From positions 1-64,000 of the forward strand of contig NIVC01000955.1 of assembly GCA_002269645.1 (NCBI GenBank): a stretch of 64,000 nt of DNA, given 5' to 3'. Shown piece by piece: positions 1-64,000 of this stretch (its first letter is position 1; each line of letters starts with the position of its first letter). The notes under the pieces were generated by a model. That model made no database searches and was not told the DNA's origin. It worked only from the letters and a program-made list of their open reading frames with translations. The stretch comes from Macrostomum lignano. Lineage: Eukaryota. The position numbers and the translations under genes were made by a program.

Positions 1-2049
1 AAACAAAACCATTACGATGCTTTGTTCATATCAACACGCATCAATGAGTTTAAAAAAGTTTTGCTCATCAATGACAATTAGAGAGGATTTGCGAAAGACC
101 TCAATGGTTCACGACATTACCGAACACGACTATTTAGAGCGCATGGACGAATGGTATGAATATTTACAATTTGATCTTATTTCTTTATGCGCCTGTATTC
201 ATAAGTATAATGAAATAGCATATGAAATTGGAGGAATGACAATGTTCGATACTCTTACCTGTTCAAGTTTAACATTAAAATGTTGGTTTAAAGATTTTGT
301 TAGAGTTGAAGACAAAATGAAACAATATCTAAAGACAGAAGAAAAAACTAATTACATTAAAAAAGTTGAAGAAATAATATCTCCGTTGAAAATAGAGGAT
401 TATTTTGACTTAAGCAAACTTGAAAAAGCAAAATACCAAACACTATTAAGAAATTTTCAGTTCACTCTCATACCAATCCTTATATACGAAGGTTTATGCG
501 GGACGCAGTCAAAGGAGGCAGGGTATTTGCACTAATAAATAAATATGAAAGCGACTGTTTTCAAACAATTGTAGACGTTGTAAAAAGCCCATTTAAAAAC
601 ACCAACAAGCGACCCATGCGAGGTTATATCATTTATCTCAAAAGCGATATGGAAGAAAAAAAGAAAATCGCAATTAAACTAAAAAAGCAATTGGGTACCG
701 CATCAGATTGTTTAATGAATTTTGATGGAGTTTCGTTGTACCCATCTGCCATGTCTGATAAGGATAGTGAATATCCAAGAGCAGAAACAGCAAGAGTTTT
801 TGATATAAGCGAGGAAAAAGATTTCTTGGCACAATTTAATTCACAAACCTTTCGACCAAAAACAGCGGTTTTAAAGATTATGTATGAGAATCCTAACACC
901 GTTTTTCTTCAACATCTCCCATCGAAAGATAAAGAGAAATTTTATAATCCGGAAACAAAAGCAAACGAAACAAAAACATTAAATAGGTTTAGAAACGGAA
1001 AAGTAATTGACACCTTATGTTCCGTAGATATACAAGAAATTGTAAGAATGGGTGGAAAAATATTAAAGATATATAGTGGAATTGTATATGAAAAAAATTA
1101 CGATTTCTCTCCGTTTCAGAATTATATTACAAATCTTTTTGAAATGAGAAAAGTATTTAAAAAAGAAAATAACGAGGCAGGTTCTGAATTGGTAAAAACA
1201 CTATTAAATTCATTATATGGCAAAACAGTTCAAAGAGACATTACTTTCACAACACATCTCTGGAATTTGCAAACATTAAAAACCGAATACGATGACACAA
1301 TCAAATCATATGAGAAAATATGTGACGATTTATATTATGTTGAAAAAAATAAAGACACGCAAGAATATGTAGATGAGGAAGAGGAAAGTCCTATAACAAG
1401 CCTTTGTCCAGCACAATTAGGAATATTTATCTTAGCTCATTCAAGAAGGATCATGAATAATTTTATTACCTCTATAGAGGGCTCAAAGACTCCAGAAATT
1501 TATTACGGCGATACAGATTCGTTATATATACATAAAAAACATTGGGACACATTAAATAAAAACGGGCATGTTGGAAATAACTTAAGTCAAGGAAAAAATG
1601 ATTATGGAGAGGGTGGAATTATATTCGGTTATTTTATCGCTCCTAAAATTAAATATTGTCTTTTATTGAAAGACGATTTTATTATGGAAGAGAAAAAAAC
1701 ATTTAAAGGATGTGCAAACGATAAGATTAATTTTGCATCGTTTAAAACTTTATATGATGGACAGTCAATAAAAGTAAATAATAATGCTCCGTGGAAACGA
1801 TCATTTGAAGGTGGTATAACAATTCCTCAAAGCGGATCAACAATATCAAAAACATATACCTCTACGATAAACACATTTAAAAGAGAAAAACCGGATAAAA
1901 ACGGAGTTATGAAACCATTCTTTAAAAACTATTTTGATGACAAACCACAGCATGAACATTCAATTGAATATTATAACAGTTTACTATTTGACGTTGACTA
2001 TAATTGTTTTGAGTTCGATATTGATGAATTAGCACTTGAAAAAAACTAA
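1..2049 (+). CDS. polB: Protein-primed family B DNA polymerase (5'-truncated by window edge; one frameshift near 465)
   Basis: Motifs KGGRV, DGVSLYPSAM, KTLLNSLYGK, YGDTDS and KIKY. ORFs 17..535 and 496..2049 join by a 1-nt shift (…HTNPYIRRFMRDAVKGGRV). Confidence 0.95.
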
Positions 2050-2086
2050 AGCATGTAATTGTTTAAGCATAATATCCATTTCGATT

Positions 2087-2379
2087 TCATATAATATTGA
2101 AGGCAATTTCCTCGCAGTCGTCAGGGTAACTTAAACAATCCTTTATTTTTTTCCTAAGTTTTTTTATTTTTCTAACCAATCTATCTATTTCAATTTCAAT
2201 TACTGTTTCAGCATAAGCAATTGCAGATTTAATAAAACGTTTTCTTTTATCCATTTCATATCGGATGGGAAACATATCGTCCCCATACTCATGATATTTC
2301 TGAGATATAATTATATTTATTTTTTATTAATATCATTAAGTTCACGCTCTTTAGTGATAAGGATTTTTATCGTATCCAT
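2087..2379 (-). CDS. Small viral hypothetical protein, probably frameshifted in an A-run near 2320
   Basis: AAAAATG start near 2379 (MDTIKILITKERELNDINKK). It continues in another frame into ORF 2087..2275. Confidence 0.4.
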
Positions 2380-2394
2380 TTTCTTATAAAAAAT

Positions 2395-2727
2395 TTAGTC
2401 TTCGTCGTCATCCTCCCAAACAGCCGCCAATTTTACAGTCCTATCACTCTTTTTATTATTTGTTTGTTTTAGTTTAAATTGCAATCCACCCTCGTTGCAG
2501 TATTTCATAACAAACGCTTTAGGTTTATTAATAACTAAAACAGGAAAATTTTTAACATCATCTCCGCTTAGACATAAAATTTTTTGCCCATCTAATTGTA
2601 AAAATATTGATTGAAGCCCAATAAATTTAACCTGTCTCAAACATATAATATTATATTCTTTATTCTCCAACATATTGGGTGTGAGATAATTAATCACATT
2701 AGAATCGGTTTTGAACCAGCTCTCCAT
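2395..2727 (-). CDS. Viral hypothetical protein with acidic C-terminal tail (possible ssDNA-binding protein)
   Basis: TAAAAATG start at 2727, about 110 aa, beta-strand-like pattern, ends WEDDDED. Function is inference only. Confidence 0.5.
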   Translation of the reverse strand: MESWFKTDSNVINYLTPNMLENKEYNIICLRQVKFIGLQSIFLQLDGQKILCLSGDDVKNFPVLVINKPKAFVMKYCNEGGLQFKLKQTNNKKSDRTVKLAAVWEDDDED

Positions 2728-2766
2728 TTTTAATCTAAAAAAATAACAAAAAAATGAAAGACATTT

Positions 2767-3240
2767 ATGTGTAATAAATGTAATGTGACTATGCACAGAG
2801 GGCAAACAGCAAACGGAGATATATATCATATGTGTTATTCATGTTCTAAAATATATCAATTTGAAAAAACAAAAAAGATTGAAAACTCATATTACTATTT
2901 TAAAAATACAATTTTAAGAAATCTTACAAGAGACATTTCTGATCCAATTTTAATTCCCGGAAATAATGTTTATTTATATAATAACTTTTTCCATTTAAAT
3001 AAAGGAAAGGGATTAAGTTCGAAAGACTCCGAAAGGATTTTAATTTTAGTTGGATATTATTTCAATTTTCTTATTCGAGAGAATACAAAGTTTATAAGGA
3101 TAGGTAACATACCTAACGAAATGTTATTGAAAAAGTCATTGGAATTTTTATGTATTGATAAAAAATTTAAACCTAGAATCAGAAGAGAGTTACCACTTTG
3201 GGAAGAATATATAACATATGCATTAAATAAATTGTACTAA
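2767..3240 (+). CDS. Viral hypothetical protein with N-terminal CxxC...CxxC zinc ribbon
   Basis: CNKC...CYSC. Real start may be the AAAAAAATG at 2755 with a 1-nt shift. Confidence 0.55.
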   Translation: MCNKCNVTMHRGQTANGDIYHMCYSCSKIYQFEKTKKIENSYYYFKNTILRNLTRDISDPILIPGNNVYLYNNFFHLNKGKGLSSKDSERILILVGYYFNFLIRENTKFIRIGNIPNEMLLKKSLEFLCIDKKFKPRIRRELPLWEEYITYALNKLY

Positions 3241-3257
3241 ACATGACAAGTCATGAT

Positions 3258-3285
3258 CGTGCCATAGGCACGCGTGCTTTGCACG
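3258..3285. mobile_element. 28-bp double-hairpin element, copy 1 (intergenic, just past the stop of ORF 3287)
   Basis: AT-cgtgcc(ata)ggcacg-cgtgc(ttt)gcacg-AT. Confidence 0.8.
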
Positions 3286-3286
3286 A

Positions 3287-3942
3287 TTAAACAACATTAA
3301 GTTCTACAGCACTTCCTGACCGCGGGCTTTGTGCCCCAGTAGCAATAGTTTCAGGTTCGTAAATACCTAATGTTTCTATAGGTGGAGCTTTGGGTTTGTC
3401 CAAACGTAATTCTTTTAATTCCATATCGGTAAAAGTTTCAACATCTAAAATTCTATTTCTATCTTTTAAATATTTTTCATATAATTCAACCGCGGTTGAT
3501 AATTCATGAATCGTTATCTCTCCGTCATCCAATATTTTTTGCACATATAAATATAATTGATTTTTATATTGTTTTGCAACATCTCTTAAAGATTTATATT
3601 TTTCCTTTCTTTTTTTAAGATATAATTTAATTGCTAAAAGTATTGATAAGTTCTGATCAATTCAAAACCTGATATTGAGCCAATTGAAATACCTAAAAAT
3701 AATTGAGATAAATTAAGAGTTGGAATAGATTGTAAAATACCTAAAACGATTACACATAACATTGATAAGCTTCCAAATCCAATATTGAAAAAGTCCATAT
3801 TTCTTATATGGTTTGAAACTCTTCTTACTTTTTTAGCATATAAATCATAATCATAATTTATTCGATCAACATTACTCAACATCTGACCTTTACGTTGGTT
3901 GAACCGGTCGCGTTCCCATTTATCTGCTTCAGATACCGACAT
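3287..3942 (-). CDS. Two-TM viral membrane protein of the Maverick family sometimes called GasderminX-like (frameshift near 3640)
   Basis: Hydrophobic hairpin (FFNIGFGSLSMLCVIVLGIL...LFLGISIGSISGF), then basic KKRKEKYK and a KILDDGEITxxELxxxxExYEKY motif recalled from Maverick accessory proteins. ORFs 3634..3942 and 3287..3544 join by a frameshift. Confidence 0.55.
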
Positions 3943-4253
3943 TCTCGTCTATTTTTAATAGCACCAAAATGAATTCCCCGCGCTCTTGGGGATTTGCCCG
4001 AGCTCAATAGGTATTGTATTGGAGTTATTCTTTCTTTTTTCTCCCATTTAAATCCTATTTTCCAAAACTCTTGAAGTATAATATGATTTTTTAATAACTT
4101 AATTAATTCTTGAAGCTTCTTATTATCCTGAACATTTACAGTACTAAATAAAAATTTGGTATGAGATTTGAATGTTTTTATATTTGATTCTTGTTTAGGA
4201 ATAGGAATAATAACATTATTTTGCCGCATCGATGGAGTTCTACTAAAAGCCAT
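3876..4253 (-). CDS. Viral hypothetical basic protein
   Basis: TATAAAATG start at 4253 (MAFSRTPSMRQ...). The C-terminus may be affected by a frameshift. Confidence 0.45.
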   Translation of the reverse strand: MAFSRTPSMRQNNVIIPIPKQESNIKTFKSHTKFLFSTVNVQDNKKLQELIKLLKNHIILQEFWKIGFKWEKKERITPIQYLLSSGKSPRARGIHFGAIKNRRECRYLKQINGNATGSTNVKVRC

Positions 4254-4284
4254 TTTATATAGAAATATTTTATATATAAATATT

Positions 4285-6327
4285 TTATATTTGAGTAGGA
4301 GGTTTTTCCAAATAAGCAGTAGAGGGAAAAACATAACCAAACGACGTACTACCACATACAACTGCACCACGAATAAAATGTGCAGCATCCGCTCCACCAG
4401 TTCGAGCACCAAAACCCATAAGGGTTCCAGATTTATCTAAAGTTCCCCAAGTTCCACTATCATATGTGAAAACGTTCTGTCCAATGAGGGTAAAAGAATC
4501 ACCAGCAACATTGTATGACTGTAATCGGTACCAAACCCTTTGATTTAAAATATTAACTTCAAAAAGATGCCAATTGCCGTTATCAATATTAGCATAGGCT
4601 ACAGTTTGATCTGCGTCAGTATTAACATCCGCGCGGCTTGATCCGTCTGATTTTTTATTACTCCAAACAACTCCAAACCTATCATGCCACTCACTTGCAA
4701 AAACTATCAATCCGGCGTCGGTTGATAATCCAGTTCCAAATTCCGATGTTGGACGTTGGTGACAGTATGCATAAAACCAAACCGCATCTGCACCATCTCC
4801 TGTAGCATTAGCAACTCGGAAAAAGAAAGACGCAGATATATTTTGAAAATGTGTGAAATTGAATTGTAAAGCACCACTTACTCCAGAAGTTTCACGAGTA
4901 ATTCTAGCGCCGTTTTGATAATCGATATAAGAAGCATCGCTAATTAAAGAACCGACTGGATATATATCTCCGGCGGTTGTTGGATTTTGATATCCAGACC
5001 AATTGCAAATTACTGGTTCGAACAAGGCCGCATCAATAGCAGGTATTCCATCCAATTTATTTTTATCGCTTCCAGACATTCTACCATTTGATGTTGGAGT
5101 AGCTAGCTGATCTACGTACGCTCGCGGAACTGCAGAAAGTATTTGAGTTGGCCAATTAAGATCTTGAATTTCAACACGGTGTTCAAATAATTGTATTTGA
5201 CGAACCTCGATAGGTTGTGTACCGGTACCACCAGTTGGGAAGAATACGCTATAATATTTCCAAAAATTAGTCGTTAAATTAGATAGAGCAAATGATGTTG
5301 CTTGAACTGGTGATCCCGACGTAGTTAATGTCGTCCATGAATCGGTAGCAACATTTTTTGCGCGAACCGACCACCCCGAGGGTATCTCAATTGTTTCACT
5401 GCCTGTAATTCTTAATTCAAATATTCTTCTATTATAACCTAAAAATTCAAATTGAATTTCCATATTGGTTGTGGTTCCGGTATTTGGTGACCATTGTGTC
5501 GCAAGGCTTCCATCTCCAACTCGAAAAGCTGTGTTGCCATTTTCAGATGCTGTAAGAACAACATCAGGATTTGAAGTATTTGATGTAAGCGGCGTGGTAA
5601 AAATATCGGCGTCGGTTGCATTAGCTCGCTCATTTACTTGGCCTAGAGTTATCGAGTCTGCGTTCTCTGTTCCAAATAATAAATTTGTTAATTTAAAATT
5701 ATTCATATTAATATTTCCACTACGAGTGGCAACTTGATTATCGACATAGTTCTTATCAACCACTGAATCACTAGTTGTAATTGAAACATTTATAATTCGG
5801 TTGTTGCTCATATCTAGGTTTCCGGTTGCGGTGGTTTGAACATAACGTGAATCAGAATCAGTTCGAGAATAAGAATCAGTTACATCTCTTTTTAAATTTA
5901 ATCCATTATCAACTTCGGTTTTGGTATAAGAATCGGCTACGTTCCGTTTCAAATTTAATGAATTATCAACTTCGGTTTTGGTATAAGAATCGGCTGTATT
6001 GCGTTTTAAATTTAATGAATTATCAACTTCGGTTTTGGTATAGAATCGGCTGTATTGCGTTTTAAATTTAATGAATTATCAACTTCGGTTTTGGTATAGG
6101 AATCGGCTACGTTCCGTTTCAGATTTAGTGAATCATCTATTTGAGTTTTGGTATAGGAATCTGCAACATTTCTTTTTAAATTTATTTATTATCAATTTCA
6201 CTTTTTTTATAACCTTCATCTCATTAATATATCGATTATCTCCAAATGTAACACTTATTCCACCAGATGTGCCACCACCACCACTACTTGTTGTTCCGTT
6301 CCATGAGGGTGTTCCAGAAAATAACAT
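4285..6327 (-). CDS. Fibre/spike-like structural protein: 19-aa repeat stalk, discoidin-like domain, C-terminal ConA/L-type lectin-like domain (frameshifts in the 5' part)
   Basis: Start at 6327 (MLFSGTPSWNG). About 6 repeats of NVADSYTKTEVDNSLNLKR. Fibre-type motifs LDMSNNRIINV...DKNYVD and NMNNFKLTNL. F5/8-like segment (FRVGDGSLATQW...WTTL...IEVRQIQLF). Lectin-like segment (GADAVWFY...NGNWHLFEVNI...GFGARTGG). Confidence 0.7.
5895..6190 (-). repeat. 57-bp coding tandem repeat (19-aa units) in the fibre gene
   Basis: Unit on + strand: aatgaattatcaacttcggttttggtataagaatcggctacgttccgtttcaaattt. Confidence 0.9.
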
Positions 6328-6337
6328 TTTTTACTGT

Positions 6338-6775
6338 CTATTTTATAGAGTCTAAAATATTCTTAAATACTTCGGGGGTTTCCTTCGAGTTATTAATTTT
6401 ATATAAAAAATACAACGCCGCTTGCCCGCAATAACTTTTGTCAAATGTTTGAAATTGTTCGTGATGATCTCCACATAAACGATTTTTAGTATGATTAAAT
6501 TTGTCTTTTATTTCCTGTAACGGAGGAAGCGCGTATGAATCAAAAAAATAAACAAGTTTTGGTTTTGAATAAACTGCTGACCAATGAACACCGTTTTCTT
6601 TTGTTGTTTCAATATTAACAATGAAAGATCCATATTGTGGTAAGTCTTTGATCTCATCTCGCATAACACATCTGAATGGTTTTATTTTTAACTGCCTCGC
6701 CCAATTTGTTAATTCGATATTGCTTGTTGTGTCCGTTCCATATCTTTGTTTAAAATCATCCCACGTCATGGTCAT
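6338..6775 (-). CDS. Adenain-like (Ulp1-fold) maturation cysteine protease
   Basis: Catalytic motifs GVHWSA, FFDSY and Q...YCG. Intact 145-aa ORF. Confidence 0.92.
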   Translation of the reverse strand: MTMTWDDFKQRYGTDTTSNIELTNWARQLKIKPFRCVMRDEIKDLPQYGSFIVNIETTKENGVHWSAVYSKPKLVYFFDSYALPPLQEIKDKFNHTKNRLCGDHHEQFQTFDKSYCGQAALYFLYKINNSKETPEVFKNILDSIK

Positions 6776-6776
6776 T

Positions 6777-6986
6777 TTATGTTCCTGAAAAACTCTTGGT
6801 TTTAGTTAGTTTCGTAGGTGTGGGTTTTAACAATTCCTTTCTTATTTTATCAGCTTGTAACTGCCTTAATTTTGCTAGTTCTAGTTCGTAATTATCTTCA
6901 GCTTTTTTAACTTTTTCTGATTGTTTTTTTATTAAATTATTATTATTATCGTGCTTTGCACGCGAACATGTTGTTCGATTACCCAT
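6777..6986 (-). CDS. Small viral protein (MG start) carrying an in-frame double-hairpin insertion
   Basis: AAAAATG start; MGN[RTTCSRAKHD]NNNN. Confidence 0.55.
   Translation of the reverse strand: MGNRTTCSRAKHDNNNNLIKKQSEKVKKAEDNYELELAKLRQLQADKIRKELLKPTPTKLTKTKSFSGT
6950..6977. mobile_element. 28-bp double-hairpin element, copy 2 (in frame in ORF 6777..6986)
   Basis: AT-cgtgc(ttt)gcacg-cgaaca(tgt)tgttcg-AT. Confidence 0.85.
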
Positions 6987-6996
6987 TTTTACAGTA

Positions 6997-7779
6997 CTAA
7001 ACCTGTTTTATACGTAAAATTATTGTTATTGACTGCCCACCAAAACTTATTAATCTATCGCTTTCATCTACAATCCTAATATAAATTGATTGAACATTAT
7101 ATTGATTTAATGGGTAATATATTGGGGTTTGAGGTGATACAATCATTTTCTCTCCAATTGGAACAGCAAGAAATGGGATTGAATAAATAATTCCACGTTG
7201 AACCAAAACTCCATTATTATGTTATATAACCACCGTTTGATATGTCGGTTGTTATATTAATTGTATTACTCCACCCTCAATATTTCCCACTGTATCTCCG
7301 GTGCTTGATGTGGTAACTATTCGGGAATTAAATCCAAGTATGGTTCTGAGTGAATTTGCAATTGTGAAATCAACCTGATATCCGGATCCTAGTGATAGTG
7401 TGAATCTGCCAGACGGTAAATCAACACCTATAACAATTGCTCCTGTTACCCAATCACCATTAGTTGTTAATTCTCCTTCTATATAAGCATTCAAATCAGT
7501 ATAGCTATACGCTCCTGGGTTAATGCTAAATGTTGTCCAATTGGCTCCGGAATCTTTAGAATATCTAAATTGATTATTTGTTGCATTAATTAATTGAGGC
7601 ATGTTGAAAACCGAAAATAGTATTAAACCTATTTGATAACTTAGGCTTTGATCAAGTTGTAATGGATCGCGCAATTGAATCCGTTGCTCGCTGGTTGTCA
7701 TTATAAACTGTAATGTTGTACTAAATTTTGAATTAGTTCGATCTACCAATTGTTTTATAGTATTTAAATTTGTAGTCAT
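6997..7779 (-). CDS. Minor capsid protein (penton), frameshifted near 7210-7255
   Basis: PIQL..LSYQIGL, INPGAYSYTDLN, LRTILGF, and C-terminal SIYIRIVDESDRLISFGGQSITIILRIK, typical of the Polinton penton. Confidence 0.85.
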
Positions 7780-7799
7780 TTTTATAGTGGGAAATTAAT

Positions 7800-7827
7800 C
7801 GGACGAAGTCCGCGTTCCGAAGGAACG
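7800..7827. mobile_element. 28-bp double-hairpin element, copy 3
   Basis: AT-cggac(gaa)gtccg-cgttcc(gaa)ggaacg-AT. Confidence 0.85.
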
Positions 7828-7829
7828 AT

Positions 7830-7857
7830 CGTACCGAAGGTACGCGTGCTATGCACG
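7830..7857. mobile_element. 28-bp double-hairpin element, copy 4 (tandem with copy 3; supplies the ATPase stop codon)
   Basis: AT-cgtacc(gaa)ggtacg-cgtgc(tat)gcacg-AT. The TAG at 7849-7851 on the - strand lies within it. Confidence 0.85.
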
Positions 7858-8648
7858 ATCCTCTTCTTCCTCATTATCTTCTTTTATCAAATTTGTTAAA
7901 ATTCTATGTTTCCTTTCTAACCTCGGATTGATATAAATATGTTTGTATTGGCTATCATCCCAAATTTTTTTACACATACTTTTAAATGGTTTTGCATCCA
8001 ATCCGGGATTAAATCTAGCGTGTATATTTTGTAAATCATAATTATCTAAATCAAACATTACACAACAACTTGCATTCTTTTTTATAATCGATTCTAATTC
8101 TCTAAAGGACTGTGTTAGATAAAAAGCTCCAATTCCATCTCCTCTACCACTAACAAAAATTTCCTTTTGCAATTCTTGATCACCGTCATTAATACAATCA
8201 TCAAAAATAATTAGTGTTTTATCATGTTTTGGAATTTGATCATAGGCTAATCGGGTTGATACTCTAACAGTTGGGCTCGATCGGACGAAGTCCGCGACCC
8301 TTCGGGGCGATCGGTGATGTTTTCTGGCTGTTGTGCCATTGTTTTACATAAATCCTCAATGTCATCGAGTGTAAATCGCGGTTCGTCATCATCCTCATAT
8401 TGCTCATATGCTCTTAACATTCTAAACAAGACATCTTTTTTTAATTTGTTTTTTAATCCATGTTTAAGAAATTCATAATATTTTATTCTAGGTTTGTTAG
8501 TATAAATTATTAAATTATTATAGTCTAGCATTCCATCGGTTGTTAACAGGTCATAAACAAAGTGTGTTTTTCCTTTACCTGATCCTCCGATTACTAAACA
8601 AAGAAAAGGATCATTTGGAAATATTTTATTGTGTTTTGCCTTTACCAT
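7849..8648 (-). CDS. Genome-packaging ATPase (A32/FtsK-HerA type), frameshift near 8275
   Basis: Walker A GGSGKGKT. Walker B LIIFDD in the shifted frame (PTVRVSTRLAYDQIPKHDKTLIIFDDC). Arginine motif SGRG, then YLTQS. Confidence 0.92.
8282..8309. mobile_element. 28-bp double-hairpin element, copy 5 (in frame in the ATPase)
   Basis: AT-cggac(gaa)gtccg-cgaccc(ttc)ggggcg-AT; encodes RPEGSRTSSD. Confidence 0.85.
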
Positions 8649-8696
8649 TTTTAAAGAAATAATTTAAATAGGCGCGACGGTCGGAGACCTGCGACA

Positions 8697-10166
8697 CTAA
8701 AGTGGTGCGTCCCGAACAATCGTGCCATCAGCTTTAGCAATTGACATATATTCCTCTAGAAACAATACGTGTGCGTCTATTGCCTGATTACCGGTTTTAT
8801 TAATCTCTAACATATAATTAAGTCCAATATTGGCTACGTTTTCTTTCTGTGCCGTTAGATCATAAACAACCACTGGATGAATGTTTAGAAACTCTGTGGG
8901 TGTGTACTGAGGGACGGCATACGCTTCATTTTTAGCATAATCTTGATAATATTTTATAAAATCATTAACATTATTATTTGCAATATTTAGATTAGGGATC
9001 TTTAACCGGATAATATTGATCATCAACCTGCAGGCGGATATTCTGAACATTAAACTCGTTAATAGCTGCAGCCGCATTGTCTGTTGCGGTGGCTGCTTGT
9101 TCTGCTATGGCACCGGATTGAAGCCAATATAAATCCCCATTTGCTCTTTTACTCCTTCTATTTGTTATCTTAAACCAAACAAAAATATATCTCACCCGAC
9201 GTTTTGATGTCAGTATTTGCCACTGGAATGAATCCTGGTTATTATTAATGGTTCGCATAAAATGTCGACGATTCAAATAAAATATTTCCTGATCATGCGT
9301 TAACTGATTATCGATGTGTTTTAAAAGTGGGGCTGTTACCTCAATAGTTGGTACGACTAATTGAATTGAATCTATACGAACTGCTATATCGGTTGAAATT
9401 GAGGTTCCATAAAGTATCCTAGGCTGATATCCACCAGATATTTGCAACTGTATCCCAAATTTTAATCCTTTCCATACCCGATTTGGTGAGAAAACCCAAA
9501 TAGTGGAAAGATTGAAAAGTCCTGCTCATATGCTGTTGCTGTGGTTAAAACCGCGACTGGGAATTTATTCTGACGATCTATAAAACCAGTATTAATATCT
9601 TTTGTATTAGTCATAGTGGTTACAACTGGAACTATGTTTGTATTAAGGTAAACAATTAGCGCTGCAGTATCTGCACCGGCTGCGTTTTGTACATTAGGGA
9701 AAACTACTGCTTGCCCGTTACCTTTATCCGGCATCCACCCAACATTATCACCAACTTGTTTTGATAAATAAGTATAATTTAAATGTTTCAAAACTCCATT
9801 AATCTCTGCGGGATTTGATGCTGTCTCAACCTCGGCTCCATTAACTGATAGTTGGGCTTGGGAAAAACATTTATAAAACCAATCATTTTCTATTATTATT
9901 CCGGATCGATCTGCGATATCTCCGGCTGCAAGAGCAGTTCCATCATTTCTAGTATATAACCATCTAACACGGAAAAATGCATTTTTCATATCCAATATAG
10001 TGTTGGTTGCGCCGATGTCAAAAGTTACCGTTCCAGTAGTAAAGTTATTTGAATTATCACTTGTTGGTAGGGTATAATTTAAATCTCTTGCTCTGACCTC
10101 ATTAATATACTGTCGGTGCTTTTTGAAATGAAATTTATCACTCCACATAGTTTTTGTTTCAGCCAT
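8697..10166 (-). CDS. Double jelly-roll major capsid protein, two frameshifts (near 9480 and 8995)
   Basis: TVTFDI, FSQAQLSVNGAEVE, FPLFGFS-(shift)-RVWKGLKFGIQL, RVRYIFVWFK, IRLQVDDQYYP-(shift)-NLN, PVVVYDLTAQKE. This is a Polinton MCP pattern. Confidence 0.9.
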
Positions 10167-10200
10167 TTTTTTAAGTTAAAAAAGTTTTTTATGTTAAAAA

Positions 10201-10872
10201 ATGAGTCAATTTATGGACGTTGATGGAGAGTTAGCGATTTATAAAGAGAAGCAAAGATATTCTGATTTTGTTAGAAATTTACAAAAAAGAAAGTTAGGAA
10301 TACAATTAGCTGGCGAAAGATTTGCTGCTCCTTTTGTTAATCCTATTACTGGGAAAATTAGTGAACTAGAAAAAACAGATAAAGACCTTCTGGAAAAAAT
10401 TGCTAAAAATACGGAGCCAAAAGAGGATGAAATTTTGGATGAGCCGCCTGCTTATGAGACTGATCAAGCAATATTTAGAGTTGCAGAAATTAGACGTGAA
10501 GAGATTAGGGGTGGAGTTGAACAATTTCCAAGAGATGCGCCACGTAGTATTGCTGCGACAGATTTAGGTGGTGGTAATTATCGAATTGGTAACGTTGTTA
10601 AAGATCGAAATGAACTATATAGAGAATTGGGCGGAGCATTTAATATTATTACGAACCCTAGGGTAAAATTTAACCCCGATTTATATACTAGGGATGAATT
10701 AATAAGTGCTAGAATTTTTTATGATGAGTTAGGAGGAGCTGTTAAAAATACCAGCTTGTATAAATGGATTGTTAATTCTATAAATAACAAACCAGCTGTT
10801 GGTGATGGATTTAAAACACCGCGAAAACTTGTTTTAGCTGCTGCGAAAGCTGCTGGACATACTGGAGTTTAA
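10201..10872 (+). CDS. Viral hypothetical protein (possible core protein)
   Basis: Intact 223-aa ORF with TAAAAAATG start, head-to-head with the MCP gene. Confidence 0.65.
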   Translation: MSQFMDVDGELAIYKEKQRYSDFVRNLQKRKLGIQLAGERFAAPFVNPITGKISELEKTDKDLLEKIAKNTEPKEDEILDEPPAYETDQAIFRVAEIRREEIRGGVEQFPRDAPRSIAATDLGGGNYRIGNVVKDRNELYRELGGAFNIITNPRVKFNPDLYTRDELISARIFYDELGGAVKNTSLYKWIVNSINNKPAVGDGFKTPRKLVLAAAKAAGHTGV

Positions 10873-10900
10873 TTAATTGTTAAATTTATTTTTTTATAAA

Positions 10901-11470
10901 ATGGATGAAACAAAAATTTGTACTACGTGTAAAATTGAGAAACCGATGACTAAAGAATTTTTTTGTTGGAGAAATGACACAAAAAAATTTAAAAATCTTT
11001 GTCGATCTTGTGAGAAAGTTAAATGTACTATGTGGAGAATAAACAATAAAGATAAATGTAATAAATATGCAAAAAATAAATATCGCACTGATGAAAATTT
11101 CAAAAATATTAGTCTAATTAGAGCTAAAATAACTTGGGCATTGAGAACTTTTCATGACAAACATTATATCTCCTATCTTGGTTGCACAAAAGAATTCTTT
11201 TTTGATTGGTTAAATTTCACAAGAAATTATTATGTTCCAAAAAATTATACTGGAAAGTTAGATATTGATCATTTCATTCCCGCTTCTTCATTTAGTTACA
11301 AAGACGATGATCAGATTAAAAAGTCTGAAAATTGGAGAAATAAAAGATACTTAACTAGCGTAGATAATAACTATAAAAAAGTTAAACAACCAACAATTGA
11401 AGAATTTGCGAAACAATTGGTGCTATCATGTATTTTTAAGGCTATTAAAAATGAACCAAATAGTGTTTGA
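10901..11470 (+). CDS. Free-standing HNH (endonuclease VII-like) nuclease with N-terminal zinc finger
   Basis: TATAAAATG start at 10901. CTTC...CRSC zinc finger, YLGC, and HNH core DIDHFIP...ENWRNKRYL...DN. Intact 189 aa. Confidence 0.8.
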   Translation: MDETKICTTCKIEKPMTKEFFCWRNDTKKFKNLCRSCEKVKCTMWRINNKDKCNKYAKNKYRTDENFKNISLIRAKITWALRTFHDKHYISYLGCTKEFFFDWLNFTRNYYVPKNYTGKLDIDHFIPASSFSYKDDDQIKKSENWRNKRYLTSVDNNYKKVKQPTIEEFAKQLVLSCIFKAIKNEPNSV

Positions 11471-11576
11471 AGGAGGATTTTTAGACTTACAAAAAGGATT
11501 AACAAGCTTACCACCAATCTTTACTACTGGGAGGTATACGGGTGAGCTACACCTACCATCAATGAACTTCACAGGT
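11451..11576 (+). CDS. PLA2-integrase fusion, exon 1
   Basis: AAAAATG at 11451; MNQIVFEGGFLDLQKGLTSLPPIFTTGRYTGELHLPSMNFTG. Joins in frame to exon 2 to give NFTG|PGTRL. Confidence 0.85.
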
Positions 11577-11879
11577 TATCCCGTGGCCTGAGTGGTAGAA
11601 GCAAAGCTACTGCTAGTCACTATTAGTGGCGATGTCTCCAAATTGCGTGAACCCCGTCATACAGCTTCAAGTACCACTTCAATTGAGAAATCTTTTGAAG
11701 GAACAGAGGTAACTCCTCTTCCCAAAGGTAAAAAGCTTGAAGACATGGTGGCAATGCGCAGCCAAGCTCCTAAGTATTTTAAATATAAGGAGAAGGTTCA
11801 GAGAGCAGACGGAGATGGGCGGTAATTATCGCCGCTTAAGGTGTGCTCCAGCCTCTTTCGAAAGATTGAGGGTAAACAG
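11577..11879 (+). ncRNA. Group I self-splicing intron (IC-like, with P2.1 and P5abc; no internal ORF), 303 nt
   Basis: P1: exon CAGGU pairs with GCCUG (11586-11590), giving U.G at the 5' splice site. P: AAAUUGCGUGAA (11640). Q: AAUGCGCAGCC. R: GUUCAGAGAGCA (11796-11807). S: UUAAGGUGUGCUCC. P7: G-A(bulge)-GAGCA/UGCUCC. P3: GUCUCC/GGAGAU. P8: GGCGGU/AUCGCC. L9 is GAAA. Terminal G at 11879. P10 can pair with exon 2 CCGGGGA. Confidence 0.93.
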
Positions 11880-13028
11880 CCGGGGACTAGACTGGATTTA
11901 AGATTAAATCCTGACAATACTCCAAAATCTGATTCAATTCCAATAAATGGGATTGATTGGTTAGCATACTATCACGACTTAGCATATAGAGATGCTGACA
12001 AGAACCCGCCCGAGGAAGCATTAAGATTAAAACATGATGCCGATCAAAAAATGATTCAAGGATTAGATAACTTGCAGGGATTATCGGTAGGTCAAAAATT
12101 AACTAGGTGGATGGTTAAAAAGATCTTGCAGTCTAAAGTTAAATTTGGTTTGGGAATTAATTATAATCAACATGGAAATAATTGTGTTGAGTGTTTGTTG
12201 TTAAGTGGCGGCGGGTTAAGTTCTGATGAGGCAAAGATTCTTCATAAAGAATATCGAAAACCTAAATTTTATAGAAAAATCATGAACTTCAAAAAGAATG
12301 AAATTTGGTATGCTGATTTAATGTCGATGCCGAACGAAAGAGGATATAAATATATCTTAACCATATTAGATGGTTTTACTCGATACGCGTGGGCTGTTCC
12401 TTTAAAATCCAAAAAGGGAGAGGAGGTTGCTGCTGCTTTTAGAAGTCTTGGAGAAAAAAGTGAAAGGTTGTGTGTTGACGAAGGAAAAGAATTTTACAAT
12501 CCTCACATGTATAAATTGTATCATTTTGAAAAAGGACAAGAAAGGAAAAAGGACGCGAATGGGGAGTATATTAATAAAATTTATTCTATTTATGGAGAGA
12601 GTAAAAACGCATTAATAGAAAGATTTAATAGAACTTTAGGTAAGAAATTATGGTTTCAGTTTAGTCTTAATGGTAACCAAAAATGGGTAAAAATATTACC
12701 AGACGTAGTGAAAGATTATAACAATTCATATCATTCGGCGATAAAGATGACTCCTCAACAAGCTTATAACAATCCTGAAAATGTTAGGGTTACTTTTGGA
12801 AAATTTGAAAAAAATAAAAAGAAATCTTTTAAGGTTGGTGATTCTGTTTATATCTATAAATGGAAAGATAAGTTTGAAAAGGGAAGAAAAGGATATTGGA
12901 AGATAAGTGAGAAATTTACCATCAGTAAAGTTTTAAATACAAATCCTACAACCTATATAATTGCTGATAAGGATGGTGAAGAAATATTGGGTTCTTTTTA
13001 TGAGAATCAGATATTATCTGCAAACTAA
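11880..13028 (+). CDS. PLA2-integrase fusion, exon 2: parvovirus-type phospholipase A2 domain plus retroviral-type DDE integrase
   Basis: PGTRL...INGIDWLAYYHDLAY...HDAD (PLA2 His-Asp). Integrase motifs WYADL, ILDGFTRY, CVDEGKEF and IERFNRTL, with C-terminal FKVGDSV...GSFYENQI. Spliced product is 424 aa. Confidence 0.93.
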   Translation, partial: PGTRLDLRLNPDNTPKSDSIPINGIDWLAYYHDLAYRDADKNPPEEALRLKHDADQKMIQGLDNLQGLSVGQKLTRWMVKKILQSKVKFGLGINYNQHGNNCVECLLLSGGGLSSDEAKILHKEYRKPKFYRKIMNFKKNEIWYADLMSMPNERGYKYILTILDGFTRYAWAVPLKSKKGEEVAAAFRSLGEKSERLCVDEGKEFYNPHMYKLYHFEKGQERKKDANGEYINKIYSIYGESKNALIERFNRTLGKKLWFQFSLNGNQKWVKILPDVVKDYNNSYHSAIKMTPQQAYNNPENVRVTFGKFEKNKKKSFKVGDSVYIYKWKDKFEKGRKGYWKISEKFTISKVLNTNPTTYIIADKDGEEILGSFYENQILSAN

Positions 13029-13038
13029 GTTCGATCAG

Positions 13039-13293
13039 TTACTTAAGACAACATGGTAGTAAATTTTTTATAACAAACAAAAACAATATTATTACAATAA
13101 TTGTTACTAATATTATTATTGACATTTGTTCAACTGTTATCAAACTTAAATTTTCATTAAGTTCATTAATCGGCACATTTCCGATGTAGGAATAATCGTG
13201 CAAAGCACGCGAACCATGGGTTCGATTTACCTTCATTTTTTTATATATATTTTTCACAATAAATGTCGTTTCTGTTATAGAATAATAGTTCAT
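13039..13293 (-). CDS. Small viral membrane protein with an in-frame double-hairpin insertion
   Basis: C-terminal TM segment IIILVTIIVIILFLFVI; VN[RTHGSRALHD]YSY. Confidence 0.55.
   Translation of the reverse strand: MNYYSITETTFIVKNIYKKMKVNRTHGSRALHDYSYIGNVPINELNENLSLITVEQMSIIILVTIIVIILFLFVIKNLLPCCLK
13197..13224. mobile_element. 28-bp double-hairpin element, copy 6 (in frame in ORF 13039..13293)
   Basis: AT-cgtgc(aaa)gcacg-cgaacc(atg)ggttcg-AT. Confidence 0.85.
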
Positions 13294-13309
13294 TTTTTAA
13301 ATATTTTTT

Positions 13310-13624
13310 TCACATAAAAATTTCACTTTCATTCTCTGAATCACTGGTTTCATATGAACTATTTGTTGATTCGGAATCTGTTGATCTAACCTCCCAATCA
13401 TCCGAATTTAAATAATCTCCAAGTTGAAATATTAACTCACCCTCTTGTTCTAAATCATACATCTCATCTAGCTCTAATGGATAAAGTTTTAGGTCGTGCT
13501 TGTCGTCATATTTTAAATAAACTTCATCAATTATTCCATTCAAAATATGTTGTTTTATTATCTCTGCATTTTTAGCAACAGTCTCAAAAGTATCACTAAC
13601 AGAAAAGGTGTAAACTCGGTTCAT
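13310..13624 (-). CDS. Acidic viral hypothetical protein
   Basis: TATAAAAAATG start; 104 aa with D/E/S-rich tail. Confidence 0.55.
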   Translation of the reverse strand: MNRVYTFSVSDTFETVAKNAEIIKQHILNGIIDEVYLKYDDKHDLKLYPLELDEMYDLEQEGELIFQLGDYLNSDDWEVRSTDSESTNSSYETSDSENESEIFM

Positions 13625-13714
13625 TTTTTATAACAGAAAAAGACCCTTCGCGCCTGCGGCGCGTGCGACGGGTTCTAGAAAGTTTGTGTGTGTTGGAGAG
13701 AGTTGGAAGCGTTG

Positions 13715-13952
13715 ACGATACAAAATACCCAGCAAACCAAAGCGAGCGACGAGGGCGTGTTCTCACCATTCAAAAAGAATTAATCGTTGTAAGTGTGAAA
13801 TGGCCTGTTTGACCGAAATGAAGCGAGGATGAGCGAAGCGAGTTGAGCGAAGTGAAGACGAGCGAAAATGAAGGGAAACAGGCCATTTCACACTGATAAA
13901 GGGTTAAATTGTTTGCAATGGTGAGAATGGTTTGCTGGGTATTTTGTATCGT
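13715..13952. repeat. Subterminal interrupted inverted repeat (long hairpin) in the Polinton right terminus
   Basis: Perfect arm pairs 13715-13739/13928-13952 (25 bp), 13760-13770/13917-13927 (11 bp) and 13792-13810/13876-13894 (19 bp). Confidence 0.9.
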
Positions 13953-14016
13953 ATATACTACTGACACTCAAATAAGACATCTACAGATAGTTAACCACCC
14001 AGTTTAAGAGACAAAC

Positions 14017-17000
14017 CTTCTCTTGTGCAATCAATCTAGCCAGCTCTTCTTCTCTTTCAGCCTTCCGCGTCCTTAACTCTGCCAGGAGGCTGCGCAGCTC
14101 CCTGTACCGCTCCAGCAGCCGGCGCCGCTCGCCAGAACTCAACTTCCTCAAAGGCCGCAAAGTGTTGCCGCTGCTGCCGCCGCTGCCGATGGTCAGCTGG
14201 CACAGGTGTCTGGCGTGCTGCTGCTGGCGCAGATGCCTGGATGTAGCCGCTTTGATTGCCGCCGACTGTTGCAACAGATCCGACGATGTCGAAGAGCCGA
14301 CGCTCTGCTGCGACAGCGAGCAACAGTCGTCGCTGGGGTCGGTCAGGATACTTGGCAACTGGGCTGGGAGCCGGTTCACACTCTGCGAGCTGTTATCTGA
14401 AAGATTCGCAAAAGTCGCGCGGAGTAACTAAAAAGCTAATATCAATATTTTTACTACTAGTAGAGCATCGCGTACACCCTCGTTGTTTTTATTAGCTAGA
14501 ATTTAAATGATTTTTGCTACATTTCTACTATCAGTAGTGTATCAAGTATATCAAATAAAAGCTCATTGTTATTAATTTTATTCTCAACACTAATCACACA
14601 ACAGTTAGGTCGCTAAATTAGTAGTTTAAAAAGGTCCCGGGTTCGATTCTGTAAAAATACACTCACAAGTCTATTTTCGAGTCTTATATTTAAGTACGCT
14701 AATTATGCGGTCAAGAAGCAGAATCAGTACTTTGGAGGTCCCGAGTTCGAATCTTAACAAATTTATTTACCCATTAATATATATAGAGCTCTAATTTAAT
14801 AGAGCTCATGAATAGGATACATTAGCAAGAATGGAGGTCCCGGGTTCGATTCGCAATAGCGAATCATACTCTCAATCGTTGATTTATTGTAGGCTGGAAT
14901 GCGGCTGACTGGATTAACTGGAAAGCAGGAAACTTGAAGCGCAGTAGAAAACATTCTGACTGCACTGCACCCAACCTAAATCACACTGTATCAGACACTA
15001 TATGCTTAGTGCATTAATACTAAAGTAATATGCTCGGGCACGCCAGAGGAAAATGAATCTAAGCAATTAACTTATGCGTAGAACTTGCAGTGCCCCGCCA
15101 ACACAAGCGCTTCCATAAATCTCCACTGTATAAGGGGCTTGTCCATAGTGCAAGTTTTCTAATATAATTTCAGGTTAATAACAGGGAAATTCTCAGGTTA
15201 ATAACAGGGAAATTCTCAGGCTAATAATAGGGAAATTCTCAGGTTAATAACAGGGAAATTCTCGGGTTAATAACAGGGAAATTCTCAGGTTAATAACAGG
15301 GAAATTCTCAGGTTAATAAGAGGGAAATTCTCAGGCTAATAACAGGGAAATTCTCAGGTCAATAACAGTGTGACTCTCAGGTTAACAGGCGGCAAACAGG
15401 TTACAGAAGCACTTATTCTTACACAGAGCCGGATGCTGCGATGTTTTCAGATCGCGCAGACTTCTACCGCCCGCGCTGCTACTACCTGAATGAAAGGTGG
15501 CGGTTGCTAAGGCGTTGTCAGGCGGTGTAACCACAACAGGCAGCTCAATGTTGGAGGGACTCGCAGTGGCTGACGCCAGAGACACCTGGGAGAATAGCAA
15601 ATGTGTAACTGACTGAAGTTATGGCCATAGAATAAAGTACTATAAGCAACATTATGGTCTAACTAATACGGTTTAGGCTTAAATATTTGTGGTAGAAAAT
15701 GAACAATATTGAGCGACTGATCAGATTTTACACATTCATTATGTGGCTACTCTATTCTTATAGACTAGGAATACAATCGATAGAACAGGAATAGAATGAA
15801 TAGCACAAGAATAGAATGGATAGCTAATCTAGCCGACAAAGAAGTCAGAGAACTTTATCCAGACTCACAAGGTTGTACGATCCGCGTCGTTTTTTCACGA
15901 TTCTGATGTGCATTTTAGCAATATTTTAGCTAGAGGAAATATAAGCAGAAAAATATGCTACCATGGAATAATATACACCTACGGGTTGATATGCCAGAAT
16001 TGCTTCCCGTATGGAACCAGGTAAAAAAGGAGTTAGAATTTGCGCAGTAAACTTATATATACTTACATACTGTAGAATTTTCTGGCTCCTTCTCTTTCAG
16101 TTTTCATGCCTCCATAGTTTCAGTCAATCAACACCTTTTGTCGCCCTTGCTCTAAGCTTTCTACCCTCTTTCGATAAGCACGTTGGGCTAAACTTAGTGA
16201 GCTTGCTTAATTAGCAGTCTGTAAGCATCTCTTTTTAATGCCTATTGGCGGCGTTTTCTACCTTTTAGTAGATGACACTAAACAGTGTACAACGCCGACA
16301 CACGCAACTAAGCAAGAAAATTTCTAATTTGTCCGAAATCGTTTTGTACATAGGACAGTTGTGCTTTAAGGCGGTACAAGGTCGATTGTGTATCAAGGCG
16401 GTACAAGATCGATTGTGTCTTAAGGCGGTAAAAGGTAGATTGTGTCTCAAAGCGGTAAAAGGTCAATTGTGTCTCAAAGCGGTAAAAGGTCAATTGTGTC
16501 TCAAGGCGGTAAAAGGTCAATTGTGTCTCAAGGCGGTAAAAGGTCAATTGTGTCTCAAAGCGGTAAAAGGTCAATTGTGTCTCAAGGCGGTAAAAGGTCA
16601 ATTGTGTCTCAAGGCGGTAAAAGGTCAATTGTGTCTCAAGGCGGTAAAAGGTCAATTGTGTCTCAAGGCGGTAAAAGGTCGATTGTTTCTCAAGGCGGTG
16701 CAAGTTCGATTGTTTCTCAAGGTGGTACAAGGTCGATTGTGTCTCAAGGTGGTACAAGGTCGATTGTGTCTCAAGGTGGTACAAGGTCGATTGTGTCCCA
16801 AGGTGGTAAAAGCTCGATTGTGTTTCAAGGCGGTACAAGGTTGATTGTGTCTCAAAGCGGTAAAAGGTCAATTGTGTCTCAAGGCGGTAAAAGGTCAATT
16901 GTGTCTTAAGGCGGTAAAAGGTCAACTGTGTCTCAAGGCGGTAAAAGGTCAATTGTGTCTCAAGGCGGTAAAAGGTCGATTGTTTCTCAAGGCGGTGCAA

Positions 17001-20000
17001 GTTCGATTGTTTCTCAAGGTGGTACAAGGTCGATTGTGTCTCAAGGTGGTACAAGGTCGATTGTGTCTCAAGGTGGTACAAGGTCGATTGTGTCCCAAGG
17101 TGGTAAAAGCTCGATTGTGTTTCAAGGCGGTACAAGGTTGATTGTGTCTCAAAGCGGTAAAAGGTCAATTGTGTCTCAAGGCGGTAAAAGGTCAATTGTG
17201 TCTTAAGGCGGTAAAAGGTCAACTGTGTCTCAAGGCGGTAAAAGGTCAATTGTGTCTCAAGGCGGTAAAAGGTCGATTGTTTCTCAAGGCGGTGCAAGGT
17301 CGATTGTTTCTCAAGGTGGTACAAGGTCGATTGTGTCTCAAGGTGGTACAAGGTCGATTGTCTCAAGGTGGTACAAGGTCGATTGTGTCTCAAGGTGGTA
17401 CAAGGTCGATTGTGTCTCAAGGTGGTACAAGGTCAATTGTTTCTCAAGGCGGTACAAGGTCAATTGTGTCTCAAGGCGGTACAAGGTTGATAGTACGTCG
17501 AGGCGGTAAAAAGTCGAGTTTAAAGCTCTCTCTTTCAGTCTCTTCGATAAGCACGTTCTTCCGATTCTAATTAGCAACTAAAAATCTTAACGTGCGTTCC
17601 ATCATATAGGGCTATCCATGTTGCGGTTATGCAATACTCGCAATAAATAATTAACAGCTGGGAAACAAGCCTTTTAGACGTATTGTAGAAGATAAATAAG
17701 TTAGACCAGGGCTGCTTGGGCCAGCGCAAAATAAGTCGAGGAAGAGGATTAAAAGTGCATTGGTTGCACCAACTTTACAGAGGCATGAAAAGGGTGGCAG
17801 GCAGGAAGAAGGAAAGATAATAATAACAGAATATTGACTGGAACTGTAGCGGTGATGAGTCATGCAGTCATTACTTATTGGTTGAAAATACATTTAGGCT
17901 CTGCACGGGCTGGGCACGAGAGGGAATGCTTGCGCAGCGCTTGGCCGATATCAGACACCAAGGACTTTCAAGGCATAGCTTCTGGATTGGAACCAGACAA
18001 TACGATTATTCAGTCTAGAAATATAATAGCACAAATTAAGTGGCGATTCTCATGACCGTTAAGTGACGATTCTCATGACCGTTAAATAACGATTCTCATG
18101 ACCGTTAAGTGACGATTCTCATGACCGTTAAATGACGATTCTCATGGCCGTTAAGTGGCGATTCTCATGACCGTTAAATGACGATTCTCATGGCCGTTAA
18201 GTGGCGATTTTCATGGCCGTTAAATGACGATTCTCATGGTCGTTAAGTGGCGATTCTCATGGCCTTTAAGTGGCGATTCTCATGGCCGTTAAGTGGCGAT
18301 TCTCATGACCGTTAAGTGGCGATTCTCATGGCCGTTAAGTGGCGATTCTAATGACCGTTAAGTGGCGATTCTAATGACCGTTAAATGACGATTCTCATGG
18401 TCGTTAAGTGGCGATTCTCATGACCGTTAAGTGGCGATTCTCATGGCCGTTTAGTGGTGATTCTCATGACCGTTAAATGACGATTCTCATGGTCGTTAAG
18501 TGGCGATTCTCATGACCGTTAAGTGGCGATTCTCATGACCGTTAAGTGGCGATTTTCATGACCGTTAAGTGGCGATTCTCATGACCGTTAAGTGGCGATT
18601 CTCATGACCGGTTAAGTGGCGATTCTCATGACCGTTAAGTGGCGATTTTCATGACCGTTAAGTGGCGATTCTCATGACCGTTAAGTGGCGATTCTCATGA
18701 CCGTTAAGTGGCTATTCTCATGGCCGTTTAGTGGCGATTCTCATGACCGTTAAATGGCGATTCTCATGACCGTTAAGTGGCGATTCTCATGACCGTTAAG
18801 TGGCGATTCTCATGACCGTTTAAGTGGCGATTTTCATGACCGTTAAGTGGCGATTCTCATGACCGTTAAGTGGCTCTATCGAGAGGGGGCAGACGGGTCA
18901 AGCTAGGCTATGCATGCTAACTAGAATCCCAGGAAAGCCATTAGTCACCCCACCCATCTCCGGAGAATGCCCCTGGCCAGATGTACTAAGCTTTGCCAGG
19001 AACGCACAAAACAGGGCGGATGGGGAGGATAAATACTATCTGGGACAGACGAAATAAAATCCTTATACTGTAGCTACAAAAAAATACTGGGAAGAAGCCG
19101 CCGCGCTATCCAGGTCCCAGATTACGAAATGGAGATGGGAAAAGAAGGAGTTAAGCGCAATCCATCCGTATCCCATGGGATATCCGATATCTATCGCTAT
19201 ATGAATAGAAAAACTTAGTTCATTTATACCATAGGGATCTCAATGGGTCAGGCAAGGTCAAAATAGGTCTGTTAGATAAAAAACTCTCATACTGGCATAT
19301 TTTATTATATGTAACTGACTCGCGTGTCTTTGTTAAGACTTGAAACAAAGAAAGGCAGCTCTAAGTTCCTAAGCTTTGTTAACTCTCTGTAAATATAAAA
19401 TTTTTCGCTAACAAATAATAAGCATGAGTGAATAGTTCCCTCATTCAGAAGAATTCCCCTATCTGAATAATTCCTTAATCCAGAAGAATTCCCTGTCTGA
19501 ATAATTCCCTCCGGATGAATTCCCCTGCCTGAAAAATTCCATAATCCAGAAGAATTCCCCCATCTGAATTAATTCTCTCATCCAGAAGAATTCCCCCATC
19601 TGAATTAATTCTCTCATCCAGAAGAATTCCCCCATCTGAATTAATTCTCTCATCCAGAAGAATTCCCTGTCTGAATAATTCCCTCCGGATGAATTCCCCT
19701 GCCTGAAAAATTCCATCATCCAGATGAATTCTCCTGTCTGAATAATTCCTTAATCCAGAAGAATTCCCCTATCTGAATAATTCCCTCATCCAGAAGAATT
19801 CCCCTGTCTGAATAATTCCTTAATCCAGAAGAATTCCTCCATCTGAATTAATTCTCTCATCCAGAAGAATTCCCCCATCTGAATTAATTCTCTCATCCAG
19901 AAGAATTCCCTGTCTGAATAATTCCCTCCGGATGAATTCCCCTGCCTGAAAAATTCCATCATCCAGATGAATTCCCCTATCTGAATAATTCTTTAATCCA

Positions 20001-23000
20001 GGATACCCTGTCTGAATAATTCCCTCCGGATGAATTCCCCTGCCTGAAAAATTCCATCATCCAGATGAATTCCCCTATCTGAATAATTCTTTAATCCAGG
20101 ATACCCTGTCTGAATAATTCCCTCCAGAAGAATTCCCCTGTCTGAATAATTCCTTAATCCAGAATTCCCCCATCTGAATTAATTCCCTCATTCAGAAGAA
20201 TTCCCCTATCTGAATAATTCCTTAATTCAGAAGAATTCCCCCATTTGAATTAATTCTCTCATCCAGAAGAATTCCCCTATCCGAATAATTCTCTCATCCA
20301 GAAGAATTCCCTGTCTGAATAATTCCCTCCGGATGAATTCCCCTGCCTGAAAAATTTCCTCATCCAGAAGAATTCCCCGGTCTGAAAAATTTCCTAATCC
20401 AGAAGAATTCCCCGGGCTGAAAAATTCCCTTATCCAGAAGAATTCCCTTGCCTCAAAAATTCCCTTATCCAGAAGAATTCCCCGGCCTGCAAAATTCTCT
20501 CATCCAGAAGAATTCCCCGGGCTGAAAAATTCCCTTATCCAGAAGAATTCCCCTGCCTCAAAAATTCCCTCATCCAGAAGAATTCCCCGGCCTGAAAAAT
20601 TCCCTCATCCAGATAAATTCCCCTGCCTGAATAATTATCTAATCTTCAAAAATCAATCAATATAACTCTTACCCTGTCCTCGCTGGCCCGCCGCCCGGCG
20701 CTGCCGCAGCCTTTTACTGCCTCAGCATAGAAATCCACAGACTGGTCATCGAATTTAATCAGAAACTCGTGCTGCGAGGTGGCGAAATCGAATATTCGCC
20801 GGGCAGTCTGGGCCGAGTCGGCGAACCAACAGCGCGAAGCGATCCGGTCGCCTTTGCCGAAACTCCAACGGCTCAGGGGGGCTCTGCAGGGGCGGATTAA
20901 GGGGCGATCGATGCACGGCGATTGAAAGGCCGGCCTGTAGTGCCCTTGATGAGGGGACACTACCTCAGCTACTACTAGTACAGGGCCCTGGATGAGGGGA
21001 CACTACCTCAGCTACTACTAGTACAGGGCCCTGGATGAGGGGACACTACCCCAGCTACTACTAGTACAGGGCCCTGGATGAGGGGACACTACCTCAGCTA
21101 CTACTAGTACAGGGCCCTGGATGAGGGGACACTACCCCAAGTACTACTAGTACAGGGCCCTGGATGAGGGGACACTACCTCAGCTACTACTAGTACAGGG
21201 CCCTGGATGAGGGGACACTACCTCAGCTACTACTAGTACAGGGCCCTGGATGAGGGGACACTACCCCAAGTACTACTAGTACAGGGCCCTGGATGAGGGG
21301 ACACTACCTCAGCTACTACTAGTACAGGGCCCTGGATGAGGGGACACTACCCCAGCTACTACTAGTACAGGGCCCTGGATGAGGGGACACTACCCCAGCT
21401 ACTACTAGTACAGGGCCCTGGATGAGGGGACACTACCCCAGCTACTACTAGTACAGGGCCCTGGATGAGGGGACACTACCCCAGCTACTACTAGTACAGG
21501 GCCCTGGATGAGGGGACACTACCCCAGCTACTACTAGTACAGGGCCCTGGATGAGGGGACACTACCCCAGCTACTACTAGTACAGGGCCCTGGATGAGGG
21601 GACACAACCCTACTACTAGTTACTAGACATAACTACTAGACACTACCCTGCTACTAGTTCAGGGCCCTGGATGAGGGGACACAACCCTACTACTAGTTAC
21701 TAGACATAACTACTAGACACTACCCTGCTACTAGTTCAGGGCCCTGGATGAATTCTTAAAAGCCACTAAATAAGATTTTTCTACAAGCAAGCGCTTAAAG
21801 AAAGCCAATATTGAAGAGTCTATTATTACGACTCTGTGCGCATAAACTATCCCAATTTTCTACTTAAAAGTAGTAAAATTGACATTTAAGCAATGGCTGA
21901 AGTTTGCTAAAAGCATATCATGAATAACGATTAACTAGCAAACGCGGATAGCATAAAATTGTACAGAAGTATAATTTGCAAGTAGCGCACAGTTCAGAAT
22001 AAGTTTTAGCATAATTATTATCATGATCAGCAGTTAATGCGTGCCTCCGAAGTTCTGGGGGGGGGGTCGTGCTAACACACAGTTTTATTGATAGCATTGA
22101 AACAGAGTGAAAGGCGAGAGAGAAAGAGATAGATAGATAGATAGAAAGACAAGGCCGGGGTGTAAAAGCAGCAATTTGCTTGGCTTAACGGCAAAGGTTT
22201 AACAGGCAACCCGGTTATATAGTAGGCTATATCTAAAATGATAGAAAATGGAAGCTACAGAATAAAAGCCAAGAAGAAGCTACTAAAAGCAAAAGCAAGA
22301 TGCTACAGAGATAGTCTAGAATCCGAAGCAGGCTTATAGCAAGATATATAAACTAAGAACAGTTTGGTCATATGGTGTCAACCTCTGCAGTTCACTAGCA
22401 GTGTTGCTGCTCGGGGGAGGAAGGCAGGGGTGCAGGCACTGATGGTAATCAACAGGAAAGCCAGAGTACAAAGCCCGTGCTGTTAAAATTTCTTCAAGTC
22501 AAAAAAGCAATTAACTAGCATGGCTTAAGCCTTAGTAGAACAGTCTTAATAACTTTTGGCTTGAAAATAATTTCAATTAATCCACTCTTAGAAAGTCTGA
22601 TTGACTCCCCTGAGCAGGCACACACTCAGACATGAGTGTACAGCGGCCCTAACTTTATTTATCGTTAGGCATGTACACTTCACTGTGCCGTTAATTGCAC
22701 GAGCAGAGCCAAGCCGAGATTCCAATTCAGCCCCAAATTAATGTGACTGCACTTGGAATCGAGCCTGGGCCGCTGGCACACCAGAGCGCCGCGTTAGACC
22801 ACTGGGCTACGGCCCTCCCCATGGGATGGATTATAGAATGAGGATTAAGACTCAGAATTAGATTGGGATTGAGATTAAGATCAATAATGGGATCGTGATT
22901 TGGGATCAATATTTTGGATCAAGAATGGGATCAGGATTTGGGATCAAGATTGGGTATGGAGATGGGATCAGGATTGGGATCAAGAATGGGATCAGGATTG

Positions 23001-25307
23001 GGGATTAAGAATGAGATCGGGATTAGCTACAAGAATGGGATCAGGGTTAGGGATTAAGAATGGGATCAGGATTGGGGATTCAGAATGGGATCGGGATTGG
23101 GCTTGACTTAGCTGCAGGGCTGTCCCGGGGGGATTGGGATTGGGATCAGAATGGGGATGGAGAATGGGATCAAGATGGGTATGGAGAATTGTCCCGATCT
23201 GAATGGATACTGGGGAAACTATTGAAAAGCAACTCACTTTCTATCGCAGCGCACATCGATGGTGAACTTCCTATCCCGGCAGTAGATATTCTCCAGGCTA
23301 CTCCAGGAATAGCAACACCGATAGTGCCGCCTGTCGTTATAATCGTAAACCGACACGCCCCGATGGCTAAAGCCTAGCCACCAGGGTAAGCCGCTCGAAT
23401 CCGTGACGCTGTACTGCGACTGACCGAAATTTGGCAGCCCAGAGGCCAGTCGCAGGTAGGCCCGTATGGCGTCTTCTCGGCTGCGCTGGCCGCTGTTAGA
23501 CAGCTGGAGATAGGCGACCACCGTTTGCTGCTCGCTGTGGATCGGGTGGAGGGGGTGGCGGGCGAGGTTTGGCGTCGCTGGTCCCGTCTGCAGGCCCTGG
23601 TTTGGGTGGGACTGCTGTCCTGTGTGTCTGAACTCTGGCGTGTGTCTGTTTAGTGTCTGTCTGTCTCTCTCTAGTGTCTGCCTGTTTCTATCTAATGTCT
23701 GTCTGTCTCTCTCTAGTTTTTGCCTGTCTCTCTCTAATGTCTGTCTGTCTCTCTCTAGTGTCTGCCTGTCTCTATCTAATGTCTGTCTGTCTCTCTCTAG
23801 TTTCTGCCTGTCTCTAACTATGTCTGTCTGTCTCTCTTTAGTGTCTGCCTGTTTCTATCTAATGTATGTCTGTCTCTCTCTAGTGTCTGCCTGTCTCTAT
23901 CTAATGTCTGTCTGTCTCTCTCTAGTTTCTGTCAGTCTCTATCTAGTGTCTGTCAGTCTCTCTCTCTAGTGTCTGCCGTCTCTCTGTCTAGTGTCTGCCT
24001 GTCTCTATCTAATGTCTGTCTGTCTCTCTCTAGTGTCTGCCTGTCTCTATCTAGTGTCTGCCTGTCTCTATCTAATGTCTGTCAGTCTCTCTCTAGTTTC
24101 TGCCTGCCTCTCTCTAGTGTCTGCCTGTGTCTCTCTAGTGTCTGTCTCTCTCAGCATGTCCGGCAGGGTAAAGTCTGTGCCAGGCCACTCACCAGTACTC
24201 AAGCGACGGGTGCCGCTGCAGCAGGCTGACGGGGAACAGACAGTGCTGCCTCAGATCGGCAATGGCCGTGGTATTGCTATTTAGGCAAAAAATAGAATCG
24301 GATAATTCAATTAAAATCCATGCGCACGAAACTTGGACACAATAATATTATTATTAATAACACAATGAATAAATATTGCTCACTTAACAAAGTCGCCGTG
24401 CTCAGCCAGCAGCACCAGAGCGGCTAGTTGAAACACCTGTGCATCGCTGTCGCACAGCAGATCGTCGTTATAAATTAACTGTCGGCACTGCAGATAGAAC
24501 AGCTCGCTAAGCCGCCTGTCTGACAGCTCGGCCAGGCTTGGCGGGAAATGTTTAACGCGAAATTCTAACACTGGCGCGTCGCTTCGTTTGCAAGCTTCGC
24601 AGTCCAGCACTCGGAGTGGACGGGGCAGCCAGCACAGGTTATTGCTAGCTGTGCTAGATAGGGAAGATTGCTGTTGCTGCTGCTGGAAGCAGAGGCCAAA
24701 GCAGCGCCTGTCTTGCAGCATCAGCTGGGAGCAGACAAGGTCCAGTAGTTCGCTGGCAACCAGCTTGGGCTGTTAGGATTTGATGTTTAAAAAATGGTAA
24801 AATTAAAGTTGAGTGGTTTAATCCTCGATTAAGCTATAGGGAGTTTTAGCCTAGTGGTCAGAGCGTCGGACTCACGACTGGAAGGTCGGGGGTTCGATTT
24901 CCGATCCACTCGGAACAATTTGTGTCCTTGAGCAAGACACTTAACTCTGCATTGCTTCAGTTCACCCAGCTGTAAAATGGGTGCCAGCATTAGCTGGGGT
25001 AATTGAGGTTGTGTGGCGACCACCCAGCACTTGGACTGAACAGCCGTACACAAGCTCGAAATTTTATAGGCTCGAAATTTTACATTGTCAAAAAGTCTTG
25101 TCAGTCACATCATAAGTTCGAATCTCAAAAACTCATATCCCTTTTTACATTTGCAGGCTAACAGGGCTAACAGGTAAGTGACCATAAATGATTGAATGTC
25201 TACAATAAAGCAAAATCCAAGGCGCAACTTACCCTAACAAATATTGACACAGTGCTACCATCAAGCAGCAGTATTGAAACTTTCTTTCCTTCAGAACTAG
25301 AGAACAT
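14017..25307 (-). CDS. FRMD4: Host FERM domain-containing protein 4-like gene (multi-exon; continues past the Polinton). Exons: 25307-25233, 24769-24384, 24276-24193, 23534-23238, 20934-20673, about 15585-15423, about 14390-14017
   Basis: Spliced translation MFSSSEGKKVSILLLDGSTVSIFVR|PKLVASELLDLV...ELFYLQC...GDF|...HPSLEYC|E...DAIRAYL...GLPWWLGFSHRG...LENIYCRDRKFTIDV matches FRMD4A/B as recalled. GT-AG junctions are phase-consistent for the first five exons. The last two exon boundaries are less certain. Confidence 0.85.
15171..15389. repeat. 23-bp minisatellite
   Basis: caggttaataacagggaaattct, about 9 copies. Confidence 0.9.
16357..17510. repeat. 27-bp minisatellite with 297-bp higher-order duplication
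   Basis: Unit ggtcaattgtgtctcaaggcggtaaaa. Identical variant blocks recur 297 bp apart. Confidence 0.92.
18036..18874. repeat. 23-bp minisatellite
   Basis: gattctcatgaccgttaagtggc. Confidence 0.92.
19428..20633. repeat. About 34-35-bp degenerate minisatellite
   Basis: catccagaagaattcccctgtctgaataattccct and variants. Confidence 0.88.
20948..21753. repeat. 43-bp minisatellite
   Basis: ggatgaggggacactaccccagctactactagtacagggccct. Confidence 0.92.
22745..22822 (-). mobile_element. tRNA-derived SINE head fragment
   Basis: On - strand: A-box-like tagcccagtgg and B-box-like ggctcgattcc. No full cloverleaf. Confidence 0.45.
22850..23185. repeat. Degenerate short-period repeat (gggatcaggatt-like)
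   Basis: Recurring tgggatcaagaa and ggattggga units. Confidence 0.75.
23640..24152. repeat. Degenerate TCTG/TCTA-based minisatellite
   Basis: gtgtctgcctgtctctatctaatgtctgtctgtctctctcta variants. Confidence 0.85.
24839..25051 (+). mobile_element. tRNA-headed CORE-type SINE, copy 1 (3'-truncated)
   Basis: A box tagcctagtgg, B box ggttcgatttc. CORE-like tgtgtccttgagcaagacacttaac...ctgtaaaatggg. Homologous copies at 31996 and 63580. Confidence 0.85.
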
Positions 25308-27385
25308 GGCTGTTTAGCAACAATTGTATTTCATAACTAACAAAATTCCAATTTAAGATTAGAAAGCATCATTTAGTTTTTACCAAACAAGCTATTCTGC
25401 TCATGAAAGGGTTTAGTTTTAATTATTTTTATGTCAGTAAAGTTAAAAATTCAAATGATATAATAAACACAATTGCCTTTTGAGAGTATAAAAATGAAAT
25501 AAAAATTAAAAATGATTATGAAATGGATTTGAAAAATGGCCCTAGCTATGTTAAATGAAAAGTTTCAAATTGTTTTTATTCTACATCTATTAAAAAACCT
25601 AGCATCCTTATATTAAAAAGGTAATATACTTAATAGACTAGGGTTAAACCCTACAATCTTGATTTTGGCCTTGGCAGCTTAATCCAGCTAGATCTGTTGT
25701 TACGCAAGGTGCATGGCCAGGTAACACAAGACTTGTTAGAGGACCATTGAATGCAAACTGCTGAGTTAATCAAGGCTGCTTAGAAGTCAGGTGTCAATCA
25801 ACAGATGGCATGCAAGCAGCAACAGGCTTGTGACAAAGTGAATACCATTACCATTGATAATGCCCTAAATTTGCAGGCACAAATGACCAATCAAGCTGTG
25901 GGCCAGCTGCCACAATGCCTGACAATGCTGGCATTGATGCTGGCATGGCCCCCATTGGCAATTTAAACTAGACTGGGTACACTAAACTGGTCAGATAGCT
26001 AAAAGTTATCTGGCGCAGTACATGCCAAAGTATGATATATACTTAGGGAGCCAGCTCAAAGTGCAGATGAAAAGTTTTACTCCTAGACCCAAAGAACTTA
26101 CTGTGCCTTGTTTTTTTTCATGTAACTTTTTCTGCTTAACCTGTCATTCTATGAGGGAACTGCTAGCTTCTGCTTTTTTCTCTATTGCTATTTTACTCCA
26201 ATAATCAGCGCATTTTATGCCCTGATTTCTTTGTGCATTACATGTTTGCTTTCCCTATTTGTGTACCTGTGATTAACTAGTAGCTATGGAAAAAGAGTAT
26301 CAATGTAGCTTGTTGTCTAGCAACCTCTACAACACCTCGTTCAAGTGCAACTTGGCCAATTATGCTACAGATTTTGGTAAAAAGAGTACTGGTCTGCTTA
26401 TCTCGACTATTGCAATGGTGATTATGTCTATCAAGGCAATAATGATTATTTATTAGATGCAACTGTTAATGACAGCATTGCTAGTGACTCTGCCTTATCC
26501 CAGTGTACATGCGGAGCACTGCATCTTAATTTGATTAGCATGCCTAGCAACAAGAAGTATTGAGAAGTATTCTGACTTTGTCAATGGGCCAAATAAAACC
26601 ATGCCATCAGTGTGTGCTAGCCATCTGCTTAACAGGGCACATAACCTGGGGCAAGGTAAATTTTGGGACAATGCTATGCAATCTGTCCTGCTTATATTTC
26701 CCATAAGGTCTTTTGATCATACACTAGTGATGTGCTTACTTTTTGCAGTTAGCAATCCCAATGATTAGTGAGGTTATCAACAACTCATGGTAGCTAATAG
26801 AGCGTGTTGCCTTACAGTTGATGGTTTTGCCAAATATACCAATACTAAGATGGTGTTTGTGGCTTTGTGCTACACAGTAGTGGGTTGACGGCTCTGCCAT
26901 GATGGTCGCAGTTGTTGCATTATGAGTGTACTTAGAAATGGCAACTGGCTGCAACAGTATACTTACTGACTAGGAGGCTGATATCCAGAAATGATGCCTC
27001 AAAGCCTTGAGGACCTTCTAGATAATGATGACTATTACTGCAAGCTAGAGGATGCTCTAATAGTCCACATGTATAAACTGGTCCCCAAGCATGTTTGTGA
27101 TATTAGCTAGGAGCATATGTTGCCACACATTTCCAGCATATAGCATATGAGTACATTTATAATTTTCACTCTTTGTTAATGTCTCATGTTTAACATTTGA
27201 TTTATTTCAACTGGCTTTCACTGTGGGGGCAAAAGTGTACTGTGCCAATAGTAAGCGCATTTTTCACTTAAACAAGCATGGACTATTTGAAGGTTTGCCA
27301 TCTGATGATATGCTAAATAGCTTAATTTGAAGCCATGCTTAGTATTTGTAAGCAGCAAAAGGCAAGCCTAGTAAGTCACATGAGA

Positions 27386-28432
27386 TAGAGGTGTCACAAG
27401 ACTTCGATGATACGAGATTTGAGACAAGATCTTGACATTATTTCTTGTCTCAAGAAATCTGGACTTTTGTAAAAAAAATTGAGATGAGATTCAAGAAAAT
27501 TGAGAAGATTGCTAAAAATGAAATTTTTGATTAAGAAAATATGTGAAAGGGCAAATATTTTCTTCAAAACACCTAAATACTATTGTTGAACCTGTGCTTT
27601 TTGTTTGAATATTTCAGCAAGACAATTTTCAAATTGATAAATTCTATGATAGGTTAGGTTAGTTGAGCAGTTTTATACTAGGTGAACACTTAAAATCTGG
27701 ATGTCTCTAAATGTTTATATTTTGTGGGGTTATAAACAGGATAACCAAACTTTTTAACAGGGAAATATTCAACAAGAAATAGGAATCATCATAGAGTTAA
27801 CAATAAGCCAATTAAAAGCCATTAGTGTGTACCCTGTGAATCTGCGACCTGACCTTGCCTTCTTCGTAATGATTCAGAATGGCGTAGACTGTGGAGTATG
27901 CCAACCTAACCTCAGCAAAGTACTTAGCAATGGCATGGTTGCTCTGTCCAGGGTACTTAGTTTTGTACTATATGACCAGGCGTCTGCACTGTTTTTTGTT
28001 ATGTGACTGCATGGCCTGTTAGGGTTTGAGCTACTAGTTTTGCTGTTGCAGAACTGATAGCTAGTGAGTGTGAGAGCATCTCAGTAAGTTTCTGGCTTCA
28101 TAGCAGCTAGCAGCTGCTGTCTATGGCCTAAACTTGGAAAGTCCAGATTTTAAGTGTTTACCTAGTATCATCATAATAAATGTAAACATTGTTATAAATG
28201 CTAATATACAAACTTGTACTAATACATTTTTGTTATTGTTTTAGTTCCACAACAAGGTGATTTGGCAGCAGACTCAAAGGATCTGCTGATCCTATGGTAT
28301 ATTTGTTGTAATGAGATATATTATATTTTTTCAAATTTATTTTTAATCTTGTCTTGTCTCAAAATTTCTTAACTTCAGACTTTCTCATCTCGAATCTTAT
28401 CTTGGTCCAAATCTCAATTTCTAACAGCTCTA
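27386..28432. mobile_element. Non-autonomous hAT-type DNA transposon
   Basis: Ends TAGAGGTGT...ACAGCTCTA. Exact 8-bp TSD ACATGAGA (27378-27385, 28433-28440). Internal inverted repeats such as actaggtgaacacttaaaatctgga/tccagattttaagtgtttacctagt. Confidence 0.85.
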
Positions 28433-31400
28433 ACATGAGATACTTGTCTTGATTTCTTACTATATACTAATTTGCTAGCCATGGTTTTATATATTATAAT
28501 AGTAAAAAACAGACATACACTAACAGAGTTTTCTTTTTTATAGGTAAAGATATGAAACATAATTAGGCCCTAATTAATCAGTTCATATTACCACATTATT
28601 AAAAAGGCTTATCTAACTATATTAAATCTCTAAAGTTTGATAAATTAGTAAAATCTTTAAAACTTATTAGAATTTTAAAAAGAATTATAATTAGTATTTA
28701 TACATGCTAGAATAAAAATCAACTGTTTAAAAAATTATATACCAATACTAAGATTCTTATGCCTATGTCATGGCTAATAAGATATTATTAAAAATATTAT
28801 ATTTATTTGAACTGCCAACCCAAGTTTATGACAAAAATTTCTATTATTTTTTGTGATTGATTGATAGTATAATATAACTATAATATAATATAAGTTATGG
28901 CTATGAGTTACTGAGTATATAAGCATAATAACAGATGGTATATTAACCTTGTTAGTAAATTAATTTTTACCAACTTTATATCACTCAAATGATTGTTAGT
29001 ATCCTAGGGCCTAGCCAAAGTTCTACTTTTTTAGTATTTGCCAAATTTAACAAAGTTAATGCATATAAAACACTAAAAGTTTAGGCTGCTTTGTCTTAGG
29101 CCTAGTTTTAGACATATTTACCAAACTAAACAAACAAATCTCAATATAGTAGATCTTCAGTGAACCGATTATTACTAACTAGGCCCGAGGCCTAGCCTAG
29201 ATGGTAGATTAAACTGCTAAATTAAAATGTTATATTTTTTTGCATTTTGTCTAATCCAAATCTTAAACCATTCGATGGCTACTATAGCTCTAGTACGTGA
29301 TTATCAAGTTTTTTTCTTAACGATGCAACACTTAAATAAGTCTACAGGAACTGATAGTGAGCTCAGTAGGCTAAAAGACCTACAACCGAAACGCGAAACC
29401 TACGTCCTAGGAAAGACAAGTAGGCCTAGATAATAATTACTTGAAATAACATTTTTAGTAATTTAGTCTATAGCCATAAGTTTTTAACAAAGTCTATGTT
29501 ATGCATTCATTTAATAACGCGATATAAATTTACCACATATAAATTCAAGATTCGAAGAAAGGGACAACACAACACGATAAAGGCCCACGTGCCTAATTAG
29601 TTTCTAGAGGCCATTGAATTTGAAAGTATGCAATTTTTACACAATGAAGTTAACAAATTCATTTTTGCACTTTGCAACAAATACATAAATGTATCACGCT
29701 ATAAAATTATACAGCTATCTGTCAAAATTAGCACAATTACAGTAAAAAATGTTTGAATGCAACTTCTTGCATGCCGCTTAAATACCTCATGCCTCATGCA
29801 AACGATCCTGTCAATTTACAAATTTCAGTTCTTGTCTTGAAAATTTACACCCCTAAGAATTTTTAATTGAAAATGGTTTAGGAACTCTTTGAAAAACGCG
29901 ATATAATTTGAATCCAATCGGTTCGGTAGCTCTTAGTTACGTTTTAGCTAAAAGCTAGCCTACATGTAGGTCATGACGTCGTCATTGACGTGAGATGTGT
30001 TATTTTTCTCATCTGACTTACATGCATAACAAGACAAAATTTTTTTTCTGATTGTGGAAAGAATCAATACTATCATAATTTTACTACTTCCACTATAGAA
30101 TACAGTTGTGTGTACCAATATAATAATATGCATTTAGTTAGCTTGGATTCAAAGGGTTGAAAGGGTCCCAACCCAGAACCCCGTGCAGCACGCGATTCTA
30201 GCTACGTTCCTAAACAACGTCTTCCAAAAATGCTGGTTTACATTACTGGTAGTAGCTCCACAGGGTCAAAGATTTTTCAAGTCAAATTAGTTGGTTCACA
30301 CCCATTTTTAAAACCGATTGAGGACTTAGACCCGCAACATGTACCATGCAGCTACAAGCTATGTCTACCGTCCTTAAGGTTTTGTGGCTCTTAAAAAAGG
30401 AGTGACTATTTTCTATGTCCACGTTTCAAGTAACGAATTACAGTAGTGTAATAAATATAGATTACTGCATTAATACAAGGGCTACTGTTGCCTTGCATTT
30501 ATTTTAATATGCAATACAAGCGATCATTGATAAAATTAGACTACTTATTTTTCGCCTACATCGAAACTGTGCCTATATTTGCATGGCCAGCGAGGAAATT
30601 CTTATCAGTAAAAACAAGCACACTACACGAATAATAAATACCGTTTATTCTCAAATCGAGAGAACGTGCTCTATTTGACCATACCGAATAGCAAACAGAA
30701 AATAAAAATCACAGAAGTCAAAATTAATGTCAAAATTATTATGGTCATAATGACCGAAAGCAAGACATCGTATCAAAGCAATACTTGAATATTTTATTGA
30801 CACATCTAGAGACAGTGAAAGGCGCAAACAATACTAACTGGACGCATATTTAAGAGCCTATAGTTTTGCAGTTTTTTACTGAATGTAGCGGATGTAAAGC
30901 AACTTGTGGCTAATACAGTCCGGAAACTTCTGCAACAGCCCTCGTAGTTTTCTTAATATCATTATTGTTCTTGCGAGCTAATTGTAACAATAAATAAAAA
31001 TGCCGCATACATACTTTAAACAAATTTGACTGAATAAAAAAATTACATTTCTAAGGTTGGTAATTGCATAAAAAATTAAAGCATTACTGTTTATATAAAA
31101 CAGTTAATAGTACTTAATAGTTGACAATTAATCAATATCACACAAGATAATTAGACGGGCAGATAACAGGTAGGTTCAATTTAATAAATATCTGTATTAT
31201 TATTGACAATTATTTATTGGCACAAAAACGGCCAGTCAGTTACTGGATAATCGTTGAGCATAACAGCAAGACAACAATTTCGAATGTTCATATATTGCAG
31301 TAAAACAGCTGTTACTGGCCATAGCAAAACAACATTTCTAAAGCGTTAAATCACGCACACATCGCGTGACAGCGACCTTTGGGAATCCCCGGGTCAAACC

Positions 31401-31768
31401 TTCGTTACTACTGGCAACGCGCGTACGCAATAAATCACGTGACTACTGCCTAAAACAGTGTGTGCATCTGCGAGCTATGTACAGGTTGCAAAGTCCTTTC
31501 TACTCCAGTCCAGAGGTGGCACCCAATCACAGCAAGGGTTGTGGGCGCTGCGGCAAATCAACCAATGTCATGTCCATTCCGATTAACAGTAAACACTGAG
31601 CACACACGCGCTCCCACGGGTTCTCTATCTGATCGTCAGGCAGATAGAGACACTCTCCTACACACTCCTGTCTTTGGGGGTTGGCCCTTATAGTCAAAAA
31701 ATTATTTAACGCTTGCTTGCTACTTGCTACTCAAGTAGCACTGGAAACTACATTTCTAAGAAATTTTT

Positions 31769-32464
31769 TAGGAGGCAGGTTTTACAGAAAAAAACCTTCG
31801 GAGATAGGAAGTCTTACTTAATTTTTTTCAGCACAAAAATTGTTATTGCTTTTGATAGGAGGCAGACGCAATGTTCATCTTTTGATATATCTTGCCTTTT
31901 TTATAGCTCTTTTAATAGTTGTAGACTCGTAGAGCTTTTCGTTCAGAAAAATAGAATTCAAAGTGATTTTTGTATCCTTTTGCTGTTTTATTCTGTTCGG
32001 GGGTTCGATTCTCGATTCATGCACTCGGAACAATTTGTGTCCTTGAGCAAGACACTTAACTCTGCATTGCTTCAGTTCACCCAGCTGTAAAATGGGTGCC
32101 AGCATTAGCTGGGGTAATTGAGGGTGTGTGGCGACCCCCCCCCCCAGCACTTGGATTGAACAGCCGTACGCAGCCTTCAGATGCAGCGCGCAATAGCTGC
32201 GGCTGAGCTGTCGGTTGCACATCTGCCCATTCGGGCATGTGTAATAAATTATTAATATTGCTGATTTATTTATTCTGCTACAAATTTTGTTCCAGTCAGC
32301 TAAGAAGGATATAAATATATCGCTGGGGACATGTAGGTAGGATATATAAATTAACATAGAATACTAAGAAAGGCAAGACATACCAAAATACGAACACTGG
32401 GTCTGCCTCTTATCAAATGTAATAACAATTTTAGCTGTATTTTTTCGGCTTAACCTGCCTCCTA
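31769..32464. mobile_element. Foldback/MITE-like element with long imperfect inverted arms, containing a SINE
   Basis: taggaggcaggtt...aacctgcctccta, plus inverted segments ttgataggaggcagacgcaatgttc...tcttgcctt / aaggcaagac...ctgggtctgcctcttatcaa. Confidence 0.6.
31996..32255 (+). mobile_element. CORE-type SINE, copy 2 (5'-truncated)
   Basis: Near-identical to the copies at 24839 and 63580. Confidence 0.85.
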
Positions 32465-32551
32465 AATTCTATTTTTTGACCAAAGCGAGCCCTTTATTAT
32501 GCTGAAACGCCGTTGTAGCAGCTCAGCTCTTAACAGTGGCCGTAGCTACAG

Positions 32552-33390
32552 TTAATTCCTGCCCAGCATCTCCCACACGATGCGTCGCCATTCCTCAACG
32601 CTGAACTCGCATTTCTCGAGCTCGTCAACAAACAAATGCCCATCCGGCTCGTCCTCCGGATCGTGATAGCGCGCCAAATACGGATGCTGCAGAGCCTGCG
32701 CGGCCGTGATCCGCTTAGCCGGGTCGAGGGTCAGCAGCCGCTGCAGCAGGTCCATCGCGTCGGCGTCCATCCCGGCGCAGAGGTCGGTTAGCGGCGTTCT
32801 CTGCACCGTATTGGCCTGGCGCAGCACTGTCAGAAACTCGATCGCATCTCTAGATTGAATCCTGGCTAAGTAATCCTCATCGGGGAAGCCGGTGACGGAC
32901 AGGATGCGGATCATGTGATCCGAGTGGATGCTGCAGGGGAACAGCGGCAGGCCGTTGAACATCTCGGCCATGACGCAGCCAACTGACCAGATGTCGGACT
33001 GTAGTCCGTACTGCTCCCACTCCAGCATCATTTCCGGGGCGCGGTACCACCTGGTAACAACGTAGCCAGTCATCTGATCGTCGCGTTCGCGCGATAGGCC
33101 CAGGTCAAGGATGCGCAGGTCGCAGTCCTCTGTTACAGCCAGATTTCCCGGCTTAATATCTCTGCAAGGCGTCAGAGTTTGGCTGCATTAAAACGCAACG
33201 CTTTACGAAATTGAAATTCACTAAATCCCATCCAAACGACGTGCGCGTGGCGTCAAATACGCTTGTTGCTTGAGTCAACGACCCCAGGGACGTAAGAGAG
33301 CTACGTTATTTATAGTTTCAAAAGCTTTTAAACTGGCAAAATTCATTCGTTTCCACGATTCCACTGCTCTAACCAGGAGCGTCGCCACCG

Positions 33391-33459
<69 letters not shown>

Positions 33460-34300
33460 CCAATGCTTTGTCCCCCACCCCAATTTATGACCTGTTCTGG
33501 AAATTAATAATCTTACTTTAGGGCGCCAAAATGAGTGTCTGTCTGCGGCGCCAAAATGAGTGCCTGTCTGCGGCGCCAAAATGAGTGCCTGTCTGCGGCG
33601 CCAAAATAAGCTAAACAACACCGATTCTCAAAATAATGTACATGCGGAAATTTAGTCAGGTACATGTAGATTTCTTGGCTTCGCCCCCCCCATAAAATCC
33701 ATGGCGACGCCCCTGGCTCTAACCTACCCCCCATTAATTACAATAAATCAATTAAGGACTCTAATAATCTTTTTAAGTCTCAGTTAGTGGCCTATGTTAC
33801 TGGATACGGGAACGAGATATAGGAAATATTCTGCCTCAATATCCATAACCTCCCGTAACCGCAATCCATAGCTACGGTTGAACTAGAAATTTAACAAACC
33901 GGAAGTTCCGAGTTTCGAGCGCTGCAGATAACATAGCTCGTAGTTAAAATAGGACAGTAAGAAACTCAAAAATAGGTTCGGCTCTCACACCTGTGAATAA
34001 TGTTGGCGCTATGCAGATACTTGAGTCCGCGCAGTATCTGATAAACCAGAAAGCGAATGTGATCTGGGCTGAGGTGGCTGCGCAGACAGCCATTGGTGAG
34101 ATTGAGGCCCAGGTAAGGCGTGACAAGGTAGACATCGGTGAACTCAGACAGACTGCGATTCGGCGTGAACGCGTCAATCAGAGTCACGACCTGCAGGATG
34201 TTGTTGGAAAAAAAAAATACTCATGAATTATTACTGCTTTATTGTACCAATCTATCTATCTATCTATCTATCTGTCTATCTATCTATCTGTCTATCAAAG

Positions 34301-34353
<53 letters not shown>

Positions 34354-34380
34354 GTCTATCTATCTATCTGTCTATCAAAG

Positions 34381-34441
<61 letters not shown>

Positions 34442-34446
34442 GTCTG

Positions 34447-34477
<31 letters not shown>

Positions 34478-34544
34478 GTCTATCTATCCATCTATCTATC
34501 TGTCTATCTATCTATCTATTTATCTATCTATCTATCTGTCAGTC

Positions 34545-34601
<57 letters not shown>

Positions 34602-34618
34602 GTCTATCTATCTATCTG

Positions 34619-34653
<35 letters not shown>

Positions 34654-34680
34654 GTCTATCTATCTATCTGTCTAACAAAG

Positions 34681-34745
<65 letters not shown>

Positions 34746-34746
34746 G

Positions 34747-34793
<47 letters not shown>

Positions 34794-34804
34794 GTCTAAC
34801 AAAG

Positions 34805-34861
<57 letters not shown>

Positions 34862-34970
34862 GTCTATCTATCTATCTATCTGTCTATCTATCCATCTATC
34901 TATCTGTCTATCTATCTATCTATTTATCTATCTATCTATCTGTCAGTCTATCTATCTATCTATCTATGAA

Positions 34971-35035
<65 letters not shown>

Positions 35036-35036
35036 G

Positions 35037-35103
<67 letters not shown>

Positions 35104-35130
35104 GTCTATCTATCTATCTGTCTAACAAAG

Positions 35131-35183
<53 letters not shown>

Positions 35184-35194
35184 GTCTAACAAAG

Positions 35195-35245
<51 letters not shown>

Positions 35246-35376
35246 TTATCTATCTATCTATCTGTCTATCTATCTATCTATCTGTCTATCTATCCATCTA
35301 TCTATCTGTCTATCTATCTATCTATTTATCTATCTATCTATCTGTCAGTCTATCTATCTATTTATCTATCTATGAA

Positions 35377-35433
<57 letters not shown>

Positions 35434-35434
35434 G

Positions 35435-35489
<55 letters not shown>

Positions 35490-35516
35490 GTCTATCTATC
35501 TATCTGTCTAACAAAG

Positions 35517-35562
<46 letters not shown>

Positions 35563-35680
35563 ACTATCTATCTATCTGTCTGTCTGTCCATCTATCTATC
35601 TGTCTATCTATCCATCTATCTATCTGTCTATCTATCCATCTATCTATCTGTCTATCTATCTATCTATCTATCTATCTATT

Positions 35681-35759
<79 letters not shown>

Positions 35760-36247
35760 GAATATCTATCTATATTCATGCATATACACTTGCGCCAGGT
35801 TGTGGCCTATTTTGTTCATTCCGCTGCCTCCTGAACACATACAAGTTAGAATAGTGTACGCAGGCACGCACTCATACACACGCTCACACACAGGTCACAG
35901 CCTGAGCTGCTCTGCTCCACATCATGCAGTATCTTCTAATCACGAGTGTCTTCACTCTTTCCAAACGATAGAATCTATAATCTACTTAAAAAAATTCACC
36001 AACAGCAGCTCACATTGTCATGATCGATATGCCTCAGAATCTTAATCTCCCTGTACGTTCGTTTAGCATCGTCAGCAGTTTTGAATGCCCGCCTCAGCCG
36101 TTTAATGGCAACCCGCTGGCCGGACTGCGTGTCCAGCGCCACACACACGCTGCCGTAGGTGCCCTTGTCCAGTTGCTGCAGATTCTGATAGCGAACTGGC
36201 ACAGTCCATGAGACACCATTGCCAAGTTCAACTGTGTAGAATTCGGC
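32552..36247 (-). CDS. Host p38 MAP kinase-like gene. Exons 36247-36014, 34190-33991, 33161-32552; the start-codon exon was not located
   Basis: FYTVEL...VPVRYQNL...VAIKRL...[28 protein letters not shown]|[23 protein letters not shown] (TGY motif), [12 protein letters not shown] junctions are phase-consistent. Confidence 0.92.
33394..33458. repeat. (CA)n microsatellite
   Basis: About 32 units. Confidence 0.95.
33522..33607. repeat. 25-bp tandem repeat
   Basis: ggcgccaaaatgagtgcctgtctgc, 3+ copies. Confidence 0.85.
34249..35760. repeat. (TATC)n microsatellite of about 1.5 kb in a p38 intron
   Basis: Direct reading; interrupted by TGTC and aacaaag variants. Confidence 0.97.
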
Positions 36248-37227
36248 CTGAAAGTTTTTATAATATACTTATTAAAGGGGTCGTATTTAAAGTTATTAAC
36301 TGATTTTACAAATTTCGTGACACTAGTTTAAGTGAATTAAAAAGTTACTTTTGGACCAGGAATGGAATATAGCATTCGACTTATAGACAAAGGGGTCTTT
36401 TTACCATAGACAGTTGTTTGACTTTTCCCATGGCTTTGCATAGTCATGCATGTCAACTGAGTGTATTAGAATTTGCATGTTATAATGCATATAGAAAATT
36501 TGCATATTTAAATATAGCAAAAATGTCTGATGTTAAAATATATATGGGTATATGGCAAAGTAAGATCTAACCAAACCTAAGAATATGCCACGGCTCTAGT
36601 GTAAATGAGAATATTGACTATCTTGCTAGATACCTATTGTCTATCTAGCTTGAGGGTTTACAGTGACTATATAAATAAAACTGTTTTTAGCAATCAGATC
36701 TTATTTCTTTTTTGGTCTATACTATTTTATATAGCTTCAATTCTTAGCCACCTTGTTACTAGACATTAAGCCCTTAGTCATCCATTGCACTTTGAGGCAC
36801 TTCTAATTTGCTTAGGCCTAGTTTATTTTTTATTCCTATGCCCAATTGCAATAGCCTTACTAGTTATTAGTATAACAATTGCAGCAAACTTATCTAAGCT
36901 TTGTTGCTAACAAATGTGGTTTAAATAGGATTTTTTGTCTTAGTCTTGACTCTGCAACTTTAATCCCAAGGATCCTAATATTTTATCAAAAGATAGACCT
37001 AGTAGAATTTGGCTAAGGCTTCATTGAAATGTCAAGTACAATGAGCTATAAGTGTCTTTTGATAGGAGTAGGACCACAGGATTAGGCTAAAAACTAGCAA
37101 TCTTCGCCCCCCGATGGGGGACATCTGGATAGAATCTCTGTTTTCTAAAGTAACAAAAAGACAGCCAAAAATCCTTCAAAAAGACAACAGACAAACTGCT
37201 CAAATGAAGTGCATTGCAAAAAGAAAT

Positions 37228-37660
37228 CATCCCAAGACTGCAAGCATCCCCCAGATAGCAAGCATCCCCTAGATAGCAAGCATCCCCAAGATGGCAAGCA
37301 TCCCCCAGATAGCAAGCATCCCCCAGATTGCAAGCATCCCCCAGATAGCAAGCATCCCCAAGATAGCAAGCATCCCTCAGATAGCAAGCATCCCCCAGAT
37401 AGCAAGCATCCCCCAGATAGCAAGCATCCCCCAGATAGCAAGCATCCCCCAGAAAGCAAGCATCCCCCAGATAGCAAGCATCCCCCAGATAGCAAGCATC
37501 CCCCAGATAGCAAGCATCCCCCAGATAGCAAGCATCCCCCAGATAGCAAGCATCCCCCAGATAGCAAGCATCCCCCAGATAGCAAGCATCCCCCAGATAG
37601 CAAGCATCCCCCAGATAGCAAGCATCCCCAAGATAGATAGCATCCCCAAATAGCAAGCAT
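37228..37660. repeat. 18-bp minisatellite
   Basis: gcaagcatcccccagata. Confidence 0.93.
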
Positions 37661-37789
37661 CCACCAGACAATAAGTAGCTAGTGCGACAATTTCCTTAGC
37701 ATTATAGCGGCTCCTTTAAAATTCGCTTACTTTTACGTTTGAAATTGTGTATCTTTTTATGTTTAACAGGGTGGCTCTTTTATGTTCTA

Positions 37790-40395
37790 CGCTCGTACAT
37801 GGTAACTCTTTTATGTTTGATACGGTGGCTTTTCAATGTCTGACATAGTGGCTCTTCTATGTTTGACATGGGGGCTCTTCTATGTTTGACATGGGGGCTC
37901 TTCTATGTTTGACATGGGGGCTCTTCTATGTTTGACATGGGGGCTCTTCTATGTTTTACAAAGTGGCTTTTTAATGTTCAAAAAGGTGGCTCTTTTATGT
38001 TTGACATGGTGGCTCTTTAATGTTTGACATGGTGGCTCTTTAATGTTTGACATGGTGGCTCTTTAATGTTAGACAAAGTAGCTCTTTAATGTTTGACATG
38101 GTGGCTCTTTAATGTTAGACAAAGTAGCTCTTTAATGTTTGACATGATGGCTCTTTAATGATAGACATGGTGGCTCTTTAATTTTTGACATGGTGGCTCT
38201 TTAATGTTGGACATGGTGGCTCTTTAATGTTAGACATGGTGGCTCTTTAATGTTCGACATAAAGTCACTTATATGTTTGACATGATGGCTCTTTTATGTT
38301 TAACATGGTGGCTCTTTAATGTTTGACATGGTAGCTCTTTTATGTTCGACATGGTGGCTCTTTAATGTTCGACATGGTGGCTCTTTTATGTTCGACATGG
38401 TGTCGCTTCAATGTTTGACATGGAGTTACGTATATGTTTTACATGGTGGCTCTTTTATGTTCGACGTGGTGGCTCTTTAATGTTTGACATGGGGTCTCTT
38501 CAATGTTTGACATGGAGTTACGTATATGTTTGACATGGTGGCTCTTTAATGTTTTACATGGTGGCACTTTCATGTTTGACCTGGTGGCTCTTAAATGTTT
38601 GACATGGTGGCTCTGTAATGTTTGACATGGTGTCTCTTTAACGTTTGACATAGAGTCATGTATATGTTTGACATGGTGGCTCTTAAATGTTTGACATGGT
38701 GGCTCTTTAATATTTGACATGGTGGCCCTTTTATGTTCGACATGGTGGCTCTTTAATGTTTGACATGGAGTCATATATATGTTTGACCTGGTGGCTCTTG
38801 TATTTTTAACACGTTGGCTCTTTAATGTTCGACATGGTGGCTCTTAAATGTCTAACATGGAGTCACGTATATGTTTGACATGGAGTCATGTATATGTCTG
38901 GTATGGTAGCTCTTTAATGTTTTACATGGAGTCACCTATATGTTTCACATGGTGGCTATTTTATGTTTGACATGGTGCTTCTTAAATGTTCGACATGGTG
39001 GCTCTTTAATGTTTTACATGGTGGCACTTTCATGTTTGACCTGGTGGCTCTTTAATGTTTGACATGGTGGCTCTTTAATATTTGACATGGTGGCCCTTTT
39101 ATGTTCGACATGGTGGCTCTTTAATGTTTGACATGGAGTCATGTATATGTTTGACCTGGTGGCTCTTTAATGTTTGACATGGTGGCTCTTTAATGTTTTA
39201 CATGGTGGCACTTTCATGTTTGACCTGGTGGCTCTTTAATGTTTGACATGGTGGCTCTTTAATATTTGACATGGTGGCCCTTTTATGTTCGACATGGTGG
39301 CTCTTTAATGTTTGACATGGAGTCATGTATATGTTTGACCTGGTGGCACTTTCATGTTTGACCTGGTGGCTCTTTAATGTTTGACATGGTGGCTTTTTAA
39401 TATTTGACATGGTGGCACTTTCATGTTTGACCTGGTGGGTCTTTAATGTTTGACATGGTACCTCTTTTATGTTCGACATGGTGGCTCTTTAATGTTTTAC
39501 ATGGTGGCTCTTTAATGTTTGACATGGTGGCTCTTTAATGTTTGATAAGGTGGCTCTTTAATGTTTGACATTGTGGCTCTTTAATATTTGACAAGGTGGC
39601 TCTTTAATGTTTAAAATGGTGGCTCTTTAATTTTCGAAATGGTGGCTCTTTAATGTTTGACATGGTGGCTCTTTAATGTTCGACATGGTGGCTCTTTAAT
39701 GTTCTTAATGGTGTCTGTTTTATGTTTGACATGGTGGCTCTTTAATGTTTGACATGGTGGCTTTTTAATATTTGACATGGTGGCACTTTCATGTTTGACC
39801 TGGTGGGTCTTTAATGTTTGACATGGTACCTCTTTTATGTTCGACATGGTGGCTCTTTAATGTTTTACATGGTGGCTCTTTAATGTTTGACATGGTGGCT
39901 CTTTAATGTTTGATAAGGTGGCTCTTTAATGTTTGACATTGTGGCTCTTTAATATTTGACAAGGTGGCTCTTTAATGTTTAAAATGGTGGCTCTTTAATT
40001 TTCGAAATGGTGGCTGTTTTATGTTTGACATGGTGGCTCTTTAATGTTCGACATGGTGGCTCTTTAATGTTCTTAATGGTGTCTGTTTTATGTTTGACAT
40101 GGTGGCTCTTTAATGTTTGACATGGTGGCTTTTTAATATTTGACATGGTGGCACTTTCATGTTTGACCTGGTGGGTCTTTAATGTTTGACATGGTACCTC
40201 TTTTATGTTCGACATGGTGGCTCTTTAATGTTTTACATGGTGGCTCTTTTAGGTTTGAAATGGTAACTCTTGTATGTTTGATATGGTGGCTCTTTTATGT
40301 TCGACATGGTGGCTCTTTAATGTTTGACATTGTGGCTCTTTAATGTTTGAAATGGTGGCTCTTTAATGTTTCGACATGGTGGCTCTTTAATGTTG
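37790..40395. repeat. 23-bp minisatellite of about 2.6 kb with higher-order blocks
   Basis: Unit atgtttgacatggtggctcttta. A block near 39650 recurs 329 bp later. Confidence 0.93.
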
Positions 40396-42912
40396 AGAAT
40401 TTTGTGTTTTTTAACGTGTTTTAATAAAAAAAACATTTTTCACCACTAAGATTCGAACCAAGGTCGCTACATTAGCATTCCAGTCTGTTTGCATCCGGCT
40501 ATCTCTTTTCAATTGGAGAACATGACTTGTGGCCCTTATAATTCAATACTTATAGCAAGTCAGTAAGAGTAAAAAGTTATGACATAATCAATTTCTCAGT
40601 CAGCCAGTATCAGTCTCAATTCAAGTTAGCAATATGGTTACGCAATTTCAATGAAGTCTTGTGTGCGTTTCTGTGGCACTGTTTTCACCTTGTTGTGATG
40701 CAATCTTTATCACAATCGTAATTCAGCCAGTCAGTTTTTTCTCTAGCATTCTTACAATGCATTTCAAGTCAAAAATTTGGCTTGACCTTTGCAAAAAAGC
40801 ATGTTTTTCGAATATTTAATCCCTTTAACATTGAGCAATTTCTTAGCCAAGATACATGTACCGTCCCAGGAACATTTCTGATCGAATGGTGCAAGTTTGA
40901 AGAAAATCGGTTGAGCCATTTTTTCTGAAATCTATCGCATAGCTAGTTAGTTACAGACATTTCATTTTTAGTATATAGGATTAGCTAAATTTCTCTAGTA
41001 GTCAATCAAGTATCTATTCTAGATTCTAATATTTTTGTATGTCTCAGGCCTATCTGTTGCTGAGATTTGCATGCAAATTATGTCAACTTATTAAATATAA
41101 ATTAAGAATCAACCTAGAAGTATCAATATCCAATGTAATTATTAGGCACTATAATTAATTGAAATAATTTAAGTTAAAGTCTATTATTATCTGATCTGTT
41201 AGCACCAATTTTCAAGTCATTATTAATCTGGAACCATGTTCAATTGTTACTTAGACTATAATTAGGCTATTAGATAAAGTTTGATAGGACTCACTAACAA
41301 GTGATAAGCAAATAGGATAGAGATCATAGCTTTAAAATCTCTGAAATACTTTACTAGTTTTTCTAGGGCCTAAACTATTTGCAATATATCTTCTTACAAA
41401 AATATCCTACAAATATTTTGATTTGTCAAAGAATTAAAAGAATAATGAACTTATTACTTAGGACTTTGGCCTTTAAATAAGTAGATCTAGTGATTTGACA
41501 TGACAGAAGGCATGCATTAGGCCTATCTATGTGGTACTGACAACTGATAGGCCTATGCCTATTCTGGCACATGCCACACTAGCTTTTTCAAATGCTGCAA
41601 TCATATTAATTTTGCACGGTACCATGTAAATAGCTCGTACTATCATTATTTGCATGGTAACTAAAATAAATACTAGTTTTATATATTGTATATTACTTAT
41701 AGCTATGGTCCAATTACATTTGGTCACAAATCCATTCTTTTGAAGGTGAATTAGTTGCATTATTGTTTGTTTCTTCTGAAACACTATTTGTACTTTGTAT
41801 TATTAATAGTACAAGCTAACTAATAAAAAATGCTAAGCTATAAACACAAACACATAAATCAAGCCTAAACTCCATTTACTGGCTTTAGTAAGTTTAAAGT
41901 CTATTTTTAAAATAAAAGATACTGGGACGAATATTGAGAAGTCCTTGTCCCTGATACTGATAAGTGATAACATAACTATTTATAAGGTATTTATCTTAGT
42001 TACAGTGTAAATAACACCAGCAATATTTACATGGTACCGTGCAAACAACGACTGCCTAAATATAGAATGCCAATTCAATCATAATGCAAGAAATTTGTAA
42101 CTGGTAATTGCCAATATTTGCCAAGGCCCACCTACCCTGCTGCTGGTTAATTTTGTAGCCACATGCAGTTTGGATCATGGAGTTTGAATGCTAAACAGAC
42201 TATAGTCAATCTGGAGACAAATAACCAACTGCAGCCTGACAAAGAAAAGGTAAAGTGTCAAAAGTTACCTAGATTTTTGCAAAAAATGCTACCTGAAAAT
42301 TTTTGCTAAAATATGCTGTGAAACTTGATAAAAACTGCAGTCTCTGTTAAAAAAGCTAATAAATAAAAATGTACTAGTAAAATTCAATCTTAATTTTTAT
42401 TTCTGGCTGAACCAGTAAAAAGCAAGGTAAGACTTTACCCAAAAAACTTACCTGTAATTACCAGGTCCTTACCTGTAATTACCCAAACAAATAATGTTGC
42501 AATATTGTTTATTTGTTTATGCTCTTTAGGCATCTATCCATAAGTAAGCAGTAAAAGTTGGCAATAAGAAGTCGAAGTACTCCCACTTTTGTTTAAATTT
42601 ATTGTGGTTTTTGAAAACTAGCGCCGAATTAAATGTTCAAAGACCTTCAGGACCTCCAGAAGAATTTTAGCGCCTAAATGCAATCATAAAAATGGACTCT
42701 TTCCCTAGTGTTCTTTTCTGTCTGTCTCAATGACTCTATGCTTGTACTAGCTAGAGATATACAAAATAAATATTATGCATTTGACTGTATTGTATTATAT
42801 TATCTAGGTTTAGAACTTACACCAAGCATACTCCTTTGCCTGGTGAAACCAATAAGTATATTTGTTTGGTTTGAAAACATGCTTGGGCTTAACCTTGGGA
42901 TTCACTTGGCCA

Positions 42913-43016
42913 TTTCTATTGGCAACACACACATGTAAGTCGCTATTGGATGGAAAAGTAGTCACGTGACTGGTATCAGCCAATAGCGACTTACATGTGT
43001 GTGTTGCCAATAGAAA
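42913..43016. repeat. Perfect 37-bp inverted repeat around a 30-nt spacer (probable MITE core)
   Basis: tttctattggcaacacacacatgtaagtcgctattgg (42913-42949) and its exact reverse complement (42980-43016). Confidence 0.9.
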
Positions 43017-43684
43017 CAGCTGGGTGATTCCCAAAGTTGCGCATGCATGTTTGAAAATTAAGGTACATAGATAAAGGTTTATTACCTCATTTAATAGCTT
43101 CTTGCATCTCTCATTACTATAAACAACAAAACTATTTGCAATGGTACCTTGGTTACCTAACATAACTATTTTGTTAAGAAAGTCTATGCAGTATTCTTAG
43201 TACCTCTGAATCAATAAGTTTTAAGCATTTTTAGCTAGGATCAATCTAAGTACTTACAGTACTGGGAGGAATATTTTTTATCTATATTTACTCATAAATT
43301 ATTTGTTCCTACCTGTTTGAAAGATTTAACATTCAATTAACCCTTTGATATATGAGCTAAGCATACAAGAAACTAATCTAAAATAGGAAAAGTTAATTGC
43401 ACATTGCAATTCTAGATATATAATATTTTCCATTGTTACCAGTTTAATTTTGTTCTTTTCTAGCTTCTAACTTTAACTTGAACTCCAACTGTAACTTCTA
43501 ATAAGGATAATAATAAGTTATAACATTAAACTATTTATCATTTAGCCTTATTCAAATAAATGAAAATATTAGAATCCCAATTCTTTACATAGTTTAAAAA
43601 GCAACATTAAATTTTATGCTTGTAAAACTTTGGTTGCACAAACCTTTATTAATTTTGAAATAGCATTTAGTTAACTTTTAAATA

Positions 43685-44035
43685 ATTTTCTGTTTTCATG
43701 TTCCCACTTGACTGATGGTTCTGGGGGTCTGCTAACTCTATCTTGCTATCAAAAGTCACATCTAGTAGGCCTTTTTATAGAATTTTCCTTCTACAAACAG
43801 CATCTAACATGCATCCCCATCTCTTCCTTCCTTCTTTTGGATCTCAACAAAAACTTGATAACTTTCTGTTTTCATGTTCCCACTTAACTGATGGTTCTGG
43901 GTGTCTGCCAACTCTATCCTGCCATCCCAAAGTCACATCTAATAGGCCGTTTTATAGAATTTTCCTTCTACCAATAGCATCCAACACGCATCTTATCTCT
44001 CCCTTCCTTCTTTTGAATCTCAACATAAAAATGTT
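43685..44035. repeat. Diverged tandem duplication of about 178 bp
   Basis: Two copies beginning ttttctgttttcatgttcccactt(g/a)actgatggttctggg. Confidence 0.8.
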
Positions 44036-45978
44036 GACACAACATTTATGAAAGCTTGTTATCTTATATCGCTATTCAAAATCCAAGGCTTTCAAAGTTC
44101 AACAGAGAAAGCCCTCTTTTTTTGGCCCTGGACTTCTTCGTTCGAAATTGGTGGACTCAGGCGCATTTGTTACTTTCTTTTCACGTATCAAAGAGTTGCT
44201 TTGTCCAAATCCAGAGACAGATAGACTAGTCTTTGTTTTAGACGAGTGCTGTTCAATCAATTATTCTCTATGCACCATTTTTGCCAACCACTATTTTCAC
44301 TTTCTTGGTAGAGAACATCTTATGTTTAACTTTGAAGAACAGGCACACAAAGCCAGTTTGAATTTGTCAATTTCCGCAGAGCAAACATAGACTGCAATGT
44401 CAGCCATGCGACGGGATGTGTTTGGACAACTGGGTCTTTTAAGCCAGGCAGACTCGGAAAGTTTTGATGCAATATTGTTGGAGATAAGCAAAAACTGGTC
44501 TGAACATGGAACGTTTGGTAAAATGATAGCGCACTGCATTCAGGTGCGTATTACCGGTTGAATAGTGAGCCTCTTCACGGCAATCAATTCCAGAACCAGA
44601 ATTGGTTCAGATTTCCAAGAAAAAAAGCAGTATAACTATTCAACTTTGTTGAATGTTTGACTGCCTTAACAGCCTCACTTTGCATAATTTTTCACTTTCT
44701 TTTTGGCTATTGCCATTCAATAATCACAATTTTAAAGCACTAATATCCCTTTAGTTTAGGAGACAAAAAGTTTTACTTTACAAATTGGTTCTGGTTCTAG
44801 AACCAGAACAAGCAATATGAAGAGCCTCAGTTTCAAGTAGCCTTAACCCTGTAAATGGTTAAGAATGTAAATTTTGTTATATACTATCTACAATTTTGGA
44901 TACACTAGATGCTGAAATTGGCATGACTGAATTTTGCACCACTGCATTACTGTGATTTAATTTTGCGCTACCTGTATTTAAAGCTAACAGCCTGACACAT
45001 TTTGTGCGACTTGATTTCAAGCTACTGGATTGCGAACAACTTGGATTTTCTCGTGGCTTTATACCAAGTGCTTGTGTGCCTGTGGATGCACAATATACAG
45101 AAAGTTACAATATCAGGGTCTAAGTTGTAATCCAGTATTTAGTTGCATGAAATATTGTTGCTTAAGGCATTCACTTTAATGCAGGTCACGCATAATTTTG
45201 TCTCGAGATATCCAGTCGGCGTGGAACCTGTTGCGTAGTGGCTTTATTAAAGGATTTGTTAATCTCTACTTTCCCTGTTCCGTAGTAGTAAAAAGGCATC
45301 TAAAAATTGAATATTGTCATGACCACATTGACAATATACTTTAAATTGAAAGGTATACATGTAAGGGTGCTGGCACTGTCTATCCATGTTTCAATGATGC
45401 AGAATTTTTTATTATAAACATTTTCCCTTCACAGAATTCAGTATATTATGTCTTCCTAACATCCTGCAGGACAAGGCTGAAAAATTAAAGCAGAAGGCTA
45501 GCAACTTCAAACTGGCCCTCGCCAGTATTGATTCATCAAGGCAACAATCTCAGGAGACTTAATTGGGAAATCAAGGCATTCTGAACTTGTCAACATCATT
45601 GCCTACTGAGCAACACTCTGGTGGAATTCAAATCTCGTGTTCAGTTTGAGCTTAAGGCTGAGGAAGATGCCCTTCATGGAGTCGGCAACTACCATCTGCA
45701 ATGAGGTTGGAGCTTGCACCTTGTTGCTAATGAAGATTAGCTACATTTTTCTCCTGAGGAGAGAGCCAGTTGATTAAAACTATTTCTTGAACAACATAAG
45801 TAGTCTTTAAATGAAAATTTGCAGACACTTTAAAAATGCGTTCATTCATTATGGAGAATAGAAGCGGAACAGTTAAATTTACAGAATGAGACAAATGATG
45901 TTTACTGGTACCCTTGTAGCTTAATTTTTTTAGTTCTGGTTTACTGTAGTTAAGCGAACATGACATGAACAATGAATA

Positions 45979-46941
45979 CGAGGGTCATCCCAAAAGTTTC
46001 AGCAAACGCCTATTAATTTTCAACAAACGAGTGTCAGAACAATGAACATGTCAAAAACCTTCAAAATAACTTCCGTTGACTTGAATTGTGCGCTCCCAGC
46101 GGCCAGGCAACTTCTGAACGCCGTCAGCAGCGCCGGATTTGCACAGGTCTTTTGCAATGCGGCCGACCTCGCTGAACAGGTCATCCAGGCAATGGAAACG
46201 ACACCCTCGGAGCTGGTTCTTAAGCTTCGGAAAAAGGTCGAAATCGCAGGGACTGAGGTCTGGGGAGTAAGGAGGATGAGGCAGCACCTCCCACTAGTAG
46301 TCCCGCAGTAGGTCCTGCACAATGCGAGCTGTGTGCAAACTGGCATTGTCGTGCAGAAGGAGTGGACCAAGTTCCAGGGTCTGCGGCTGCTTTTTGTGCA
46401 AGGCAGGTCGAAGATGGTGAATAATGAAGCTTGACGAGGGGATTCCGGACAGCTCAGCCATTTATTTGCATGTCCAATGGCGATCGATGTTCAGCAGCCC
46501 TTGGATCAAACTCGATGTTTGACTCTGTGTGAGCTTCTTTTGGCCTTCCTCGTCCTCGACATCATCCTCGACATCAGAGCGGCCATTCTTGAATCGACTG
46601 TACCAGTCGTTCACAGCTCGCTGGCTCATAGCATTTGGCCCATGGGCTTGCAGCAACTGACAGTGAATTTGAGCTGCAGGGACACCACGAAGACATTCCA
46701 TTTTAATGTATGAGCGCTGCTCCAAGTTCGACGGAAATTCCATTTTATCGTTGTTGGCCGATGTTTGATTTAGTATCTCACAAAATGTTCTTTAGAAAAC
46801 AGAATTTTGCAGCTAGAATGTTAAAAACTTACTCAGACACCCAAAATATGCTCATCTTTTGTGTGGTATAAGTGTTATAGTCCTAAAAGTTGTCTATGGC
46901 ACAAAATCATTCGATTGCTGAAACTTTTGGGATGACCCTTG
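45979..46941 (-). mobile_element. Internally deleted mariner (Tc1/mariner, DD34D-type) element
   Basis: 27-bp TIRs cgagggtcatcccaaaagtttcagcaa / ttgctgaaacttttgggatgacccttg, flanked by TA. Transposase N-terminus (EQRSYIK...WYSRFKNGRSDVEDD) and C-terminus (HPPYSPDLSPCDFDLFPKLK). 963 bp, with the middle missing or frameshifted. Confidence 0.93.
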
Positions 46942-47850
46942 TAAAGGCTTATAGTTTCAACAGTTTATTCCTATTTTGAACTCACCATACTAGTGGTCTA
47001 GACAAGGGCAGTATCCAGATTTTTTGATGGGAGATGTTTTTATTAGATGGTCACTGAGTCCAATTCTACACCTGCCCTTAAAGCGTGCCTATTTCTCAGT
47101 CTCATCTTGCTGATGCTACCTGCTCTTAAAGTGTGCCTATTTCTCAGTCTCATCTTGCAGATGCTACCTGCTCTTAAAGCGTGCCTGTTTCTCTGCCTTT
47201 AGACTTTAGTCAAAGATTTCAACATTACAATCATTTGCTTGTGTGACGACGTATTTGCAATTATCTTGTACTCATATGATATATACGACAGACTACACTG
47301 ATCAATTGTTTATCATGTGTAAAAAAATAGTCAGATTCCTATAATAAGTTAGTGATTATTTTTATATGCTACCTGAAGTTTTCTAGTACCCAAATGCCAA
47401 TGCCAAAAAAATCATATAGTTGGGTACAGTTCCATTTTGATTTAAGACAATTCGTTGTTTCAACTACCATCTCTAAGACCTATGACATCTAGGTTTTGCA
47501 AATTGTTACCTTGAAAGAAGGTTTTGTGTTTGCATTTTACAAATCAGTTGACCATTCAAACAGAAGTTTTTGCGCAGCTGTTTATTTCTTCCAACCTTTA
47601 AAACATTTTTTTATTTAACGTAGTGCATAAAATGTCATTCCGTCTTACTGTTGTAAAGGAAGCAAAAAAGTCGGTTGTTTTATTTTTATGGCAGCTTATT
47701 AGCCAATTTTAAGTAGAAAGGTACGTTACAGCAAAGCTTTGCTTTCCCAACTTATGTCCACTCATAATTTGAGTATTGTAGGAGTCTACTGGAAGTCTGG
47801 CCTATTGATTTTTTGTTTTTGTTTTTTGTTTTGTGATGAATTTCTTTTTA

Positions 47851-48052
47851 TGAGGGATGTCCAAAAAGTAGTCATATCTTTGACCACAGACAAATCTGAA
47901 ATGGCTATAGACATAGAAATTGAAAACCCATTTTTTGCTTGCCAGTGTACTCGTATATCCATTTAAGTTGCCATTTTAGTTGCGTGGTAACAGTTTGGGT
48001 ATCCTAAAGAATAATCAGGTTTACTCAGTGATTACTTTTTGGACACCCCTCA
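47851..48052. mobile_element. Tc1/mariner-type MITE
   Basis: 24-bp TIRs tgagggatgtccaaaaagtagtca / tgattactttttggacacccctca (2 mismatches), flanked by TA. Confidence 0.8.
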
Positions 48053-49079
48053 TAGCACAGCGCATAAGGGTTAGAGGGGCAGAGGAGAGGGTGATAACTT
48101 GACAATGGGGGCTTAAAGGGATAAGGAGAGAGGATGATCATAGAAGGGAAAAGGATGGGGCTAGAGGGGCAGAGGAGAAGGTGATAACTTGACAGTGGAG
48201 GGCTTGAAAGGATAATGAGAGAGGGTGAGCATAGAAGGGAAAAGGATAGGGCTAGAGGGGCAAAGACGAGAGGGTGATAACTTGACAGGAAGAGAGGTTA
48301 GGGGTTCAACTAGAGGACATAGTAGGGCTAAAAGGGAAGAGAAGGTACTAAAAGAGGATAGAGGCTAGAGGGTAGGAAAATAAGGCTAAAAGAGAAAATA
48401 TGGGGTTGGAAAAGAGAAAAGGTAAAGGCTAAAAAGGAAGATGGGGTAAGGCTAGAGGAGACAGTAGTACAACAAGGGGGAGAGGGTGGTTATCCCCCCT
48501 TAGACAGAGACTGGATCAAAGGGGAGACCAAGCAAATTTTTGCCAAAAACAAAGCCACTTCTTTATCTGCCTCCTGGGCCTTTACCTTCTAGAATCTCTC
48601 TTTTCAAAAAATTTCTAGTTGCATTATAGGCGCTTGAGGGAAAAAAGTTAAAGGCTAGATTAGAAGAAAAAGTCAAGGCTAGAAGTATATTATAACTCTT
48701 TATATATTGGCAATAAATAGCTAATAGCTACTAGCTAGTCTATAGATTTTTTATAGTTATATTTGTTAAGGAAAATTATTTTAAAAATGTTTATAAAATT
48801 TTATAATACAAGCTGTTGAAACCCGCGGATTTTGAACCCGGGGAATTCCAATCCCCGGAACTACTTTTGCATGTATTCTGAAATCTAAGGCCATCCCCCA
48901 TACACAAACAAATTAATAGTTAGTAGGATAGAGGTAGACATAAAATGGAGCACATTTGTGTAAAATTAGGTTTTGAGGCAAACGTTGATATTGTTTGCTG
49001 GAATGCTAGGGTACTCCACAGAATGCCAGGCAATGTCTGTCTGACTCTAAAACATGTATTGGCAAACTCTGGCCTCTCC

Positions 49080-49654
49080 CTATGTCCCTTGGATCCTTTA
49101 AAATTTCTATCGTCTCTTCTGTTTCCTTTCTTCTCTCTCATCCCTCGTCTCTCGTCTCTCCTCTCTTTTCTCTCCTCTCTTCTTTCGTATCTTCCCTCAT
49201 CTCTCTTCTCTTTCATCTCTCTTATCTCATCTCTTCCCTATTCTTTTCTCTCTCCTCTCCTCTCTCCTTTCTACTTTTCGTTTTCTCTCTGCTCTCCTCT
49301 CTCCTCTCTACTCTTTCGTTTTCTCTCTCCTCTCCTCTCTCTTCTCTCCCCCTCTTCTCTCGTCTCTTCCTTCTCCTCTCTATTCTTTTCTCTCTTCTCT
49401 TAACTCTCTCCTCTACTCTCTCATCTCTCCTCTCTACTCTTTCCTCTCTCTCCTCTCTCCCCTCTTCTCTCGTCTCTTCCCTCACCTCTTTCCTCTCTCT
49501 CTTTCCTCTCATCTCTTTTCTTGTTTTATCTCTTCTCTCTGCCCTCGTCGCTCGTCTCTTCCCTCACCTCTCTTCTCTCTCGTCCGCTCTTTTATCTCTC
49601 CTTTCTCTTCTTTTATATTTTCTCTCTTATCTCTTCTTGTCTCTCTCTGCTCTG

Positions 49655-49747
<93 letters not shown>

Positions 49748-50520
49748 ATCTCTCTTCTCCTCTCTACTCTCTCCCTGTCTCTCCTCTCTCCTCTAGTCTC
49801 TGTAATCTCTTCTCTCTTATCTCTCCTCTGTTCTCTCCACTCCCATCTCTCATCTGTTCATCTGCTCTCTCATCTGTCATCTTTACTCTCTAATACGTTC
49901 TCTCACTTATCTCCTCTGTACTCTTCTCTTCACCTCTTCTCACTCCTCTCTTTCCTTACTCCTCTCTTCTTTTCTTTTCCCTTTCTATACTCTCTCTCCT
50001 CTATTATCTTCTCTTGTCTCTCTGCACTCTCCTCTCACCTTTTTCATCTCTCATCTCTTCTTTGATCTGTCTCATCTCTACAATCTCATCTCTTTCCTCT
50101 CTCCTCCTCTTCCCTTTACTCTCTCATCTCTCCTTTCTCCCCTCTTCTTACACCCCTCTCTTATCTCTATCTCTTCTCTTCTCACCCCTTCTCTCCCCCT
50201 CTTATCTCCTCTCTTTTCTATCCATTCTACTCTCTCCTCTCTAATCTCTCATCTCCTCTTGACCCTCTGTCATCTTCTTTCTGCTCTCTCATCTCTCATC
50301 TCTTCTCACTCTTCTCTACTCTCCTCTCATCGATCCTCTGTCTCATCTCTCCCCTCTTCTCGCCTTTACTCTTTCCTCTCCCTCTTTTCTCCCCTCCTCT
50401 CACTTCTTCCTCCCTTCTTCTCTGCTCTCTCCTCACCACTTGTCTCTCCTCTCATATTCCATGTTTTCTCATATCCCCCTCTCGCCTCTCCTCTCTTCTA
50501 ATAGTCTATTCCTTCTCCTT
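49080..50520. repeat. CT-rich low-complexity tract including a pure (CT)n run
   Basis: Direct reading. Confidence 0.95.
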
Positions 50521-53500
50521 TCCACTCTCATCTGGCCCGCACATAAGCTGGATTCTTTATCTGGCTTTTGAAGTAAAAGTCTGCCCATTCCTGCTTGGTA
50601 AGCCATGCAGTTTGTGGGACGTACTACTCTCATGGCTGTTCTCATGCTTTGATCACGTCATTTTTCTTGCCAATTTGCAGCCCTGAAAGGAATTCGTGTA
50701 TTTTCAGCTCCACTGCAGTCTGCATCAGTCTAACAACCAAGGAAATAAGCATTTCTTAGGACATTTAAAATTTAAAGTACTTTTAAGAGAAACCTAAAAT
50801 TTCCATGGTGTGACTAATTTAGTAGGGTTGTATTGCATTGCATCGCCTTTTTATAAATCTTTCGCTTTTACAAACCATGCTGGATGGTGGATTCCCTCGG
50901 CCTCGATTTGCCAATTGCCAATTGCCATCCACTGTTAAACTGCTGCAGAGTTTGCCAATACAGAGGGGAGGGCAGTGGTTAGAATTTCTCACTAAACTGT
51001 CATGGCTAAACGTAGCCTCTCCACTCTCGGGGTGCAGAGAAGGCTATTAATAAAGTTATTCCAAAACACTGTACATTTGCTATGTACATTCAGTCCTATC
51101 GCCTGACCCTTCGTCTGGGCTGGGGGAATAAGTGAGTGAGTGGCACAAACAACAGAAAAAGCAGACAAACTTCACATGCTTACAGTTTCTTTTTCGGTTG
51201 AGTTAAAGAGTTGAAACTTTACATTTAGACAGAGAATGGGTCAATGAAGAATTGTGTCAAGTTTGAAGTCAATCGCTTTACGTGGAGCAAACTTATGGCA
51301 GCTGAAAGTTAGTCAATTTTGAAACCCTTTTACACATCTGGGCCCAGATTGGGAAAGAGAGGCAGGCGGGCGGAGGTTGGGGTGGCTGTCTCGCTGAAAA
51401 AAGCAGACTAACTTTAGAAGTGAACAGCGCCGTTCAGGATTAACTTTGAAACTCGAAATTTTACACGATTGTGTCACAATAGTTGAAGATTGATTGTGTC
51501 AAATTTGAAGAGAATCGGTAAAAGTGGAACGGTGCTATGGAGGATTAAGTGAAAAAATCGCGCATTTTGAGCAGTTTTTTATACTTTTAGGTAGGAAGAC
51601 TTGAGTCTAGGAAATTTAAAGGTAGCCTAAGACATTCTCCGTAGTAAGTTTAGGGTGGGTGTAAAGTTTGGTGTAATTTGGTTGAGCGGTTTGGGAGTCC
51701 ATAGCGAAGTAATTTGTCCACAGACAGACAGACAGAGTTTTGATTTTTATAGGTAGAGATTTATTATCATTTGGTTCCAATATATTTCAACCTTGAAGGT
51801 GTCTAATAATAGTTAGATGAAATGTATTAGCAACTCAAATAAATAACTAGGCTTAGGCCTAACACTTCATATTGATACTGACTTGTTAAAAATATAACAG
51901 TTTAAATATTGTTTTTAATTATATTAATATAGGCATAAACAATTTGGATCTACTATTGTTTATATATTAAAATCTATGTAGAATTTCCATACAAAAGAGC
52001 ATGATCTTATCTCATTATGATTTAGGTATATTCCTACTTTTGATATTCAAGACCATTTGTTGAAATATTTTAATGTAAATATATTATAAGATATAATATT
52101 TAGACCAGCATAGTTCTAGTTTACTGCGTTAAATTATTTCGCCTTCTATTCAAGGGTAGAGGCCTAGGGGGGTTGGAATATAACAAAGTAAACTAGAACT
52201 ATGAATATAGGCCTGCTTAGGCCTTTTATTTATAAAAAAACTAGGCCTAATTAAAAAAGGAGTAAATTAATTTTAGAATCACAAAGAAAAGACACTATTA
52301 TTAAAATTATTATTATTATATTTAGAACACATTTTGATATAACATGAAACTAAGCCTATCTATATATAATAGACATAATATAATTACAAAAGAAAATAAT
52401 CAATGAAATATAAAACTTTATATTAGTTAAGTCTAGGTCTAGGAAATATAATAATAACTAGGTAGTTTTGATCTATTACCACTGGCACTACTATTATTAC
52501 AGGCCTAGAAAGCTAATTAGGCTAAATAAGCAGTTGCATGTTTGCCCAAGAGGCTAAACCATTTGAATTCATAGTAGTAGGGCCTTTGAGTTTAAATTCA
52601 TTTAAATAATAAAAAATGGTTTGGAACTTTGGTGGTTATGTAAATTTTAAAGAAGTCTAGCTAAAGACAAAGTCTGAAGAGCAATAAATAAAATTAATCT
52701 GTAAAAAATTGGCAAAATTAATAGCTAGTGGTAAAATTAAAGATTTATTTTAGGTCCAAAGTCAGTCCAACAACATAAATAGGTCCATACCATAGCCATA
52801 GGATAGAGGGTATAAATATTATGCAAATTAAACTGCATTACTGCATATGCCAAATTGTAATATTAATACGCCTATGACTAGGTGAGATGGGCAACTTCGT
52901 AGACTATTAATACATTGGTTATTAGCCCTACATTTTTGCTAAGTAGAATAGAATTTTAGCTAGTAAGCTAGCCAGCATGGAATTATACAGTTTTTAGATA
53001 GTTTCGTAGCTAGCTCTCTAGCTTTTTTCTAAGAAATAATATCAACTGTGTCAACTTCTACACAGGAGCCTCAAAGGCATAATAATACGGGTAGGACTAT
53101 CCATCGACGGGTATTATCTGCCTTTAAGGCTCCCGTGAAGAGGTATTTTTGAGCCTTACGTTGTGACACGGGTGACTGAATTTAGACACTAATAAGCGCA
53201 ATTTACAACTTCATACTAAATGCTAAAAGGATTTATTACGTCTATTTTACTGATTCAGTGCGTGCAAATAATTTTAAGATTTTCTAAACGATATAAGTGA
53301 AACTTTGTTTTTCTATATTTCCTAAAACTTAATTTTACTTTAACCATTTTAAATGCTTTATACTACGTTCTAAGAAAATTATTCAAACTTACTTACTTAC
53401 TTACTACTACTACTACTAAAAAATGAATGCCTACTAAGAAAATGAGAGCCATAAAAATGAATACCATGAAAACTACAACTGCTAGAGTTAGGCCTAGTTG

Positions 53501-56199
53501 GCAATGTTGTATTGATAATATCTTATCCTTAGGCCTATCAGAGCTTCTCAGCAAGCAGTTTTGGCACACCTACTGGCTTAGCCAGATTATTTTTATTTAT
53601 GGTTACACTTTGCAAATAAAATACATTATTATACTTAATGTACTAATACTAGGTCAAAATGAGGCAAAAATTAACTGGCTGAATTTCAATCAAAATCTAA
53701 GTGGAATTGGTTCTACTTAGGCCTTACCTTATTGGTTCTATTACTAGTTCTGCACGCTTGTATGCCTGCTCAGGGGAGTTGGCGGAATGGGCAGTAATGC
53801 CTCTCGTTGGTTATGTGTTGATGTCACTTAAAGTGCGCCAGGGTGCACACACCCTCCTGCCTCTAATAAAAAATAGAATTGGTGGTATAATTGGGTGGAA
53901 CGTGGAAGTTCTAAGATGTATGCAACGCAAGGTGATTTTTGATTTGCCTAGCAATAGCATGCTGTTTTATGAGTGTAATATTAATATATGCATATGCAGT
54001 CTTCTGCACATTATTATGTACCTTATTCCACACATTTTCTACATGTCTACTTTTTAAACATATGAAAAAATATAGTAATAAAAATATGTTTTAATATGTA
54101 ATTACTAATAGGCCTATGTAACATGACAAAGCTACAAATCTATCTATAAATGGCAGTTCTCTTAATTCAACTTAGGCCTACTAATAACTGCTTTGTTTCT
54201 TTGATTTAAATTTGCTTATTTGTGTATTTTGTTTCATTTTTTGCCAATTAATTACCTGATATGGGTTTTCAAACACTATAGTATGTTTTGTTTAAGTTTT
54301 TTAACCATTACATTAGTATGATCTTTTCATTGTTGATATTGATAAGTAGTCACTTTTCTCAATTTTTTTCTCTATCCTCTTTGCAATATTGCCTCTATGC
54401 ATACAACTCATTTCTAACTCAATTTAAAACTTTGCAATTATAGTAGGCCCTACTATGTTGCCAAATAGCTAAAATGATTAGGGCCTAGAGCCAAATGCCA
54501 AAACTAATAGGGAGTATTAAAAATCCCTTTTTATTACTTTTTAGAAAATGTAACATAAGTCTATCAAAAGTATTCAGTTTTTTTAAAATGTTTAGATAAC
54601 TTTAACATCAATTTTTAGTACATTAGAGTGTTATATTTGTGACAAAGTGAACAATAATGTAGTTATAAAATATGCTATTGCTAAGAATGTATAATTTATT
54701 TTTACTTAATTGACAGCCATTTTACAATTAAAAGGGGCAGGCTTCTATAGTATTTAATATATAATAATGAAAGAATATCAAGAAGGGCCTTTAGTCTAGC
54801 ATGTAAAAGATTCTTTGCAGTATAGACTTAGACTATAGTGTGTGATTAGTCATAGGACAATAATTGTACTTCAAAATAATACATTTTTAAGATACAATGA
54901 AAACAAACTTAAGTAATGATTAGATTAGCTATGAATAGATCAGATTAATTAATTAAGATTACATTGAAAAGTCACAAATATCAATGTTACGCTTGAATAA
55001 TCTATAAAGTATTGGACAGACAGAATTTGACACTGTCATACCTGCCCCTCTTCTTAAAAAATGGCAAGCTTGAATGTAGAAGAAGCACCCAATTCTACTT
55101 AGATAATATTGATCAAATGTTCAAATAAGGCTTTAAAAATATGCAAACAGTAAAAAGCACTAAGTGTAAATGCAAGATTATTATAATTCAAGTCATGCAT
55201 TTAGACTATTAATATTTAGTGGAATAAACATTGATTAGCAAAGAATTAATCATTGCAAAATTTTCAATAGGATTATTGGCAAGTCAAAAGCAGATGCAGC
55301 AATATTAGAAGTGTAAAGTTACCGATGCAACAGAGTTGAGAAGGCAAAAATGATGCAGAATGCATCCGCTGCAGAGTGCAGCCCCCAATAGGTCGGGTGC
55401 TGGATTCTGAATCACATGTCAAGTTCAAACGTTAATTTAAGCTCCGTTGTCGACTCCTGCCTCAATCCAGGTACTGCATTGGTGGCCAAATGCCAATGCA
55501 CATGGTTTGATCTCCATGGCATTGGCTAGGCGTCTGGTGGCTTGGCAGCAGGACCAGCATTCTGCCCAGCTAGTTCAATTAGGTCCATAGTGGTCCCCAG
55601 GCTTTTGTCATTGCCGCTTGCAGTGTTGCAACCCTCTTGCTTAGTCAGGATGTAGCGACGCAGATGCTTGCTTATAGACAAAAGATCAAGACAAGACAAA
55701 TTTTGATGGGCAATTTGTCTACAAGCAATTCTCATAGACCCAAACCATTCCATGGCCTAAATGGTCTGGGAGCAAAATGTCTATGGCTTAAACAATGTAT
55801 GGGTAAAACAACTGGTTAACATAAATAATGAAGTATATATTATATAAAAATTTAATAAAATATACAATTAAAAAGATAGTTTAACTTATTCTCTTTTTTT
55901 CTAATTTAAATCTTATAACAATTATCAAATTTAGAAATTTAGAAAAAGAACTTTGAAATATTAAATTTGATAAATAAAAGTATACTTATATTTATAAACA
56001 ACATCTTATTGTATATTGTAACTAATATTCCTAACATGGCATATAATAGATGTATTTCAATATTTAAAGTATACTAGATATTAGTATATAATATATTTGA
56101 TTAGGTTTAAATTTTACTTAAAAAGTATCTACTAGCAGATTAAACAATGGTAGACAAAATGACTATGCAGTATGCCTCAATTTTGTTTCTTTTTTAGAG

Positions 56200-57520
56200 A
56201 TTAAAGTGTATAGGCAAATCATTAGGATCATGGTATATATGCCTTAGAATATATTTAAAACCCAAAAACTTTCTGCTTCAATGCCCTAATTTCTTGAAAC
56301 TCAGACTCAAAATCTGTCCTAATGCCTTGAAGTATTCTTAATATCTGCCTTGATGTTTATCTAATTTAGTCATTTAGTCATTTTCATCTAGATCTACATT
56401 GTAGTATTGGCCAACAAATAGGCAACATGGCTTGGCTCTAGCATGCCAATCAACCAATTTGCTATTCCTTATCATATATGCCTAACCTCAAAATTTCACC
56501 CATCTGGTGCAACTTAGTTTTGTCCAGATTTGCGACTTACCTATGTGCAATTGTGACTTAGTTCCCCTGATTGCGACTTAATTTTCACTTTGTATATGAC
56601 TTTTCTTGTCTTTTTCTCTTTTTTTCTCGCTTTCTCTTTCTCTCTCCTCTTTCCCTCTCTCTTTTCTCCCTCTTTTCTTTTCCCTTTCTCTTCCTCTTCT
56701 TTTTTCTTCCCCCAATTATTTTATTTTTTGTTTTTTATTTTGTGACTTACCTTGGCTGGCAACCATTTCACCCACCAAAGTCTGATCTAGTAATTTCTAT
56801 ATAGTATAATACTTTTTCTATAATAGCCAAAATATAAAAATTTTTATAGATATATGTGGAAATTGAAATGAAAGTATATATTCATTTAAAATATAAATAG
56901 TAGCCTTGACTTGTTTATATAATTTGTTTTAATTAATCTGTTCTTTCAACTATATAGCTAACTCTTATAACATAACAACCTCAAATATTATGCTTGACTA
57001 TAGATATGTTTTGTGCATAGTGTAGAAAAGGCCATATGATTTAGAAAAAATGGTTTTTTTCATTGAAAATTCAATAAACATTTAGCCTATGGCAAAGCAA
57101 AGCAGGGCAAGATGGGGCAAGGATAGGTCAAGGCAGGGCAAAGCAAGGCAGGTGCTACTAGGTCCAAGATAGTGGGATATAGGGAGTAGCAAAATGGTTG
57201 ACTAGACTGGCATGCTAGAGCCAAGCCATGTTGCTTATTTGTTGGCTAATCTTATTATGTGGATCTGGATAAAAGTGACTAAATGAATAAATTGGACCTT
57301 AGGGCAAGTCAGAAATTGTGACTAGGCCTTTTTCAAGGCATCAAGGTTGATTTTTAGTCTGATTACATCCATTGGGGCATTGGGGCAGATTTTGAGTTTT
57401 GGGGCATCAAGGCAGAAACTTTTTTGGTCTTAGATATATTCCAAAGCATGTATGCTATAGGCTATAGGCCCTATTATAATGGTTCCTAAAGATTTTCCTA
57501 GGTGATTTTGGCAAGAGGTT
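56200..57520. mobile_element. Old foldback-type element with diverged inverted arms
   Basis: ccaacaaataggcaacatggcttggctctagcatgcc (about 56411) is inverted at about 57208 (ggcatgctagagccaagccatgttgcttatttgttgg), with further matching blocks outward. Confidence 0.55.
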
Positions 57521-58255
57521 TTGACAATTGCAACAGGATCTATCAAAGCAGGTTTTATTGATAAAACTTGCAATGGTAACTCAATGACAATCAATGGCAA
57601 TGGCAACTAAGGAGTTTTGAAAGTAGGGACTACTTAAAGTAGTTCTGCATTATTGTACTTTTAATCTCCTATTCTCCTTACAATCTGCTAATAGCTTTTG
57701 TTTATATCCCTGCAGCCTTAGCCTTCTATTCACTAGCCTGCATGTTTAAAAGAGTACTAAATCAGAGCAGGACAACTGGGTTATGATCTTCAACTGACAA
57801 ATATCTTAGCTACAGATATTACTACTTGCAAATGAATGATTGAATTATTGCAAAGCAGGATCAGGATCCTGGTGGTCAATTTTGGGATTTTTGAATCCTA
57901 TACAATTGTGATCCTGGGTTTAGGATTATTATTAGGGATTTTTTTGTTTATTCCATAAACAGCTCGTAATTTGTTTTTTGTTTTTTAACTGCCTTTGTTT
58001 TTTATAAAAAATACTCAAAATTTGTTCAAAATTTGTTATGTATATATATATTTCACCTGTCTTTTGCATGCTAATCTCAAAAGTTTATTGTAAATTGGCT
58101 CAGCTGGTATCAGAAATCATGTAAACAAATGCCTGCATCACAATCATCATCAGCAGCATACTACTGTTAACTCATAGTAGTTGAAAGCGCTAATCAAGTG
58201 GATTTCTAATTGTCTTCATTAAATTTTATTAGCCATTAGCAGAGTCCAGTCCCAC

Positions 58256-61200
58256 ATGCTTCGGTCTATCCGACTACTTCACCGCGGCTCATCGATGGAG
58301 GCGACCTCATCGCCGCCTCGGCCTCTCCTGACCTCCATGGTGAAGAATGGCATACTGATCCTAGTGTTCTATGGCTTCTCCATCACATTGACATTCTGCA
58401 ATAAGAAGTACATCACAATGTATCCGTATCCACTGTCCATGACTATCTGCCATCTGTTAGTGAAGTTCTGCTTGGCTTGGCTGCTCCGCTCCCTGCTGCA
58501 ATGGTGGCGCCAGACGCCACGGCCCGAGCTGCCTTGGCGACCGTATATTAAGCGGGTAGCGCTGACTGGCGTGGCCGGCTCGTTAGACATTGGCCTGTCT
58601 AATTGGAGCTTCGAGTTCATCTCGATATCGCTGTACACGATGACTAAGTCTAGCGCTGTCGTGTTCATTCTATTGTTTGCCATTGTCTTTCGAATTGAAG
58701 AGCGGGTGAGTTCGATTGAGCTTCTTCTGTTAACTAATTGGCTTATTAAACTTCTAGATTATGAATACTGATCCAGTAGCGTTTCCCAATTGCAGTGAGG
58801 TAGATATTATCGAGTATGCAATTAATATTCAATTAAAGGCAGGTAAAAAAGGAATTAACCGCTTTTGTGTTTAATTTTTTTTATATTATTACCTGGTGTG
58901 ATTTGTGTTTTAATGTCTGCCCATACTTTATAATAATGAAAAACTAATTGAATTCGAAACAGGCTCACAAGTATCTTTGTTGAGAGCATCTTAGCGTATA
59001 GGTTTTGAATATTGCGAGAAGAAAGGATCCCCACAGATGATCTGACCATATATGGAAGCAGGGATTTCCCACAGTTTTTATTATTTTTGGAATCAGGTAT
59101 TCCCCACAGATTCTCTGATTATTCATGGAATCAGGGATTCCTTACAGATTCTCTGATTATTCATGGAATCAGGGATTCCTTACAGATTCTCTGACCATAT
59201 ATAGAAGCAGGGATTTCCCAAAGATTCTCTGACCATATATGGAAGCAAAGGATTCCCCACAGATTCTCAGACCATATATGGAAGCAGGGATTCCCCACAG
59301 ATTCTCAGACGATATATGGAAGCAGGGATTTCCCACAGATTCTCTGACCATATATAGAAGCAGGGATTTCCCAAAGATTCTCTGACCATATATGGAAGCA
59401 AAGGATTCCCCACAGATTCTCAGACCATATATGGAAGCAGGGATTCCCCACAGATTCTCAGACGATATATGGAAGCAGGGATTTCCCACAGATTCTCTGA
59501 CCATATATGGAAGCAGGGATTCCCCACCGATTCTCTGATCATCTATAGTAGCAAAGGATTTCCCACAGATTCTCTGACCATATATGGAAGCAGGGACTCC
59601 CCACAGGTTCTCTGACCATATATGGAAGCAGGGACTCCCCACAGGTTCTCTGACCATATATGGAAGCAGGGACTCCCCACAGGTTCTCTGACCATATATG
59701 GAAGCAGGATTCCCCACCGATTCTCTGATCATATATAGTAGCAAAGGATTTCCCACAGATTCTCAGACCATATCTGGAAGCAAAGGATTCTCCAAAGGTT
59801 CTCTGACCATATATGAAAGCAGTGATTGTGCTGTTGCTAACGTTCTTTAGTTTAAGTAAAAAATTGAGTACAGTGGAAAACTTTCTCTTTAAATTCTAAT
59901 CATAATAGTCTGCTTTTTTGTTACTGCTTTTGTCAACCTCAGCATAAAACCCTGAGAAGTAAACTAGGCGGTAAGTTACAATTAATGATATATTCTTTAC
60001 TACATAGATAGATTGCTGGTATATTAAAGTAGGGCATTAGTATGGTTATTGTTTTCATCAAACCTTTGCCTTGTTCTACTAAACAGTTGTGCGCATACAA
60101 GCATAAAAAATATTGGTTCCTGCATTAAAGAATCGAAATTAATCCAAGCCAAGCCAGTCGCAAGCTTTCGCGCGCTTAGTTGAGAAAACCTGCATTCAAT
60201 TGAAGAATGGTGGCTTCAAGTGATCAGTCGCTGATTAAACAAACGGGATATCGTCAACAGAGCCAACCCCTGTCATCTTCACAGTCTCGAAATTTTATAA
60301 ACTTGAGTTTTCACAACGTCAGGATTTCACATCAAAAATAAAAAATTCAGCATACTTAAAAAAACTCGAATTTTCACAAACCCCAAATTTTAGAAAGTCG
60401 AATAGTCTCCTATCTCTCCAGTGTATTTCGACGTTGTGAACTTTATGGTTTGTGAAAATTCGGGTTTGTGACGACCCACCTCTCCAGTGTATTTCGACAT
60501 TGTTAACTTTCTGGTTTGTGAAAATTCGGGTTTGTTAAGACTCCCACCTCTCCAGTGTATTTCGACATTGTGAACTTTCGGGTTTGTGAAAATTCGGGTT
60601 TGTTAAGACTCCCACCTCTCCAGTGTATTTCGACATTGTGAACTTTCGGGTTTGTGAAAATTCGGGTTTGTTAAGACTCCCACCTCTCCAGTGTATTTCG
60701 ACATTGTGAACTTTCGGGTTTGTGAAAATTCGGGTTTGTTAAGACTCCCACCTCTCCAGTGTATTTCGACATTGTGAACTTTCGGGTTTGTGAAAATTCG
60801 GGTTTGTTAAGACTCCCACCTCTCCAGTGTATTTCGACATTGTGAACTTTCGGGTTTGTGAAAATTCGGGTTTGTTAAGACTCCCATCTCTTCAGTGTAT
60901 TTCGACATTGTGAACTTTCGGGTTTGTGAAGCGACTCCTTTCACAGACACCCTGCCCCAGCGTTGCAGCCGATCAGCTCTCACTGTCACCTTGAACCTGC
61001 GCCTGATCATATACACTGTCTTCAGTCTGATGTCTAGCATCTTACCTCTCTCGATAGTCGCAATGACCAACGCGTGTACTTCACATTCGAAATTCTCTGG
61101 CAGGTATGAGTGGATTTTGACAGCGCTGGTCTTAAATCGTGCGAAGATTTTCTTAAATCGAATGCAAGTTTTCTCAACTAGCTATACTAGCGGAATTATT

Positions 61201-63294
61201 TTCCTCTATATGAGATGGATGCAGCTAGACTTTGAGCCAATATAGCGGTCAATGATGACTGATATGTGCATTTGTTATATAATTTTTCCTGTGTACATTT
61301 TCTAATAAATCTGTGCTTGTATCCCTGTGAGTAGACTGGTTCAGTTGCGGTTTTTTCTGTTTAGGAACAGAAATACAGCCGATTTTCGCCCTAATTACCC
61401 TAATCTCCTACTCAAGCTGAATAAAATTTTTATTGCTCACTTAAAAACCTTGGTAGACAAAAATTTGATGCTACTGTTACATTTGGTAGAGCTGCTTATT
61501 TAGCACACGAGAAATTATTACAGATAAAATGCTTTTATGGTAGTTATGGTTTAGACAGAGTAGACAGTCTGACTTCTCGCGCCACGACCCCCTGAATCTG
61601 ATTTGATTGGACGAGAGATGGGGTGGATGAACTGATTGGTCACTTAGGCAGAGAGTATGATGTACATTGATTGCGCGTGGCGAGGGACAGTTGAATTGAC
61701 CATTAGATATTAGACTAGCAAAATCTAGTGCTCCCCCTTCTGGGCGCCCAATAATCAAGGGAAAAAAATTATTAACGTGATGAATCCTGTTTTCTTTGAT
61801 ACCTAAACAATTCCCCCCCCCGTAAGCCTTGACATCTCAGAAGTTCCCCCAGTAAGCCTTGACCTCTCAGCAATTCCTGAGTCAAGTACGAGTAAGCCTT
61901 GACTTGCGTCAGAGCGCCCTCCTGAGAATGCTGATTTCACTATACCAGCAACTGAAAGCAATATTGCAACACGCCGCCTCATCCAAACGCAGCGCTGGTC
62001 TCTGATAGCCGTAGTGCTGCTCATCTCAACCGGGTTGCTGTTATTCACTTACAAGAGTACGCAGTTTCACACTGGCGGATTCCTGCTCGTACTATTGGCC
62101 TCGTTTGTGTCCGGCGCCAGGTGGACAGCGGCTCAGGTTGCTACGCAACGGGCAGAATTAGGCTTAGCCAATCCCGTTGACATGATCTATCATGTGCAGC
62201 CCTGGATGATCCTGGCACTGCTGCCTCTGGCCGTGGTGTTTGAAGGCGTCGAAGTCGGCACCACGGCGAACGCTTTTCGGGCCGACTCCGCCGAGGCGGC
62301 TCTGCGCACCCTGGGTGCCCTCACTGGCGGAGCCCTGCTGGCCTTCGGGCTGGAGTTCTCCGAGTACCTGCTCATCCACCACACCAGCTCGCTCACGCTG
62401 TCCGTGTCCGGCATATTCAAGGTAATCATATTCACTGACTGACTGACTGACTGACTGACTGACTGACTGACTGACTGACTGACTGACTGACTGTCTGACT
62501 GACTGACTGACTGACTGACTGACTGACTGACTGACTGACTGTCTGACTGACTGACTGACTGACTGACTGACTGACTGACTGACTGACTGTCTGACTGACT
62601 TACTGTCTGACTGACTGTCTGACTGACTGACTGACTGACTGACTGACTGACTGTCTGTCTGACTGTCTGTCTGTCTGTCTGTCTGTCTGTCTGACTGACT
62701 GACTGGCTGACTGACTGACTGACTGACTGACTATCTGACTGACTGACTGACTGACTGACTGACTGACTGACTGACTGACTGACTGTCTGACTGTCTGTCA
62801 GTCTGACTGACTGACTGACTGACTGACTGACTGACTGACTGACTGACTATCTGACTGACTGACTGACTGACTATCTGACTGACTGACTGACTGACTGACT
62901 GACTGACTGACTGACTGACTGACTGACTGACTGACTGACTGACTGACTGACTGACTGACTGACTGAAAAAAATAGAAGAGAGACAATGGCCTGAAAGATC
63001 TGCGTTAACTGGGTCCCTTGTGGGCCACACTGTGATCTTACTTCTAAAGCTAGAATGTGTTAGTGAGTGCCTAAATAAGTGGATTTCTTTCTTTAATGCT
63101 CAAATTCATCAAATTATAATGGCAAGAAAACTGTAATGTTTGTTTAATTCTCTTCAATTCCCAGGAGATCTGCACTATCTATCTGGCGTCGCAGATTCAC
63201 TCGGACCCAATCACTGTGGTTAATTGGATTGGCATGTTCACCTGTTTAAGCGGCATTGGGCTGCACTGCGTACTGAAATTTGGTCGCCAAGCGC
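58256..63294 (+). CDS. SLC35C2: Host solute carrier family 35 member C2-like nucleotide-sugar transporter. Exons 58256-58705, 61993-62421, 63165-63294; continues beyond
   Basis: FSITLTFCNK, SLDIGLSNWSFEFISISLYTMTKSS, LFTYKSTQF, RWTAAQ...ELGLANPVD, TSSLTLSVSGIFK|EICT...NWIG. Canonical GT-AG junctions in phase. Start may instead be the ATG at 58295. Confidence 0.92.
59025..59825. repeat. About 38-bp minisatellite (intronic)
   Basis: gcagggattccccacagattctctgaccatatatggaa. Confidence 0.9.
60405..60930. repeat. 68-bp minisatellite (intronic)
   Basis: cccacctctccagtgtatttcgacattgtgaactttcgggtttgtgaaaattcgggtttgttaagact. Confidence 0.92.
62434..62965. repeat. (CTGA)n microsatellite (intronic)
   Basis: Direct reading. 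Confidence 0.96.
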
Positions 63295-63579
63295 GTGAGT
63301 TACATTAAATGCAACACGAATTCTTGGAAGATTTCCCGTGAAAAAAACTAGTGCACTTTTATTTCTAGTTTATTGTATGGTTTTTACAAGCACTACTCAA
63401 GTAGAAGGATGGGAAACTGTGTTTCGGGTTTTGCTGGAAAAATACGCTATGGAAATGAGAGGTTTTCATTTTTCAGCACAAAAATTATTGCTTTTGATGG
63501 GAGGCAGACCCAATGTTCATCTTTTGATATGACTTGCCTTTCTTATGACTTTATGGATATTCATAAAGCTTTTCGTTTA

Positions 63580-63880
63580 GGTGGTTGTAGCCTGGTGGTT
63601 AGAACGTCGGACTCACGATTTGAAGGTCCGGAGTTCGATTCCCGATCCCACTGGAACAATTTGTGCCCTTGAGCAAGACACTTAACTCTGATTTGCTTCA
63701 GTTCACCCAGCTGTAAAATGGGTGCCAGCATTAGCTGGGATAATTGAGGATGTGTGTGGCGACCCCCCAGCCCTTGGACTGAACAGCCGTACGCAGCCTT
63801 CAGATGCGCCGCGCAATAGCTGCGGCTGAGCTGTCGGTTGCACATCTGGCCATTAAGGCAGGTGTAATCAATCAATCAAT
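63580..63880 (+). mobile_element. CORE-type SINE, copy 3 (full length, (ATCA)n tail)
   Basis: A box tagcctggtgg, B box gagttcgattc, CORE-like segment, tail gtaatcaatcaatcaat. Confidence 0.88.
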
Positions 63881-64000
63881 TCTATGTTAATTTTATATCA
63901 AACGCACATTCGGACATGTACTGTGCCTAAAATCATAAAAATGACACAGCTCGACACAGGTGTTTTGTGAATCAATTTTATTATTCTTAGCTTAATTACA

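What the first reader, a model, noticed from the sequence alone, without database searches (positions are those of the whole stretch)
10901..11879. Free-standing HNH nuclease next to the ORF-less intron: candidate collaborative homing pair
Seen: an intact 189-aa zinc-finger plus HNH ORF is squeezed between ORF 10201 and the PLA2-integrase gene, overlapping that gene's start by 20 nt. Its stop codon lies about 105 nt from the intron insertion site, and the intron has no ORF of its own. Established: in phages, free-standing homing endonucleases beside ORF-less group I introns can cut the intron-less allele, so intron and nuclease spread together. Both kinds of element favour highly conserved sites, here the GPG calcium loop. 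Inference: this Polinton carries a two-part selfish system that spreads between co-resident Polinton copies.
Basis: partly seen in the sequence, partly recalled or inferred. Interest (0 to 1): 0.72.

Follow-up and report, generated by a model that had tools for sequence, protein, structure and literature searches.

The report
Polinton intron guards a restriction site
A virus-like element in a eukaryote genome has lost every GGNCC site except one forced by an essential Gly-Pro, a self-splicing intron splits that last site, and the neighbouring gene slot holds either an HNH nuclease or a GGNCC-type restriction enzyme, which suggests a restriction enzyme that works without a methylase and also spreads the intron.

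Summary
In detail: intact 189-aa Zn-finger/HNH ORF, 20-nt overlap, stop 106 nt from an ORF-less group I intron (Rfam RF00028, 57 bits, cut-off 50). The HNH is not a core gene and not the intron's only partner. Of 140 resolved sister copies in this genome, 103 carry the HNH and 37 carry, in the same slot, an Eco47II/EcoO109I-like restriction nuclease; 137 have an intron, and the 3 intron-less ones all carry HNH. A second Polinton family has that restriction nuclease inside an intron at the same site (34 copies; 23 intron-less copies lack it). Eco47II cuts GGNCC; the insertion site is GGT|CC (Gly-Pro). The window's Polinton has 0 GGNCC in 13,950 bp (14.6 expected; host 98 vs 74), and in intron-less copies the junction is usually the only site in the stretch read. 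Best reading: a methylase-free GGNCC cutter made self-safe by site purging plus the intron, and thereby a single-target homing enzyme. The HNH is a rival mobile nuclease whose relative also sits inside this intron family; its target is unresolved. No cleavage or splicing shown.

The parts
1..13969 (.). Polinton/Maverick copy, left part cut by the contig start; contains no GGNCC
   Evidence: pPolB, A32-like ATPase (weak), rve integrase; motif counts
10201..10872 (+). Upstream Polinton ORF (223 aa, no Pfam hit); left anchor of the nuclease slot
10901..11470 (+). Zn-finger + helical + HNH (beta-beta-alpha-Me) nuclease; occupies an exchangeable slot that holds an Eco47II-like PD-(D/E)XK nuclease in 37 of 140 resolved sister copies
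11451..11576 (+). PLA2-integrase exon 1, ending in the Gly codon GGT
11574..11576 (+). 5' half (GGT) of the split GGNCC site
11577..11879 (+). ORF-less group I intron; guide sequence 11586-11590, P7 11803-11807 with 11844-11848
11880..11881 (+). 3' half (CC) of the split GGNCC site, start of the Pro codon
11880..13028 (+). PLA2-integrase exon 2

Best explanation
The slot upstream of the PLA2-integrase gene is a turnover site for selfish nucleases. The nuclease that explains the intron is the Eco47II/EcoO109I-like enzyme: it most likely cuts GGNCC. These Polintons have purged GGNCC from their DNA, except where the PLA2 Gly-Pro-Gly loop forces it (any Gly-Pro codon pair spells GGNCC). The group I intron splits that last site in DNA and is removed from the RNA, so intron-bearing elements are immune without a methylase. 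An intron-less rival in the same cell has one site and is cut there; repair from the intron-bearing copy moves the intron, with the nuclease inside it (family B) or 106 nt away (family A). The HNH in the window is a second mobile nuclease that has taken the same slot; it probably nicks or cuts rival alleles in or near the PLA2 exons in an allele-specific way and benefits from the intron's immunity, but need not be the enzyme that spread the intron. Shown: architecture, slot exchange, family and fold, site absence. Inferred: specificity, cleavage, splicing, homing, HNH target.
For: Slot exchange with matching ends. Nuclease family: Pfam RE_Eco47II over cut-off for the intronic form P0005 and P0008; Atlas neighbours Eco47II/EcoO109I; best fold match EcoO109I, Z 9.6, rmsd 3.7, 165 aligned, next row 6.7, AvaII also listed. 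Eco47II homologues cut GGNCC (PMC10305163 passages). GGNCC 0 in 13,950 bp vs 14.6 by local dinucleotide shuffles, 0 of 200 as low, both GGWCC (0/8.5) and GGSCC (0/6.1); host 98 vs 74; the most depleted of 136 gapped 4-mers under both codon nulls (0/10.6, 0 of 1000; 0/3.5, 28 of 1000); 0 Gly-Pro vs 6.1 in 14 ORFs. In 132 family-A loci (440 kb, not independent) 10 sites: 3 at the intron-less junctions, 7 in 3 other loci. Family B: 34 intron+nuclease, 23 intron-less without nuclease, 1 intron without nuclease, 7 unclassified of 65; in most intron-less loci the junction is the only site in the stretch. An independent metagenome contig (L241) has the intron with this nuclease inside at the same PLA2 site. 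No nuclease-bearing intron-less allele seen: 0 of 37 in A, 0 of 23 intron-less B loci carry it. Catalytic D..E-K motif kept, dN/dS 0.26.
Against: No biochemistry. 0 of 37 against 3 of 103 intron-less is not significant (Fisher p 0.57). CCNGG (5/14.8) and CTNAG (11/27.6) are also depleted in the window, so some avoidance has other causes. No control Polintons from other hosts were obtained. Only about 1-2.6 kb per family-B locus was read. Intron-less family-B alleles with an intact GGCCC persist in 18 of 23 copies, so conversion is incomplete or that variant is cut poorly. A GGNCC cutter would also attack host DNA (98 sites in 44 kb), which needs late, lytic or compartment-limited expression that was not tested. 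Known PD-(D/E)XK homing enzymes read long sites (I-Ssp6803I, 23 bp). Copies are clonal and may include duplicated haplotypes.
Confidence: 0.6

Rival explanations
1. One reading: the HNH itself cuts the intron-less GPG junction and co-homes with the intron; the two nucleases are interchangeable partners for one site.
For: 2 of 150 HNH homologues read through into this intron family's core (P0020, P0069); P0020's intron part matches that of an Eco47II-like carrier at 46 of 47 residues and lies in the same broad clade as the window HNH (FastTree 0.90). 100 of 103 HNH copies carry an intron. Among 83 young copies the slot type associates most with the first 45 nt of exon 2 (AMI 0.33).
Against: 3 HNH copies are intron-less: L015 (intact ORF, GGC|CC) and L130/L147 (GGT|CC; 99.4% identical so perhaps one event; L130 intact). 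HNH and intron alleles are shuffled. The intron is as fixed beside the other nuclease. The host gene of P0020's intron was not seen. The exon-2 association may be clonal.
Confidence: 0.25
2. GGNCC was purged under pressure from an outside enzyme (for instance a helper giant virus); the Eco47II-like protein is an ordinary long-site homing endonuclease centred on the junction.
For: Eco47II-like clusters occur in Nucleocytoviricota. Site avoidance is a known anti-restriction strategy (PMC6286503 abstract). CCNGG and CTNAG are low too. I-Ssp6803I shows a restriction fold can read 23 bp.
Against: The one fully purged motif is the family site of the enzyme the element itself encodes; the protein is a 168-aa single domain with no visible extra DNA-binding module; it sits in introns whose exon flanks differ at many positions.
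Confidence: 0.2
3. Both nucleases are kept mainly as weapons (degrading host or competitor-virus DNA); the intron is only an immunity device and homing is a side effect or absent.
For: Genome-wide purging fits broad cutting. No C5 methylase hit lies on the contigs of the Polinton copies listed (12 hits on 9 other contigs). The HNH DNA-binding half is the most variable part (pi 0.19-0.25 vs 0.07-0.14).
Against: Presence inside the intron in family B and L241, and a mosaic island around the slot on a background about 1% divergent, fit homing-type gene conversion.
Confidence: 0.15
4. The HNH is a core Polinton gene (packaging or replication) that merely lies next to the intron.
For: dN/dS 0.48 and intact catalytic motif in nearly all of 63 full-length copies; a packaging role was suggested for one PLV HNH (PMC12220804 passage).
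Against: Absent from 37 of 140 family-A copies and from all 65 family-B loci in the stretches read; far more divergent than its flanks.
Confidence: 0.03

Closest known systems
Collaborative homing in phages (T3/T7-like, cyanophage psbA, ICP1 terminase; PMC2988022 and PMC10448857 passages)
   Same: Free-standing nuclease next to an ORF-less group I intron in a conserved gene; the turnover idea (intronic nuclease lost, free-standing one gained) fits families A and B.
   Different: Eukaryotic Polinton; two unrelated nucleases alternate in one slot; free-standing and intron-encoded states of one nuclease coexist in one genome; the likely partner is a short-site restriction enzyme.
Type II restriction enzymes Eco47II / EcoO109I / AvaII
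   Same: Pfam family and predicted fold; family site GGNCC matches the purged motif and the junction (EcoO109I RGGNCCY and AvaII GGWCC sites are recalled, not from a call).
   Different: No adjacent methylase; encoded in or beside an intron; self-protection by site loss plus intron rather than methylation. PacI (methylase-free, host lacks the site) is a recalled parallel; its paper was not held.
I-Ssp6803I (PD-(D/E)XK homing endonuclease of a cyanobacterial group I intron; PMC3384342 passages)
   Same: Restriction-enzyme fold encoded in a group I intron.
   Different: I-Ssp6803I gains uniqueness from a 23-bp site; here uniqueness appears to come from emptying the element of a 4-bp site.
Group I introns and HNH/GIY-YIG genes in Polinton-like viruses of protists (PMC12220804 passages)
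   Same: Short ORF-less group I introns and free-standing HNH genes in PLVs are already reported.
   Different: Those introns lie in a short gene upstream of the capsid gene, with no nuclease partner or site purge reported in the passages read; its supplements were not read.
T4 mob/seg and I-HmuI-type HNH endonucleases
   Same: Optional HNH gene overlapping the neighbour's start, exchanged between close relatives.
   Different: Different HNH subfamily (no Pfam hit; unnamed viral clusters); target unknown.

Membership tests
Group I intron | RF00028 score over the gathering cut-off | tested here: met
   57 bits vs 50; L139 85.2, L241 80.6, L093 63.2
Group I intron | P1 with U-G pair at the 5' splice site; P7; terminal G | tested here: met
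   P7 differs by compensatory pairs in L139 and L241. Terminal G holds for the window copy; 82 of 112 sister introns end in A
Group I intron | Self-splicing | not testable with these tools
   needs in vitro assay or true RNA reads
HNH (beta-beta-alpha-Me) nuclease | Catalytic His and Asn pattern | tested here: met
   H124, N156 invariant, N147 nearly so in 57 homologues; kept in full-length copies
HNH (beta-beta-alpha-Me) nuclease | Profile or fold match to a named HNH family | tested here: inconclusive
   no Pfam hit; PHROG endonuclease VII E 0.001; Cas9-HNH, Cap5, Hpy99I matches at E>=0.07 or Z<=6
Free-standing homing endonuclease (HNH) | Optional among close relatives and exchanged independently of flanks | tested here: met
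Free-standing homing endonuclease (HNH) | Cuts alleles that lack it and drives its own inheritance | not testable with these tools
   needs cleavage and homing assays
Collaborative homing pair (HNH + intron) | Nuclease adjacent to an ORF-less intron | tested here: met
Collaborative homing pair (HNH + intron) | Nuclease never in cis with an uninterrupted target | tested here: not met
   3 of 103 HNH copies are intron-less, 2 with intact ORFs; allele-specific resistance not excluded
Collaborative homing pair (HNH + intron) | Nuclease and intron alleles inherited together | tested here: not met
   Spearman 0.36; window HNH 0.3% from L001 while introns differ 6.6%. Expected to decay once the intron is fixed
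Eco47II/EcoO109I restriction endonucleases (alternative slot gene) | Family profile and fold | tested here: met
   PF09553 26.2 bits for P0005, 21.7 for P0004, cut-off 25.9; EcoO109I Z 9.6
Eco47II/EcoO109I restriction endonucleases (alternative slot gene) | Cuts GGNCC | not testable with these tools
   indirect only: site absence
Type II restriction-modification system | Cognate methyltransferase encoded nearby | tested here: inconclusive
   none among window ORFs or among 12 PF00145 hits; left parts of elements and N4/N6 methylases not searched
Polinton/Maverick | pPolB, rve integrase, packaging ATPase, multicopy | tested here: met
   (ATPase hit weak); more than 130 close copies

The most novel reading that the evidence does not exclude
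Polintons of this eukaryote run a methylase-free restriction system: a 4-bp (GGNCC) cutter whose carrier has removed every site, even at the cost of Gly-Pro dipeptides, and uses a self-splicing intron as immunity for the one site it cannot lose. The same enzyme thereby becomes a single-target homing endonuclease, moves between an intronic and a free-standing position, and competes with an HNH nuclease for both positions.
Probability: 0.5. Interest if true: 0.9.

Novelty: new variant of a known kind. Interest (0 to 1): 0.8.

Why it matters
It would show that homing specificity can come from emptying a genome of a short site rather than from a long recognition sequence, and that an intron can replace a methylase as self-protection. 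It also puts free-standing and intron-encoded states of one nuclease, plus intron-less targets, in one genome, which makes the debated route between collaborative homing and mobile introns directly testable, and gives sequence evidence that Polintons fight and recombine like co-infecting phages. The central prediction needs one restriction digest.

Tried and rejected
Rfam gathering scan of 1-15000 found nothing; the E-value scan did. Word-indexed search with the HNH found no homologue; the profile-free full scan found 1268. Viral-contig scans with the Eco47II-like alignment, P0020, a PLA2 allele and pPolB found no relatives; genome contigs likewise; so no DNA context for P0020 and no outside control Polintons. 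Expression: no RNA holder listed; four runs only guessed to be RNA were laid as contigs and showed no joint across the intron; this is no evidence either way. Whole-element diversity profiles and longer family-B stretches were not obtained. A scan for the HNH target by linkage gave no clear peak beyond exon-2 start. dN/dS by HNH domain stayed below 1 (0.64, 0.53, 0.40, 0.14; 8 representatives), so diversifying selection is not shown. The Eco47II-like tree (24 rows, midpoint root only) leaves the direction intron-to-free or free-to-intron unresolved. Spliceosomal reading rejected (frame). HNH as core gene rejected. Gly-Pro scarcity in integrase homologues (3 vs 33 in the top 46; 14 vs 27; 12 vs 18) is one protein family and counts little. 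Earlier findings of the scan: none. Bonocora and Shub 2009 and the PacI paper were not held.

Full report
Setting. Window 1-13,969 is the right part of a Polinton (pPolB, weak A32 ATPase, rve integrase) at the start of contig C955 of a 764-Mb eukaryote genome. Nearby host ORFs are a FERM-domain protein and a kinase; an animal host is likely but is my inference, helped by PLA2-bearing Polintons being described from animals (PMC8502044 passages). The host was not determined.

Observation. The HNH ORF (10901-11470, 189 aa), the 20-nt overlap and the 106-nt distance to the junction are as described. The 303-nt insert is a group I intron: RF00028 57 bits over a cut-off of 50, with P1, P7 and terminal G in place. 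It splits the Gly and Pro codons of the PLA2 GPG loop as GGT|CC. The HNH assignment rests on conserved His/Asn residues in 57 homologues and weak profile and fold hits; Pfam does not name it.

Survey of sister copies (family A). Own-genome searches gave 130 HNH matches, 40 scored of 173 intron candidates and 150 scored of 507 exon-2 candidates. I classified 148 loci, one per genomic place (two HNH places were not fetched): HNH with main intron 84, HNH with a second intron type 16, HNH intron-less 3, HNH unresolved 4; a different gene in the slot with main intron 30, with second type 7, unresolved 3; one truncated. The different gene is a 167-172-aa PD-(D/E)XK nuclease with the same start context and the same overlap on the PLA2 start. 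So the HNH is optional and the slot is shared.

The other nuclease. It matches Pfam RE_Eco47II (21.7 bits; its intronic homologue 26.2, cut-off 25.9), its Atlas neighbours are Eco47II and EcoO109I clusters, and its model (pLDDT 89) matches EcoO109I best (Z 9.6, rmsd 3.7, 165 aligned), with AvaII also listed. Eco47II homologues cut GGNCC (PMC10305163 passages). In a second Polinton family of this genome (family B, PLA2 about 57% identical) the homologue lies inside an intron at the same junction, in a stem-flanked loop near the 5' end, reading through into the core: of 65 loci, 34 have intron plus nuclease (15 with a full-length ORF), 23 are intron-less with no nuclease, 1 has an intron without it, 7 were unclassified. 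Metagenome contig L241 repeats the intronic arrangement at the same PLA2 site. Six of 9 database homologues read through into this intron core, and 7 of 120 PLA2-integrase homologues begin at or just before the Pro-Gly-Thr, as a split gene would.

The site is purged. GGNCC occurs 0 times in the window's 13,950 Polinton bases against 11.9 (Markov) or 14.6 (local shuffles; 0 of 200 as low), while host DNA has 98 against 74-96. It is the most depleted of 136 gapped 4-mers under codon shuffling (0 vs 10.6; 0 of 1000) and under synonymous permutation (0 vs 3.5; 28 of 1000). Fourteen ORFs hold no Gly-Pro (6.1 expected). Both GGWCC and GGSCC are absent. Across 132 family-A loci there are 10 sites, 3 of them the intron-less junctions and 7 in three other loci; 34 nuclease-bearing family-B loci hold 6 sites in 91 kb, and in most intron-less ones the junction is the only site in the stretch. 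Against over-reading: CCNGG and CTNAG are about threefold low in the window too, the copies are not independent, and I have no Polintons from other hosts as control.

The HNH. It is under moderate purifying selection (dN/dS 0.48; at least 63 of 107 full length) with a variable N-terminal half. It behaves as a mobile gene: among copies whose capsid gene differs by about 1%, HNH alleles differ by up to 28%, and HNH distance correlates weakly with every flank, including the intron (0.36). The window copy shares its HNH with L001 (0.3%) but its intron with copies whose HNH is 10-19% away. For a link to the intron: P0020 and P0069, 2 of the best 150 homologues, run into this intron family's core; P0020's intron part equals that of an Eco47II-like carrier at 46 of 47 residues, so elsewhere one intron holds either nuclease, mirroring the slot here; P0020 falls in the same broad clade as the window protein (71 rows, 22 dropped for length or motif; FastTree 0.90). 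Against a strict pairing: the only intron-less family-A copies carry HNH (L015; L130 and L147, 99.4% identical). The contrast 3 of 103 vs 0 of 37 is not significant.

Mechanism. Most likely (0.6) the Eco47II-like enzyme cuts GGNCC; purging plus the intron gives immunity without a methylase (none found: incomplete), and leaves intron-less rivals with one cut site, so the enzyme homes the intron. Cleavage, splicing and homing are all inferred. How host DNA survives or is sacrificed is unexplained. Direction of travel is open: intronic forms lie on both sides of the midpoint-rooted tree and the free-standing forms make one clade, and the window intron keeps a stop-free frame in the register used by the read-through ORFs; both lean towards loss from the intron, the turnover idea raised in PMC10448857 (passages).

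What is known. Collaborative homing is described in phages (PMC2988022 and PMC10448857 passages) and was floated for entomopoxvirus helicases (PMC11296320 passages). Group I introns and HNH genes in Polinton-like viruses of protists are reported (PMC12220804 passages; supplements not read, and they may list introns at this site). HNH domains fused to Polinton polymerases are reported (10.1101/2023.08.22.554363 passages). I-Ssp6803I is a restriction-fold homing enzyme with a 23-bp site (PMC3384342 passages). Site avoidance is known as anti-restriction (PMC6286503 abstract). Ten searches showed no report of a PLA2-site intron, of an Eco47II-like homing partner, or of intron-based restriction immunity in Polintons; the library lacks most subscription papers. 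EcoO109I and AvaII sites and the PacI parallel are recalled.

Verdict. Observation confirmed; interpretation partly supported and overtaken by a richer system. New variant of known kinds; interest 0.8.

Noticed in passing
family-A introns, e.g. L005, L017, L094 (3' splice site): 82 of 112 main-type introns end in CTA rather than G, with P7 unchanged; whether these terminal-A introns splice is unknown. The window copy ends in G.
   Followed up: partly
L265, L099, L111 and 20 more loci: A second intron type uses the same 5' splice site with a compensatory guide change, shares peripheral sequence with the main intron but has a different core (no RF00028 hit at E<=0.01); its 3' end appears to alter the Pro-Gly codons of the PLA2 loop.
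   Followed up: partly
window 1-13950: CCNGG and CTNAG are about threefold depleted and GCNGC twofold enriched; other nucleases may act on these elements. Pro-Gly of the same loop spells CCNGG.
   Followed up: partly
window about 10430-10870 and sister copies: The middle of the upstream ORF is hypervariable among otherwise near-identical copies, part of a mosaic island from there to the start of exon 2.
   Followed up: partly
window 13698-13969: Nested inverted repeats forming a long terminal hairpin at the element's right end.
   Followed up: no
window 3248-3289, 6945-6980, 7798-7859, 8280-8313, 13192-13227: Short dispersed repeats, partly self-complementary, between Polinton genes; possible regulatory or mobile hairpin elements. 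L137 shows two exon-1 matches 750 nt apart.
   Followed up: no
window 17-2049, 8247-10166: In this copy pPolB, the capsid-region ORFs and the ATPase appear in pieces, while HNH and PLA2-integrase frames are open.
   Followed up: no
L117, L149, L217: Large insertions (about 0.8-6.7 kb) inside the intron.
   Followed up: no
G000 C33:104621, C2943:55086, C2045:100952: Single-exon-like C5 DNA methylase matches of about 130 aa; host or other viral origin not checked.
   Followed up: no
window 14629-14852; 15124-20000: Three tRNA-like repeats and several long tandem arrays (23-, 27-, 35-nt units) directly right of the Polinton.
   Followed up: no

Follow-up and report, generated by a model that had tools for sequence, protein, structure and literature searches.

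A group I intron in the PLA2-integrase gene of an animal Polinton and its probable role as immunity to a short-site nuclease

The PLA2-integrase gene of a Polinton integrated in an animal genome is interrupted, between a Gly and a Pro codon, by a 303-nt insert (positions 11577-11879, plus strand, of the window, as we call the whole 64,000-nt stretch analysed). On sequence grounds, this insert is a real group I intron with IC1-like anatomy and no ORF: it matches the Rfam model RF00028, its helices show covariation and it is absent from two other copies of the gene, L063 and L064. We propose that the intron would be the immunity half of a two-part selfish system. It would protect its element from a nuclease with a short recognition site and spread by homing or by exclusion of intron-less rivals, a reading to which we assign a probability of about 0.7.

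Exon 1 (11451-11576, plus strand) encodes 42 residues, the last of them Gly, and is collinear with the intron-less L063 (PF08398, 37 bits). Exon 2 (11880 to ~13028, plus strand) encodes 382 residues beginning with Pro, which comprise the remainder of the parvovirus-type PLA2 domain (PF08398, E = 0.0014) and an rve integrase (PF00665, E = 1.6e-7). In comparisons with seven copies whose exon 2 is open, its dN/dS was 0.05-0.19; the value for the window against L003 (0.66) was left out, as the frame of L003 is broken. An earlier reading of the letters alone, hereafter the sequence-only reading, had claimed that removal of 303 nt restores Gly|Pro in frame. Both its coordinates and its frame were right, with exon 1 ending ...SMNFTG and exon 2 resuming as PGTRL at 11880. 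That reading had also put forward a covariance-model search as a check. RF00028 matched 11567-11870 over the whole model (1-253) with 57.0 bits, above the gathering score of 50 (E = 8e-14). The match was found in local scans; a fast-filter Rfam scan of the whole window did not pick up the intron. At sister loci, RF00028 matched at E <= 0.01 in 11 of 18, each above the cut-off.

The insert carries two stops in the exon reading frame. These rule out an ordinary in-frame protein segment at 11577-11879, the alternative that the sequence-only reading had itself named, and they mean that full-length PLA2-integrase can be made from the window allele only after splicing, as had been stated there. A spliceosomal intron was also rejected, since the termini are TA..AG instead of GT..AG. 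An in-frame 3' splice site 9 nt earlier was ruled out because the G residues concerned pair in P9, and P9.0 indicates 11879.

All of the helices P1 to P9 described in the sequence-only reading are present, on the plus strand; its P10 was seen by eye only. P1 pairs 11572-11576 with 11586-11590 and puts a U11576.G11586 pair at the 5' splice site, a U.G that is kept in 10 of the 10 rows covering it. It is followed by P2 (11593-11598/11607-11612), with four compensatory pairs, and P2.1 (11616-11621/11625-11630); the P2/P2.1 region is the place where copies of a second family, family B, carry a nuclease ORF between inverted repeats. The core from P3 to P8 spans 11634-11849. Within it, P3 (11634-11639/11811-11816), P4 (11644-11649/11755-11760), P5 (11654-11658/11747-11751), P5a (11663-11667/11733-11737), P5b (11678-11682/11695-11699), P5c (11705-11709/11715-11719), P6 (11761-11763/11795-11797), P6a (11767-11771/11788-11792) and P8 (11818-11822/11832-11836) are supported by the RF00028 match and by pairing in the alignment. 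P7 (11801-11807/11844-11849) has a bulged A and changes on both sides in four of its six pairs, and 15 of 16 rows retain its G-C guanosine-binding pair. The 3' part (11850-11879) consists of P9.0 (11850-11851 with 11877-11878), a GAAA-capped P9 (11852-11871) and the terminal nucleotide. Of the two P9.0 pairs, A-U is conserved in 13 and G-C in 14 of the 16 rows, so that the 3' splice site falls directly before the Pro codon. P2.1 and the P5abc extension, which we take to be features of subgroup IC1, are both present.

Covariation was assessed in an alignment of 16 copies, taken from this genome and one metagenome contig, with each pairing partner slid by 1-3 columns as a control. Paired cells numbered 981 of 1017 (96.5%) compared with 41-53% in the slid controls, a fraction that tilts toward the window copy because the structure was drawn on it. 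Both-sided changes occurred in 21 of 68 pairs, mostly in P2, P7 and P8, compared with 1-6 in the controls, and support the P3-P7 pseudoknot and the P4-P6 domain; as the rows are related and the structure comes from the window copy, these counts are support rather than a measure of significance. Plain minimum free energy folding of the intron was mildly unusual only (z = -2.3).

The host Polinton occupies approximately positions 1-13970 and belongs to family A. It has ORFs for a protein-primed PolB (PF03175), an A32-type ATPase (weak PF04665) and protease-like, capsid-like and fibre-like proteins, together with the rve integrase (PF00665). Its capsid ORFs, taken as those of a double jelly-roll capsid, are 27-36% like a family B ORF that scores with PF21738. 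The contig starts inside PolB, so that a single end of the element falls within the window, and the PolB, ATPase and capsid ORFs are split in the window copy. The right end is placed roughly; in run X16 the depth drops to flank level near 14000. The remainder of the window is host DNA with FERM, p38-like kinase and transporter exons. Between these exons, at 15166-62966, lie many minisatellite arrays (periods 23, 27, 35, 43, 68 and others).

In the 764-Mb assembly, the intron with its flanks was matched in all 40 scored of 186 candidates; in the search with exon 2, 150 of 497 candidates were scored. Wnt genes occur on contigs C952, C506, C67 and C393 and innexin genes on C10, C23 and C13, and each of these contigs also has a match to the PLA2-integrase gene or the intron. 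Thus, sister copies share contigs with animal genes, which makes the host an animal; the innexin count suggests an invertebrate. A contaminating protist was ruled out by this linkage and by read-through from the element into its flank. Together with the RF00028 match, the Wnt and innexin linkage upholds the central claim of the sequence-only reading, that a protein-coding Polinton gene in an animal nuclear genome contains a group I intron. None of the sequencing runs is recorded as RNA; X1 and X3 were judged RNA-like by their behaviour. In both, a host exon at 14016-14396 (minus strand) was covered with loose ends on both sides and joined to other exons, and the host intron was uncovered. The Polinton seems to have its place within an intron of a host gene that is expressed.

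We surveyed 67 loci for the state of the insertion site; intron queries had yielded 58 of them, which biases the set. Every intron-bearing locus among the 67 has the intron at the same Gly|Pro site. Family A copies, like the window, have introns of 297-308 nt. In family B, the PLA2-integrase is 60% identical, and the intron is 836-895 nt long with an ORF in the P2/P2.1 region. Family B replicates with a Prim-Pol and D5 helicase (L286:7792-9966), so that within one animal genome a pPolB Polinton and a Polinton-like virus share the same intron and nuclease. A third intron type occupies the same site (L059:409-736, L060, L061, L062). Its P3/P4/P7 core is different, presumably IE-like, and scores 41.6-42.9 bits with RF00028, below the cut-off; its P2, P2.1 and P5abc are 78-83% identical to those of the window intron. 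Its sequence looks as if two ribozymes had swapped peripheral domains. The usual 3' splice site would break the reading frame in this type. Family B introns have short hairpin-like insertions in the loops of P5, P5c and P6a that differ between copies (L051, L055, L035). One further copy, L289, is truncated.

Intron-less alleles, for which the sequence-only reading had recommended a search, do exist. Among nine regions chosen from protein matches, two (L063 and L064, both family B) read directly from Gly to Pro with a gap of 0 at the insertion site. The intron-less allele has an open 463-aa frame, and over 7.4 kb the DNA of the L063 element shows 96-99% identity to that of an intron-plus element. 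Among the loci examined, no intron-less family-A allele was seen. Outside this genome, the metagenome contig L198 has PLA2 exon 2 and, at the same site, an 80.6-bit intron that ends in G and contains the same ORF (57%). Several further homologous proteins from public assemblies continue into intron-core sequence. No relatives of PLA2 exon 2 were found in IMG/VR. The closest intron cores among the IMG/VR loci fetched, which lie within Rpb1 or in the vicinity of VLTF3, share ~70% identity over 170-190 nt; the intron may have come from giant-virus genes of this sort, for example Rpb1.

The omega-G proposed in the sequence-only reading is present in the window as G11879, but many relatives lack it: the last base is A in 22 of 33 family-A copies (L008-L013, L016-L025, L027-L030, L065 and L066). 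In the A-ending copies P9.0 is intact, exon 2 is in frame and P7 is unchanged; the terminal A goes together with a synonymous variant in the opening codons of exon 2, and dN/dS was 0.09-0.15 in six pairs. With 22 of 33 copies ending in A, many family-A introns may splice poorly, and the coral intron ND5-717 is spliced exactly with a terminal A (PMC6545197, in part). Contigs assembled from four runs over 10900-15100 list no joint across 11577-11879, a result that cannot show absence. In the unspliced contigs across the 3' junction, A accounted for 30.7/30.7 and 11/11 of the depth in the two RNA-like runs and for 43.2/179.6 in a DNA-like run. The A-only signal in the RNA-like runs is a weak hint that G-ending introns are removed and A-ending ones retained; a subfamily that ends in A and is more active would give the same pattern.

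The ORF within the family B intron encodes a candidate nuclease. It matches PF09553 (Eco47II restriction endonuclease) with 29.6 and 28.1 bits, over the cut-off of 25.9. Its AlphaFold model (pLDDT 91.9) was most similar, out of 48,161 chains, to EcoO109I (Z = 9.2, rmsd 3.6, 152 aligned residues, 15% identity), with the second-best row at Z = 6.2; a search of a viral structure library gave no match at E <= 0.001. The PD-(D/E)XK residues D65, E76 and K78 are invariant in 16 homologues, and dN/dS was 0.09-0.32 in those 8 of 10 pairs that yielded a value. A genome search with the nuclease gave 110 matches from 121 candidates. One contig carries many fragments of the family B nuclease gene spread over 12 kb (G000:C954:72260-84368).

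A second group of these nucleases, 55-69% identical, is free-standing and lies directly upstream of exon 1 in family A (L026). When 39 matches of the free-standing type were compared with the exon 2 list, 37 had exon 2 downstream with the spacing of an intron-plus allele, none had that of an intron-less allele and 2 had no partner. The genome search gave no nuclease match on the intron-less contigs C25 and C273. The slot upstream of exon 1 appears exchangeable: it holds an Eco47II-like ORF in L026 and other family-A copies, and in the window (10877-11470, plus strand) an ORF like HNH/endonuclease VII (weak PHROG matches, E = 0.001 and 0.003). The window intron is without a nuclease ORF, which lies inside the intron in family B and L198, and the window element is without an Eco47II-like gene. 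The HNH-like ORF was found in 29 of the 30 nearest copies, a set chosen by likeness to the window. It is 51-97% identical between copies, far more variable than its neighbours. It also changes places with the Eco47II-like gene and may represent a second nuclease of the selfish kind. At 11454-11457, between this slot and exon 1, other copies have insertions of 33-66 nt, some of them palindromic.

Distant homologues of the nuclease also occur in giant-virus-type contigs without the intron; among 20 loci scanned around such homologues, an intron was present in L198 only. Neither Pfam nor a crude motif scan revealed a methyltransferase in the window element or in those parts of two family B elements that were fetched. 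A methyltransferase motif was found near 0 of 20 distant nuclease homologues with a crude regular expression that had no positive control. Eco47II homologues have been assigned the word GGNCC (PMC10305163, in part), and EcoO109I cleaves RG^GNCCY (PMC3089450, in part). The intron-less sites do not match RGGNCCY. From its family, its modelled fold and the avoidance described below, the nuclease is predicted to cut GGNCC.

Gly followed by Pro is always encoded by GGN CCN, so the intron-less site is itself a GGNCC, a word that the intron splits. The predicted nuclease word is therefore present at the insertion site in intron-less alleles only. We counted GGNCC after the PF09553 match had named the word, with expectations from trinucleotide counts. 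The window element (1-13690) has 0 compared with 11.5 expected (Poisson ~1e-5), the lowest of 256 XXNYY words, whereas the host part of the window has 103 compared with 110.5. The loss extends to protein: Gly-Pro occurs 0 times in 3881 residues of the window element against an expected 7.2, and Pro-Gly occurs 4 times. Synonymous shuffles of the element yielded no GGNCC in 5 of 1000 cases. In family B, an element with both intron and nuclease has 0 compared with 14.2 expected, and an intron-less element has 1 compared with 10.6, the one at the insertion site; the same holds for L064. These two elements are not independent samples, and a GGNCC on C25 some 580 nt upstream of exon 1 was omitted from the count because the end of the element could not be placed. 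That the intron-less element is purged too points to ancestry shared with nuclease carriers and is no proof of present cutting.

The depletion is not a property of all Polintons in this genome. Four other pPolB lineages have 42 GGNCC compared with 51.3 expected (7/9.0, 7/11.9, 19/21.8 and 9/8.6), and counts are somewhat reduced in another lineage that bears PLA2 (2/7.3 and 4/7.5). In family A, CCNGG (5 vs. 16) and CTNAG (11 vs. 27) are low too, so part of the GGNCC signal may be general. The loss of a 5-mer throughout an element argues for a short recognition site. Viral and metagenome contigs with distant nuclease homologues show no consistent purge (371 vs. 471 over 44 loci). Strongly low loci among them are L253 (2/22.7), L259 (1/19.6), L197 (30/105.5) and L269 (0/6.4); L200, L225 and L247 are enriched. 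A further abundant lineage, seen among 150 scored of 426 PF08398 candidates, encodes PLA2 and integrase as separate genes (L287:2173-2628, L288:2438-3247). Its Gly-Pro GGNCC site is uninterrupted, and it has rather few other GGNCC.

Together, these observations suggest the following mechanism. Relatives of the window element encode an Eco47II-family PD-(D/E)XK nuclease, borne by the intron in family B and the metagenome contig or free-standing in many family-A copies, and this nuclease would cut the short word GGNCC. Elements of families A and B have lost that word, in the window's element along with every other Gly-Pro, and the parts examined yielded no methyltransferase. The Gly-Pro of PLA2 must spell GGNCC; the intron lies inside the word and leaves the DNA siteless, and splicing can restore Gly-Pro in the protein. 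When an intron-plus and an intron-less element meet in one cell, the nuclease would cut the intron-less one at its single site. The cut element would be lost, or it would be repaired from the intron-plus copy and so acquire the intron, as in homing, or in collaborative homing where the nuclease is free-standing. The purge would thus make of a 5-base cutter a single-site homing enzyme for the viral genome. The window copy would represent the nuclease-less, immune state, and its RNA would have to splice by the group I route to yield PLA2-integrase. The different replicases of families A (pPolB) and B (Prim-Pol/D5) fit lateral spread. GGNCC is not scarce in the host genome, and a nuclear enzyme that cuts at 5 bases would endanger it; the nuclease may be expressed only while the element replicates, or it may in truth be aimed at host or helper DNA.

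In its full form, the proposal describes a 'restriction-intron' system, for which we see somewhat better than even odds. An animal-infecting Polinton lineage would use a bacterial-type 5-base enzyme without a methylase, with its site erased genome-wide even at the cost of Gly-Pro. The last site would be hidden by a group I ribozyme that is spliced from an mRNA in animal cells, with some copies ending in A. The pair would move between unrelated virus lineages on the PLA2-integrase gene.

Other explanations bear on the role of the nuclease. It could be mainly a weapon against other DNA (host chromatin in the lytic phase, or a helper or competing large virus), with purge and intron serving as self-protection in place of a methyltransferase and homing as a side effect. 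Up to the splitting of the last GGNCC this explanation coincides with ours; what differs is the target. An enzyme that truly cut at 5 bases would require a purge of the whole element, neither a methyltransferase motif nor a Pfam match turned up in the parts examined, distant homologues occur in giant-virus-type contigs without the intron, and algal viruses that employ restriction enzymes are known. However, the gene lies within the intron or adjoins the interrupted gene, as homing endonucleases do (PMC3984707, in part), and many intact-looking copies have no nuclease; we regard the weapon as unlikely to be its main role. If the intron were instead an ordinary mobile one with a long-site homing endonuclease, all of the classic states would be expected, and all are found: intron-less, ORF-less intron, free-standing nuclease and intron-encoded nuclease. 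The loss of GGNCC would then stem from an outside nuclease or a bias in base composition, in keeping with the scarcity of other palindromes. Yet with a long-site enzyme the removal of every 5-mer and of all other Gly-Pro would go unexplained, the nuclease family predicts the very word that was purged, and control lineages in the same host are unpurged. We therefore consider a long-site enzyme improbable.

The two remaining alternatives concern the intron itself. It could be real and yet mostly a dead passenger, with integrase supplied in trans and a ribozyme that rarely splices. The A-ending of 22 of 33 copies, the A carried by the 3'-junction unspliced contigs of both RNA-like runs and the split PolB, ATPase and capsid ORFs of the window copy are all consistent with decay. 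By contrast, the helices are kept by compensatory changes across families, both exons are under purifying selection, also in A-ending copies, and exact splicing can proceed with a terminal A, as coral ND5-717 shows (PMC6545197, in part), so that a passenger is also a doubtful explanation. Finally, the sequence-only reading had suggested that splicing could gate integration or entry. A regulatory gate on PLA2-integrase production fits the fact that the fusion protein cannot be made from unspliced RNA, as well as the unspliced contigs over the junctions in the two RNA-like runs. Against it, intron-less alleles have an open 463-aa frame, three different intron types share the site, no sensor-like domain is present and the nuclease word accounts for the position. 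With no sign of regulation and a site better explained as a nuclease target, we regard the gate as unsupported and highly improbable. Overall, immunity to a short-site nuclease is the reading that we prefer.

If correct, these findings would extend group I introns from their textbook range, the rDNA of microbial eukaryotes and organelles, to mRNAs encoded in animal chromosomes, and would provide a natural ribozyme evolved to work in animal cells. They would also describe a route from restriction enzyme to homing endonuclease in which the enzyme becomes specific through a purge of the target genome instead of a longer site. All proposed stages in the birth of a mobile intron (intron-less, ORF-less intron, neighbouring nuclease, captured nuclease) occur together in one genome, so that collaborative homing becomes testable in a eukaryote. 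Site avoidance and homing would further imply encounters and competition between these Polintons in the form of replicating DNA, a point of relevance to whether Polintons in animals are active viruses.

Intron nucleases are known as weapons between phages. A close precedent for the arrangement proposed here is collaborative homing in phages, in which an ORF-less intron is mobilized by a neighbouring nuclease aimed at its insertion site, with later capture of the gene by the intron (PMC3984707, in part). All of these states are seen here too. The present case differs in that it involves a eukaryotic virus in an animal, a homologue of a Type II restriction enzyme, a predicted 5-base site and a purge of that site elsewhere in the element. 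With Type II restriction-modification systems of the Eco47II/Sau96I kind it shares sequence family (PF09553), the EcoO109I fold, the catalytic motif, the predicted GGNCC word and the need for self-protection; here, by contrast, no methyltransferase was found in the parts examined, and protection is apparently by site loss and the intron. The Eco47II family is listed as bacterial with a single viral member in PMC3424549 (in part), and PMC2441816 (in part) cites work on an algal-virus restriction enzyme. PD-(D/E)XK nucleases within group I introns have been described, namely I-Ssp6803I, with a 17-bp site, and Vsr-like enzymes, but these belong to other families, are prokaryotic and have long target sites (PMC3424549, in part).

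As for the intron, the nearest cores among the IMG/VR loci fetched (~70% identity) are those of giant viruses, in Rpb1 and other genes. These differ in host gene and have neighbouring ORFs that are HNH, LAGLIDADG or unassigned, and none is associated with a PLA2-integrase. Nuclear rDNA introns of subgroups IC1 and IE (PMC3679873, in part) and hexacoral mitochondrial introns (PMC6545197, in part) offer the same IC1-like anatomy and, in ND5-717, the terminal A, but the gene interrupted here is an mRNA gene, carried by a provirus within animal chromosomes. According to the 2013 review among these sources, nuclear group I introns occur only in rRNA genes of microbial eukaryotes (PMC3679873, in part). 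The sequence-only reading had left room for novelty among Polintons as such, and this part does not stand: RF00028 introns have been published in Polinton-like viruses integrated in the genomes of the protists Rhodomonas lacustris, Paulinella micropora and Desmodesmus armatus (PMC12220804, in part). These introns are similar in model, size (~300-380 nt) and setting, a protein-coding gene of a nuclear-integrated element; they differ in their protist hosts and in their location in a short gene upstream of the capsid gene, and the consulted section of that paper describes no nuclease, intron-less allele, target word or splicing. What stands is the animal case, for which we found no precedent. The consulted portions of the papers on adintoviruses (PMC8502044), coral polintoviruses (PMC11131425), nematode Polintons (10.1101/2023.08.22.554363) and moth PLVs (PMC11296320) contain no group I intron of this kind, and in the literature covered, which included subscription papers incompletely, neither a group I intron in an animal Polinton nor its pairing with an Eco47II-type intron nuclease was found. 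The mobile group I intron of a virus is thus a known kind of element, which is new here in its host kingdom and, if the nuclease cuts as predicted, in its mechanism.
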